Of a stretch of DNA of 64,000 nucleotides, positions 1 through 64,000 are shown piece by piece (position 1 is the stretch's first letter; each line of letters begins with the position of its first letter). Origin of the DNA: Elsinoe ampelina (lineage: Eukaryota); NCBI GenBank assembly GCA_010093995.1, contig ML992505.1, positions 746,273-810,272 of the forward strand, written 5' to 3'. Below the pieces are notes generated by a model, which was not told the origin of the DNA, ran no database searches, and saw nothing but the letters and a program-made list of their open reading frames with translations. The position numbers were made by a program, and so were the translations under genes.

Positions 1-3000
1 TTAATCTCTTAAGTAATTGACTTATATAGTTAGTTAGTAAGGATTAAACTATTAGCTCTTCTCTACGTTAGAAATCTATAAGGTTAATAGGGTTAACTCT
101 TAGGATCTTAATGTATAAGAAGATTCTCCCTATAGGTGCTTTATTCTAAATAGGCTAATTTAGTTAGTCTATTCTAGATCTAACCTTAGTCTAAATCTAA
201 GTCGGTCTACTAACTAGTCTCCTAACTAGTGCTTAATTACTTATAGTATTAATCCTAATACTAAGATTAATATTACTACCTTTCTTAAACTTAGAGAATT
301 TAACATTTAGTAATACAATTACTACCTTCCTATTAGGTGCCTATATCTTGTATATCCTGTCGGTTCTATCTATATAGCTAAGGAATACTTCTACTCTCTC
401 TCTATCTATAAGCTTGTCTTTTCTTCTATGTATAGAAAGGGACTTTAGGTTTATATAGGTGTATACCTTATAGCCCTAGACCCTAATATAATTAACTAAT
501 AGCTTAATACCTATATAGGCCTTAATAGATATAACTTGCTTATTATTAATTATAGGTCTAGTTACTGTTCTATTTCTTAGATATATATCTACCTAAACTA
601 CTTTAGGCTAGAACTTATTTAGTATTCTTAAGTCCTTAAGTATTACTCTTATACTATTCTCTAAGGTTTAGATATCTTTCTCTACTAGTCTATTCTAAAT
701 TAAATTATATAGCTTAGTAGTTGTGTAATAGATGCCTTCTTAGCGCTTCTACTACTTTAGAATCTTATTAAGTTCACTAGTATTATCTAATCTAGTGACC
801 TTAACCTTAGTATTACTCTTCTTCTTAACCCTTAGCTTCTACTTAATAAGCCTTTATAGAGCTTTATTTCTTGTCTTAAGTGGTATAATCTATGTCATCC
901 TTAAGTAGCTATCTATAAGCTTAAGGAAGTATCTAAATCCTTCCCTACTTACTTTAATAGAACTATAGATATCTATATAGATAAGCTAAAGAACCTCGGG
1001 TCTTCTTTGTAAGGTTTTGCCTCTTCTATTCCTTATCTTAGTAAGGGAACAGACCTTATATAGAATAGACAGATTATAGTTTAGGTTAATAAGTTTCTTA
1101 AGAGTTATAACTTTATAAAGATCCTTAAGCTTCTTAATCCTAAGGTAAGTAAATCTCCTATGCTAGAGCTAATACTCTATCTTAGAGTTGTTAGGTCCTA
1201 AGTTAATAAGATTCTCTTATTACTTATCCTAGGTTAGATATATATACTTAGTCTATAATGTAATTATAGACTAGGTAGCAAGGAATACTAAATCCTAATT
1301 AGCTAGATCTAGAATTAAGCCGGGCTTAGATCTAGAATGCGGCTTTTAATTAGCTAATTACTTAAAGAGGGATTAGATAATATATACCCCCCCTCGAATT
1401 CTAGCTTTAAGCAGTAGTTACTTCTACTAATTAAGGACAAGAAAAGAATTTAAATTAAGAACTCTAGAAACCTCTAAATCTAAGTATAGCTTATAATAGA
1501 AGACTAAATTTACACTAAGATTAGGTATATAAAGAGCCTATACCTTTATCTTATTTCTCTTCTTAGTCTTAATAACTATAGTTCCTATTAACTATAACTA
1601 AAGGTAACCCCCCCTAACCTAGATCTATTAAGTGTAAATCTTACTTAATAGGCCCCTAAAGAGAGTTAGCTTATCTATTATATAGTTAGATACTCTAGAG
1701 TTAAGCATCTACTAATAGTATAGAAGCTTACCTTAAACCTCTAATGTAGAACCTATAGTCTTAAGCTCTTTATCACTAGAAAGGACTTCTAGTAGTAGAG
1801 ATAGAGATATTAATAGTAGACCTCCTTTAGTAGCTAGATAGGCTTTGCCTTTCCTCTTTAACTTAGCTACTTTAAGAGAGTCTATCCTCTTAGTAAGCTA
1901 CCTTATAAGTCTAATTAGTTCCTAACGTTTAGGTAACTATTTCCTTATAGAGCTACTCCTTTTAGTAACTCTATAGGATAGCTAGACATGCTTCTTAGCT
2001 TATTAGAGATAAGGACACCTAGAAATAGTATATCTAGGTTCCTTACATAAGATATATATATAGCTTAAGCTTCTACTAGTTCCTTGTTATAGTCTGCCTC
2101 TTATAAACATTGCTATGTCTAGCTTCTTCCTCTAATTCTCTTTCTCTCTTAGAATGCTTAGGATAGTTTTAATATCTAGCCTAGGCTAGACATCGATACT
2201 ATCCCTAATAGATTACTAAGATTCTAAGAGAGCACTAAGGAGTTGCTATAGCTTAGTAATAGAGAGTTCTATCTACCTAGCTTTAGGTATAATATAGATA
2301 ATTCTCCTTACTAGCTAAGTTAGATATGCCTAGGCTTCTATAATAGAGATCTTCTCTAATATAGTATAGTTAGAGAACTCCTTTATAAGCTGCCTACCTA
2401 TAGATATAAGCCTCTTAGTATATTTAGCCTTAAGTATATTCTATGCCTACCTTGCTCTTATCTTGCCTTAGATAAGGAGGTTATCCTTATAGTTAATATA
2501 AAGCTTAATCTAGTATAGACAAAGAGCATTAGCCTTTCTAGTCTATAGTAAATACTAGAACTAAGCAATTAGTGTAGAGGTAGTTAAGGAGGATAGTGTA
2601 TTTAATAAAGAAGCTATTAATAATAATAGTAATTTAAGATTAGCTATATTATTATTAAGGATATAGGTAACTTCTTTTATCTTAAGCTATAATTTTATTA
2701 TACTAAACTAGTGCTTGTAGTTTTCATAGCTAAGTTCGGCTATAGACTTTCTAATTAATAATGTATCTATAGCGGAGAATAAAAATTAAATAAATAGATA
2801 AAGGTTAAGTTCCGGAGATTAATAACCTTTAAGTTAATATAGTTAATAAGGCTAGCTTAGCCTTAGAAAGAACAATTAATAAAAATAAAGTTGTTTAGTT
2901 ATTTATAGCTAATAAATAGCAGCTGTTATGTAATTATAGAAATAAATCTATAGTAGACGTCTTAATTACGTCCTACTTAATATACTAAGTAACTAGTCTT

Positions 3001-3147
3001 TTACGCTTTATACCGCCTCTACTAATCTATCTAAGATTAAGATAATAGAGGGGAAACGGAGGAGAATACTAATAGAATCCGGCCTAATTTTAATAACGTA
3101 GATGCTTAACTACGGTATATATAATTCTATACTTATACTATAGCCCC

Positions 3148-3159
3148 GGGCTTATAACC
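3148..3159 (-). other. Primer-binding site of copia element A
   Basis: Minus strand reads ...CA|GGTTATAAGCCC, a RIP variant of the GGTTATGAGCCC PBS typical of fungal copia elements. Confidence 0.75.
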
Positions 3160-3358
3160 TGTTAAGTAGAAGGCACGTTTAGAGGTAGAATATTATATAG
3201 AACTAATCGTATACTAGTTAGGTAATAGACGAGTTAATTAAAAGAAGTCTATCTACTAGAAGAAAGAATAGCTATAAATCTCTAGGCCTTAGCATTACAT
3301 GACTTAAGGTTATATAACTTTATAGCCTAATTATCTAGAGAGAGCTATATTCTTAACA
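3160..3358 (-). repeat. 5' LTR of copia element A (~199 bp)
   Basis: Bounded by inverted termini tgttaag...cttaaca and directly adjacent to the PBS. Confidence 0.8.
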
Positions 3359-5027
3359 TTTATTAAGATATTAAGACTTAGAAAAAGAAGAAGAAAACTA
3401 GTATATAAAGCACACGTAATATTAAGAGTAGAGCGGCTAGAAGCCTAGGCTATAATACTAAGATTACATAACTAATTTAAACTATATCTTAACTAAATTT
3501 AGTTTATATCTATCTTATATTACTACTTCCTCTCTTAAACGTATTTACTCTTAAATACTATTATATAGTTCGTTCCTTATTAATCTAGCTTAGATAAGGC
3601 TTATCTATATAAGAATCTAGATAGTTATATAGTATATTAGCTACTTCTTTAAGATTGTTAATTAACTACTAGGTAAGATTCTCTAGATAGCTCTTCTAGC
3701 TTATATAAGTAACTAGCTTCCCTTATAGTATATGTATATTAATTATATCGTCTACCTTATACTCTTTCTTACTATTAACCTCTACTAGAGGTAGTTCCTT
3801 AAAGGCTTAGCCTAGTAAGGGGTTATTTAGATACTTAGTAAGAAGGTTAGCATAGAACATAGAGTAAATTCTTTATAGTATAGCTAGTAGATTAAGCTTA
3901 TACACTAATAGTAACTGCTTTTCGAGGATCTTATAAGGACTAATATACTTTAGTAGTAGCTTTAGATTGCCCTATAGCCGGAGGTTCTTCGTCGATAACT
4001 ATACTAAATTACTAGCTTTAAACTCTATTAGCTAGTAGTATTTATTAGCTTACTCTACTATTCGTAACTAAGTAATAGTAAGGTTAGCTTTAGTAATAGT
4101 AAGGGCTTCTTCTAGTTGTTTAGTAAGCGCGCGAATATTAGCCTTATTAAGCTTAGCTCTTATTAATAGTGCATCGGAAGAGAGCTAGAAGCTTAGCCTT
4201 AGCTTATATTCTCTTATAACCTTAAATAGTAATAGCTTAGTACTTTCCGAGGGGTTAGTATTAGTAAAGAACTCTATAACTAGTAGGACAAGAGTCTAAT
4301 TACTAAACTATATTATATAGGACTAGATAACTCGTTTAAACTCTTAGTTTATAACTTCTAATTAGCTGTCTATTTAAGAGTAGCTAGTAGTAGATAGCTT
4401 AGCTATAATCTTTAGAATCTAGTAGAGCCTCTTCTATACGTCGCTAACGAACTAAGGGCCGTAGTTAGAGGTAATACTATCTAGTAGGCTATGTAGTTTC
4501 TATACGTAGAAGAATAATAGCTTAGCTATCTCGAATATAGAGGTCCCTTCTTCTCCCTAGAAGTAAGAGATTAAGTGTCGCTTCTTAGATAAGTAATCGA
4601 TAATATATAGCGCTATATTATAGCTATCTACTAGGGGTAGGCTAGCAACAAAGTCTATAGTAATATATTACTAAGGTCTCACCGGAATAGGTAATAGTAA
4701 TAGGAGACTAGCTAGTAAGCTATAGCGAGCCTTTAAGCGCTTATAGTTGTAATAGTTAGCGACGAACCTCTTAACGTTAGAATTGTACCTAGGGATATAG
4801 AAAGTAAACTTAATTATAGTAGCTGTCTTAGTAGCTCCTTTGTATATATAATTCTTTAATATATAGACCCCTTAGATAACTTTCGTAGCTATAGAGAAAG
4901 GCACGATTAATCGGCCGGCGGCGTATAGTATTCCCTTCTTAATTATAACATTAGTCGATAGTAACTATTTCCTCTTTAGGAAGGCTTCTATTATATAGTA
5001 AATACTGTAAACTATCTCGAAGTTAGA
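3359..5027 (-). mobile_element. Chromoviral Ty3/gypsy element B, 3' part (integrase, chromodomain, PPT, interrupted 3' LTR 3359-3522)
   Basis: Integrase zinc-finger/core region ~4000-4950. Chromodomain-like EYEVDDII..YLxxWKGY..TW ~3620-3770. PPT (minus ttaagagaggaagtag) at 3523-3538. 3359-3522 is a direct repeat of 22974-23137. Confidence 0.8.
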
Positions 5028-5490
5028 TGTTATAAACTGTCTAAACATAGTCTACGCTAGTAGTCTAAGCTAAGCTAAGAATAAGAGAGTTCTACTTCTA
5101 TAGTAGTATAGTACTAAGGTAAGAGTTAGAGAAGATATGTCTTATAGATAATAAAGTACAATTAGATAGTATTATAAAGGCTAGCCTTAGCAATACTAGT
5201 GTTCGCTATCTAGACGAGGTTAACTATAGTACTTATATAAGGTAAGGACTATTCCTATATATATATATTCTCCCTTGTGTTCTCTATATGCTCTATATAC
5301 TCCGTAGCGAGAGTCGGAGGTAATATAGAGTATACGTCCGCTAGTAACCTATGCGCTTTATAGTTTTAGAGGTAGAGCTACTAGAGAAGATAGAGAACTA
5401 AGTAAACGTTAGGCTAGGTTACGTAATAATCTTAGTAGCTTAATTAGTCCTAACGTCTCTACGTTCTAGCTGTCCTACTAGTTTATAACA
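5028..5490 (-). repeat. 3' LTR of element C copy 1 (463 bp)
   Basis: tgttataaac...gtttataaca termini; matches 11580-11727, 12202-12604 and 21281-21743. Confidence 0.92.
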
Positions 5491-5564
5491 TTACTCTCCT
5501 CCTTTAATCGAGTTGTCCTAACAAGTAAGTATTCTTTCTTACCTTTACGCGCTATATACTAAAT

Positions 5565-6113
5565 ATGCCTTCTAGTTGTCGAAGGCATAGTAAATCTAGT
5601 ATATCTACACGAAAGAATCTCTCTAAGTTTATTAAACTATTTAGAACTAATATACTATAGGCTTATTCTTATTATAAATTAAAGGGGCTAGACTATAAGG
5701 TCTATGTTTAGTCGGGTATCTATAGCTAGTATATCGTAAGTAACTACTTAGGTTATAATATTTAGGTAACAAAATTAGAATAGTAGTGTCTCTAGTCTAA
5801 GTACATTTATTTACGAAAGAAATTAGTTATAGCTAAGGCTACTAGAAGGAAAGCTAAAGAAGCTTATAAAAAGGTAAAAGAGACTTATTAAAGAGCTATA
5901 GGTAATAAGCTTCGCCTACGCGAAGAGATATAAAAGTTAGAGAACAAGGTAGAGAAAGTAATCTCTTTAGAGGAGACCCGTATTTAAGTCCTAGAGTAGG
6001 AGGAAATACTATTGTTAGTAGATCCCGTTCTACTATAGAATTAGTAGTTATTTATACCTAACTCTAATTAGAGTTCCTTATTTAGTAATAATTAGAGCGC
6101 TTCTATTAGTTAA
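5565..6113 (+). pseudogene. RIP-degraded antisense ORF inside element C copy 1: Zn2Cys6-spaced motif plus coiled coil (~182 aa; end uncertain)
   Basis: ATG at 5565. All in-frame stops are TAG/TAA, derivable by RIP. TAT codons at 5664, 5673, 5694, 5721, 5730 and 5754 are spaced C-x2-C-x6-C-x8-C-x2-C-x7-C, followed by an E/K/A/R-rich helical segment. Confidence 0.6.
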
Positions 6114-9100
6114 GTAGTCTTTCTTAGGCATTCTCGTTTTTATTTAGTGTTAGTAGCGTTAGGTCCGCCTAGTCGGTTTACTTAGGATAGGTTTTTAGTT
6201 TAATAATCTAGAATTATTTACGAGGTAAGGTGTTTCTCTAGTTCCTATATTGCCTTACTATACTAATGTCCTTTCTAGTAGATAAGATAGTAACGTTTTT
6301 CTCTTATAGATTTATAACGTAAAACTCTTTTAATCTTATATCGTAGCTCCTATGTTTCTTTATCTAGTTTAATAGGTCTAGGTACTATGTCCTATAGTGC
6401 TTTCTCTAATAGTAATATATAAAAGACTAGGTAGATCCTTATATATCTAGGTAGTTCTAGTTTATATACGTTTTTGTTTTTCTTTTCTAGGATCTTAAAG
6501 GGTCCTAGTTTAGTATAGTTAAGTTTCTTACTCGGTCGTTTCGTTTTAATGTTTTTACTAAGGAGGTAAACCTTCTCTCTCTCCTATAGAATTAGTCCTA
6601 TAATTCTCTTCCGGTTAGTAAACTCTACTATTCTTTATGATATAAATACTATATTATAGTATAGCTAGTTATATAGTTTCTTAATGTTAGCTACTAGTAT
6701 ATTAGTATTCTTAGATATTAGCTTAATTCTAAGTGTGTTATAGTATAGATCCGGGTGTATTCTATAGTTTATATAGAATAGTAAAATTCTATTCGCTAAC
6801 TTTCTATTATTAATAGCGAGCTCTATAAGTAGTAATAGCGTCGCCTATAAGTCTTACTTATAGTTTAGGTAGTATTATAGGTACTACTCTAGTACTTAAT
6901 TTGCCTATTTAGTTTGTCTATCCGTTTATAGGTAAAAGGAGATTAATAGCTTATGTTTAACTCCTAGTAGGTCTATAAATAATTACTAGAATTGTGACGT
7001 AAATAGCTTATCTCTATTAGTTATTAGGTCTCGTAGTACTCTATATTATAAAATAATTATTTAGAGGAAGATAAAGACTATATCCTTAGTAGTTGCTATT
7101 GTCTTATATAGTACAAAGTAGTAATACTTCGTAAACCTATCTACTAGAACTAAAATACTATTGTACTTTACACTTATAAGAGGTTCTTCTAATAGTAGTA
7201 GAGGTCCTATAAAGTCTATCGTAACTAATTACTATAGTTTGTCTAGTAGTAGTAAGAGTTATAGTAGGCTATATAGTTTATATCGAGAGTGCTTAGACTT
7301 ATAGTATATATCGTAGGCAGCGATATACGTCTTAATATTGTTTCGGAGTTCTTTCTAGAGGTAGTTTTATATAATAAGTTTAATAGTCTTATCGATCCTA
7401 CTATGTCCCGCCATTAAGTTATTATAGTATATTTAAATAACTTCTTTCTTCTATTCTTACGTAAGCTCCTAGGTAAGACTATATAACTACTCTACCTTCG
7501 GGTGCTTATAGACTAAAGCGCTATCCTACTACTTTAGTATAGAGGCCTCTATTATTGTTATATTTTTTAAGTAATCTAGCTAGCAGCTAAGAGTGTCTAC
7601 TTTACTATTCTCTAATCCCTTAACATAGTAGATCTAGAAGTTATAGCTTATAAGTGTTTCTAACTATCGAACCTGTTATCTATTAAGAACCTTAGTTATT
7701 GTCTAATATAGAAGGTTCTTATAGTTAGTATAGACTTATACGAGTAAGGTTATCCCTTCTAAGTATACTCTCTATTCGTAGAACGCTTTTATAATTATAA
7801 GTAATTCCTTGTCGTGTATATTATAGTTAAGTTTAAGTCTAGTCATTTTTTGTAAGTAGTATATAATTAGGTAGCGTTGTTCTTCTATGTCCTTTTACAC
7901 TAGATACGCTTCTATCGCAAAGTCCGAGGCATCCGTTTCTAGTAGTACTTATTAGTCTAGGTCGAAGAGTACTAGGATAGGTACTATTATAAGTCTAAAC
8001 TTTAGCTTCTTAAAGGCCTACCTACATCTCTTGTTAAAGACAAAGCTAGTTTCCTTTTTCGTAAGGTTAGATATTAGCGTAGCTACCTTAGAGAATTCTT
8101 TAATAAACTTATAGTAGTAGTTAAAGAACTCTAGTAGCGCTTAAATCTCCTTAACTATCGTAGGTTCCGGCTAGTTATTTACTAACTTAATCTTTCTCGG
8201 ATTAGGTCCGATACTATTAGTAGATATAATATAGTCTAGAAATTATATCTTATATTTATAAAACTTACACTTAGAGAGCTTTACTAGTAGGTCTTTTTCT
8301 TTTAGTTTCTATAGCACTTTACGAATATGTCCTATATGTTTGTTATATGTCTTTAAGAAGATAATAATATTGTCTAAATATGCTAAGATAAAGTCGTTAA
8401 GGTATTCTTATAGAGTGTTATTAATTAACTCTTAGAAGGTTATAGGAGTGTTAGTTAACCTAAAGGGCATAACGAGGTACTTATATAGACTCTATTATGT
8501 CCTAAAAGTCGTTTTTTACTCCTTGCTCTCCTTTATTTATACTTAATAATAGGCGTCTCTAATGTTAATTACGGTAAACTATTTAGCTCTAAGAAGTTAG
8601 TCTTAAAGTTTGTTAATCCTTAGTAGGGAATAGTAATTCTTCCTAGTAAGTATATTAAGTTTCTAGTAATTAATATATATTTATAACATTCTATCCTTTT
8701 TAGGTGTAAAAAGCACTCTATATACAATAGGTAATTTTAATAGTTATATAAATCCTTTAAGTAAGTACTTATTAATATAGTTCTTAAGGATGTTCTTCTC
8801 TTATTTCGATAGTAGTATAAGACCTTAATAGTGTATTAGGGATTTACTCTTTTTAAAAGGTATTTCGTAATTCTATAGTTTATATTAGAGTAAGGCTATA
8901 ATACTTTTCCTTTCTTTAAATAAGTCCTTAAAGTCTTTATATTTTAGCGAAAGTACTTAATTACTTACGCTAGCGATAGTCTTAACTATTAGTTATACCT
9001 ATACTGTCCTTATAGTTAGTATCTACGGAGCTAATTATACTCTCTATATCCTATAATTACACTTAGGGAATTCGAGTGTTTCTTTAATCTAGTCTACGTC

Positions 9101-11579
9101 TAGATTATATTATTAAAGCTAGTCTATACTAAGTACTATATTATACTATATATTAACTATATCGATTAATCGTTTTTCTATATATGTTTCGATTTTAATT
9201 ATAACGTTTTATAGTTTCTAAGTGACTTTCCCGTTCTTCCCTATAAGGGTTCTATCTACTATAGTAAGTAGGTAAGGTAACTCCTTCTAGTATTAATAAG
9301 GTTTAAGCTAATTAGTAACTGTTATAGAGACGTAGCTATAGTTAGCTTCTAAATCTATTATTACTCTTACCTTACTCCCTTGTATTTTAACTTCTAGTAT
9401 AAAGTAGTTTAATATATAGATCTTTATTATATTAAGGCTTTAGCTAGTGTTATTGTCTTACCTTATTAGGCAATAACTAGCTAGTTTTTTGTCATTATAG
9501 CTCCTTAGATAAGTAGCTAATCCCTTCCTATACGTATCTACTATTAGTACTATATCTATTAGGCAAGTTATGTTTTGTCGCTATTTAATATAGTAAGGTA
9601 AACTTCTAGCGCCTAAGTCCCTTAGTAACTATAAAGTCTAATAATTCTCTACTAGTTACACTAAGTAGTGTTATACACCCGTATAGGTATAACTATTCCT
9701 TCTAGGTGTAGCTAGGCGTTAGTATTAAAGACGAAAACAGGTTATGTAGATTTATCTTATCGCGTCCTATTCTAGTAGTAGGTGTATATTATTATATAAT
9801 TCCTCTATATCCCTATAAGGTATACTTTAAGTCGTCCGCTTAATAGTAGTATATCGTCGTTATTGTTAGATAAGTCTCTATCTATGTTATTATATTATAG
9901 TTGTTTAGTGTATTCTTTGTTATATTTCTCTTTATTGCTACTACCTCCGGCATAGTTATAGTTAGTAAGGCTACACTAAGTATATTCCTATACTTAGCTA
10001 TAGGGAATAGTACTACCTCTTTCGATTACTAAGAAGTCCGTAGTGTATTTAAGACTAATAGTCTCTTCTCTAAGTATATTATGTAAGTAAATAGTATAGT
10101 ACTATTCGCAATTTAGATTTATATATTTCTAGAGCGACATATAATATACCTTTCCTTATAGTTTGCTATAAGAGCTAAAGGTAAGACTACTATATTATTA
10201 TATAGCACTTACGTTCTAATACTTCGTCTTAATAATTGTATATTAGTAATTGTCGCTAACTACCTTCTAAGGCTAGTTACTATTACTACTAATTATAGAG
10301 AGCCCTTCTAGGTTAGGTTCCTAGTCTAGCTATTTCGTTAGTTACCTACGCTTAGATAGCTTATATAGGAACTATCTAGATCCTTGCTTGTCTAATAAGT
10401 AAATATAACAAGAGTTATTATAATATACTATCTATAATAGCGTTACGTGTTAGCTTTGTTATTTACTATTAGTCGTAGAGATATTAAGTATAATATCTAG
10501 AGAGGATTCTACTACCTCTCGAGTTATTATAGACTTCTTCTATGTTTCCTTACCTACGCTAAAGGTCGTTAGGTCTTCTATAGTAGTATTAGCCTTTTTT
10601 TCTACTAGCCTGGTAACTATTATATATAATTTATTAGCTAGCGCCTCTTATTAGTAGTCCCTAGCCTAATGCCTAGGTCTTTTATACTTAAAATATAAGT
10701 TGTCTCGTCTATACTTCTCTCTCTCTTTTTTACTAAGGAACTTTCCTCTATAGCTATAGTCTCGTACTTATAAGAGGTAGCCTTTACGTATAGTATTAAG
10801 TTCTATAGGGTCTCTATAGTTTCGAGAGAAACGCGTATATCTAGTGTTTACCTTATATCCTATATAACATTCTATATGTCGTTTATAAAGTCTATTATTA
10901 ATAGTAATTATAGTGTTTACTAGTTCCTAAAGACTATCGGGCAGCTTAAGTATTATTTAGTCTTTAACTAAGTCGCTTAGTCCTTAATAGAATACTAAGT
11001 ATTTAGTACTATCGTCCTAGTCTAGATATATTACAAGTTGTTAGAACTAGGAATAGTACTAGGCTATAGACCTACGTTGTTATAGTTGTCAAATCTTCGT
11101 TATAGCGATATATTCCTTATTAGATACGTTAAAGACTTACTTAATCTTTGCCTAGAAGATACTAAAGCTCTTAAAGATAGCTTTTATATCTAGGCCTAGT
11201 TATCTATCTAGGTAGCTACTTATATAAGGCTCGAACTACCCGAAGGTAGCGCCTTTAAGGTGTATCCTAGTATAGAGGACCTTTACTGCGTCGTTAGCGT
11301 ACTTATCTCCTTCTAGGGCAAAGAAGGCTTTAAGTTAAATAAGAAAGCGCCTTAAGTAGGCGTAGTTCCTATAGAAGAGTTCTACCTCTAACTTAGGCCT
11401 ACTTCGTTCTTCTATACTAAAAGACCTTCTATGTTCGCCCGAGGTTAAACTAGTAGTAGATATATCGTTAATAGTAAGCTTTCCTAGCTTACTAGTAATC
11501 GAAGATACTAATAGTAACTTAGAGCAAGAGTTACTTATTAACCTTATAGCGTACTATACTATAGTAAGAGTAGTTAAAA

Positions 11580-11727
11580 TGTTATAAACCGTCTAAACAT
11601 AGTCTACGCTAGTAGTCTAAGCTAAGCTAAGAACGAGGGAGTTCTACTTCTATAGTAGTATAGTACTAAGGTAAGAGTTAGAGAAGGTATATCTTATAGA
11701 TAATAAAGTACAATTAGATAGTATTAN
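11580..11727 (-). repeat. LTR of element C, truncated by assembly gap
   Basis: First 148 bp of the 463 bp LTR, starting tgttataaac. Confidence 0.9.
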
Positions 11728-12201
11728 NNNNNNNNNNNNNNNNNNNNNNNNNNNNNNNNNNNNNNNNNNNNNNNNNNNNNNNNNNNNNNNNNNNNNNNNN
11801 NNNNNNNNNNNNNNNNNNNNNNNNNNNNNNNNNNNNNNNNNNNNNNNNNNNNNNNNNNNNNNNNNNNNNNNNNNNNNNNNNNNNNNNNNNNNNNNNNNNN
11901 NNNNNNNNNNNNNNNNNNNNNNNNNNNNNNNNNNNNNNNNNNNNNNNNNNNNNNNNNNNNNNNNNNNNNNNNNNNNNNNNNNNNNNNNNNNNNNNNNNNN
12001 NNNNNNNNNNNNNNNNNNNNNNNNNNNNNNNNNNNNNNNNNNNNNNNNNNNNNNNNNNNNNNNNNNNNNNNNNNNNNNNNNNNNNNNNNNNNNNNNNNNN
12101 NNNNNNNNNNNNNNNNNNNNNNNNNNNNNNNNNNNNNNNNNNNNNNNNNNNNNNNNNNNNNNNNNNNNNNNNNNNNNNNNNNNNNNNNNNNNNNNNNNNN
12201 N
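11728..12201. other. Assembly gap (474 N)
   Basis: Run of N. The two flanks share an identical 88 bp LTR segment. Confidence 0.99.
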
Positions 12202-12678
12202 AGTTCTACTTCTATAGTAGTATAGTACTAAGGTAAGAGTTAGAGAAGGTATATCTTATAGATAATAAAGTACAATTAGATAGTATTATAAAGGCTAGCC
12301 TTAGCAATACTAGTGTTCGCTATCTAGACAAGGTTAACTATAGTACTTATATAAGGTAAGGACTATTTCTATATACATGTGTTCTCTATTACGTTCTTTA
12401 TATGCTCTATATACTCCGTAGCGAGAGTTAGGAATAATATAGAGTACACGTCCGCTAGTAACCTATGTGCTCTATAGTTTTAAAGGTAGAGCTACTAGAG
12501 AAGATAGAGAACTAGGTAAATATTAGGCTAGGTTACGTAATAATCTTAGTAGCTTAATTAGTCCTAACGTCTCTATATTCTAGCTGTCCTACTAGTTCGT
12601 AACATTACTCTCCTCCTTTAATCGAGTTGTCCTAATAAGTAAGTATTCTTCCTTGTCCTTACGCGCTATGTACTAAAT

Positions 12679-13227
12679 ATGTCTCCTAGTTGTTAAAGGT
12701 ATAGTAAATCTAGTATATTTATACGAAAGAATCTCTTAGAGTTTATTAAACTATTCGGAACTAATATACTATAGGCTTATTCTTATTGTAAATCGAAGGG
12801 GCTAGACTATAAGGTCTATATTCGGTCGGGTATCTATAGCTAGTATATCACAAGTAACTACTCGAGTTATAATATTTAAGTAACAAAATTAGAATAGTAG
12901 CGTCTTTAGTCTAAGTATATTCGTTTACGAAAGGAATTAGTTATAGCTAAGACTACTAGAAGAGAAGCTAAAGAAGCTTATAAAAAGGTAAAAGAGGCTT
13001 ATTAAAGAGCTATAGGTAATAAGCTTCGCCTATGTAAAGAGATATAAAAGTTAGAGGACAAGGTAGAGAAAGTAATCTCTCTAGAAGAGACCTATATTTA
13101 AGTCTTAGAGCAGGAGGAAATGCTATTATTAGTGAATCCCGTCCTACTATAGGACTAGTAGTTATTTATGCCTAACTCTAATTAGAGTTCCTTACTTAGT
13201 AACAATTAAGGTGCTTCTATTAGTTAA
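12679..13227 (+). pseudogene. Antisense Zn2Cys6-like/coiled-coil ORF relic in element C copy 2
   Basis: Colinear with 5565-6113 (offset 7114, no net indel). ATG retained. The second Cys codon is still TGT at 12787-12789. Confidence 0.6.
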
Positions 13228-14181
13228 GTAATCTTCCTTAGGCATTCTCGTTTTTGTTTAGTGTTTAGAGTGCTAGGTCTATCTAGTCAGTTTACTTAGA
13301 ATAGGTTCTCGATCTAGTAATCTAGAATTACTTATAAGGTAAGGTACTCCTCTAGTTCCTATATTGCTTTACTATACTAATGTCCCTTCTAGTAAATAAG
13401 ATAGTAGCATTTTCCTTTTATAAGTTTATAACGTAAAACCCTTTCTATCTTATACCGTGGCTCCTATGTTTCTTCCTCTAGTTCGATAAGTCTAGGTATA
13501 GTATTCTATAGTACTTTCTCTAGTAGTAATATATAAAAGACTAGATAAATCCTTATATGTCTTAGTAGTTCTAGTTTGTATATGTTCTTGTTTTTCTTTT
13601 CTAGGATCTTAAAGGGTCCTAGTTTAGTATAGTTAAGTTTCTTACTTAGTTGTTTTATTTTAATGTTTTTACTAAGGAGGTAAACTTTCTCCCCCTTCTA
13701 TAGAATTAGTCCTGTAATTCTCTTCCGGTTAGTAAACTCTACTATTCTTTATAATATAAATGCTATATTATAGTATAGCTAGTCGTGTAGTTTCTTAATA
13801 TTAGCTACTAGTATATTAGCATCCTTAGATACTAGCTTAATTCTAAGTATGTTATAGTATAGATTTAAGTATATTCTATAGTTTACGTAGAATAGTAAAA
13901 TTCTATTTGCTAACTTTCTATTATTAATAGCAAGCTCTATAAGTAGTAATAGCGTTACCTATAAGTCTTGCTTATAGTTTAGGTAGCATTATAGGTACTA
14001 CTCTAGTACTTAATTTGCCTATTTAGTTTATCTGTCCGTTTATAGGTAAAAGGAGATTAATAGCTTATATTTAACTCCTAGTAGGTCTATAAATAATTAC
14101 TAGAATTATAACGTAAATAGCTTATCCCTGTTAGTTATTAGGTCTTATAGTACTCTATATCGTAAAACAATTATTTAGAGG

Positions 14182-17100
14182 AAGGTAAAGGCTATATCCT
14201 CGGTAGTTACTATTATCTTATATAGGACAAAGTAGTAATACTTCGTAAACCTATCTACTAGGACTAGAATACTATTGTACTTTATACCTATAAGAGGTTC
14301 TTCTAATAGCGGTAGAGGTCCTATAAAGTCTATCGTAACTAATTACTATAGTTTGTCTAGTGGTAGTAAGAGTTATAGTAGGCTATATAGTCTATATCGA
14401 GAGTGCTTAGACTTATAGCATATATTATAGGCAACAATATACGTCTTAACATCGTTTCGGAGTTCTTTCTAAAGGTAGTTTTATATAATAAGTTTAATAG
14501 TCTTATTAATCCTACTATATCCCGCTATTAGGTTATTATAGTATATTTAAATAACTTCTTTCTTCCGTTCTTACGTAAGCTCCTAGGTAAGGCTATATAA
14601 CTACTCTACCTTCGGGTACTTATAGACTAGAGTGCCGTCCTACTACTTTAGTATAGAGGCCTCTATTATTGTTATGTTTTTTAAGTAATCCGGCCGGTAG
14701 CTAAGAGCGTCTACTCTGCTGTTCTCTAATTCCTTAACATAGTAGATTTAGAAGTTATAGCTTATAAGTGTTTCTAACTATCGAACCTGTTATCTATTAA
14801 GAACCTTAGTTATTATCTAATATAGAAGGTTCTTATAGTTAGTATAGACTTATATAGGTAAGGTTATCTCTTCTAGGTATACTCTCTATTTGTGGAACGC
14901 TTCTATAATCGCAAGTAATTCCTTATCGTATATATCGTAGTTAAGTTTAAGTCCGGTCATTTTTCGTAAGTAGTATACAATTAGGTAGCGTTATTCTTCT
15001 ATGTCCTTTTACACTAGATACGCTTCTATTACAAAGTCCGAGGCATTTGTTTCTAGTAGTGCTTATTAGTCTAGGTCGAAGAGTGCTAGGACAAGTGCTG
15101 TTATAAGTCTAAGCTTTAGCTTCTTAAAGGTCTACCTATACCTCTTGTTAAAGACAAAGCTAGTTTCCTTTTTCGTAAGGTTAGATATTAGCGTAGCTAC
15201 CTTAGAGAATCCTTTAACAAACTTATAGTAGTAGTTAAAGAACTCTAGTAGCGCTTAAACCTCCTTAACTGTCGTAGGTTCCGGCTAGTTATTTACTAAC
15301 TTAATCTTCTTCGAATTAGGTCTAATACTATTAGTAGATATAATATAGCCTAGAAATTGTATCTTGTATTTATAGAACTTATACTTAGAGAGTTTTACTA
15401 GTAGGTCTTTTTCTTTTAGTTTCTATAGTACTTTATAAATATATCCTATATGTTTATTATACATCTTTAAGAAGATAATAATATTATCTAAATATACTAA
15501 GATAAAATTGTTAAGGTATTCTTATAGAGTATTATTAATTAACTCTTAGAAGGTTATAGAAGTGTTAGTTAACCTAAAGGGCATAACGAGGTACTTGTAT
15601 AGACTCTATTACGTCCTAAAAGTCGTCTTTTACTTCTTACTCTCCTTTATTTATACTTAATAATAGGCGTCTCTAATATTAATTACAGTAAACTATTTAG
15701 CTCTAAGTAGTTAGTCTTAAAGTTTGTTAATCCTTAGTAGGGAATAGTAATTCTTCCTAGTAAGTGTATTAAGTTTCTAGTAATTAATGTATATTTATAA
15801 TGTTCTATTCTTTTTTAGTATAAAAAGCACTCCGTACGCAATAGGTAATTTTAATAGTTATATAAATCCTTTAAGTAAGTACTTGTCGATGTAGTTCTTA
15901 AGGATATTCTCCTCTTGTTTCGATAGTAGTATAAGACCTTAATAGTGTATTAGGGATTTACCTTCTTTAAAAGGTATTTTGTAATTCTATAGTTTATATT
16001 AGAGTAAGGCCGTAATGTCTTTCCTTTCTTTAAACAAGTCCTTAAAGTCTTTATATTCCGGCGGAAGTGCTTAATTACTTACGCTAGTAATAGCCCTAAC
16101 TATTAGTTATACCTATACTGTCCTTATAGTTAGTATCTATAGAGCTAATTATACTCTCTACGTTCTATAATTACACTTAGGGAATTTAAGTGTTTCTTTA
16201 ATCTAGTCCACGTCTAGATTATGTTATTAAAGCTAGTCTATACTAAGTACTATATCGTACTATATGTTAACTATATCGATTAATTGTTTTTCCGTGTGTG
16301 TTTTAATTTAGATTATAACGTTTTGTAGTTCCTAAGTAACTTTCCTATTCTTCTCTATAGGGGTTCTATCCGCTATAGTAAGTAGGTAAGGTAACTCCTT
16401 CTAGTATTAATAAGGTTTAAGCTAATTAGTAACTGTTATAGAGATGTAGCTATAGTTAGCTCCTAAATCTATTATTGCTCTTACCTTACTCTCTTATATT
16501 TCGACTTCTAGTATAAAGTAGTTTAATATATAGATCTTTATTATATTAAGGCTTTAGCTAGTGTTATTATCTTACCTTATTAGGTAACAACTAGCTAGTT
16601 TTTTGTCATTATAGCTCCTTAGATAAGTAGCTAATCCCTTCCTATATGTATTTACTATTAGTACTATATCTATTAGGCAAGTTATGTTTTGTCGCTATTT
16701 AACATAGTAAGGTAAACTTCTAGCGCCTAAGTCCCTTAGTGACTATAAAGTCCAANNNNNNNNNNAAGGTAAAGGCTATATCCTCGGTAGTTACTATTAT
16801 CTTATATAGGACAAAGTAGTAATACTTCGTAAACCTATCTACTAGGACTAGAATACTATTGTACTTTATACCTATAAGAGGTTCTTCTAATAGCGGTAGA
16901 GGTCCTATAAAGTCTATCGTAACTAATTACTATAGTTTGTCTAGTGGTAGTAAGAGTTATAGTAGGCTATATAGTCTATATCGAGAGTGCTTAGACTTAT
17001 AGCATATATTATAGGCAACAATATACGTCTTAACATCGTTTCGGAGTTCTTTCTAAAGGTAGTTTTATATAATAAGTTTAATAGTCTTATTAATCCTACT

Positions 17101-19339
17101 ATATCCCGCTATTAGGTTATTATAGTATATTTAAATAACTTCTTTCTTCCGTTCTTACGTAAGCTCCTAGGTAAGGCTATATAACTACTCTACCTTCGGG
17201 TACTTATAGACTAGAGTGCCGTCCTACTACTTTAGTATAGAGGCCTCTATTATTGTTATGTTTTTTAAGTAATCCGGCCGGTAGCTAAGAGCGTCTACTC
17301 TGCTGTTCTCTAATTCCTTAACATAGTAGATTTAGAAGTTATAGCTTATAAGTGTTTCTAACTATCGAACCTGTTATCTATTAAGAACCTTAGTTATTAT
17401 CTAATATAGAAGGTTCTTATAGTTAGTATAGACTTATATAGGTAAGGTTATCTCTTCTAGGTATACTCTCTATTTGTGGAACGCTTCTATAATCGCAAGT
17501 AATTCCTTATCGTATATATCGTAGTTAAGTTTAAGTCCGGTCATTTTTCGTAAGTAGTATACAATTAGGTAGCGTTATTCTTCTATGTCCTTTTACACTA
17601 GATACGCTTCTATTACAAAGTCCGAGGCATTTGTTTCTAGTAGTGCTTATTAGTCTAGGTCGAAGAGTGCTAGGACAAGTGCTGTTATAAGTCTAAGCTT
17701 TAGCTTCTTAAAGGTCTACCTATACCTCTTGTTAAAGACAAAGCTAGTTTCCTTTTTCGTAAGGTTAGATATTAGCGTAGCTACCTTAGAGAATCCTTTA
17801 ACAAACTTATAGTAGTAGTTAAAGAACTCTAGTAGCGCTTAAACCTCCTTAACTGTCGTAGGTTCCGGCTAGTTATTTACTAACTTAATCTTCTTCGAAT
17901 TAGGTCTAATACTATTAGTAGATATAATATAGCCTAGAAATTGTATCTTGTATTTATAGAACTTATACTTAGAGAGTTTTACTAGTAGGTCTTTTTCTTT
18001 TAGTTTCTATAGTACTTTATAAATATATCCTATGTGTTTATTATACATCTTTAAGAAGATAATAATATTATCTAAATATACTAAGATAAAATTGTTAAGG
18101 TATTCTTATAGAGTATTATTAATTAACTCTTAGAAGGTTATAGAAGTGTTAGTTAACCTAAAGGGCATAACGAGGTACTTGTATAGACTCTATTACGTCC
18201 TAAAAGTCGTCTTTTACTTCTTACTCTCCTTTATTTATACTTAATAATAGGCGTCTCTAATATTAATTACAGTAAACTATTTAGCTCTAAGTAGTTAGTC
18301 TTAAAGTTTGTTAATCCTTAGTAGGGAATAGTAATTCTTCCTAGTAAGTGTATTAAGTTTCTAGTAATTAATGTATATTTATAATGTTCTATTCTTTTTT
18401 AGTATAAAAAGCACTCCGTACGCAATAGGTAATTTTAATAGTTATATAAATCCTTTAAGTAAGTACTTGTCGATGTAGTTCTTAAGGATATTCTCCTCTT
18501 GTTTCGATAGTAGTATAAGACCTTAATAGTGTATTAGGGATTTACCTTCTTTAAAAGGTATTTTGTAATTCTATAGTTTATATTAGAGTAAGGCCGTAAT
18601 GTCTTTCCTTTCTTTAAACAAGTCCTTAAAGTCTTTATATTCCGGCGGAAGTGCTTAATTACTTACGCTAGTAATAGCCCTAACTATTAGTTATACCTAT
18701 ACTGTCCTTATAGTTAGTATCTATAGAGCTAATTATACTCTCTACGTTCTATAATTACACTTAGGGAATTTAAGTGTTTCTTTAATCTAGTCCACGTCTA
18801 GATTATGTTATTAAAGCTAGTCTATACTAAGTACTATATCGTACTATATGTTAACTATATCGATTAATTGTTTTTCCGTGTGTGTTTTAATTTAGATTAT
18901 AACGTTTTGTAGTTCCTAAGTAACTTTCCTATTCTTCTCTATAGGGGTTCTATCCGCTATAGTAAGTAGGTAAGGTAACTCCTTCTAGTATTAATAAGGT
19001 TTAAGCTAATTAGTAACTGTTATAGAGATGTAGCTATAGTTAGCTCCTAAATCTATTATTGCTCTTACCTTACTCTCTTATATTTCGACTTCTAGTATAA
19101 AGTAGTTTAATATATAGATCTTTATTATATTAAGGCTTTAGCTAGTGTTATTATCTTACCTTATTAGGTAACAACTAGCTAGTTTTTTGTCATTATAGCT
19201 CCTTAGATAAGTAGCTAATCCCTTCCTATATGTATTTACTATTAGTACTATATCTATTAGGCAAGTTATGTTTTGTCGCTATTTAACATAGTAAGGTAAA
19301 CTTCTAGCGCCTAAGTCCCTTAGTGACTATAAAGTCCAA
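14182..19339. repeat. Near-identical 2574 bp direct duplication (14182-16755 / 16766-19339) around a 10-N gap; probable unmerged contig overlap
   Basis: The halves are essentially identical (one A/G difference noticed), unlike the RIP-diverged C copies, and the junction is exactly the N run at 16756-16765. Confidence 0.85.
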
Positions 19340-21280
19340 TAATTCTCTACTAGTTGCACTAAGTAGTATTATACACCCGTATAGGTATAACTATTCCTTC
19401 TAGGTATAGCTAGGCGTTAGTATTAAAGACAAAAACAAGTTATATAGATTTGTCTTATTACGTCCTATTCTAGTAGTAGGTATATATTATTATATAATTC
19501 CTCTATATCCCTATAAGGTATACTTTAAGTTGTCCGCCCGATAGTAGTACGTCGTTATCGTCGTTGTTAAATAAGTTCTTATCTATGTTATTACATCGTA
19601 GTTATTCGGTGTATTCTTCGTTATATTCCTCTTTGTCGCTACTATCTCTAGTATAGTTATAGTTAGTAAGGCTACACTAAGTATATTCTTTTACTTAGCT
19701 ATAGGGAATAGTACTACCTATCTCGATTACTAAGAAGTCTATAGTATATTTAAGACTAATAGCGTCTTCTCTAAGCATATTGTATAAGTAGATAGTATAG
19801 TACTATTTATAATCTAGATTTATACATTTCTAGAGCGATATATAATACGCCTTTCCTTGTAGTTTGCTATAAGAGCTAAAGGTAAGGCTACTATATTGTT
19901 ACGTAGCACTTACGTTCTAATACTTTATCTCGATAATCGTATATTAGTAATTATCGCTAACTACCTTCTAAGGTTAGTTAATGTTACTACTAATTATAGA
20001 GAGCCTTTCTAGGTTAAGCCCCTAGTTTAGCTATTTTATTAGTTACCTACGCTTAGATAGCTTATATAGGAACTAACTAGATCCCTACTTATCTAATAAG
20101 TAAATATAATAAGAGTTATTATAATATGCTATCTATAATAGCGTTACGTTTTAGCTTTGTCATTTACTATTAGTCGTAGAGATATTAAGTATAATATCTA
20201 GAGAGGATTCTATTACCTCTTAAGTTGTTATAGACCTCTTCTATGTTTCCTTACCTACGCTAAAGGTCGTTAGGTCTTCTATAGTAGTGTCGGCCTTTTT
20301 TTCTACTAGCCCGGTAACTATTATATATAATCTATCGGCTAGCGCCCCTTGTCGGTAGTCTCTAGCCCGATACCTAGGTCTTTTACACTTAAAATATAGA
20401 TTATCTTGTCTGTACTTCTCTCTCTCTTTTCTACTAAGGAACTTTCCTCTATAACTATAGCCTCGTACCTATAAGAAGTAGCCTTCGTATATAGCATTAA
20501 GTTCTATAGAGTCTCTATAGTTTCGAGAGAAACGCGTATATCTAGTGTTTGCCTTATATCCCCTATAACGTTCTATACGTCGTTTGTAAAGTCTATTATC
20601 AATAGCAATTATAGTGTCTACTAGTTCCTAAAGGCTATTAGGTAGCTTAGGTATTATTTAGTCTTTGACTAAGTCGCTTAGTCCTTAATAGAATACTAAG
20701 TGTTTAGTACTATTATCCTAGTCTAGGTGCATTACGAGTTATTAGAACTAGGAATAGTACTAGGCTATAGACCTACGTTGTTATAATTATTAGATCTTCG
20801 TCGCGGCGATACATTTCTTATTAGATACGTTAAAGACTTACTTAATCTTTGCCTAGAAGATGCTAAAGCTCTTAAAGATAGCCTTTATATCTAGGCCTAG
20901 TTATCTATCTAGGTAGCTACTTATATAAGGCTCGAACTACTCGAAGGCGGCGCCCTTAAGGTGTATCCTAGCATAGAGAACCTTTGCTGCGTTGTTACTA
21001 TACTTGTCTCTCTCTAGAGCGAAGAAGGCTTTAAGTTAAATAAGAAAGCGCCTTAAGTAGGCGTAGTCCCCGTAGAAGAGTTCTACCTCTAACTTAGGCC
21101 TACTTTGTCCTTTTATACTAAAAGACCTTCTATATTCGCCCGAGGTTAAACTAGTAGTAGACATGTCGTTAATAGTAAGCTTTCCTAGCTTACTAGCGAT
21201 CGAAGATACTAATAGTAACTTAGAGCAAGAGTTACTTATTAACCTCGTAGTATGCTATACTATAGCAAGGGTAGTTAAAA

Positions 21281-21743
21281 TGTTATAAACTGTCTAAATA
21301 TAGCCTACGCTAGTAGTCTAAGCTAAGCTAGGAACGAGGTAGTTCTACTTCTATAGTAGTATAGCACTAAGGTAAGAGTTAGAGAAGGTATGTCTTATAG
21401 ATAATAAAGTACAATTAGATAGTATTATAAAGGCTAGCCTTAGTAATACTAGTGTTTACTATCTAGACAAGGTTAACTATAGTACTTATATAAGGTAAGG
21501 ACTATTCCTATATATATGTGTTCTCTATTACGTTCTCTATATACTCTATGTGCTTTATAGCGAGAGTTAGAGGCAATATAGAGTATACGTCCGCTAGTAA
21601 CCTACGTGCTCTATAGTTTTAAGGGTAGAGCCGCTAGAGAAGATAGAGAACTAGGTAAACGTCGGGCTAGGTTATGTAATAATCTCGGTAGCTTAATTAG
21701 TCCTAACGTCCCTACATTCTAGCTGTCCTACTAGTTCGTAACA
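21281..21743 (-). repeat. 5' LTR of element C copy 2 (463 bp)
   Basis: tgttataaac...ttcgtaaca; homologous to 5028-5490. Confidence 0.92.
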
Positions 21744-23137
21744 GCGACCTGGATTTAGTTCGTTAATAATACGCTAATCTAGCACTTTATGTAGTAATAG
21801 CGTCTAGCATAGATTAAGGTCTTCCTTCGAGCGTAATATGTCTCTATTTCTCCTTATAAGAGTATTAGCCTTACTATTAGTAGCGCTAGGCCTATATATA
21901 ATCTTAAAGTTAAACTACGCGAGGTAGAGGGCCTAGCGTACTTAGTAGCGCAATAGCTTCTAAGTCTTTATAAAGTGTATTAGGGATTAGTAGTTAGTAA
22001 GGACGTAGATAGTCTTATTAGATTAAGTACTTATAAGCTTAGAGGCCTATTCCTTAAAGGCTTAGACAATTACTAATAGCTCCTTATTATAGATTATATA
22101 GTTACGTTTAGCTTCGCTTATAGATTTACTAAAGAAGGTAATAGGCTAGAGAACGTTAGAATTGTTATATTATAATAGAATTCTAGCGGTAGTAGTATTA
22201 GAGACGTTAGTCTCGATAACTACTTACTTCGAGCAATCGAAGTACACTAAGATAGAGGCACTTATAATAGTATACTTTATATAGTTAAACGCGGTAGTAT
22301 ACTTATTATTCTATAGCGTAGTATTCTTTTTAAGTAGGTCGTTTAATAGCTTAGCGATAGTACTAAATCTCTTAATAAAGTAGCAATAGTAGCTATAGAA
22401 ACTAATAAAGCTTCTTACCTAAGTAGTGTTACTAGAGGCTAGTTATTTCTAGGCTTATATAGCTTCGACCTTCTTTAGATCTATCTTAACTCTATCTCGA
22501 CTAATAATAATACTAAGATACTTTACTTCTATTAGGTAGAACTTACTCTTCTTAATGTTAGCGTTTAGGCCTAAATTATAGAGACGTTAGAGTACTAGCT
22601 TAATATACTTAGCGTAGTTAGTTATAAATAAAATAGTATAAAACATTAATACGTAATAAAGGGAATATTAAAATTTTTAGCCGGTAGCCTACTTCCTTTA
22701 AGAGTCGTCTATAACTCGACTTATTATCTTCTTCTTATATCTTTAGGGTTTATAGTATTAACCTACGTAGTAGTAGCGAGGATCTATTATAGTATACATA
22801 GGAACTATAGTTGTAATAGCTTCTTCTTCGATTCTTTATAAGTAGTAGTTGTTAGTAGTTACGTAAGTAGTAGAATAACTAGATAATTTAATAGCTCTAT
22901 TACTTAGTTACGGTCGTTTAAAGTCTCGATATAGTAATTACAACTAGTAAGATAAGAGAGTTAATTACGTCTATTCGTTAAGATATTAAGACTTAGAAAA
23001 AGAAGAAGAAAACTAGTATATAAAGCATATATAATATCGAGAGTAGAGCGACTAGAAGCCCGGGCTATAATACCGAGATTACGTGACTAATCCGAACTAT
23101 ATCTTAACCAAATTTAGTTTATATTTATCTTATATTA
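21744..23137 (-). mobile_element. Element B 5' part (RNase H, RT C-terminus, internal deletion, 5' LTR ending at 23137)
   Basis: After reversing RIP: TDHQSL..RQVRWALYLAQFNFKIVYRPG..N.KADALTR ~21860-22000 and HVKLVLQRL...KYLG..I...GVKMDPKKVEAI ~22460-22615. No gag/PR/YLDD recognised. LTR segment 22974-23137 matches 3359-3522. Confidence 0.8.
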
Positions 23138-23700
23138 CAAGTTAGCTTATAATAAGTATATAGTATAGAGGAGATATAGATAGGCGCCTATTAGTAAGAA
23201 GTATATAAATATCTAGCTAAAGTAGCATAGTAAGAGGTAGAGTATATTACTAGCTATTACTATTAATAGCTATCTCTCTAGTACCTTAATCTACTATAGA
23301 TTAATTACTAGTAAGATCTTTATTAGCTAGCTAATAGATATAATAATACTAGAGCTTCTAGCTAGTATAATCTTTATTATAGATAATACTTTAATCTACT
23401 AGAGTAATAAGGTAAAGGAGCTAGTATAAGAGTATAGAAGTTACCTTAAATACCTACTACTCTATTCGCTAGATTTTAATTCTATTAAGTAATTCTTCTT
23501 AGTACTAAAGGCGTAGGTAAAGTAATACTATAATCTAGTCGCTAGGTACAAGAAATATACTAATTTCTTAGAGCTAGCTATTTACTTATATAGTAGACTA
23601 TACGCTAAGGTACACTTTAAGAGCTATAAATATAGTATAAGGTTATAGAGGATCTATTTAGTACGTAAGAAATTACTTATATTAAATAAGTTTAATACTA
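23138..23700 (+). mobile_element. Tc1/mariner (IS630-type DDE) transposase relic, 3' half
   Basis: After reversing RIP: RRYGWAPIG, RWSILPAITINGY, IMDNASIH, YLPPYSPDFNPIE. Interrupted on the left by element B. Confidence 0.8.
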
Positions 23701-26624
23701 AGACCTAGTAAAAACTCTTTACTACTACTATAACTACTCTATACTATATATATACTACTCTAAGTTAGATAAACTAAGTCTAGTTTAGTAGCTAAACTAG
23801 ATTAATATCTATCTCGGCCGCTAAGCTAGTTAAATTGTCTATTGCGCTATATAAATTAGTATCTATATTAGCTACTATAAACTAGATAAAAGTATCTATT
23901 TCGACTACTAAGATAGTAAGGTATCTAACTCGCTTAATTCGATCTAGCTTATATAACTATCTTAGAGTAATACTAGCGCTTAAAAGGGCTAATTTAGCTT
24001 TAAATCTAGTATAGAAGGCCTTTATTAAAGGCCTAGGTATCTCTCTACCTATTCGAGTATATACCTCTTACACTGTCGAGGTTATAATTCTCCTTCTTTA
24101 GCTTAAATTTAACCTAATCTAGCACCTAAATATCCCTTTTAAAGCTTCTCTTTCTCTTTATCTACTTAAAGAATTTAGTTAAAACTTTATAAGAGTTAGC
24201 CTTAGAGGTAATAGATAAGAATCTTAAGTCGTTTATAGGCCCTAAGCGCTACTATAGCTAGTAAGAAGTAATCGAGTTTATAATATTAATATAGTTAATA
24301 GGTGTTAGAGGGAGTATAAAAGGCACTAAAGATACTAAAGACATTAGTATTAGTAGTGTTAGTAGAGCGCTTTTAACACTCCTTAAGGCCTTTAAGTAAT
24401 TAAGGCTTAATATAAGACCTATAGAAGAATAATTAATAGTAGCTTTACTATTATAAATAGTAGTAGCCTAGGTATACTTATTCTCCGTTATAATCTAGTA
24501 GTGCTTACTAGTTAATATATACTAGTATAACCTCTTATAGTTATAGTAATTATAATTAGTACAAGTCTATACTAACTCTAATAGAGGCTTCTTATTACTA
24601 TTTACGCCCTTAAGCGCACTATGTAATTAGCTCGTCGCCGAGCCTTAACCTTATAATAGTAGCGCTAGCTATACTACCTATAAAGATAGTAGTATTATAC
24701 TAGCTACTAGAGTCTATACTATTCTTACTAGCGTCGATCTAAGGGAGAATTACTATAAAGGTAGTAGTAGTAGACCTATTAAAGAGCTTAGAACTAGTAT
24801 AGTTAAAGGTAGTTATATAACTCTTAAATTTACTATAGAGTTTATAGCTATTAGTACCTTCTTTATCTTAGTAGTAAGGCTAAGCCTAAGCTACTAGTAA
24901 TCCTTAGTAAGCTAATCTTTAAGCTTATTAACTAGCCTTTATATCTTAGCTAACTCTAATATTACTACTCTAAATAGCTACTATATACTAAGACACTTAT
25001 AGGTAGTAGTATAATTAAGTAAAAGTAGCTTAAGTATAGCTTAAGTAATAAAACTACTCTTCTCTACTATCTAATTAGCTAGTACTAACTATAATAGATT
25101 ATATAGCTAGCTAAATATATACTTGTTATAGTATAGAGTCTTACTTTTAAGCTTTACTACTAGCCTTACCTCTACTATCTAACTAAGATAAAGTATATTT
25201 AAGTCGCTAGAATTAGTCTCTAGTAACTCTAGCACTTATAACGACTATAGTACCTCTATTACCTATATATCTAGCTCTTTCTCTAGTGCTATATCCGACT
25301 TAATTAATTACCTTAGCTAGTCTAGTACAGGTGTTAAAAACCTTAATTAAAGAGATAGCTACTAAGATCTAGCTTATAAAGGTAGTATAACTTAGTTTAT
25401 AGCTTACTCTATAAGTCTCTAAAGAGCTAAGTTAGTAGATGTAACCTCTAGATAAGGTACTACCTACGCTAGCGCTAGTATATAGCTCTTTAGCTAGATA
25501 GTTAGACTATAACAAAGGTTATCTAGTACCTTCTCTAATAAGCTTAAGAAGTGTCTTAAAGAAGAAGAGACTAGTAGTAATAATAGAGAAGTAAAGAATA
25601 TTATAATTACCTCCTATACTGCCCTTAAAGGTTTCTTCGTATAGCTAGAGTAATAGTTAGTTATAGAAGAAGGACACTTATAAGCCATAATTTAGTAACG
25701 TTAGTATATACTAACTAGTCTATTACACCTTTTTTTAGCTTTAATTTTATTTAAATAGACAGCGTTGTTAAGCTATTCGACTCTATATTCTCTCTAGACC
25801 TCTAGCCAGCCAATTTTAGTGAGCAGAAGTCGGTGAAGAGTACCGCCAAGCCCGGGGTGGCTCGGTTGAACTCAAAACGACTGTATGTGCTTCGTTTCAG
25901 GCTCTTCATCCCAATCAATCTACCGACTCGGCCCGAAAATATCCTGTATCATCACATCTTCATCACATTCCCGCCTTGCAGGACATGAAAAAGCCATCTC
26001 ACGTGGTCCAACAGACCCCTCCTGTGTGCCATCTTGGCATTCTATACAGGATGGGATTATGCAGCCGTCAAGCCTCTGATCCGAGCATGGAACGACGACG
26101 TGAAGCCTCTGGACCGACCAATCATGAGTGTCGAGCGACCTTGAAACCATCTGTGGACCCAGCCCGAGGGCATCAAGATTGACGCATCGTAGTCCAGGTT
26201 GCCCAGCATCGTATTGCAGATTGCCATTCTTCAATCCAGCCCCTTGGCCATGCTTCATACCACTTCTGAAGCAAACTCGTCGTCTCTCCAGTACGCCACT
26301 AGAACGCTCGAGCCTGTATCGTACCAAATCGACACCCATGTTCGGATGCAGCCGATGAGATCTGTAGTCGATCCGGCGTCGTATCCTAGGATAGAATCAG
26401 CCACAGTCAAATCATGTATGGTTCATCACACTTGGACACGACTGGTAGATCGTTTTACCATTCCATGACTAGACAATCAAGATCGTCCTGTCCCTCGTCG
26501 ACATCCCAAGCTTCCACTTTCAATCTATACACATATCCTGCCCAGCCATCTCGGAAGGCAACATCCCCCAGCCAGCCACAACTGCCCAACCCAAACCATC
26601 ACAATCCACCCGATCTTGAGACCA

Positions 26625-28166
26625 TCACCCCAGAAGATCCTCACAACCACACCCATCCCCACTCAACACCTCCCCGACCCTCCCCACCTCCATCTCACAC
26701 ACCCCTCTCCCCCCAAGACAAGCCGCCAACAACGCCCCTTCATCCGCCGTCCACCCCACCCCCACCTCCCGTTCGAGCAAAACCAACGTGTCCCCCAACG
26801 GACCCTCGGCCTCCCTCCCCATCGCCTTCCCCGCCGCGCAATCCAGCATCCTCAACCGGTCCGAAGAGCGAAAAACATGCGACGCCGACGGCACAGACCC
26901 ATGCTCCCGGGCACGACCCCGCCGTCCCGCAACGGGAAAGACAAAGGTGTACTCGTCCTCTCCACCATCACGGCGAGGGATCATGTGGCGGTGGAGTTCG
27001 TGGCGGGAGAGGGCTGTAGCGGCGAGGGGACGCCAGTGCAGGAGCGAGTCCAGGTTCGCTCCGGAATTCGGCACGGTGGTGTCGTGGAAGAGACGGACGT
27101 TCAGGGACGTGAGACCGCGGATCGAGCGGCGGATGTGTGCGAGGACGAGGTCCCATGGGTTTGTGTTGATCTGAAGTGATTGCATGTCCGAGTCGGTGAG
27201 GTGGAGGACGATGTGGGCTTCTTTGATTGTCTCGGGGAGCAAAGGTAGGCTCGGTAGAGGGGAGAGGTTGGTATTGTCCAGTAGAATGATCGGGGTGCAT
27301 GTTTCCGCGGCGGAAACGTGGGCTTGGGCGAATTCGCGTCGGATGGTGGTGTCGGTGAGCAGGGCGGCGCCGCAGTAGTTGGTGTCCGTCGCCGTCGTGA
27401 ACATGTGTCGTTTGGGAGTGTTGGCCCGGCAGTCTATGGTCCATCGGTGGTGGTCGAGTAGTTGGGCATACACCCCTTGCCGAATGTCTCGATCCAAGGA
27501 ACCAAGGCCGCGCAAGTTGCGTCTCTGCATGGCCACTAGTGATGATCGTCTCTCATCCTTGGGTACTTTCCATTTTCCTTCCTCGGCATCGATTTTGTCT
27601 TCATCTTCAAGAATCCCCCATTCTCCGTTCCATTGCATAGAAGGTCGCGGCACGGCATACCGTCGGTGTGGCGGTGATGCTTCCAAGATGCGTTCGACTT
27701 GGTGACTAGACTGGAGTGTGACATTCTCAATGAGCCAAAGTTGGTCCGAACCTGGAATGTGCTGAAAGTGACGGTGGATGCAGACTCCGTAACGCTTCAT
27801 GTAGCCCGAATAAAAGACTCTACCATCACGATGGATCATGGTCAATTTGCCGTGTGCCCATCCCTGGCTAGACAACTTTGACAAGTTAGTCTTGTACATG
27901 ACGAGAAAATCCCGATACTTCTTGTCGAGTTTAGATACGTTGACCCGGCGCGCGAAACGCTCAATATCTAGACTGGCCATGAAATCGAAGCAAAGAGATT
28001 GGTCCCGTAACTTTTTGTGAGTAGCGTACAGAAAGGCACCGAGTATCGCGCAGGGTTCTCCATCACCGTCGCCGTTTTGAACCTCTAGTATTCGTCTCTG
28101 ACGATCAATGACTGCAACGTATCTGGTCAGCTCGTAATTGTTGACATGACTTAGGTCCTGACCCAT
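26625..28166 (-). CDS. Hypothetical protein (513 aa)
   Basis: Long ATG-initiated ORF with protein-like composition; no recognisable motif. Confidence 0.6.
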   Translation of the reverse strand: MGQDLSHVNNYELTRYVAVIDRQRRILEVQNGDGDGEPCAILGAFLYATHKKLRDQSLCFDFMASLDIERFARRVNVSKLDKKYRDFLVMYKTNLSKLSSQGWAHGKLTMIHRDGRVFYSGYMKRYGVCIHRHFQHIPGSDQLWLIENVTLQSSHQVERILEASPPHRRYAVPRPSMQWNGEWGILEDEDKIDAEEGKWKVPKDERRSSLVAMQRRNLRGLGSLDRDIRQGVYAQLLDHHRWTIDCRANTPKRHMFTTATDTNYCGAALLTDTTIRREFAQAHVSAAETCTPIILLDNTNLSPLPSLPLLPETIKEAHIVLHLTDSDMQSLQINTNPWDLVLAHIRRSIRGLTSLNVRLFHDTTVPNSGANLDSLLHWRPLAATALSRHELHRHMIPRRDGGEDEYTFVFPVAGRRGRAREHGSVPSASHVFRSSDRLRMLDCAAGKAMGREAEGPLGDTLVLLEREVGVGWTADEGALLAACLGGRGVCEMEVGRVGEVLSGDGCGCEDLLG

Positions 28167-28666
28167 GATGGATGATGTTGGTATTCGAATGAGAAGCAGA
28201 ATGGATCTGAGAGATGACTTGGGGCGGATCGTTCATATACTAGCCCGACGCACAAAGGAAGTGATGACTAGAAACGATCAGGTGTCCGCCGTAAGCGGAC
28301 GATAATCATTGTGTTGGGTAGTCGAGGCAATAGAGACAAAGGGAATGAATGCACTTCCCCCATGGTTCTAGATCTAGAGCCACTGCAAGTCACAATAACA
28401 ATCGGTAGACCATAATAGAAAATTGTTCCGACCTGATCCACCACAAGAGTAAGATAAACATCATCATTCGTATCCGGATCGCAGGGCTAGAAATCCGAGG
28501 TCAACCGTTTGGGGTGCGAGGGCTCGTGTTGAGGAATGTCACCCCAGACAAACCCCGTCTTCCCATAACATTCCATCGCTCGCGCGGTATCAGGTACCGT
28601 CGCCGCACCCAAACAATGCATGAACGCTTCGCTACCCACCCCTTGGACCCAGCTTCCTACGGCACC

Positions 28667-29525
28667 TCACACTACGTCTTCCCTAGCCTTCCTGTTCTTA
28701 CCCAGGATTCGCTCCACCAGCTCCACCGACCCAGCCCCTGTCTCTAAGATCTTCGCCACAATATGCAACACCGCGGCAATTACCGGCAACGTGGCTCCTA
28801 GCTTCCCGACCGAACCCGACAGACTACCAGCATGTCCCAGCATGAATGCCAGACTATCGGCCCAGTATGCTGACGCTTTGATCAACTTGACGGCTGATTT
28901 GTCATGGGGCAAGCGCGTGAAGGCCGCAGCGACGAATTGGGATGCTATGGCCATGCAAATAAGGAGGTCGAGGAGGTCGCGCTTGAGTAGGGTGAAAGGA
29001 TGGACAGAGACCAGTACATTGATCAGGGAGGCGACGGGGCGGCTGAGTCCGGTGTGGAAGCAGAGGGAACAGATGTTCGCGACGCAGTCGTGGAGGAATT
29101 GGGTGGCGGATATGGCTAGATTGATCTCGTTGACCTGGAGCTTGACCATGATGGAGCTGTTGGAAGTTGTCGCCGTATTGATGATCTGGAGGTTGACGGG
29201 TGGTGGGTTGACTATGTAGTGCAAGAGGAAGCCGTGGAGTATGGTGATGGCAAGAAGGAGGAAAAGGGCGAATACGATGCGCCAGAGGGGTAGTGGGCAG
29301 TCATTTGGTCCTCGTGCATGATCATCTGGACATGCAGTACCCGCAGAAGCAGGACTGTTGACTTGAGATGGGATCTGTGAATCGCTGCTGGCGTTGTGGT
29401 CTTGGTCGCCTTCAGACCGTGCCAGGTATCCAGCGAGGTCCGTGTTATGATTGTGATTGTGATTGTGATTGTGATTGTGATTGTGATTGTGATTGTGTGA
29501 GTGCCTGTCGCGGGGGAAGAGACCC
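28667..29525 (-). CDS. Hypothetical membrane protein; 5' end uncertain
   Basis: The frame of ORF 28667-29224 stays open upstream to ~29563 and adds a hydrophobic helix (WRIVFALFLLLAITILHGFLL) and an (HN)n tract. No upstream ATG, so an unidentified exon or an internal Met is needed. Confidence 0.4.
29449..29496. repeat. (GATTGT)8 microsatellite
   Basis: Eight perfect hexamer copies. Confidence 0.95.
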
Positions 29526-29851
29526 CTAATTGCTTCAGCCGCAAGTTGGACGATAACAGCAAATCATGCGTGAGTCTTGTGGATGAACGATGCTACCGAT
29601 AAGACCGAAGATGCCGAAGTGTAGTCGGAAGAAAAATCGAGATGAGTATAAAGGTGAAATGGTGCAGACGAGATGGAGATGGAGGAAGTGTTGTGAAGGA
29701 GAATTTGACCACTTTACAGAACAAGATGGAAGCGACTCCCATCGCGCTGCGGCCAGCCAGTTGCATTCACGGGGATAATCTGATTCTGGGAGAGTATTAG
29801 CTGATTCACAGAATGATCTGACAAAAAAGAGACCATACATTTGCACATTCT

Positions 29852-32800
29852 TCAGTCTCTGTCCCTCTCCCTGTCCCTTTCCCTGTCACGGTCACGGTCG
29901 CCTCTATCTCTATCCCGCTCTCTATCCCTGTCTCGATCGCGGTCCTTTTCCCTTTCCCGCTCCCTATCACGATCACTGCGATCTCGGTCACGTTCCCGGT
30001 CCCTATCCCTATCTCGATCCCTTCTGTCCCGACTGTAGTCATCCGCCGAAGCCATCGGGTTGGGCGGTGGCGGTCCAGGTGCATAACCTTGTGGCATCGG
30101 AGGTGGAGGACCAGGATGTGCAAAGTTACCTGCTGGCGGTGGGCCGGGATGAGAGAAGTTGGCTGGTGGTGCACCAGATGGAGGACCGAGAGAATTGGTG
30201 GCGGGAGGTGCGGAGAAGTTGGCCTGTGGTGGAGCGGAAGGAGCTGAGCCTTCGAGCATACGAGGTGCCCGCTTCCGATCATCGCGGTCGTCATCGGAGG
30301 AAGATTCAGAGTACTCGTCTGCTTCACGGCGTGCTCGGCGGCGTGCTTCTCGATCTTCGTCTCGGTCTCGATCTCTTTCACGCTCTCTTTCACGCTGAGA
30401 TTTACGCTCACGTGTGCCTGTGGAGGTCAGTAGTGTGCATCAATGAGATCCATGAGACATACGCCTTATCTCGGCCGTCAACTCAGCCAGCTTATTCAGC
30501 TCTTCTTCAGTCACGACACGAAGGATGATGACATGATCTTTCCGTTCTTCATATCTCTCCTTGGCCATTTCGAGTGCGTCTGGGTTGACGAAGCTGCGCT
30601 TGACTTTTGTCCATCTAGCATTCTCAGGAATGTTTCGAGGAATATTTTTCTGCTCCACGTCGGTGCCTGTGTTTGTCATCTGATGGGGGTATACGTACGT
30701 CTTTTAGAGGTGCTACACCTTCTCTGACAGGATTCGGGTCCTCGGGAAATTGTTGCTTGGGTTTCTTGAGAATCCCTTTGGGCTTGTTCTCGACCTCCGA
30801 GGGTGGTTCGACAATCCTGACTCTGGGCTTTTTGTCCCCAGTATCGTTCATGCCTTCACTTGAACCGGAGGATTGGAGCTTCTCCAGTGCACCATTGGCG
30901 TATCTGTCAGAAACCCGGGTGGCCTCATCTGATCCCGGTCGGCGGAGTGCTCTCGGCGACTGCACTTCATAATCATTGTATCGGTCGTCACGGTCTCTTC
31001 GGGATGGTTCTGGTGCCTGTGCGTACTGAGGAAAGGGTTCAGGTCGAGATCGAGTCGCTTCTTGTTGAGCAGCTTGAAGACGTCTTCGATACTCTTCATC
31101 AGGGTCGACAGTGGCAGGAGGTGCCGTGGGTGGATCAGGCTGTCTTGGTGGAGGTCGATAGCTGTCTTCAGGGTAAGTAGGGTCAGGTGCTACTCGAATA
31201 TCCTCCACCTCACGTTGTCGTCGGCGACTTCGTTCTTCATCGGTAGGTGGGTCATTGTCTCGTCTGTCCTTGTCCGACTTTTTACCGACCACCTCACCAG
31301 CACCGTAAGCAGCAGCGGCAGCTCCAGCAGCTCCGACCATGGCTGCGGGCAGCATACCTCCAAGCTTTGTATCGTATGGATCTTCGACGTATCGAGAGTC
31401 GTGCCGCCTATCCTTATCTCTGTCGCGGTCCTTCTCTCGCTCGCGATCCTTCTCTCGTTCGCTATCTCGATCCCGGTGACGATCATAGTCCTTCTCATAG
31501 TCCCTATCGTCATCTCTGTGTCGCCGTGACTCCTTTAGCCTGTCCTCATATTCGTCCCTAGTATCTCGACGAGACTCCTTTTCTCTCCTTCGTCCGTCAT
31601 CTCGGTAGTCATCTCGTGATCGTTCCTTGTCGGCATCCGGTGGGTAGTAGAGTCTGGGGTCCGGGATATCCTGTCGAGCATCGTATGACCTTGCATAGTC
31701 TCGAGGATCCACTCTGGGATCAGACGTCGGCGGTAGAAGTCGGTCATCATAGGATGGTCGCTTCTCAAAACTCTCATTACTGCCACGTCCGCCATGCCTA
31801 TCGATACTTGCTGCTCGAATGCCGAAACCACGTCTCTCTACACTCGCGTCCTTGTACCGAGGTTGCGTCCTTTCATATCCTCGGGACTCTCGTCGATCAT
31901 CGTATGTGTCTCCTATATATCTGTCGGTGTACGAAGTGACTACCGGACTTCCGTACTGTCCAGCTGGAACCATGATTGGAGCAGGTGGATAGTCGTGAGT
32001 AATTGGCGCCGATCTTGGTGGGGCTCTTTGGACGTGATCAGCGTACGGATCGAGGGTTCCAGATGGTCCCGGTATGGTATTTCCTCTTCTGGCATATCTC
32101 GACTTGTCGCCGACCTCATCCTGCGAATTGTATCCATTATCCTCGAACGTGCTTCGATGAATGGAAGGCTTGTGAGCATGTCGAGAGCTGTTAGACCTCG
32201 AGATTGTCTCGTTATACCTGTCAAGACCTCTCGAAAGTGGTGGACCAAGGTCTCTTTGGCTGTGACGCGGTGAAGACTCCAATATCACACTCTGAGGACG
32301 CTCACGTGCTCCATCGACAGATCCCTTTCGACGTCGCCGGGTGATTGGTTCTGTACCAGAATACATATCGGCAGGTTGAATGTATTCCCTCGATATGGTC
32401 TCGCGTGTGGAGGGTCCCGTGAGGTGATATTCCTTCCCGCCACGTGATCCTCCAGTTGTGACATAGCCATTGCGATCAACGCTGGTCCTACGATGATGAC
32501 CTGACTTGTCTAAACTCTGTTGACGACTGTGCCCTCTTTTGCTCTCCACATCGACCAATCGTGTCTTGTTCTCATCAACTGCATACATCTTCTTCACGCC
32601 TTTCGAGTGGGATTCATGCTTGGGTAGAGGAGATGTTGGCCTCGCAGAAGAAATGATAGGCTTTGATCGTGACTCGCTAGGGAATATGGCGCTTGTAGGT
32701 CTAGGTACTTCGTTGAATGTTGATCGTCTTGGTCGTCCATGAGTCTCGTATAGCCTGTCTCCAAGTCGGTCACCTGCTCTTTCCCTGGCATAATGCTGCG

Positions 32801-32942
32801 ACGATGCTGGTATGATTCTGTCGGCGCTAGCTCGTGGCGACGCATAATCATATCCTCTGAGATCTGTCGTGTTGATATCGCTCAATCTTCCATAATTCTG
32901 AATTGCTCTCCTCCCTGGAGAGTTTGTCCGGTGGTATGACAT
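29852..32942 (-). CDS. Low-complexity R/D/E-rich protein with a conserved fungal C-terminal domain (DUF8035-like); 3 exons
   Basis: ATG 32942 (MSYHRT). Introns at ~30652-30698 and ~30418-30461 join ORFs 30624-33038, 30440-30679 and 29852-30259. Motifs KPKGILKKP..FPEDPNPVREGVAPLKD and IPENARWTK..VNPDAL..ERYEER..VIILRV. Confidence 0.8.
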
Positions 32943-34211
32943 GAGTGCGGCTGAGGTTTTCCAGCGGCGGGGAAGCGGTGAAGAATCGCGAATATCGACT
33001 TCTAAGTCGAGAATAGAAGAGAAAGTGGCGTGAACCACAATGGGAATATCATGAGAGGCAGTCGTAATACGAACGGCAGAGGTTCGTGGTTGGCGTTGGC
33101 GTGCAGATGTAGCGGGGAGTTTAATGAGGGTGTGACGTGCAGGAGCGGAGCGGAGATGAAGTGGGAAAGATGCGCTGCTGACAGGTCTGCAAGTCGTCTA
33201 TTGTGATATCCAGCGGCTCTGTTTTGTCTCGGATGCTATAGCTTGTCTGGACGTTTGTAAAGAAAAGAAAAGCAGCGCAGTGACGGTCAGCCCTGCGAAA
33301 GTGTGACGGACGGCAATCAATGCAGCTGGAAAATGGAACACCTGGAACCCTGACAAGTGTGACGTTTTCTGGTCGATGCTTCAGCTTTGAATTTTGAGTG
33401 GACCACCTTTCCCAACGCATGATTCGGAAGGGGCATGTCCTTCTACCACAATACTATCAACCTGTCCCACTGAGCATCCTACCAAGAGCCGCTCCTCCTT
33501 CAGTTGGGCATCATTGTCCATCCTCGATGTCGTAGCAATCTCTTCTCTCCTCTTCGTACCCACCGATCCACACCAGGACCAAGCCATCGAGTGCACCGTG
33601 GTACAGTCCACGTTCCATCCAAGACTTTTGTTTCTGTGCTACACTGGTGCCTGATATTGAAGTTTGTACTGTAGATCCACCAGGTCGGCGACATTAAAAT
33701 TATTTGCGCCTTGGGCATCACTGCAGCTTGGGGCGTATTCTTCTTGACTCGTAGGACCATGGCTTGAGGGGTCTGCATACCTTGTCGATCACGTTACCGG
33801 ATTTGTTTGCATGCAGCTCAAGGGCATATGTTTGACGAGTGGTATTCTATCATTTGAAGCCCGAAGGTGATGAAAGATCGGCCATGGGTCTTGCCATCAC
33901 GGCATCCTGATCTATACCGCCTAGGCTTATCGATAAAGAGTGGGGTCAATAGACTGGCTCACCTCGAGTAGCACGACGGTGTCTTTCAAAACGAGAGGAT
34001 CCGAGTTCGCTGTTCTTTGAGTACAATGGAGAACCGGCAAGTACAGTCAGTGGCTACAGCATCGAGCTCGCCGTCTTTTATTGATTGGCCTGAAGCGTGA
34101 TCTTGTCGAGCACAGGTAAGCAGTTTGGACCTCCTTATCGGATGTGACATCCGTTCTTCTCCGCCTTTGAAATGAGCATAGGTTCGACCTTGACCACTCC
34201 ATTACCACAGC

Positions 34212-35660
34212 ATGGACGAGATCAGTGGGCAAGATGCTGCTGTATTGAACATTGTCATCATCGGAGCTGGGCTTGGGGGACTTTCCGCTGCTGTCGCGCT
34301 GAGGAAGGCCGGTCATTATGTCACTGTCTACGAAGCAGCTAAAGAGTTGATGACAGTAGGTGAAGCCCAGGGCATAGTCTTTCTTGCCAAGTCGCTAATG
34401 TCGTTCCAGGCCGGTGCAGGGATTCAAATCCCCCCTCCAAGCACAAGAATCCTCAAGAAATGGGGACTCGTGGAAGCCCTTGAACCATTCGTGACGACTC
34501 CAGAGCAATGGAACTTCCGACACTACTCAGACGACCGACTCCTTGGATCAATACCACTCAATCCATTCTGCTCAGACAGATACGGCAGTCCATGGTGGTG
34601 TACCCACCGAGCCGACTACCAACGCATCCTCTACTCGAACGCCCTCTCTCTCGGAGCAACCATCAACCTTGACCACCCAGTCATCTCCCTCGATCCCCTC
34701 GTCCCCTCCATCACCACCCCCCACATCACTCACAAAGCAGACCTCATCATCGCCTCCGACGGCCTCCGCTCACTCACCCGCACCCATCTCTTCCCCACCC
34801 ACTCGGGCCCCCTGGCAACCAACATCTGCGCCTACCGCGCCCTCGTCCCCCTCCCTTCTGGACCCCCATCTGCAAATCCAACAGTGGAAGTTCACCTCGG
34901 CCCCTCCCTCTTCACCCTCTCGTACCCTATCCGCCCCCTCTCGCCACTGCAGAACTACGTCCTGGGCCACCCCTTCTCGTCCCACGATCCCTCCATCCGC
35001 TTCCCCCGTCCCATCATCCTCTCCACCGTAGCAGAAGAATACGCCTCCTTCTCCCCCCCCATCCGCTCGAAGATCGCACACTTCAAACCCGAAGTCGCCT
35101 CTTCATTTTTCCTCTCTTCTCGTCCCTCAAATTCCTCCATGGCACCCTCGGCCAGGGACGATGGGAAAGGAGAGATCCTCGAATGGCGCCTCTCCTCCCT
35201 CCCGCCTCTACCCTCTTGGTCCTCCCCCAACGGCAAGGTCCTCCTTCTAGGCGACGCAGCCCACGCGAGTCTGCCATTCATGTCCGCCGGCGCGAGCATG
35301 GCCGTGGAAGACGCCGCGTGTCTCGCCGCCCTACTGGCTCCTGACGTGGTGGAGTGGTTGGGGCTGGAGGGGGCGGTGAGGGGGTATGAGACGATTCGCA
35401 AAGAGCGGGCGGAGGAGATGGGGAGGTTGAGTTTGGGGGATGCGGGGAGTTGGGGGTTGGGAGGGGAGGAGGCGGGGAGGAGGGATGAGGTGATCGGGGA
35501 GATGGGAGGGGAGGGATGGGAGGGTGTGGGGAGGAGGGTGAAGGAGGAGGGGTTGGGGGAGTGGAATTTTGGGGATCTGGGGGTGATGGATTGGGCTTGG
35601 GGATATGATGTGTTGGAGGATGTGGGAGGGTGGTTGGAGAGGGATGGGAGGCGGAGGTGA
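34212..35660 (+). CDS. FAD-dependent monooxygenase (salicylate hydroxylase-like)
   Basis: GAGLGG Rossmann motif, DLIIASDG, LLGDAAH. Probable in-frame 54 nt intron at 34356-34409. Confidence 0.9.
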   Translation: MDEISGQDAAVLNIVIIGAGLGGLSAAVALRKAGHYVTVYEAAKELMTVGEAQGIVFLAKSLMSFQAGAGIQIPPPSTRILKKWGLVEALEPFVTTPEQWNFRHYSDDRLLGSIPLNPFCSDRYGSPWWCTHRADYQRILYSNALSLGATINLDHPVISLDPLVPSITTPHITHKADLIIASDGLRSLTRTHLFPTHSGPLATNICAYRALVPLPSGPPSANPTVEVHLGPSLFTLSYPIRPLSPLQNYVLGHPFSSHDPSIRFPRPIILSTVAEEYASFSPPIRSKIAHFKPEVASSFFLSSRPSNSSMAPSARDDGKGEILEWRLSSLPPLPSWSSPNGKVLLLGDAAHASLPFMSAGASMAVEDAACLAALLAPDVVEWLGLEGAVRGYETIRKERAEEMGRLSLGDAGSWGLGGEEAGRRDEVIGEMGGEGWEGVGRRVKEEGLGEWNFGDLGVMDWAWGYDVLEDVGGWLERDGRRR

Positions 35661-35788
35661 TGCTGAAACCTTTGGTCTCTTTGTGGCTGGTATAGACAGT
35701 GTGTTATCGTCCAATATCGACTTTGCATGTCCATCTGACTTTGGTACCCCCCTCGAACGCCATGCTAAACGAATGATCCTCAGCCCTT

Positions 35789-36649
35789 TTACAATATTGT
35801 GCATTGATTACCATGCTTTCTTCGTCTCCGCCTCCGCCGTCGATGGCGATCCTCGTAATCATCCTCGTAATCGGTTCGATGTCGGCGGTTCCAGTGTCCT
35901 GTGTCATCCGTCCTCTGCCTTGTCAGGTCTCTGCGGATGATCTGCCGGCATACATCGATAAAGACTTCATTGACATTGGCTCTCCGTCGTGCGCTCGTCT
36001 CGTAGTAAGGTGTATTCCCCCAGTTCTGCGATGTGGCAAAGGCTCGTGCTCGTGATACTTGCCGGGCGTCTTCGAGGTCTGATTTGTTGCCAACCAGGAC
36101 GATCGGGACATTCGGATCATCTTTGAGATTGACCAGTTGCTCTCGAAGTTCGTCTAATTCTTCCAAGGAGCTTTTTGATGTTATGCTGAACACCAGAAGG
36201 AATCCTTGTCCGGACTTCATGTAGATTTCTCTCATTGCCGCTGGAGTAAGTTAGTGATGACCCTTATAAAAAGCCGTTAAACCATACTAAACTGCTCTGT
36301 CCCAGCGGTATCAAGAATCTCCAAGACCACTTGACGTCCCTTTTCATGTTAGAAATGTATTTCAATTGATGTAGATCGCCGTACATCGACCTCGATTTGC
36401 TTCCTATATGTATCTTCGATTGTCGGATCATATCGCTCAACAAAGATGCCCGACACGAATTGAGCGGTCAGACAACTCTTCCCTACACCACCTGATAAGA
36501 TTAGCATGATCTTTCCCCACGGATAAGACCGTCAAACCTGATCCAAGTACTACAATGTGATACTCTCTACAAACAGTCAGCAACGTCCATCTTGCACTCG
36601 AGTTGACCAACCTTTGTGGACCACTTCTACTTGGACCACTTCGAGACAT
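35789..36649 (-). CDS. rsr1: Rap1/Rsr1 (Bud1)-like Ras GTPase; 5 exons
   Basis: Spliced product [36 protein letters not shown] (Thr at Ras position 61, a Rap signature)..NKSD..ETSA, polybasic tail, CaaX CTIL. Confidence 0.9.
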
Positions 36650-37690
36650 GTCAAAAAGCACAGACGCTCCAACAGATGGACCCAAAAGTCTAGAGCTTCA
36701 AGTCTTGCAATCCGGAAAGTCGCAGGTTTATTTACACTTCGGTTGCCTTTCCGGGATCTGCAAAGAATTGGGTGGTAGGACACCAAAGCGCCCGACCGTG
36801 GTTCAGGGATTCGTCAAGGGTTGGTATGACGAGGAAGAGTGTGCAGATCGTGTCTCCCAATGTCGCGTCAACGACTCCAGGATCGCGTGAGGTCCCAAAC
36901 GTTGGAAGGGTTGTATGTCCCGTCAACCGTTGGAGGTAAAGTAGGAGCTTTGACTTTGAGGTGGCATGTGATTGAGATTGACCAAAGACAAAAAATTGAT
37001 CGTCTGGAGATCTCGGAGGTTCTCCAAATTGATAGAATGTTCATACCATGACGAATGATGGAGGGTGATATGACTACACACTGATCAAAAATGACTGCAG
37101 ATTGAGGGAGAGAAACAAAAATGTCAGTGTGTGTAACCACGACGGATAATGTACCAAAAAAAAAAAGATGCCGGGGCAAGTCGCCAGGACGAGGGGTTCA
37201 CTTGGTTCAGGTATTGTGGTTGTGATTTTTGGTACTGTCTCGTCTCTTCATTCGCCGGATTCGCGGCAATTGCCCTTGAAGAAGCGCCACGTACGGAGTC
37301 GTGCAGTACAGCATACCGTCCGTTTGCATTACATTACTCGTCTACGGAGCTGTCTCGGAGGCGGATGGACCTCGAAAAAGGCATATCAACCAATCGAAGA
37401 TCCATATCGTCACTTGTCCAAATCTCTGGGACCTAGAGTACACTTGCTGTGCCGCCAGCTCGCTCCGGTTCATGCGATATGAGAAAGGCGTCGCCACGGC
37501 TGCAAGATGACTAGGGGACGTGCATGTTCAAAATGGACTTGTGGTGATGAGCCAATAAAGACAAAGACCTCTGTCCCACACTTTTGATTGGTGGCTTAGT
37601 CGCGTAAACCTCTGCAGTTGCACTGTCATGACTCGAGTCAGCTACAATTGACAGCTGCACCTTGAATGTTTGATAATGGTATAGGCAAAG

Positions 37691-40508
37691 ATGCGGTCAT
37701 GGTTGTCCCTTGTGGCGGCTGTGAGTCTTTTCCAACTCGGAGCTGCCGTCTTTGCAGATGATGCTGGGGTGATTGATTGGCATCAGGCACTTCTGGGACA
37801 TCCTCGACGTGATACTACCTTCTTCCACCAACCTTCACCCGGATCTAAAGCGTCTCTCATCTATACGTTATCAGAGAGGAATGTGATTGGCGCAGTCAAC
37901 CCAAGAGATGGAGCCGTAGTCTGGCGACAGCAATTGGCCGACAATGCGAATCTCACAACATCCTTCCGGGCAGGCCACAACTCAGACACGGTTGTCAGTG
38001 GTGTTGGGTCGGACGTGACGGCATGGGGAGCTTCCGACGGTCGTCAAGTATGGACGGTAGATCTTGGTGCAGAAAGAGTCAAGGATGTGGAGATACTCGA
38101 ATTGGAGACGACAGTCCAACAAGTCAACAAGGACAGCATTGTTCTGGTTGAAGGCAGCCGATCAAAAGTCCTTCGTTTGAACGGCGAGACTGGTCAGATT
38201 GTATGGCAATACAAGGACGACAGTGGTGACGTTCCACATCAAGTATCTGCCTCTGCAACCCAGGTCTACTATGTCGCACTCCACGCGGCTGTTCTTGGAG
38301 GATACAAGATCAAGGTCACGGTCCTGGACCCGACGAATGGCAAGAAGATTGAGCAACATACCCTGAGCTCAGACAGCGAGGTCACCGATCCCGATCATGT
38401 CTTGTCCGTTGGGGCGAACTCGGCATCTCCCATCATCGTCTGGACCGACAAGACATACTCGACTCTCAAGGTTAATGTAATTGGAACCAAGAATATCGCG
38501 ACCTTCAGCATCGCAGCAGGTGTTGAGGACATTTCAGTCCTTGCGCCGTCAAACACAAACAGTCGTCCTCATTTCCTGGTCCAATACAACACTCCTGACC
38601 TATCATGGGCTCAAGTCTTCCATGTCGACCGCAAGAAGGGATCAGTCTTAAAGGCGTACGATTTGCCAATGCTCGAGGGAAGAAGCGCATTCTCTGTCAC
38701 ATCAGACGGCTCCAATGTCTATTTCACCCGTATTTCCGGGCACGAAGTATCTGTGGTATCATCAGCATCGCATGGTGTCCTGACCAGATGGGATACCATG
38801 GGCTTCCGCACTCATGTGTACAATGATGAGGTTCTCCCAGTCCATGCTGCAACTGAGCTGTCTGTCAAAGGCGACACTGTATCGGCTGCCAGATCTGCAG
38901 TCTTCCTCTCGTCTGGCGACTGGGTCCTGGTCCGAGATGATCAGATTGCATGGCAAAGACAGGAACAACTCGCTCATACTATCAAGGCTGTCTGGGCATA
39001 TCCACCAAAACCTCAGCTCTTGAACAGGAAGAAGCAGAAGAAGGTGGCTCCTCCGTCCAATGCTTTTGAAGCTTACATTCGCCGGTGGACTCGCCATATT
39101 CAAGACCTCAAGAAGCTACCTCAATACTTGCCGACAATCCCAGAGCGAATTCTGATCAGTCTCGGCCTTGCTGAACACAAAGACGAGGACATGTTCGAGA
39201 CTCTCAATTCGTTCGGATTCCACAAGATGCTCATCTGTGCGACAAGCAGCGGCCGTTTTCTTGGTCTCGATGCGGGTGCTCAAGGCAAGGTCATCTGGAA
39301 CTTTAGGACCAAAGATGGTTGGGAGCCAATTCCTGGTGTTGAGCCCGTATTAAACTCCTTCCCCGATGCGATCCTTGAATGGAAGAATAGGCCAGAAAGC
39401 GAAACTAGCTACCTCTTTGACGGATCTACGGGTACCTACGTCGATCTTCAACAATACGTCGGTGGTGCTACTTGGTCCGACAACTTTGAGAAGAGTCTTG
39501 CTGGCATCACCGGTCTTGGAGAGAAGAAGGAAGTCAAGACTTGGGAATTCAAGCCTACACTCAATGAAGTGGTTATCAGCAAGGTCAACAGACCTGCAGA
39601 CGGTCCAATTGCCTCTATTGGTCGTGTCCTTGGAGACCGAAAAGTGCTTTACAAGTATATCAATCCGAACCTGCAGCTGATCGCCACCACGTCAGCCGAG
39701 AAGAATACTATCACCACGTATCTGGTCGACTCAATTACTGGAGAGACTCTTCATTCAGCTTTTCACGGATCTTACATCTCCTCTCTACCCTTTTCCTCCG
39801 CTGTTTCCGAGAATTGGTTCTCCTACAGCTTCACATCTCTTGACTCTTCAGGTAGCAGAGCCTCTCAACTGGTCATTGCCGAGCTCTATGAATCCTCTAT
39901 CCCTGACGACCGAGGACCTCTCAATGCCTCCGAGCGCTACCCTCTCAACGAGCCTTACGTCGCCATACAGACCTATGTCATCCCTGAGCCTATTTCGCAA
40001 ATGACAGTCACCCAGACCAGCCAAGGTATAACATCAAAGGAGCTTCTATGCGTTCTCCCAGAGTCCCAATCCGTCATTGGTATTCCACGCATGATCCTCG
40101 ACCCACGTCGTCCCGTCGGCCGCGACCCGAGCAAGACCGAGCAATTAGAAGGACTGATGAAGTACTCACCTGTGCTCGAATTTGATCCAAAGTGGTACAT
40201 CAATCATAACCGAGAACTGCTGGGCATCACCCAAATCAGTGCCAGTCCGGCTGTCTTGGAGAGCACGAGTCTGGTCGTGGCCTGGGGACTGGACATCTTT
40301 GGCACGAGGGTATCGCCTAGTTTCAGCTTCGATGTCCTGGGTAAGGACTTCAACAAGCTGCAGATGCTGGCGACTGTATTGGCGTTAGGAGTGGGCACCG
40401 TCCTGGTCGCGCCTTTGGTAAGCATGTCGGTCGTGAAGAGGGAATAAGCGCTAATGCACATAGGTTGCGAGGAAGCAAGTCAACGGCAGGTGGACATTCG
40501 TCTCATAA
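37691..40508 (+). CDS. EMC1: ER membrane protein complex subunit 1
   Basis: Signal peptide, PQQ-like propeller, RVLGDRKVLYKYINPN, SPAVLESTSLV..GLDIF..SPSFSFDVL..FNK, C-terminal TM. Intron 40418-40463 gives last exon VARKQVNGRWTFVS*. Confidence 0.95.
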
Positions 40509-40833
40509 GCCAATTCTTCCGTCTTGTAGAAAGACAGTCACTGGCTCAAACTGCCATCCGACACCTCCACAATGCCAGATCGGATAGTCGGCACACGTCA
40601 GGCCGGTAGTGGGGAGTTTGCATCTCATGGCGTCAGCGATTTGCGGACCCAAGATCTGCAAATCCGATAACTCCGATGTAATTAACCATCATCATCATGG
40701 TGGGCAGGGGTGAAAAAGCTCAGTTCGGGATGTATAGATAGACATGGCGACGCCCTTCCGCGGCCGCAGACATATTCACTTTCATCCACCCTGCCATCCC
40801 ATACTTGCCCCATCCGTGAACACCCCACCCACC

Positions 40834-41631
40834 ATGTCCGACTCCACCAAGTACACCTCCAAGCTCCACGGCAAACGAATCCTCATCATCGGCGGCTCAG
40901 CAGGCATAGGCTACGCCGTTGCCGAAGCCTCCCTCGAGCACGGCGCACACGTCACCATCTCCTCCTCCCAACCCTCCCGCATCGACCGCGCCATCACCTC
41001 GCTCCTGCACTCCTATCCCAGCGCCAAATCCCGCCTCCAAGGCCACCCGGCCGACATGGCCACCTCTCCCACCCTCGAATCCAACATCGTCTCTCTCCTC
41101 GACTTCGCCACCGAGAAGAACACCAAGAAACTAGACCACATCGTCTGGACCGCCGGAGACGCATTGGCAGTCATGCCCCTGTCCGACCTCACGGTGGAGA
41201 AAGTGACGCAAGCAGGCATGGTGCGCTTCTTCGGCCCCGTGATGCTGGGGAAACACGCGGGGACGTACCTCAACCCTGGTCCGGAGAGCGGCATCGTGCT
41301 CACGACGGGGAGCGTGAGCGAGCGGCCGATACCCGGGTGGGCGGCGCCCGGGGGGTTCGCGACGGCGCTGCATGGGTTGAACCGGGGGTTGGCGTTGGAT
41401 TTGAAGCCGGTGAGGTGTAATCTTGTGTCGCCTGGCGCGGTGGACACGGAGTTGTGGGCGGGGATGAGTGGGGAGGAGAGGCGGAGGAGGTTCGAGTATT
41501 TTGGGGAGAAGAGTACGACGGGGAGGGTGGGGAGGGTGGAGGATGTGGCCGAGGCGTATTTGTATCTTATGAGGGATCAGAATGTGACGGGGAGTTTGGT
41601 CTCGACGAATGCCGGGGCGTTGTTGGTGTAG
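40834..41631 (+). CDS. Short-chain dehydrogenase/reductase (no canonical YxxxK)
   Basis: GGSAGIG, RCNLVSPGAVDTELW, GRVG.VEDVAEAYLYLM; ATG in good context at 40834. Confidence 0.9.
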   Translation: MSDSTKYTSKLHGKRILIIGGSAGIGYAVAEASLEHGAHVTISSSQPSRIDRAITSLLHSYPSAKSRLQGHPADMATSPTLESNIVSLLDFATEKNTKKLDHIVWTAGDALAVMPLSDLTVEKVTQAGMVRFFGPVMLGKHAGTYLNPGPESGIVLTTGSVSERPIPGWAAPGGFATALHGLNRGLALDLKPVRCNLVSPGAVDTELWAGMSGEERRRRFEYFGEKSTTGRVGRVEDVAEAYLYLMRDQNVTGSLVSTNAGALLV

Positions 41632-41778
41632 TGCAGGGAGGAAGGAGTGGTCATGGCTGGAGGTGAGAGGTATCGATTGGTGGCAGAAGTTCTGTAGGAG
41701 CCTGCTTAATGTTGACTATGACTTGGACGAAAGCCGTGGTGTTTCTGGACCCGACAGTGAGAACTTGCGTGGTCTCGA

Positions 41779-43003
41779 TCAATTCCCGCTCTCGTGCAAG
41801 ACTGTGATGTCGACATCGACCTGTATCCTGTCGCCATGATCCTCCTGCTTTGATCGTAGGCTAGAGTGGATAGTCGCACGAGTCTGGGCCCTTTGTGAAG
41901 TCCTACCACCCTTTGTAGCTATTGTCTTGACGGTCGGACCGACGAAGAGGTTGCCCGCGGCTTCATCGTATGCACGTCGATCGGTGGAAGTCGAGTATGT
42001 GGCTCCGCCTCTTTCGAAGGGTCTCAGTGCTGCTTTGAATGATGGGATACTGCAAGTGAGGAGTGACCAGGCCAGCATGGTTTGGAGCCAGACAGCTTGG
42101 TCGACATGGGCAAAAGCGACATCTTCGGCTGATGCTGTATTCTTGATACTTGCTGCATGAAGAGCTGCAGGGATGACGAGTGCTACCCGTGGGACGAATG
42201 ATATCGTTACAGCGATCTTATGAGAGCGTTTGAGCTGGATGTGGTTGACAAGGACGCAGACGAGCCCAAGAGAGACGGCTTCGATGAGGAGATCCGCGGT
42301 AGATATAGCAGTCCATCTTGCATACTGCAGTCGGTCAGCGCGGTTGGCACATGCAGAGGAGTGACCCTTACCTCGCCTTCGCAAGTAGCTCCACCCGCAG
42401 AAGTGATGGAAGGATCGCACTTGATGAACAGGACAAGCAGAGCAGAGATCGTCCAAAGTACGCAGAGGCCCATCAGGACTTCACAGAACCTCTTCGCGGC
42501 GACCATTTGCTTTGCAAAAAGACGATGGACCAGCGCCGCGATAGTCAACTTCGCACCTCCGTAAGATAGTACGAACAGTATCTGAGCGGCTTGAAATATC
42601 TGCAGGTCATCAGAACTACTACAGGACAGGCGAGTCTCTGTGAAATGACCTTTGATGCGCTTCTCCAATTGTAGCCTTCGTCCAGGAGGACAGCGTTCGC
42701 TCGTCCGAGTCCAGCGGCGACTGCTGCGAAAAGTAGAGCATGCTGTACTGTACCCAGGAGCTTGAAGATTGTCAGTGAGGGGCAACATGATGGAGTCCAG
42801 TCGCATACTGTACTACCAGCACAAATCCAGTCGTCCATCCCGAAGTGACCATACTTTACCCAGCCTCTCATTACGAGAAAGCATAAGCAGTATGACAGCG
42901 TCATAGCCCCACAGACCTGCACCCATCCTGACCGATTTGTGTCGGTTAGCTGCGAGACGTAGTAGATGCCCTCGTAGTCAGCCAGAGCATCCTTTGAAGC
43001 CAT
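41779..43003 (-). CDS. Pth11-like / fungal rhodopsin-domain integral membrane protein; 4 exons
   Basis: R.WVKYGHFGMDDW, GLGR, AKL, S+LTCSIPSFKAAL motifs. Three GT..CTGA..AG introns join the ORF fragments. Confidence 0.8.
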
Positions 43004-43743
43004 GTCTGTGGACAAGTGACGCAGAGAATGAGGATTCAGAGGTCGGGGTGAGCTCTTGACTTCGATCTGTCAAAGATCTGTCAAACAGGGGTCGGTAGAA
43101 GATCCGGAGGTATTCGCTACTGTAAGCGGTTCATTCGGGGTTGTGGTTTGAGAAGTTCATGTTTTGAACCAATTCAGGGCTACAGATTGTGCCTTATCAT
43201 GCTCTGCTCAATAATATGAGATGAGAGATTACGTCGTCTCGTCCAAGTATCATGAAGTGGGATGCAATGATCTGATAGTGCCATTACCCTGAGTGTCGAC
43301 ATTCTGCCCTGACCAGCGTCGAGCATTGATCGCTTCTGGTAGGACTTTGACTTCTGCCGGAGAACTTTCGGTGAATATAACTCATCCTTGGGTGAGCTTC
43401 AGCTGTATAGATTAGGGTCAAGCTTTTTTTGAAGCTCAAAGACTGCCACAAATGATAAGCCGTTCCAGGGTCTCTGCGGGAGGCGTTAAACTTACCATTG
43501 TCTTGTTCTTCTTCAAGCCATTCAATGTGCTCTTATCTGCGTGTGACATCCACGACACTCCTGTGCACATTCGCATGCCCTAGTCAATGTCCAGTCAGTC
43601 GTTCGGCCGCCAAGCAGTATCGAATGAATATCTACGCCGCCTGAGGTAGGGCTTTTTAGATAAGTGATGAGAATATCCGATGATTGAACGGACATGTATG
43701 AATTGATCAAGCTGCCACAATCTCAGTCGACCTTGACCATACA

Positions 43744-45541
43744 ATGATGCGAGGACCAGTGTATCGAGCTGACGGGCATGAAATGAGCCTGCTTCAGCGG
43801 GACTCTGCAGAGTCGCCTCGTGCAGTGACGCCAGGGTCAACAAGGTCACCTGCGGCTACATCACAGGTGAACATGGTCGAAGATGAGCGACAGCAGGAGA
43901 GAAAAGTTGATTCGCTGGGCTGTAATGAGCATGACCTGCAAGACATGATTCGAATGGGAAAACAGCAACAGTTTCGGCGCATCTTCAGGCAGTTCTCATT
44001 AGTCTGCTTTGCTGCAATATCCATGGCGACCTGGGAGTTCATTCTGATCGCAAACGACGCTGGTCTCATGGACGGTGGTCGAGGAGGCTTCTTCTGGACG
44101 TGTGAGTAGGTCGAGACTGATTTCGCCGTCATGACTGACAAGATCAGACATGTTTACCTGTGTCGGCTTCTTTACCATCTGCGCCTCGATAGCTGAAATG
44201 TCCTCAATATCTCCAACAGCAGGAGGACAGTACCATTGGGTGTCCGAATTTGCAGCACCGGCATGGCAACAGCCTCTGAGCTACTTTGCAGGATGGATAA
44301 CAACACTCTGCTGGCAGGCTGCGGTTGCCTCCTCGCCCTATACAGTCGGAGGCTTGATCCAGGCCATCATAGGAGTGCTGGACCCGGATTATGGCTTCGA
44401 TCGGTGGCATGGCTTTCTCCTCGCGGTCGCCTGTACCTGCTTCACCTCGACCATTAACATCTATGGAGCCAACCTCCTACCAGCAATGCAGAACATTGTC
44501 TTCACTCTGCATGTCTTTGCCTTTATCGCCATTGTTGCAATCATGTGGATCCTGGGTCCTCATGTTGATGGATCCTCGGCGATGAACACTTTCGAAAACC
44601 TCGGAGGATGGGGGAGCATCGCTACTGCAGCAATGATCGGCCAGATATCGTCAATATACGTCCTTGGAGGTGGGCATCCATACTTGTCGAGAGGGTTATG
44701 CTGACATGGTTGTAGCCACCGATGCCGCCGCTCACATGGCCGAGGAAGTCCGTGATGCTTCTGTCGTGGTCCCTCGAGCCATTATGAACACGCTGTACAT
44801 CAATGCAGCATTAGGCGTGGTCATGCTGGTCACGATCAACTTTTGTCTCCCGAATGTCGGGGATGCCATCGGCCATCCAAGTGGATATGCCTTTATCTAT
44901 ATCCTTGAGTACTCGCTTCCTACGTCAGGTATCGTCGGCATCATCGGCATTCTCATCGCGCTGATTGTAGCGAACTGTCTGAGTAACCAGGCTTCGACTG
45001 CGAGGACGACATTTGCATTTGCAAGAGATGAAGGGTTACCGTTCAGTAAATGGATAGCGCATGTCCACGAAGGGACAAGGATGCCAGTGAATGCCATTGT
45101 GCTGAGTTCGGGAATCACAATTGCTCTGAATGCGTTGTATCTCGTTTCGACTGCAGCTTTCGATGCAATGGTGAGTCGGTCCTGTCGAGTTATGATTTTG
45201 ACTGACCTATGTAGCTCTCCCTATACGGATCAGCACAGCTTTTCAGCTTTACTCTAGCGATCGCATGCTTTGCTCATCGCCGGATTACCAAGCCGCAGAC
45301 GATCAAGTCAGCCAGGTGGAGTCTGGGTCGCTGGGGTCTGCCCATCAACATCGCCGCTGTCGTGTACACTCTGTTCGCCTTCTTCTGGACGTTCTGGCCC
45401 GAATCTGTACCGAAGAGTGCAGAAGATATGAACTGGGTCTCGGTGATTTTCGTTGGCGTTGTGCTGCTGTCAATCGCATTCTTCTTGACAACTGCAAAAG
45501 GAGTCTTCAAAGGACCAGTGCGGACCATAAAGGAAGCCTGA
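43744..45541 (+). CDS. APC-family amino-acid permease (choline/GABA type); 4 exons
   Basis: SIAEMSSISPTAGGQYHWVSEFA, DAAAHMAEEV, RTTFAFARDEGLPFS, WSLGRWGLPIN, MNW. Introns 44102-44147, 44670-44715, 45171-45214. Start may be 43783. Confidence 0.92.
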
Positions 45542-46723
45542 GATATTATCAATAGGATTATATACTTCCAAAGGTCATTTTTCTCTACGATCAACGCAAC
45601 GAACACGCATGTTTCTATCCTGTGACGGTGATTTATTAATTGTTCCATCACTGCCTTGGGTGGCTCATCCAGAGGCGGTTCATTCAACCTCATGTCTTGG
45701 CGCCGCCTTTCACAGAGGGTGGCGCATAAGTGCAACGACCGTTATGGACTACCAGGGGCGCGCACAAGTGTAGCGAATGGAAGAATGTAAGTGGATAGTC
45801 TCCTTGTTCAATCCAAAAACATGGCAAACTGGGAAGAAAAGTTTGAGGCCGGGTTGTGGTTCAGGAACAGCCACTTGCAAGGATCCCACAAGAGCCGCAC
45901 TTTGTACCTGAATAGAAAAGCGAACCCAGGTGATCGACTTGGGATGAGCTTGTCTTTGGTGGCCAAGGCAGATCACGAAGAGGTTCGCGATGGTCATCGA
46001 GTCAACTGCCGGACCGTCAGCATGTTTAGCCGCCAGCCCAGCTTGCACGAGTCGTTTTGGAAAGATAAGGACATTTGCACACTTCCGATTCCGAGCTCTC
46101 AAAGAACCAAATCTCGATCTGAGTACGTCATGCAGTTTTGGGGGGCGGACCAAAAGAAGAACGGCGGCAATCGGTAGTTGAGCTTGAGCCGCGGCAGTCT
46201 GGGTGACGAACACCTGGATATATTTTATCCTTGTTCATTTTCCATGCAGTTTGCCTTCCGAACTTCCGTTCATATACTGCATTATCGATCATGGTACTCA
46301 AGAAACGGCAGGCGAAGATTGAACCTAGCGCCACCCAGCCGCAGAGCTTTCAGCAATCCCATCGATGGTGCGATCCTCCGTACAACTGCTGGCGAGACAA
46401 CCCCAGATTCTGCGGTCGTGACAGTCAAATGACGTTTGAAATACTCACTTTTCCGGACCAAAGGTGGTGCTAAACGTCACGCAACAGATCTCTCACCCGT
46501 CTCGACACCAGATCTGTTTGTTCGTCTCCGATGGTGTTTGATGTAGCCAATCGCTAGTGCGTCGATTACGCGACACCTGGTTCCCCCTGCGTTGAGCGGT
46601 ATAAGATACGCTGTCTCCTTGTTCCAAGAATCCTTTCACACATTTACCTACCACCCACATACTCCCCAAGACCTGTGTCCTAAACCACGACACAACCCTA
46701 CTTCGTATTAACTCTACACAATC

Positions 46724-48555
46724 ATGGCACCGCACGCCACGAACGGAGGTCCAGCGCCATCCCCGGATGTTCGCCAGAATGGTCTTTTGGCGGCAGATTA
46801 CGCAGCAGACCGCAACACAGCTTCCAAGGACGTCATCTACACAGCCAGCAATGGTGCCCCGATTGGTCATCCATACGCTAGTCAGCGTGCTGGAGACAAC
46901 GGTCCCCTCCTCCTCCAGGACTTTCACTTGATCGATCTTCTCAGCCACTTCGACCGCGAGCGAATCCCCGAGCGTGTTGTCCACGCCAAAGGAGGAGGTG
47001 CACACGGATACTACAAGACTACTGATCCTCTCGACGATCTATGCATGGCGGAGCTCTTCCAGGCTGGTGGCGAGTGCCCCATCACTGTCCGCTTCAGTAC
47101 TGTCGGTGGAGAGAGCGGCAGCCACGACATGGCCCGCGATCCTCGTGGATTCTCTGTCAAGTTCAGGACGACTGAAGGCAACTGGGATGTCGTCGCCAAC
47201 AACACGCCCGCTTTCTTTCTCCGTGATCCAGTCAAGGTATGTGATTCCTCGGCAAAACTCGAAACTATTAAGTCCCCATTACATCTTCACACTTGCTATG
47301 TCATGTTATCCAGTCCCAATGCACCAGAACTGATCAAAAATCGCAGTTCCCGATGTTTATTCACACTCAGAAGAGAGATCCGTCAACTCATCTGACTCAC
47401 GCCGACGATGCTACCCATTTCTGGGAGTATGCTTGCCACAACCCAGAGTCTGTCCATCAATTCATGATTCTGATGGGTGACCGCGGTATTCCCGAGAATT
47501 GGAGGAAAATGCACGGTTACTACGGCCACTCCCTGAAGCTCATCCAAAAGGATGGCCAATGGGTATACGCACAGTTTCACTTCAAGTCTAAGCAAGGTGC
47601 TGGCTTTGTTACGCAAGAGGACTCTTTCAACTACTCGCCAGATGCTTCTCAGAAGGATCTATATGAGGCTATTGAGAAGGGCGAGTACCCAGGGTGGGAC
47701 GTCTGTGTCCAGACAGTCACTCCTCAGGAAGCAGAGAAGATGTGGGAGGAGAAGGGTATCAACGTACTCGACTTGACAATGGTTTGGCCACAAAAGGAGT
47801 ATCCCTTGAGGAAGATTGGAGAATTTTTCCTGAACGAAAATGTGGCGAACTATTTCGCCGAGATTGAGCAAATCGCTTTCAGCCCCAGCCACATGATCCC
47901 TGGAATTGAGCCATCAGCGGACCCGGTTCTTCAATCCAGGCTCTTCTCTTACCCAGATACTCACCGCCACCGTGTCGGCGTCAATTACCAGCAGCTGCCA
48001 ATCAACCAGCACCGCAGCAAGTACCAGGCTGGAAACTTCCAACGCGATGGTTCTATGTCCTTCTACAACCAGGGAGGAAGGGCAAATTATCTCTCAGCAG
48101 CCGACCCGATCTCCTTTTCTTCCAAGGTCGTTGACCTGAACAAGACCCACGGTCATTTCATCGGCCAAGCGGTTTTGCACCTCTCCCAGATCCTACCCTG
48201 CGATTTCAACGCACCACGAGCCCTATGGGAGAAGGTTTGGGACGAGCCAGCCCGCGAGCGCTTCATCAAGAACATCAGCGGCCACATGTCGACAGTCAAG
48301 GACGACGAAATCATCAAGAGGCAAATCGCAATCTTCAGCGAAGTCTCCAAGGATCTGTCAGCCCGCCTTGAGAAGGCCACTGGCATCAAGGGCTACGACG
48401 GCATTTCAGAGATGTCATTCATGGGCAGCCACAACGGTATGGCCAAGAGCGAGAAGAACAAGATCGCCAACGGTGGTCAGGGTCAGATCAAGCAGTCCAA
48501 GATTGACACCAACGGGGCTTTGTATGCCGGCTCGCACCAGGCAGTAATGGCATGA
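46724..48555 (+). CDS. Small-subunit monofunctional heme catalase; 2 exons
   Basis: FDRERIPERVVHAKG, VRFSTV, RDPRGF, RLFSYPDTHRHR. Intron 47237-47346. Confidence 0.96.
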
Positions 48556-49159
48556 TTTTTTTTCGACAAGGATACCTATATAGCGTGTACAGTAGACTAG
48601 GCAATGCAACAGAACCAGTTCCAGCATACTATCATGTTCTTGTCGTGCGTTTCGGCGATGTGAAAGTCACCGCATGACGTCGGAAGAGCCGCGTGCGCTC
48701 TGCAACCTCCTCACCATTTCTTCACGCTCTCTCATCTCACCAGCACTTCACCCCAGACTTATAGCAGCTCTAGGATCCGATCGGTTCCATTATTCAATCA
48801 GAAGTCCATGGCTGTCACAAAAATCATTGTCATCTTCAACTTGCTGGGGTGTGTCCTGGTAGTACCTGGCGTGGTAATTCAATCAGTCGCGTTGGTCGCT
48901 CGCTGATGGCCCTGCTTCCCTGGTAGTACTTGTGATGACCATCTCCACTTGTGTATGATAGTATTCGGTATGGTCTAGAGTGGCTATCCCTCCTGGTAGT
49001 GTTCGATTCTCGGCGTTGCAAGCCCATCTGTCGGGTCGTCAAGGACCCAGTTTGCTCCCTGGTAGGACTTTCCGTAACGAGATCATTGTGAGGGCTCCTC
49101 CGGAACCATGTTCGTCTAGCTCGATGCGATGGTCATGATAGAACTCGTCCAGTCGTTAC

Positions 49160-50270
49160 TTACATGTGCATCTTGATCGATTCAAGTACCTCGTCTATAT
49201 GCAGAACCTTGATATCGTAGTCCTTCAACTTCACATCGGCGTCCCCCTTGATCGCGCTCGCAATGATGAAGCCCTCATCATACGCCCTCAAATCCATCTG
49301 CGTGTCCCTCACCCTCTCCCCTTTCAACCACACCTCAACCCCCTCCTCCCTCCCTCCCCACATCCCCTCCATCGCACACCTCGCCGGAGCTCCAGGCCTT
49401 GGACTCCTCACCCCCCTAAACTCCAACTCCTTCAACCACCCCGCCAACAACGCCTCCCCAGCCAGCTTGATATACGCCTCCTTGTACGCAAAAAAAGCAT
49501 AAAACCTCCTCAACTTCGCCTCCGTAACCAATTCCGAATCAAACCTGACCACCTCCTCCCCACCCCTCCCATCCAGCACCCTCACAACCACCTCCTCCCC
49601 CCTCCTCACAACCCTGTCCGCCCTCCCCAAGTCCCTCCCCTCCACAACCCTCCCATCAAGCAACGTGACATAATCCACCGAAAACGCCATATCAAACCTC
49701 TCCGCGTCGGAGAACACCTCCGCGAAAACGTCCACAAACCCATCCACCCCCTCGGCGTCCACGGCGCGGTAATCGTCCCTCTCCCCGGGCAACGTGACGT
49801 CCGTCCCGACCAAGACGGCGGGATCGCGTCCCCGCGCCAACGCCGCGCCGGCGTCCGCGGGCGCGTACCCGATCAGCGTCACGAGCCCGGCTTGGTGGGA
49901 GACGTTGAAGTCGAAATTCGCAAAGGCGCCGGAGGGGAGCAGAGCGGCGGGTTTGCCGTGTTGGGGGTTGTGGCGGCGGGCGATGGCCGTGGTGGGGAAT
50001 GGGATGCAGAGGACTTGCGATGTGTAGAGTCGTTTGAGCAGGGCGGAGGCGAGGGACATGCGGGCGTCGGTGATGTGGTGTTTGCGGAGGATGGGGACTT
50101 GGTCGGCTGTGGGGAGGAGGGAGAGGGGGTGCGGGGCCTGGAGGGGGTTAGAAGGGCGGGGAGCGGGAGGGGGGAGGAGGTACGGCGGTTTTGATGGAGG
50201 AGCCGGGCCAGAGGGAGCGGGTGTCGAGGAGCCAGAGGGTGAGTTTGCCGGGGTGAGGGGGGGAGGTCAT
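49160..50270 (-). CDS. npgA: Sfp-type 4'-phosphopantetheinyl transferase (NpgA/Lys5-like); 2 exons
   Basis: WLLDTRSLWP, DARMSLASALLKR, HGKP, FNVSHQAG, VGTDV, KEAYIKLAGEALLA. Intron 50138-50183 resolves the apparent frameshift. Confidence 0.9.
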
Positions 50271-50791
50271 GGTGGCTGTTGGAGAGAGGATGGATTTGTG
50301 ATTAAGGATGGAGAGTTGGTCGTCCCAGACCTTGGACTTGATGTGTGATGCTGCTGATTTCTGCTGGTAGTACTGCCTTGATGGGCGAAGTTGAAGAGTG
50401 TTAGGGCAATGTTGGCGGCGTGCTAATTTGTGAATGTCAGTCACGTGCATCGCCTCCACATGCGGCTTTGTTTGCGCAAGCTGAACTCCCCATTCCTTTG
50501 CTATGACAACATCAAATGGAAGGGCACGTTCTGTCATCAAGACACCGAGATGATCAAGAGAAATCCGTTCTGAACGAACCCTGTGACATGGTCAATTAGA
50601 TACTACCTAGACTCTTCACAACAAGGGACATGTACTTCACGAAAGACTTCACAATCTACACCACGGCATTAGCGCAACGCTGGACAAGAACCACCAGGAA
50701 GGTCCAAAGATGACAACGACACTGAGCATGAAGAAGAGACATGTTCATTTCCTATCAACCCATGTACCAAACCCCTCCTATCTACCATCCT

Positions 50792-51454
50792 TTACAACCT
50801 CGACCCATGCACAATCTTATAATCCACCACCAACTCCCTACCGGCATCATTAATGACCAAAACCCTCACGCTACCCCTCCCGTTGTTGAAGCTATCCTCC
50901 ACCCTGCTCAACAACCCACTCTGGTCCAAGACCGGCAGTCCCTGCTTGACATCCCCGGTTTCAGTCATGGCCACGACACGCCCGTCAGACCTGATGTCCA
51001 AGACACGGTACTGCTTGAACACCGGGCCGAGCATGTTCTGCACCTCGACGGACGGCGAGGGATTGCTCACAAAGGAGTTCTCCTCGTGGAGTTCCTTGGT
51101 GAAGAGGTCAACACCGAGGTAGCGGTGCTGGCCGGTATGCTGGGAGGTGGTGATGCGGATGACCTGGCATGGCCTTCCCTGGAGGATGACGAGATCGCCA
51201 ATGCGGATGTGGTGGCATGGGATGGTGACGGTGTTGGGGGTGGTGCGACGGTCGACGTAGCGGACTGACTCGCGGACTTCTGTGCGGCGAGGCGCAGAGA
51301 CGGGGATCTCGCGGTCTTCGACGACGACTTCTTCGCGGCGGTGGTGGTGATGGTGGTGGTCGCTACCGTGGATGGGGTGGAGAATGCGGTCGGCTGCGCG
51401 CTGCACGCCGTGGCGGAAGGAGTGGTAGTGGCCGTCTTCGTCGTAGTAACCCAT
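50792..51454 (-). CDS. hex-1: Woronin body major protein HEX-1 (core ORF; upstream in-frame exons reach at least 52045)
   Basis: MGYYDEDG start, His tract, eIF5A-like TVTIPCHHIRIGD..LQGRPCQVIRI..GVDLFTK, C-terminal PTS1 SRL. Confidence 0.96.
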   Translation of the reverse strand: MGYYDEDGHYHSFRHGVQRAADRILHPIHGSDHHHHHHRREEVVVEDREIPVSAPRRTEVRESVRYVDRRTTPNTVTIPCHHIRIGDLVILQGRPCQVIRITTSQHTGQHRYLGVDLFTKELHEENSFVSNPSPSVEVQNMLGPVFKQYRVLDIRSDGRVVAMTETGDVKQGLPVLDQSGLLSRVEDSFNNGRGSVRVLVINDAGRELVVDYKIVHGSRL

Positions 51455-52643
51455 GTCGCGTTTGTGCTTGGGTTCTTCTTGGATGTTGATGTCGATGTCG
51501 CGTTCGAGGTAGGTTGGTCGGGTGGACTTGTCTTCCCAGCCGCCGGCGGAGAGAGGAACTGTGCGGGTACGGTAGTCTTGTTCTAGACGATCTGTCGGAG
51601 AGTCGTAGCGGTTGTCGACCTCGATGTGAGCGTCGATGTGGCGGGAGTAAGGTTCCTTGTACCTGGTATTGTCAGTTAGGTCTCACAGATAGTTGGACAA
51701 ACATACCTTGTCTCCTCAATCTCAATCCGGGTATCCCTTGGAGATCGACGGTCCTCAGAATAAACTCGGATATCTTCCTTCCTACGAGGACGGCGTTCTT
51801 CCTCAATGTCTACCTCGTATCTCGTAGTCTTGCCTTGACCTTTACGGTATGTGGAAGACTCGTAACGAGATTCGTGACCTTCCCGTCCTTGACGCTTGTC
51901 TGTATCTTCCTCCTTCTTATCTGATGTAGCGTCGTTCCGATATGTGGACGGGAAGACTGCGCGACGGTTAGTCGGGTTATCAAATCTGCGATAGAAGTCA
52001 AGACGAACCACTAACGGGCACAGGGACTCTTGCGTCGAAATCCAGGATTTCAGGATTACCGGCGTCCGATCTTGAAGACCTCTCGAATCGTTACGAGAAC
52101 AACTCGGGAGGACGACAAGACGAACTTGGTCCTTTTTTAAAAATCCCTGTGGGAAGAGAAAAGAAACAGTGAAGCTGTTTGCTGACCTTTTTAGAGGACT
52201 GCGGGCTTCAATTGGTTGTGGAGGACGGGATGATGGTATGATCTGGAATGTGGAAGAAGAGAATAAATTGAATGGGCGAATTGACTGAAATATGTCACAA
52301 TATTGGGTCGTGGTCGAGCATTTTGCAGCTCGGGCACAACAACGTGTATCCACAAACGGTTGTGAACAGCAACGGCCGATCCGCCAAACCTTGGTGTGAG
52401 CCTCTGTACCCCGACGCATCCCGATTGGCTGGATGCAAGACCCTCCACTTTTTTTGGACCTCGGGCATTCATGCATGATTTTGGTTCACAATGTCATTTA
52501 CCGCTGCTTGACACGATAGCTACCTCCAGCAACATCCTTGTACACATCATTACCATCAACACACCTTGTCGGGCGCAGCTTGCCATGACCGATGTAGCAG
52601 TAGTAGAGGTCCAGCAATGTGTACAAGTGATAAGTGAAGCTGA

Positions 52644-53070
52644 ATGACCGTTCGCATAGTTGGAGCAAGTACTCTACGATGGGACTACATCACAGGAACG
52701 TTTCATTACAATTTCAGATGGCAGAAACAGATTCCCCCCGTCGCTGGCTTTGTACCCAGCAGCGCCCCCATGGGATCCAGACCCGAGTTTGCTGAACAGA
52801 TCGGCATCTACAATGGACCACTCGACTAATGGCAGTCTGGTCACGCCGACGGAGTCGGGGAATAGACGGTGGAGGTTTGAGCCGTTGGTCAGGGTGTTGG
52901 GGTTGAGTGAATTGGAGGGGACGGTAGTGACGCCGTTTGGGGAGATCAAGGCGGGTTGGAAGGCGGGTTGGGAGGAGGGAGGAGGAGGTGGTGGTCGTCA
53001 TGGATGTGCCGAGGAGAACGGTGGGGGAGGTGGTGGTGCCGAGGGGGTGTGAGGGTGTTGATCAAGGTGC
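52644..53070 (+). pseudogene. Possible decayed GH78 alpha-L-rhamnosidase fragment
   Basis: VTPTESGNRRWRFEP..LSELEGTVVTPFGEIKAGW continues in another frame as VVMDVPRRTVGEVVVP. Resembles the GH78 C-terminal beta domain (from memory). Confidence 0.4.
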
Positions 53071-53228
53071 GAACATGAATGGGGGAAGGGAGCACAGGAG
53101 GAAATTCAGGAAAGTGGAGAACCGCACTTGGTGAGGCTCCCGGGATCCATGGAAATGAAGTTAACAGTCCTGCCATAGTATGAAAAGCTCTGCATAGCTA
53201 CCCCATCCACAACCATCCCCTGATCGCA

Positions 53229-56200
53229 TCACCGCATCTCCCTAATCCCCTCCCCATCATACCCCCCTTCATCCGGCCCAACCTCATACTCCGGCATCTC
53301 CTCCCCGCTCAAGTGGCCCGGCAAAATCGTCCTACACGTCAAAGCAAACCGCAACGTCCCCAACGGATCCACCTGATGCTCGAAATACTCCTGCAGCGGC
53401 GCCCCATGCATGACCACCACATCACCATGACTCAGCCTCAATCTCAACCACGGTTTCCTGTCTCTCACGTTGTCCTGCAGCTCCAACGCGGTGGCGACTC
53501 GCTTCAACTGGTCAGGTTTGGGAGTCGCGTCGCCGATTTGGGAGCGAAGTTTCTCCCATGCTGACAGTCGGGAGGAGTAGTGACTTGTACCTTGCAGAGG
53601 GCGTTTATGGACGAATTGTCCCCCCTTGGTCATGCCTGTCCAGTGTTTACTCTTCACACGGAAGAGCATGTCGGCTGGAAAACCGAGGCTGAGGCTGGCG
53701 ACGGTGGGACCGAGGCCTTTCTCGCCGTCGTCGTGGTATTTGATGTTTTGGCCGTCGAAGTAGCCGATGGTGAGGAGTTCGTTGAATTCATTGGCTTGAT
53801 CGAATTGCTCGTCTAGGACGAGGCGGGAGGCCCAGTTTAGGCGGCTTCGGGTGGTGGTCAGTGGCCAGGGGGAGCCGGAGAATGGGAGAGATTCTCCTTT
53901 GGCGACGAATTTGTAGGGCATGCCGCGGTTGTTGCTGAAGGCGGTCATGAATTCTTCCTTGCCTGTAACAAAGCGGCGACGTTCGAGGCCACAGTCGAGC
54001 TCTTGGAGGGCATGGAACATGTCGTCTGGACCGTGTGGTTCTTCGTTGATGGTCTTATTGGCGATCAGGTGGCTGATACTGCATCCTTCAAGGTCAGGTA
54101 TCTTGTATGTGACTATTCGATAGTTGTGGCTGAATTGGACGCTCGTCTCCAGACAAGAATCGGCCCAGTCGTGACATTGTGCATATAGGTTACTGACCGG
54201 ATGCCATGGATCGCGTAGTCTCGGAGCTGGGATCACTGCATGAGGTGGAGTATGGGAGAATCCGCACTCGCAGAACCACCCCGCCCATCTCGATCGAGAA
54301 GTACACTTGCCACACTGTGGACAACACATGCCTCTTGTCATGGCAAACGAGACAGATTCTCCAAGCTGGTCAGAGGGTTCTGGTAATGCAGGTCTCAGGG
54401 AAGATGGGTGAGCTTCGGATACCCAAGGCGTCTTTTGCTTGATGAATCGGGGATCGTAATGCAATGAGGCTTCGTCAGGGACTCTGCCACTGCTCAGCCG
54501 GAAGAATTCCTGACAATCAGGGTATAAACACATCCAGCTGGAAAGATAGACCTGTTCTGAAGGCTGCTTGCAAGTCCGACACACGAATACCACAGGTGAA
54601 TCGAAACAGCCGACCACGATCTCGTCAGCCTGAGTAGTCTCCAAGTTGGAGTGAGCCGAGTCTTTTCGCTTGTACTTGACAGTGTTGTCTGGTCGTTCAG
54701 AGGTCTCAGAGCTGTCCTCAAGCGGTGATTCTACGGCATGATGAGGTGAAGAAGAGGTGTCGCTGCTTATGACGTTGTCTTCGGGTCGGCCAGAAAGCCC
54801 CTGGTCGAGAGTAGCTGAGTCAACAGCACGAGAAACCTCGGGTAATGTTCCATCCTGGACTTCTACTGTCGACACGTCTTCCAAAGGACCACTAACCTCG
54901 TCAAGCTGATCATCGCCTAGCGACCGTCCCGAAGGCAAGTCCGGGGATTCAAGAGGCGACTCGTTATCTCGGGGACTCTTGACACAATTATCGTCCGACA
55001 TTGGCAACCACCAACTATCCTGCCCAGTCTGCAGCTTTTCAAATCGATACTTGTAGTTGACCCAGACCTTGCCTCTGCTCTCGCTTCGCTCTGCCCAGAC
55101 GTGTGTCGGCTTGAACCAGCCAAGTACTTGATACCTATGCGGCATTCTTGTTGGGACATCTGTATTCTCACTCCCGCAGAGGATGACGATCGGACTCTGT
55201 GATGCGATAGCTGCCCTGACAGCTTGCGTTTGATTGTTCTCCGTCTGGCTCTTGTTTTGTTGCATTTCACCCGTGATCTTGTCTCTACCCATACCGCCAC
55301 CAGCCCTAGCAATGACGACATCTCCATCGATCAGATCTCGACTATGGCCGTTCCCATCAAACATGAAGCTGTATAGTACACCTTTGCTGATATAAGAAGC
55401 CGACTGCCAGGATTGGAAATAGAGAATCGTCTCACACAGAGCCTGTCGATTCGGCGCCCAAACTTCAGGGACACCTTGCGGCTCGGGTTTGGATTCAAGT
55501 GGCGTTTTGCTCATAATGCGTTTTGATATAGTCAGAAGCTTGTCATACGTGCCTTGATCGAGTGGCGGCGGTCCATAAGCGACGGGATGCTCATCAGTTG
55601 AACTTATAGGAGAACCTGGTGTTTCCAGTGCCTGTTCTTGATCCTCCAGTAGAGCTTGCGAATGTATCACACCGAAGGGTTCAGTCGTTGTGTCGGTGGT
55701 GAACTGCATTGACGGAAGACGATACGCAGAGTATCTTGACAACCATGAGCTAGATACAGCCAACGGCTCCTTCGAGGCGTCCGACAGTCCGCTGAACAAA
55801 TCTGGCAGGCCTTCACACTTCGATGTGCTTGCCGGTGACTCGAGTTCTTCCGCCAACCATGGAGGAGCTGGCGACGGCTCAGAAGAAGAGGGAATATAGG
55901 CTGAGGCTGCAGAAGTCCTTCTGCGCTTCCTTGAGCCGTTGTAATATACGCCTGACCTGCGTTTGGCTCGCTTCGTTGGCTTTGCTATTGGCGAAGGTAT
56001 AGCAACCGCATCCTCAGCCGTCTTTCGAGTGCCAAAGCTTGCCAACTGCAGAGCACTCTTCAGACGCTTTATTTTTGGACCAGTGGTAGGAGATGGTTTT
56101 GCCCCTGATAGTCCAGCGTCCTGAGTCCTTTTACGTTTGGGAGCAGAAGGAGTCGCGATGATGGCAGGAGATGCATCAGTACCGAACCTGGTCGGAGGCT

Positions 56201-56447
56201 GTCTCTGCCTTTCAGAATAGCGTCGGAAATCGGCTTCATGAAAGATACTTTCCAATACAGGTCCTTCAAGCGGTGGAGACGATGAAGAAGATGGTGGGAG
56301 CGATGTCAATGGGGACGAGATCGGAAGGTCCAAGTCGGTGGTGATATGCGAGGTATCTTCTGTCTTGCAACCTCTGGGACTGCTCGATGGCAATTCAGTT
56401 GGCTTTGATGACTCGGTGGTCGTTCCGGACGTATTATGTTCAGCCAT
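53229..56447 (-). CDS. AlkB-family 2OG-Fe(II) dioxygenase fused to an SRA/SAD-like domain and Cys-rich segments
   Basis: Catalytic HDD, LSLG..A.M.FR, HGDVVVMHG..LQ..FEH, RFALTCR. Central VW..RQALCE..YFQS..GGG..RYQVLGWF..HVW region. CxxC clusters. First ATG (MAEH) at 56447. Confidence 0.85.
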   Translation of the reverse strand: MAEHNTSGTTTESSKPTELPSSSPRGCKTEDTSHITTDLDLPISSPLTSLPPSSSSSPPLEGPVLESIFHEADFRRYSERQRQPPTRFGTDASPAIIATPSAPKRKRTQDAGLSGAKPSPTTGPKIKRLKSALQLASFGTRKTAEDAVAIPSPIAKPTKRAKRRSGVYYNGSRKRRRTSAASAYIPSSSEPSPAPPWLAEELESPASTSKCEGLPDLFSGLSDASKEPLAVSSSWLSRYSAYRLPSMQFTTDTTTEPFGVIHSQALLEDQEQALETPGSPISSTDEHPVAYGPPPLDQGTYDKLLTISKRIMSKTPLESKPEPQGVPEVWAPNRQALCETILYFQSWQSASYISKGVLYSFMFDGNGHSRDLIDGDVVIARAGGGMGRDKITGEMQQNKSQTENNQTQAVRAAIASQSPIVILCGSENTDVPTRMPHRYQVLGWFKPTHVWAERSESRGKVWVNYKYRFEKLQTGQDSWWLPMSDDNCVKSPRDNESPLESPDLPSGRSLGDDQLDEVSGPLEDVSTVEVQDGTLPEVSRAVDSATLDQGLSGRPEDNVISSDTSSSPHHAVESPLEDSSETSERPDNTVKYKRKDSAHSNLETTQADEIVVGCFDSPVVFVCRTCKQPSEQVYLSSWMCLYPDCQEFFRLSSGRVPDEASLHYDPRFIKQKTPWVSEAHPSSLRPALPEPSDQLGESVSFAMTRGMCCPQCGKCTSRSRWAGWFCECGFSHTPPHAVIPAPRLRDPWHPVSNLYAQCHDWADSCLETSVQFSHNYRIVTYKIPDLEGCSISHLIANKTINEEPHGPDDMFHALQELDCGLERRRFVTGKEEFMTAFSNNRGMPYKFVAKGESLPFSGSPWPLTTTRSRLNWASRLVLDEQFDQANEFNELLTIGYFDGQNIKYHDDGEKGLGPTVASLSLGFPADMLFRVKSKHWTGMTKGGQFVHKRPLQGTSHYSSRLSAWEKLRSQIGDATPKPDQLKRVATALELQDNVRDRKPWLRLRLSHGDVVVMHGAPLQEYFEHQVDPLGTLRFALTCRTILPGHLSGEEMPEYEVGPDEGGYDGEGIREMR

Positions 56448-57108
56448 GGTAGCGAGTTGTGGCGGCTCGAGACTCGGGTAGTCGTGGTGGTATTGCACGA
56501 AGAAGCAGGCAAGTCGATAGCTTGATCCAGACAAGGAAGTTGAGATGACAGCAGGATCGCGAGTATCATCGATGGGTTAGGAGGACAATACAATCAATTG
56601 ACTTGACAATAAGAAAGTATGAGTCAATTGAAGCTCTACACTTACAATAGAGCTCCACAATGCAGCAGAGGCGAGATTTTGGGTATCACAAGCGCCAACG
56701 GCAGCCTGCATCCCCTGCACAAGGCTCAATCGATACTTCTGCCTGTAATAAGCCATTGGCCAGAAGAAAGATTTCCTGCCAAACGTCAGAGCATGTGATT
56801 ATGTGAAAATGTCCATAGTGCCTCCCTCGAGCTTTCGGACTCTCCTCGGCCGATCTTCAACATTGCCGAAATCGGGTGGAGCTTTCCCCAGATTTCCGCC
56901 AAGCTGAATCCAATTCACGCCAATGAGAGAACCCCGCTCCCCATGGGCAAGGTTCAAAACGTCTTGCTCGGCCTTTGAGAGCTGAGGTCCGGTAAGCCGG
57001 TTGTAATCACTAATCTTTCATATATACCACGTGCTGCGATCTTCTTTCCTATTTTCTAGCCATCTAGAGTCAATTTGTATCTCTGTCTATCAAGAGTATC
57101 TGTCCAAG

Positions 57109-58916
57109 ATGCCCTTCTATCCACCATCGTGGGTGCCGAAGCTCCCCTTCGACCCGCCAGACACAGTCTCGATCGAGGAGTTCATGCAAAACGAGTTATA
57201 CGGCAGAAGACCACTAGGCTATTCAACGAATCCATTCACTTGCGGTCTGACAGGCAAGACATACAATGCACTGGACATGCGGGACCGTGTCGACCACCTG
57301 GCCAGAGGATTGAGCAAGGAACTTCTCTTCGAGGTCAATGACGGCACCGAGTATGACAAGGTCATTGGTGTCTTCAGCGTCAACACCGTATGTATGAAGG
57401 AGATTGCAGAGAGCTTTAGTCTAATCAGGCACAGATTGATACGATCACACTTGCATGGGCGACGCATAGATTGGGAGGTATCCAAACCCCAGCAAACGCG
57501 CAATACTCGCAGGCCGAACTCGAATACCAACTCAGAAACTCTGGCGCCAAATGTCTCTTCACCTGTCTTCCTCTACTCGAGACCGCAAAAGGAGCATGCA
57601 AGAATGTCGGCATACCAAATGAGCGGATATACATTCTAGAGGTGGCCGAGGCCCTAACGCCTGGGATGAATGCGAAGAAGCTTGGATACAAAACTGTGGA
57701 CGATCTCATCAACAAAGGCAAATCACTGGATGCATTACCAAAGCAGAATTGGCGAATCGGCGAAGGCGCAAAGCGGACTGCATTCCTCTGCTACTCTAGC
57801 GGCACATCTGGACTGCCCAAAGGTGTGATGATCTCGCATAGAAATGTCATTGCGAATACCATGCAGATCGCTACATATGAGACTGAGCATCGAAAGACGC
57901 TAATCGAGCCCGGAAACAACTCATATACGGAGAACGCTCTGGGGCTCTTACCATTCAGCCACATCTACGGATTAATCGTAGTGTGCCACACCAGCTTATA
58001 CCTCGGAGATGGTGTAATTGTCCTGCCAAAGTTCGAGATGAATTCATTCTTGAGCAGCATCCAACGATTCCGGATATCTACACTCTACCTCGTTCCACCC
58101 ATCATCATTAATCTGGTCAACTCGAAACAGGCGCTTCAGAAGTATGATCTCTCGGCCGTCAAGGCAATCTTCACAGGAGCTGCTCCATTGGGCGAAGAGA
58201 CGGCAGACGAGCTGCAAAGGATCTTCCCGAAATGGGTCATTAAGCAAGGCTACGGACTGACGGAAACATGCACCGTTGTCTCGTCGAGTAGCCCTCACGA
58301 TATCTGGTTCGGTTCATGCGGCAGTCTGGTCCCAGACATTGAATGCAAGCTTGTCAGCATAGAAGGCAACGAGATCACGGGTTACGATCAGCCAGGTGAG
58401 CTCTGGGTCAAGTCTCCATCAGTCACGCTCGGCTACCTCAACAATATCAAGGCGACACGAGAGACATACGTCGATGGTTACATGCGGACTGGTGATGAGG
58501 CCGTCTTCCGCAAGAACCCAAAGAGCGGACACGAGCACCTCTTCATCGTCGACCGCATCAAGGAGCTGATCAAGGTGAAGGGTCTGCAAGTGGCTCCAGC
58601 AGAGCTTGAAGCACATCTGCTGACACATCCTGCTGTTGCCGATTGCGTCGTCATTGGTATACCCAGCGAGAGAGAAGGCGAGGTGCCAAAGGCGTTTGTC
58701 GTCCTAGACCAAAGTGTAGGCATTGAAGAGAGCAAGGCTATGCTCAAGCGGGATATCGCGAAACACGTCGAGAAGCACAAGGCAAAGCACAAGTGGTTGA
58801 AGGGTGGTATCGATATCATTGATGTCGTGCCCAAGAGTCCTTCGGGCAAGATTCTGCGGAGGTTGATCAGAGATCAGGAGAAGGAGAAGAGGAGAGCTGC
58901 AGGTGCGAAGCTGTAA
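57109..58916 (+). CDS. 4-coumarate/phenylacetyl-CoA ligase-like AMP-binding enzyme, peroxisomal; 2 exons
   Basis: YSSGTSGLPKG, QGYGLTE, RTGD, DRIKELIK, PKSPSGKILRR; PTS1 AKL. Intron 57388-57434. Confidence 0.95.
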
Positions 58917-59465
58917 ATTATTCACATCTGGTTGTGTATGTGACTGTCTCAGTGGTTTCTGTCCCGTTAATGTACATTTATCGATCCCCTCAGCCTCTAC
59001 ACGTGAAAGTGGGGCTCTCGAAGCTCCTTGTTGCTGCACAATGACGTTTACGGTCCTGTCAACATCGCGTGCTCCTTTCAACTCCGCTGCAGTGCCCCAT
59101 CACTCATGATCGACAAGTGATTCGAGGTCAAAGAGAATGCTCATAGCATGTCAGAATGGGTAAGTTCAAGAGATTCATACTCAATGCAATGATAGAGACG
59201 GCCGACACATCCAGTGGTTCCAACGTCTGACCTCACTGTGTCGAAACGGCTGGATTGACAGCTAGCTCTGGCATCGATCTGACGATCTCTCCCATCTTAT
59301 CTTCACGTGCTCAGGTCTGGTAAGGCTTTTGTGATGACGACCATATTGTGATTGCTTTGTTGTCAAACCTCCTTACCGCTGCATTCCAGGTCATACATCA
59401 CCCAACTCTTTGACTACCCTCCCACACTTCGACACGATAGGGAACACCTCCTCGCTCCATTCAAT

Positions 59466-60197
59466 ATGACCAACCCCTCCCCATCCGCCGCCCACCTCGT
59501 CCTCACCACCCCCGAACTCCTCGAACTCATCCTCTCCCACCTACCCCCCCTCCAACTCCTCCTCACCCAACGCGTCTCCCCCCTCTTCCACACCCTGATC
59601 ACCACCTCCCCACTCCTCCAAACCCTCCTCTTCTTCCGCCCCAACTGGTCCCTCATCGGCCACCACACAACCTCCAAACCCGGCCCCCGCCCCCTCAACA
59701 ACCTCATGCTCCGCCGCGTCCTCTCCTCCGGCACCTACCCCACCATGACCCTCCGCAGCCTCACCTTCCCCGACACCGACACCTTTCTCGCAGCCAAGAC
59801 GCACCTCTCCCTCCCCTCCTGCCCCATCACCCTCCCCGACCCCGCCCGCGAGGTCACAGGGATACAAAGGGACCTCGGCCTCTGGACCTGGACAGTCAAC
59901 ATCTCCCTCCCTTCAGCGGGATTCCTCACCCCGACTTCAGCAATAGGGTACGAGCACGCCTCCTGGCGGCGCATGCTACTGTGTCAGCCGCCGGCCACGG
60001 AGCTGCATCTGTGTAAACGGTGGCGGCGGGCGGAACGGCCGGCGGTGGTTGTGGAGGGGGGAGTGAGGATGGGGGATCTGGTGGAGAGGGCGGAGAGGGG
60101 CAAGGGGCCGTGGAATGAGGGGTTTATCTCGAGTGATCGCGATTGGCATTTGGAGGGGGCCGTGAGGTTTAGTGGGTTTTTGGAGGAGAGGGGGTGA
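59466..60197 (+). CDS. F-box-like protein
   Basis: VLTTPELLELILSHL..LLLTQRVS..F..LI..SP.LQ..LFF and a downstream ASWRRMLLCQPP motif. Confidence 0.8.
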   Translation: MTNPSPSAAHLVLTTPELLELILSHLPPLQLLLTQRVSPLFHTLITTSPLLQTLLFFRPNWSLIGHHTTSKPGPRPLNNLMLRRVLSSGTYPTMTLRSLTFPDTDTFLAAKTHLSLPSCPITLPDPAREVTGIQRDLGLWTWTVNISLPSAGFLTPTSAIGYEHASWRRMLLCQPPATELHLCKRWRRAERPAVVVEGGVRMGDLVERAERGKGPWNEGFISSDRDWHLEGAVRFSGFLEERG

Positions 60198-60782
60198 TGG
60201 GAGGCACGTGATCTTGGAGATGGGATATGTGAGATCGAGAAAGGGGGTCGGGGCGGTGGGCGAGGTATAAACACCTTGCTTGAGACCCGGCTGCTGTCAG
60301 GTCATCCAACTATGAGTCCTACGCCACCGCCGCCGGCCCCGCCCCTGCCCCCGCCCATGGCGAACATTACTTTCTCCCGCACAACGACTTGCTACGGATC
60401 TGGCTGAACACCATGTGTAAAAAGGAGCTGGCATCGAAGGAGACAGCCGAGTGTGAGAGGTAGGAAAGTGACGTCTTGTGTCTAACTGAGGGCATACAAG
60501 CGCTGCAGTATCAAGCACAACAGCACCAAGCACAGCAGCATGTTAGTGGTTTGGAATCATTTCTACCTGAGAGCATAGCCGCTCTCTCAACCATCTGTAT
60601 CAATACAATGAATACCCTCTACCAGCCCACCCATCCCAAAGCCCTGTTCGCTTTATCCCAATGCATAGCCTCATCTATCATATCCCATTGCCCCCCCCTT
60701 TTCCCTCCCTCCCATCACCTTCTCACCTCCTCCCCAACCGCTCCAGACTCCTCTTCGTCCCCGGCGTCGAGTGAAAGAACTC

Positions 60783-62845
60783 CTACTTCTTCCTCCCCCT
60801 CTTCTTCCCTTCCTCCCCAGCCACCTTCTCCGCCTTCTCCCCACTCCCGCTCGCCCTCTCCACAACCGCCTCCGCGGGCGCTGCCTTCCCGACTCCGAAC
60901 CCGAACCCGACCCGCGCTCCACTGGCGGATGACGCGCTGCTGCGGCTGCTGTCGAAGCTCATCTTGCTGCTTTTCCGCTTGGCCACGGCTTGGGGTTGAG
61001 GGTGGTCGGGGCTGAGGTGGAAATTGCTTGTGGTTGAGGGGAGGGTGGGGGTCTTTTCGCGGGCGGAGGGAGAGTCGTCGGCGCCTGTGATGTGGTCGTC
61101 CGAGGACCAGTAGCCCTCTGGTTTGCTGGGTGGGGTGTTGAGGGAGGATGCTTTGGAGCCGGGACCGAGGACGCCAGGAGCGCGGAGGGCGGCGATGCTG
61201 GGATGGGGGGAGTGGCCTGCTCGGAAGACTCTTCTGCGTTCTGCTAGGTCGCTGTCTGATTCGTCTTCGGTGTCGAGACCAGTGTGGAGTTGTGGGAGGC
61301 GAGGAATGGTTCGTTCTGTCTCTGAATAGGAGGGTAGCGGTGGCGAAGCAACATTGCTACGGAATGCTTTAGCCTCGGCTGCTTTCCCGGTTGGCGAGGC
61401 GTAGAAGTCGAGTGCTGAGATGACGTGCGGGAAGACTTGTTTATGGACATCGGATGCCCAAAGAAAGTCGAGATGCTCGTAGTGTGGTACCTCAATGGCC
61501 TCGGTATGTTTAGGTAGCTCGCGCATCATGATGTTTATGTCCACTAGAGAATCACTCCCTCCGTAGACGAGGACAATGGGCGTCTTGATGTTACGGGTCG
61601 GAAACTTTGCCACCTTGTAGTACTTTGAGCTTGTCCCGACACTTAAGGGCTTCTGCACTTCGTCGTCATACATTTGAAAGGTGCCGTTGCGAATGATCTG
61701 AAACCAGTGGACGACGGACTTTGTACTGGTGTAAGAGAAAAGATGAGGATATGCGGCCATCTTCTGGTGTGCTGTAATGTTTTGAGACTTCCAGCTGAAC
61801 AGAAAGTCCAGACTTTTGTCGATGAACCAGCAAAAGAGTGCCGGATACAGAATTGATTCCCACATGGTAGCACTACTCATGATCGCTTTTCGACCGAAAA
61901 GGAGGAATAGAATGTTGGGTGAGGTCTTCACAAAAGAGCTGACTATGCCCGAGGCTAAGCCCGGAGGAGCCATAGCTGGAGCCAGAGCAATGAAGACGTC
62001 GACTTTCTCATTCAGCATCGGATGAATGGACAAACTTGCGAACGCCTGTGCTGTCCCTTGCGAGAAGCCAATGTACGAAAGCGACTTTTGCTTCGTGGCT
62101 GACAGAACATAGTTGATACTGTCCGGGATGTCATGGAATGCGAATTGGTCGATGGAGAAATTCCAGAATTCTGTACTGGTTGGGTCGTACCTCGTGTGTT
62201 TGCGACTGTATTTATTAGCTCTTTGATTACCGAGCTGTAGAGGGTCAGTGTTGTCCATATACAGTGTCGATCAGATCCCTTACCCAGACATCGTACCCCA
62301 GCTCAACGAGGACGAAAGGCAGACACCTCTCTTCTTCGGTCAGGCACACCCAGACTTCGCTATTCATGAGAAGGCCATGGTGTAGGTACACCACCTTCTT
62401 TTGAACGCTTCCCTCTCCGCAATTGACTCTCTGGTCCTCCTCACCCCGCCTGTATCCAAGTCTGTGAACTCCGAGGAGGTACCCATCCGAGGTGTGAACA
62501 ATGTGCTCTTCCGCATAGTACCCGTACAGTCTCACGAGATCCGTAAAATCCGATGCCTTTGAAATAGGGGACGAAACAGCCCGCTTCTTATTCCTCGACC
62601 TCCTCCCCTGGGGTGACGACAAGAGGTTGAAAAGCCGCCGGGACTGTTGATACAGAAATCGGATGACAGGATCCGGTAGAGCAAGAGTAATGATCCGTAT
62701 AAAGCTCTCCAGTCCCACCAGTAAGAAACTTCCAAACAAGGCTAGATACTCATGGCTGCGAGTGACAATGGTCAGCATACCGACGGATTGAGAACCGGGC
62801 CAGAACAAACAATTGAAGGCGCCCAATGAATGGCACTCGAGGCAT
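60783..62845 (-). CDS. Alpha/beta-hydrolase lipase / sterol esterase (Tgl1-like); 3 exons
   Basis: MPRVPFIGRL start, EEH.V.TSDGYLL, HHGLLMNSEVW, GYDVWLGN.R.NKYS, GFSQG nucleophile, GGSDSLVD, YEHLDFLW. Confidence 0.93.
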
Positions 62846-63374
62846 CTTAGTTTGATCCGAGAAGGTTGTTATTAGAGTCTGCTGCAGGGATAATTTGCGT
62901 TTGTTGTGTGTGATGTTGAGCGCATCGCGTGCCCCCTAGCTAGCTCACAACAAAGACATTCGACAGCGGATCTGCTCGACAAGATGATACGAGTCTGTGT
63001 GACGAGTGCGGCGTGGCAATGCGACAGTCCAGACAATGTGGTATCTTCGAATGTTGTCGAGGTTTTCCTCGTGTCTCGTCTCAGTCAATGCACGCGACGT
63101 CATGGGTTTCTGGCATGTGAAGACCGAGGTCGGCGGGGCTAGATTTGTGGCGGCTCTGCGGGATAGTCCGGAGCTAAAAATTGAAGACCGACCAGGACGA
63201 GATCCTGGCTGAAGTAATTGGTGGAGGCAGATGGTCATTCATTCGATATTCTTCTTTCCAGGATCGCAAGAATATCGGCAGTGAGATCTGAAGACTCAGA
63301 AGGATGATCGCAAGGCGGTGACAGGTTTCTTAATCTCATCAACAACTCCAAGGCTACCCGGGCAGGCTTTGAAT

Positions 63375-63760
63375 ATGCCGTCGTCATGCAAGGACATCAG
63401 TAGGCGCAAACCGAGTAGACCTCTTGGGGAATTCCCTGACAGCTTGTAGGAGAGGCGCTTGCGTTATGTCTCCAGAACAGCGACTGCGTGATGGTCGAGC
63501 GAAATAAGCCCTCGGATTGTCTGCGACCACCTCTGGTCGATACCCTACCTACCCAGTGTCAGCAACTGAAGCGAGGATATGGTCAATGCAAGCGCGGCAT
63601 GGTAGACATGCGGAAACGCTTCAGAGGCAACAATCCGGTGTCGACGAGTGTCGAGCTCCAAGCAGGAGAGTCAAAGGGTCAGCTGTATGCAGGAGGAGCC
63701 GCTTTCCCAAAGATCAAAGGCACAGACGGCGACGAGAAGGAGCCTGAGGAGAAGGAATAG
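63375..63760 (+). CDS. PET191: Cytochrome c oxidase assembly factor PET191/COA5; 2 exons
   Basis: Splicing intron 63400-63449 gives MPSSCKDIREALALCLQNSDCV..PSDCL..LPTQCQQLKRGYGQCKRGMVDMRKRFRGN (CX9C motifs). The ORF track misses exon 1. Confidence 0.92.
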
Positions 63761-64000
63761 AGGCGGACATCGAGAACGAATATACCCTGTAAAACAGCTG
63801 TATCATCACTTGGAAGAAAAGGGAAGCAGGAAACTTTTATGCATTCAGATCATGACCAGATCTTCATCTCAACTCATCAGCATTTCCTGTCATTATACCA
63901 CCTCTCCCCATTCGGCCCCGTCATACCAAAGCTCGGGCTCATCCAGTAGTCACTCTCGACATACCAGAAGAGATGCACGCCCTTTAGTCTCTTACTGCAG

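Follow-up and report, generated by a model that had tools for sequence, protein, structure and literature searches.

Antisense frames and retrotransposon copies in the window

The window, a 64-kb stretch of Elsinoe ampelina DNA, carries two degraded copies of a gypsy-type LTR retrotransposon, A and B, each accompanied by a further reading frame on the strand opposite gag-pol, lying past the end of pol and short of the polypurine tract and 3' LTR. The features on which the analysis rests are as follows.

5027..5490, minus strand: 3' LTR of copy A, beginning TGTTATAAAC at 5490; the element is read on the minus strand
5491..5505, minus strand: polypurine tract of copy A, directly upstream of the 3' LTR on that strand, read from the sequence
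5565..6113, plus strand: antisense accessory frame of copy A, 183 codons long and made a pseudogene by RIP, with 17 stops (TAG or TAA); family HMM match at 5580-6008 (E 1.1e-17)
5664..5756, plus strand: remnant of the putative zinc-cluster region of copy A, codons 34-64, with six former Cys codons and a former His codon (47), all TAT, from the codon table and the column map to the family
5766..6014, plus strand: remnant of a predicted long coiled-coil helix of copy A, about codons 68-150, including a conserved AEEAIAVEE-type stretch, from the alignment and the AlphaFold model of homologue P0001
6227..6340, minus strand: candidate chromodomain remnant at the C-terminus of pol, weakly matched by BLASTP against intact chromodomains (E 0.016 and 0.059, X at Trp positions)
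6398..11578, minus strand: RIP-degraded gag-pol of copy A with gag, RT, RNase H, integrase and SH3, from Pfam with X at stops
12202..12604, minus strand: LTR adjoining copy B, common to copy A across an N gap (11640-11726 equals 12202-12288 at 100%)
12679..13227, plus strand: antisense accessory frame of copy B, likewise a pseudogene through RIP, interrupted by 16 stops, with TGT kept at codon 37; family HMM match at 12700-13125 (E 3.5e-24)
13230..21279, minus strand: pol and gag of copy B, which contain a near-identical 2.6-kb duplication around a gap of 10 N

Further instances of the copy A 3' LTR lie at 21280-21743 (90%) and at 11579-11726 plus 12202-12604, the latter interrupted by the N gap; the start codon of the antisense frame lies about 75 nt inside the LTR edge. 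Pfam domains on the minus strand of the window comprised gag, RVT_1, RT_RNaseH, Integrase_H2C2 and SH3_Tf2-1, with the SH3 domain of copy A at about 6398-6577, and a tblastn search with an intact pol covered 8953-6398 at 34% identity. An earlier note on this DNA, made from the sequence alone, had placed the antisense frame between the chromodomain and the polypurine tract, opposite gag-pol. The LTR, polypurine tract and SH3 domain bear out the position of the frame, but the chromodomain itself is only weakly recognisable, and a Pfam search for a chromodomain in the window returned none.

ATG codons at 5565 and 12679 open a 183-codon frame in both copies, as the note had seen. The two antisense regions align without gaps over 1101 columns at 94% identity, and 107 of the 113 differences between the copies (910 columns) are transitions. 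Counting of stops gave 13 TAG and 4 TAA in copy A and 9 TAG and 7 TAA in copy B, with TGA absent from both, as the note had stated; neither a non-RIP stop nor a frameshift was found in the two copies. This composition is nonetheless without discriminating power, because RIP turns TGA into TAA and because all six frames of the region are equally stop-laden (25-36 stops per ~303 codons in every frame). A two-copy consensus favouring C over T and G over A left 22-32 stops in every frame, and Pfam found no match on the antisense frames of the window, Zn_clus included.

The codon table also agrees with the series of TAT codons described earlier, at codons 34, 37, 44, 53, 56 and 64 of copy A (spacing x2, x6, x8, x2, x7), with codon 37 of copy B preserved as TGT at 12787-12789. 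Among the 40 of 232 variable places listed for the element family in DNA contigs of the same organism, position 5671 showed G rather than A at about 70% of depth, such that codon 36 is TGT in most family copies. Taken alone, Cys-like spacing is weak evidence, since the pattern [YC]x2[YC]x6[YC]x5-12[YC]x2[YC]x6-8[YC] has five start sites in the six frames of a 26-kb AT-rich block, two corresponding to the antisense frames and three unrelated.

These three further occurrences, together with the similar stop density of the six frames, are what would be expected if the AT-rich composition left by RIP had merely yielded Tyr-rich and Lys/Glu-rich pseudo-frames by chance. We consider the likelihood of such an origin negligible given E-values of 1e-17 to 1e-24 in both search directions and a residue-by-residue fit to RIP. 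At 36 near-invariant columns of the family, departures in the window are single RIP-type transitions with two exceptions, and two window stops fall on Trp columns. The chance reading was rejected on the result of searching the six-frame translation of the 64 kb with an HMM of 110 intact proteins, including no window rows, which matched copies A and B and nothing else. At 5565-6113 and 12679-13227, therefore, lie two copies, inactivated by RIP, of a real accessory gene carried by a lineage of fungal Ty3/gypsy chromoviruses. The gene is dead in the window, and the element family to which it belongs is both dead and very abundant in the Elsinoe ampelina genome.

Intact relatives, genomic context and selection

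A profile built from the two window copies and searched against 1.84 billion representatives returned 15 matches at E<=1e-3 (best E 4.8e-19), which range from 67 to 211 aa and are either intact or RIP-like; 11 of the 15, with lengths of 152-211 aa, aligned over most of their length. All 11 intact homologues possess Cys at the six TAT columns, in the spacing C-x2-C-x6-C-x8-C-x2-C-x6-8-C, and His at codon 47, where the Tyr of the window frame (TAT) aligns to an invariant His of the family. The proposal that the TAT codons had once encoded Cys is hence upheld by the less-mutated relatives, in which His, as opposed to Cys, occurs only at codon 47, a position that the note had not counted among the six. 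In the alignment of 110 members Cys is invariant at five of these columns and conserved to at least 90% at the sixth.

Intact elements encode a stand-alone product of approximately 150-210 aa, which begins with a conserved N-terminal helix (SST-x-RR...FI..FG) and continues with the cluster motif C-x2-C-x6-C-K-V-H-[VI]-R-S-G-x-C-x2-C-x6-8-C. The cluster is followed by a [DN]-[VI]-[RKQ]-[VI]-T-x-SE-[WF]-x-RL motif, a helix of about 80 residues, and a disordered acidic tail carrying a conserved L-x-LSP-x-TW...GLPD-x-FW, of which P171, T173, W174 and W185 are at least 90% conserved in 110 sequences. Among the matches listed (120 of 225), UniRef gives the name 'Zn(2)-C6 fungal-type domain-containing protein' to two members, P0093 from Cercospora kikuchii and P0114 from Elsinoe australis, and the five named sources, Hortaea werneckii among them, are all Dothideomycetes. 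The ESM Atlas holds three Ascomycota clusters of 140, 122 and 62 members, whose structure neighbours are Zn(2)-C6 proteins at a TM of ~0.3, which we treat as a lead only.

Metagenome loci provided intact elements in which the context of the gene could be read, as the note had proposed to look for. At 48 of 60 loci the C-terminal end of pol lies on the opposite strand, between -70 and +138 nt from the end of the ORF; 8 of the remaining 12 are too short to judge and 4 lack such a pol, so that 48 of 52 testable loci are convergent. The polypurine tract and 3' LTR of these relatives are laid out as in the window. Pfam resolved four neighbouring pol ORFs as RT-RNaseH-IN-SH3-Chromo, the chromodomain (PF00385) being matched at E 1.6e-11 to 2.1e-15, with a protease in the three full-length ones, and two gag ORFs carry gag-zf-CCHC. 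Chromovirus traits are therefore represented in the window by gag, RT-RNaseH-IN and LTRs, and in the relatives by the full PR-RT-RNaseH-IN set.

This context bears on whether the ORF might be an ordinary host gene, or a captured fragment of a host transcription factor, whose adjacency to the element is incidental. Two loci, L044 and L045, would fit such a view in having the ORF without pol near a MIF4G/MA3 gene, as would the treatment of two members by UniRef as ordinary Zn(2)-C6 proteins. The convergent junction with pol argues the other way, and L045 proves to be an LTR-bounded derivative of 2.4 kb containing a fragment of gag; moreover, several database members are RIP-like in sequence, as repeats are. 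No longer or fused form of the family was found at E<=1e-3, which, as evidence of little weight, indicates no link to a known transcription-factor body. ORF distances also co-vary with those of integrase (r=0.41, a value reached by 0 of 2000 permutations; mean p-distance 0.52 for the ORF and 0.45 for the integrase segment). We accordingly regard a host gene with incidental adjacency as very unlikely, although the element's gene may have originated by ancient capture of a host factor.

The ORF is intact at 38 of the 60 metagenome loci, over 150-290 codons. From 35 unique CDS, 92 of 595 pairs had dS between 0.05 and 2, and across these dN/dS had a median of 0.333 and a range of 0.030-0.598, with no value at or above 1 and with 0.03-0.17 for the closest pairs. 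The antisense gene is under purifying selection, as the test suggested in the note was designed to reveal (dN/dS 0.03-0.60), and its divergence tracks that of integrase; family homology and pol context likewise agree with the claim that it is a real gene. An alternative source of conservation would be the sense transcript, if its 3' untranslated region, polypurine tract, and packaging or priming signals were what is maintained and the antisense frame were a by-product. The ORF does abut the polypurine tract and overlaps the last pol codons by up to 70 nt in some loci. Synonymous sites are nevertheless near saturation while the protein is kept (dS 0.42 with dN 0.012, and dS 0.66 with dN 0.031, in two example pairs), and the invariant six Cys and His, the confident predicted fold and the many ORFs that remain intact render this explanation highly improbable.

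Putative zinc cluster, fold and predicted dimer

The family has the six-Cys spacing of Zn(2)-Cys(6) clusters, C-x2-C-x6-C-x5-12-C-x2-C-x6-8-C, and the AlphaFold model of homologue P0001 (pLDDT 84.3, exceeding 90 for residues 20-150) folds the Cys region into a knot resembling a zinc cluster, with two short helices. A long helix follows at residues 75-156 with pLDDT 96-99, in agreement with the helix that the note had drawn after the cluster; a separate N-terminal model reached pLDDT 85.6. For both models the first 16 rows listed by Foldseek were Leu3, Pho7, Gal4, Hap1, Put3, Ppr1 or CBF3, at E-values of 0.27-3.1, none of them significant. Local fold fits gave an rmsd of 1.1 A over 28 columns for Ppr1 and 2.1 A over 29 for Lac9. 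With VIA-align the N-terminal model gave Z<=2.7 throughout (Ppr1 Z 2.1), and the full model aligned to long helices only. Searching the PDB by sequence profile returned coiled-coil noise, with Leu3 at E 0.53 and Lac9 at E 4.

Comparison with the Pfam Zn_clus model (PF00172), a check proposed at the outset, did not go in favour of the assignment. None of the 110 members reached the threshold of 21 bits; 31 of the 110 produced weak matches (best E 0.06), and 6 of the first 11 homologues scored 9.3-12.5 bits. The suggestion of a Zn(II)2Cys6 fit, and with it a Zn2Cys6-like identity of the cluster, is thus supported by the spacing, by the UniRef name of two members and by which proteins rank first among the fold matches, none significant, and fails with respect to the Pfam threshold.

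Set beside the Zn2Cys6 domains of Gal4, Ppr1, Put3, Leu3, Hap1 and Pho7, the family shares the canonical spacing, a fungi-only distribution and, in the models, two short helices after the CxxC pairs and a putative dimerising helix after a linker. It differs from these domains in scoring below the Pfam threshold, in an invariant K-V-H-[VI]-R-S-G loop, and, from the alignments, in having kept neither the Pro that normally precedes Cys4 nor the basic pattern that Gal4-type domains show between Cys2 and Cys3. Further differences from Zn2Cys6 proteins are an additional helix at the N-terminus, a helix of 80 residues whose predicted pairing is antiparallel, the lack of a regulatory middle-homology region, and the fact of being encoded by a retrotransposon.

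The note had also supposed the protein to be dimeric, for which the support comes from modelling. A homodimer model scored 0.50, versus 0.00 for the best of three controls. This mark is reached by 21 of 30 proteins whose solved structure is a pair of one chain, and by 0 of 23 with a single-chain structure; for eukaryotes the corresponding counts are 17 of 29 and 0 of 30. At least 86% of contacts agreed between runs, the partner pLDDT was at least 81, and the contacts were antiparallel. With its controls passed, the model supports a predicted binding of the protein to itself. Since the predicted coiled coil is antiparallel, two clusters would sit at opposite ends of a rod, unlike in Gal4-type dimers.

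Proposed function and comparison with known antisense genes

Searches of the open-access literature turned up no account of a protein of this kind from a fungal element. The closest published system is the Botrytis gene brtn, which lies antisense in Boty elements and was reportedly described by Zhao et al. (2011, Virology 417:248, pmid 21802103). Botrytis is a Leotiomycete, whereas the named sources of the family reported here are Dothideomycetes. Compared by description alone, brtn resembles the window gene in position and strand. In the parts of the sources consulted, it is presented as an additional antisense gene of a fungal chromodomain gypsy element, situated between pol and the 3' LTR, with no function assigned (PMC8365987, PMC7264820, PMC4227169), it has been mapped on BcGypsy1 (PMC8365987), and a Monilinia transcript similar to BRTN is noted (PMC5987419). 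The passages of PMC8365987, PMC7264820, PMC4227169 and PMC5987419 make no mention of a zinc cluster in its product. No BRTN-named protein occurred among the 120 of 225 matches listed, and a profile of the most divergent family members gave 26 matches, none of them carrying a Leotiomycete or BRTN name.

Antisense extra genes of LTR retrotransposons are described from plants and from Botrytis, none with a function, in the relevant passages of PMC7264820. The plant elements there include Grande, RIRE2, Retand and PvRetro13, whose antisense ORFs lie between pol and the 3' LTR, have no assigned function, and are conserved to a degree comparable with other element proteins (PMC7264820). These ORFs are like the window gene, as far as those passages go, in position, orientation and a conservation near that of other element proteins; they are unlike it in their plant hosts, in belonging mostly to non-chromovirus lineages, and in that the passages mention no zinc-cluster annotation (PMC7264820). 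The fungal family thus displays the traits of an aORF-3R, namely its position and strand, its retention, and conservation like that of other element proteins.

We infer that the product probably acts as a DNA-binding self-regulator of the element. Overall, the explanation that best accounts for the data, and to which we attach about even confidence, is that the accessory gene encodes a Zn2Cys6-type DNA-binding self-regulator. In such a scheme the cluster would bind two zinc ions in the manner of Gal4-type Zn2Cys6 domains, the ~80-residue helix would make a homodimer, and the protein would regulate the element's own LTR through DNA binding, the tail motif perhaps recruiting a host partner. That the two-zinc cluster, the helix homodimer and regulation of the element's own LTR should all hold together is somewhat less probable, and we propose the combination tentatively. 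Transcription of the gene might proceed leftward-to-rightward from the U3 side of the 3' LTR, by analogy with HBZ of HTLV-1, a small dimerising factor of DNA-binding type whose minus-strand gene is driven by the 3' LTR. The analogy is one of logic only, HBZ being a bZIP rather than a zinc-cluster protein and its source a vertebrate retrovirus.

The gene could also be real without its protein being a transcription regulator. The protein may instead serve the element life cycle as an adaptor stabilised by zinc or as a chaperone of nucleic acids, with possible roles in bridging cDNA or LTR ends, in targeting integration jointly with the chromodomain, in assembling particles, or in countering host silencing; the conserved C-terminal motif would then be a docking site. 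An antiparallel dimer with clusters far apart, as modelled, would suit bridging better than the binding of palindromes. The departure of the cluster from canonical Zn_clus, the conserved short motif within a disordered tail (P171, T173, W174, W185), and the lack of enrichment of CGG pairs, which are the half-sites usually bound by Zn2Cys6 domains, in LTR regions from four intact units all lean in the same direction. Nothing speaks against an adaptor or chaperone directly; however, the best fold matches are all DNA-binding Zn2Cys6 domains, and a cluster followed by linker, coiled coil and acidic tail is the architecture of a minimal Gal4-type activator, which counts against it. On balance we judge this alternative possible, though rather unlikely.

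The element LTR also contains short repeats, AC[TA]GA[GT]CA, in three to seven copies between a CACGTG box and a TATA box.

Returning to the self-regulator, a more specific and distinctly speculative version, which we consider unlikely as a whole, would make the protein the chromovirus lineage's own antisense Gal4-like factor. It would be driven by a bidirectional U3 enhancer in the 3' LTR, bind the AC[TA]GA[GT]CA repeats, and switch or balance sense and antisense transcription, in the way of HBZ or Tax of HTLV-1. With DNA-binding heads at both ends, an antiparallel dimer of this factor might in addition bridge the two LTRs of the element.

The product of this antisense gene has a recognisable architecture, consisting of a zinc cluster, a predicted dimerising coiled coil and a conserved tail motif, and has hundreds of intact natural relatives under selection, which opens the purpose of antisense extra genes to direct experiment. 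These results also demonstrate that the wrecks left by RIP can be read back to proteins given intact relatives elsewhere. A retrotransposon-borne Zn2Cys6-type factor, if true, would represent a new class of element-encoded regulator, and might give rise to host transcription factors or act in trans on host genes.

Tandem chromovirus copies and their antisense frame

The AT-rich block at 1-26000 of the window (GC 0.25-0.37) adjoins gene-type DNA with a GC content of 0.47-0.60. Self-comparison of the window identified within this block two tandem copies, A and B, of a gypsy element, with LTRs in common.

Mobile-element features of the AT-rich block (window coordinates)
5027-5490: LTR, repeated at 21280-21743
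5491-11578: internal region of copy A, from self-comparison
5565-6113, plus strand: antisense ORF of copy A
11579-11726 and 12202-12604: middle LTR, divided by an N gap
12605-21279: internal region of copy B, from self-comparison
12679-13227, plus strand: antisense ORF of copy B
~3831-3998, minus strand: second gypsy element, SH3_Tf2-1
~21822-22661, minus strand: further gypsy RNase H/RT fragment
~23166-23525, plus strand: DDE_3 transposase remnant

Pfam searches with stops read as X identified gag, RVT_1, RT_RNaseH, Integrase_H2C2 and SH3_Tf2-1 on the minus strand, and 8953-6398 was matched by intact pol proteins at 34% identity. Near the antisense ORF the two copies differ in 113 of 910 columns, and 107 of these 113 differences are transitions, the signature of RIP. 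The family is very numerous, with thousands of pieces in the same organism's DNA contigs. Copies A and B probably form a tandem LTR-internal-LTR-internal-LTR array sharing the middle LTR. The 475-N gap in that LTR (11727-12201) is bordered by an identical 87 nt (11640-11726 = 12202-12288, 100%); given these borders and the overlapping LTR pieces, it is probably spurious. A stretch of 2,574 nt is also doubled inside copy B around a 10-N gap (14182-16755 versus 16766-19339, 99.96% identity), which in a RIP-mutated copy looks like an assembly artefact rather than a true duplication. Other degraded mobile elements were found at 1-5026 and 21744-26000.

As the earlier note had described, both copies keep an ATG-initiated, colinear frame of 183 codons on the plus strand, interrupted solely by TAG or TAA. 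Copy A contains 17 such stops and copy B 16, and TAT stands at codons 34, 37, 44, 53, 56 and 64 (codon 37 being TGT in copy B). Taken alone, these features are weak: any TGA becomes TAA under RIP, stop density is alike across all six frames of the region, and a Cys-like spacing made of Tyr/Cys recurs three times in the same 26 kb at unrelated sites. Decisive evidence was needed from beyond the window.

Homologues and reversal of the RIP changes

A profile built from the two window wrecks (A2) matched 15 of 1.84 billion representative proteins at E<=1e-3 (best E 4.8e-19), 11 of them 152-211 aa in length, and alignment of the window frames to these homologues spans the first Met to near the end. 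The homologues possess a cluster, C-x2-C-x6-C-K-V-H-[VI]-R-S-G-x-C-x2-C-x6-8-C, followed by [DN]-[VI]-[RKQ]-[VI]-T-x-SE-[WF]-x-RL and a long charged helix that includes the stretch AEEAIAVEE, as well as a tail motif, L-x-LSP-x-TW...GLPD-x-FW. The six TAT codons, which had been proposed to be former Cys codons, coincide with the six invariant Cys columns of the family. TAT codon 47 likewise coincides with an invariant His column, and Trp columns fall at window TAG codons 73 and 169. Over 36 near-invariant family columns, all but two of the window's departures correspond to one C>T or G>A substitution each (e.g. GGA>AGA, ATG>ATA, CGT>TGT, GAG>AAG, GCA>GTA).

Position 5671, among the 40 of 232 variable places listed, is G in ~70% of family depth in the same organism's DNA contigs; codon 36 is thus TGT in most family copies, and shows TGT>TAT directly inside the genome. 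This TGT codon adds a further Cys in the interval from Cys1 to Cys2; the nearest homologue, P0001, carries Tyr there. Tyr-for-Cys versions were found in 4 of the 15 database matches (P0004, P0009, P0014 and P0015), as expected of repeats in RIP-active fungi.

In a reverse test, an HMM of 110 intact members, from which the window was excluded, was searched against the six-frame translation of the 64 kb and matched only 12700-13125 (E 3.5e-24) and 5580-6008 (E 1.1e-17), leaving the other mobile elements at 1-5026 and 21744-26000 without a match. The antisense frame is real, and the earlier note reconstructed it correctly in detail.

From 8000 candidates scored, 225 matches to the family were identified at E<=1e-3. 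No precomputed Pfam domain was present in any member among the 120 of 225 matches listed, and listed members are named 'hypothetical protein' or plainly wrongly (galactokinase, AcrA). One source calls P0016, P0017, P0031, P0054, P0071, P0099, P0102 and P0138 'galactokinase' or 'multidrug efflux pump subunit AcrA', names that clearly reflect mis-annotation of metagenome contigs. All five species named as sources among the matches listed are Dothideomycetes, representing three orders.

Linkage to the element and selection on the frame

Scanning of metagenome contigs yielded 60 loci with a homologue. At 48 of these, a gypsy pol on the opposite strand has its C-terminal end -70 to +138 nt from the ORF end; in the other 12, the contig ends too early (8 loci) or such a pol is lacking (L033, L044, L045 and L059). 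By Pfam, four neighbouring pol ORFs have the organization RT-RNaseH-IN-SH3-Chromo, with a protease in the three full-length ones, and two neighbouring gag ORFs consist of Retrotrans_gag with zf-CCHC; three of the small antisense ORFs gave no Pfam match. In several contigs that are circular assemblies, only ~440-780 nt separate the gag start from the small-ORF ATG, so the ORF starts near the LTR edge; the corresponding distance in the window is 75 nt. The element carries the antisense ORF as a gene of its own, with position and orientation established.

Exact repeats of 123-128 nt occur at both contig ends in L012, L029 and L040, and in L006 at 239-366 and one contig end, which shows that these contigs were assembled as circles, each from one LTR and the internal region, and are not complete linear elements. 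At L045, a 2.4-kb derivative (9575-11958) with flanking LTRs 95% alike retains part of gag and an antisense ORF intact over 175 codons, lacks pol and adjoins a MIF4G/MA3 gene, as was also noted for L044. Such a derivative could represent a non-autonomous element, or one on its way to domestication.

Intact antisense ORFs were found at 38 of the 60 loci. Among 35 unique coding sequences, 92 of 595 pairs had dS between 0.05 and 2; median dN/dS was 0.333 (range 0.030-0.598), with values of 0.03-0.17 for the nearest pairs and of 1 or more in none of the 92, a clear sign of purifying selection. Across 20 loci, ORF protein distances track the distances of the neighbouring integrase segment (r=0.41; 0 of 2000 permutations as high), and mean divergence is similar (0.52 versus 0.45). 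Conservation of the frame is likewise established, and its origin as a by-product of cis-acting sequence is ruled out by dN/dS and co-divergence with integrase.

Plant elements are known to carry additional antisense ORFs between pol and the 3' LTR (PMC7264820), and brtn is the antisense extra ORF of Boty in Botrytis and Sclerotinia (PMC7264820, PMC8365987, PMC4227169, PMC5987419); the relevant passages of these sources give the function of both as unknown. The likeness of the window family to brtn is one of position and orientation, taken from descriptions of brtn only. Full-text searches of the open-access literature turned up no account of a fungal LTR element that encodes a zinc-cluster protein.

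Protein architecture and possible role

No Pfam family scored above threshold for the antisense-ORF proteins. Zn_clus matched 31 of 110 members weakly (best E 0.06), as it did 6 of the first 11 homologues, among which DUF3716 occurred once (E 0.005). A PDB sequence profile search gave Leu3 at E 0.53, and two members are called 'Zn(2)-C6 fungal-type domain-containing protein' in UniRef. The AlphaFold model (110 sequences, pLDDT 84.3) predicts a helix at 17-31, short helices at 40-45 and 59-63 within the Cys region and a disordered tail; the long helix anticipated after the cluster is a single one at 75-156 (pLDDT 96-99). For this model and an N-terminal one (pLDDT 85.6), the first 16 Foldseek rows listed against 350,542 PDB chains named Leu3, Pho7, Gal4, Hap1, Put3, Ppr1 and CBF3, with no single match significant (E 0.27-3.1). 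VIA-align retrieved only coiled coils with the full model; with the N-terminal model, no match exceeded Z 2.7. A homodimer model scored 0.50 versus 0.00 for the best of three controls; of proteins whose solved structure is a pair of one chain, 21 of 30 reach the homodimer mark, and of those with a single-chain structure, 0 of 23 do (in eukaryotes, 17 of 29 versus 0 of 30). Contact agreement between runs was at least 86%, partner pLDDT at least 81, and the contacts antiparallel (88 with 123, 102 with 116, 109 with 109).

By its spacing, the UniRef name of two members and the identity of the best fold rows, the finger of the earlier note is Zn2Cys6-like; Zn_clus falls below the Pfam threshold and no Foldseek match is significant. 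The architecture of the protein is established; we read it as a dimerising rod that bears a divergent cluster of the Zn2Cys6-like type, 'like' rather than a certified family member. The cluster would bind zinc, and the rod would mediate dimerisation.

Given the proximity of the ATG to the LTR edge (~50-120 nt in relatives), the promoter must sit in U3 or the short spacer, and transcription would presumably run out of the 3' LTR. We surveyed 380 nt immediately upstream of the ORF in loci L001-L055 (23 loci counted). From the PPT side, the relatives' U3 presents a CACGTG box, 8-mer copies and a TATATA[CT] box; upstream of the last, CACGTG was found in 14 of 23 loci and some 8-mer at least three times (up to 7) in 16 of 23, mostly of type AC[TA]GA[GT]CA. 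At the matching place in the window LTRs, 146 nt before both ATGs, lies TTACGTAA (5419-5426 and 12533-12540), a RIP-mutated version of such a box. Speculatively, these boxes and repeats could drive both transcription directions and are candidate enhancer or binding sites for the antisense-ORF protein, which would then bind nucleic acid. CGG pairs were not enriched in the LTR regions of four intact units from the relatives. That the protein is a DNA-binding self-regulator is a tentative reading, only slightly ahead of a non-transcriptional adaptor or bridging role, and the remaining weight falls on functions not yet imagined. The antisense gene in the window is a dead relic, and the value of the finding lies in the protein family to which it points.
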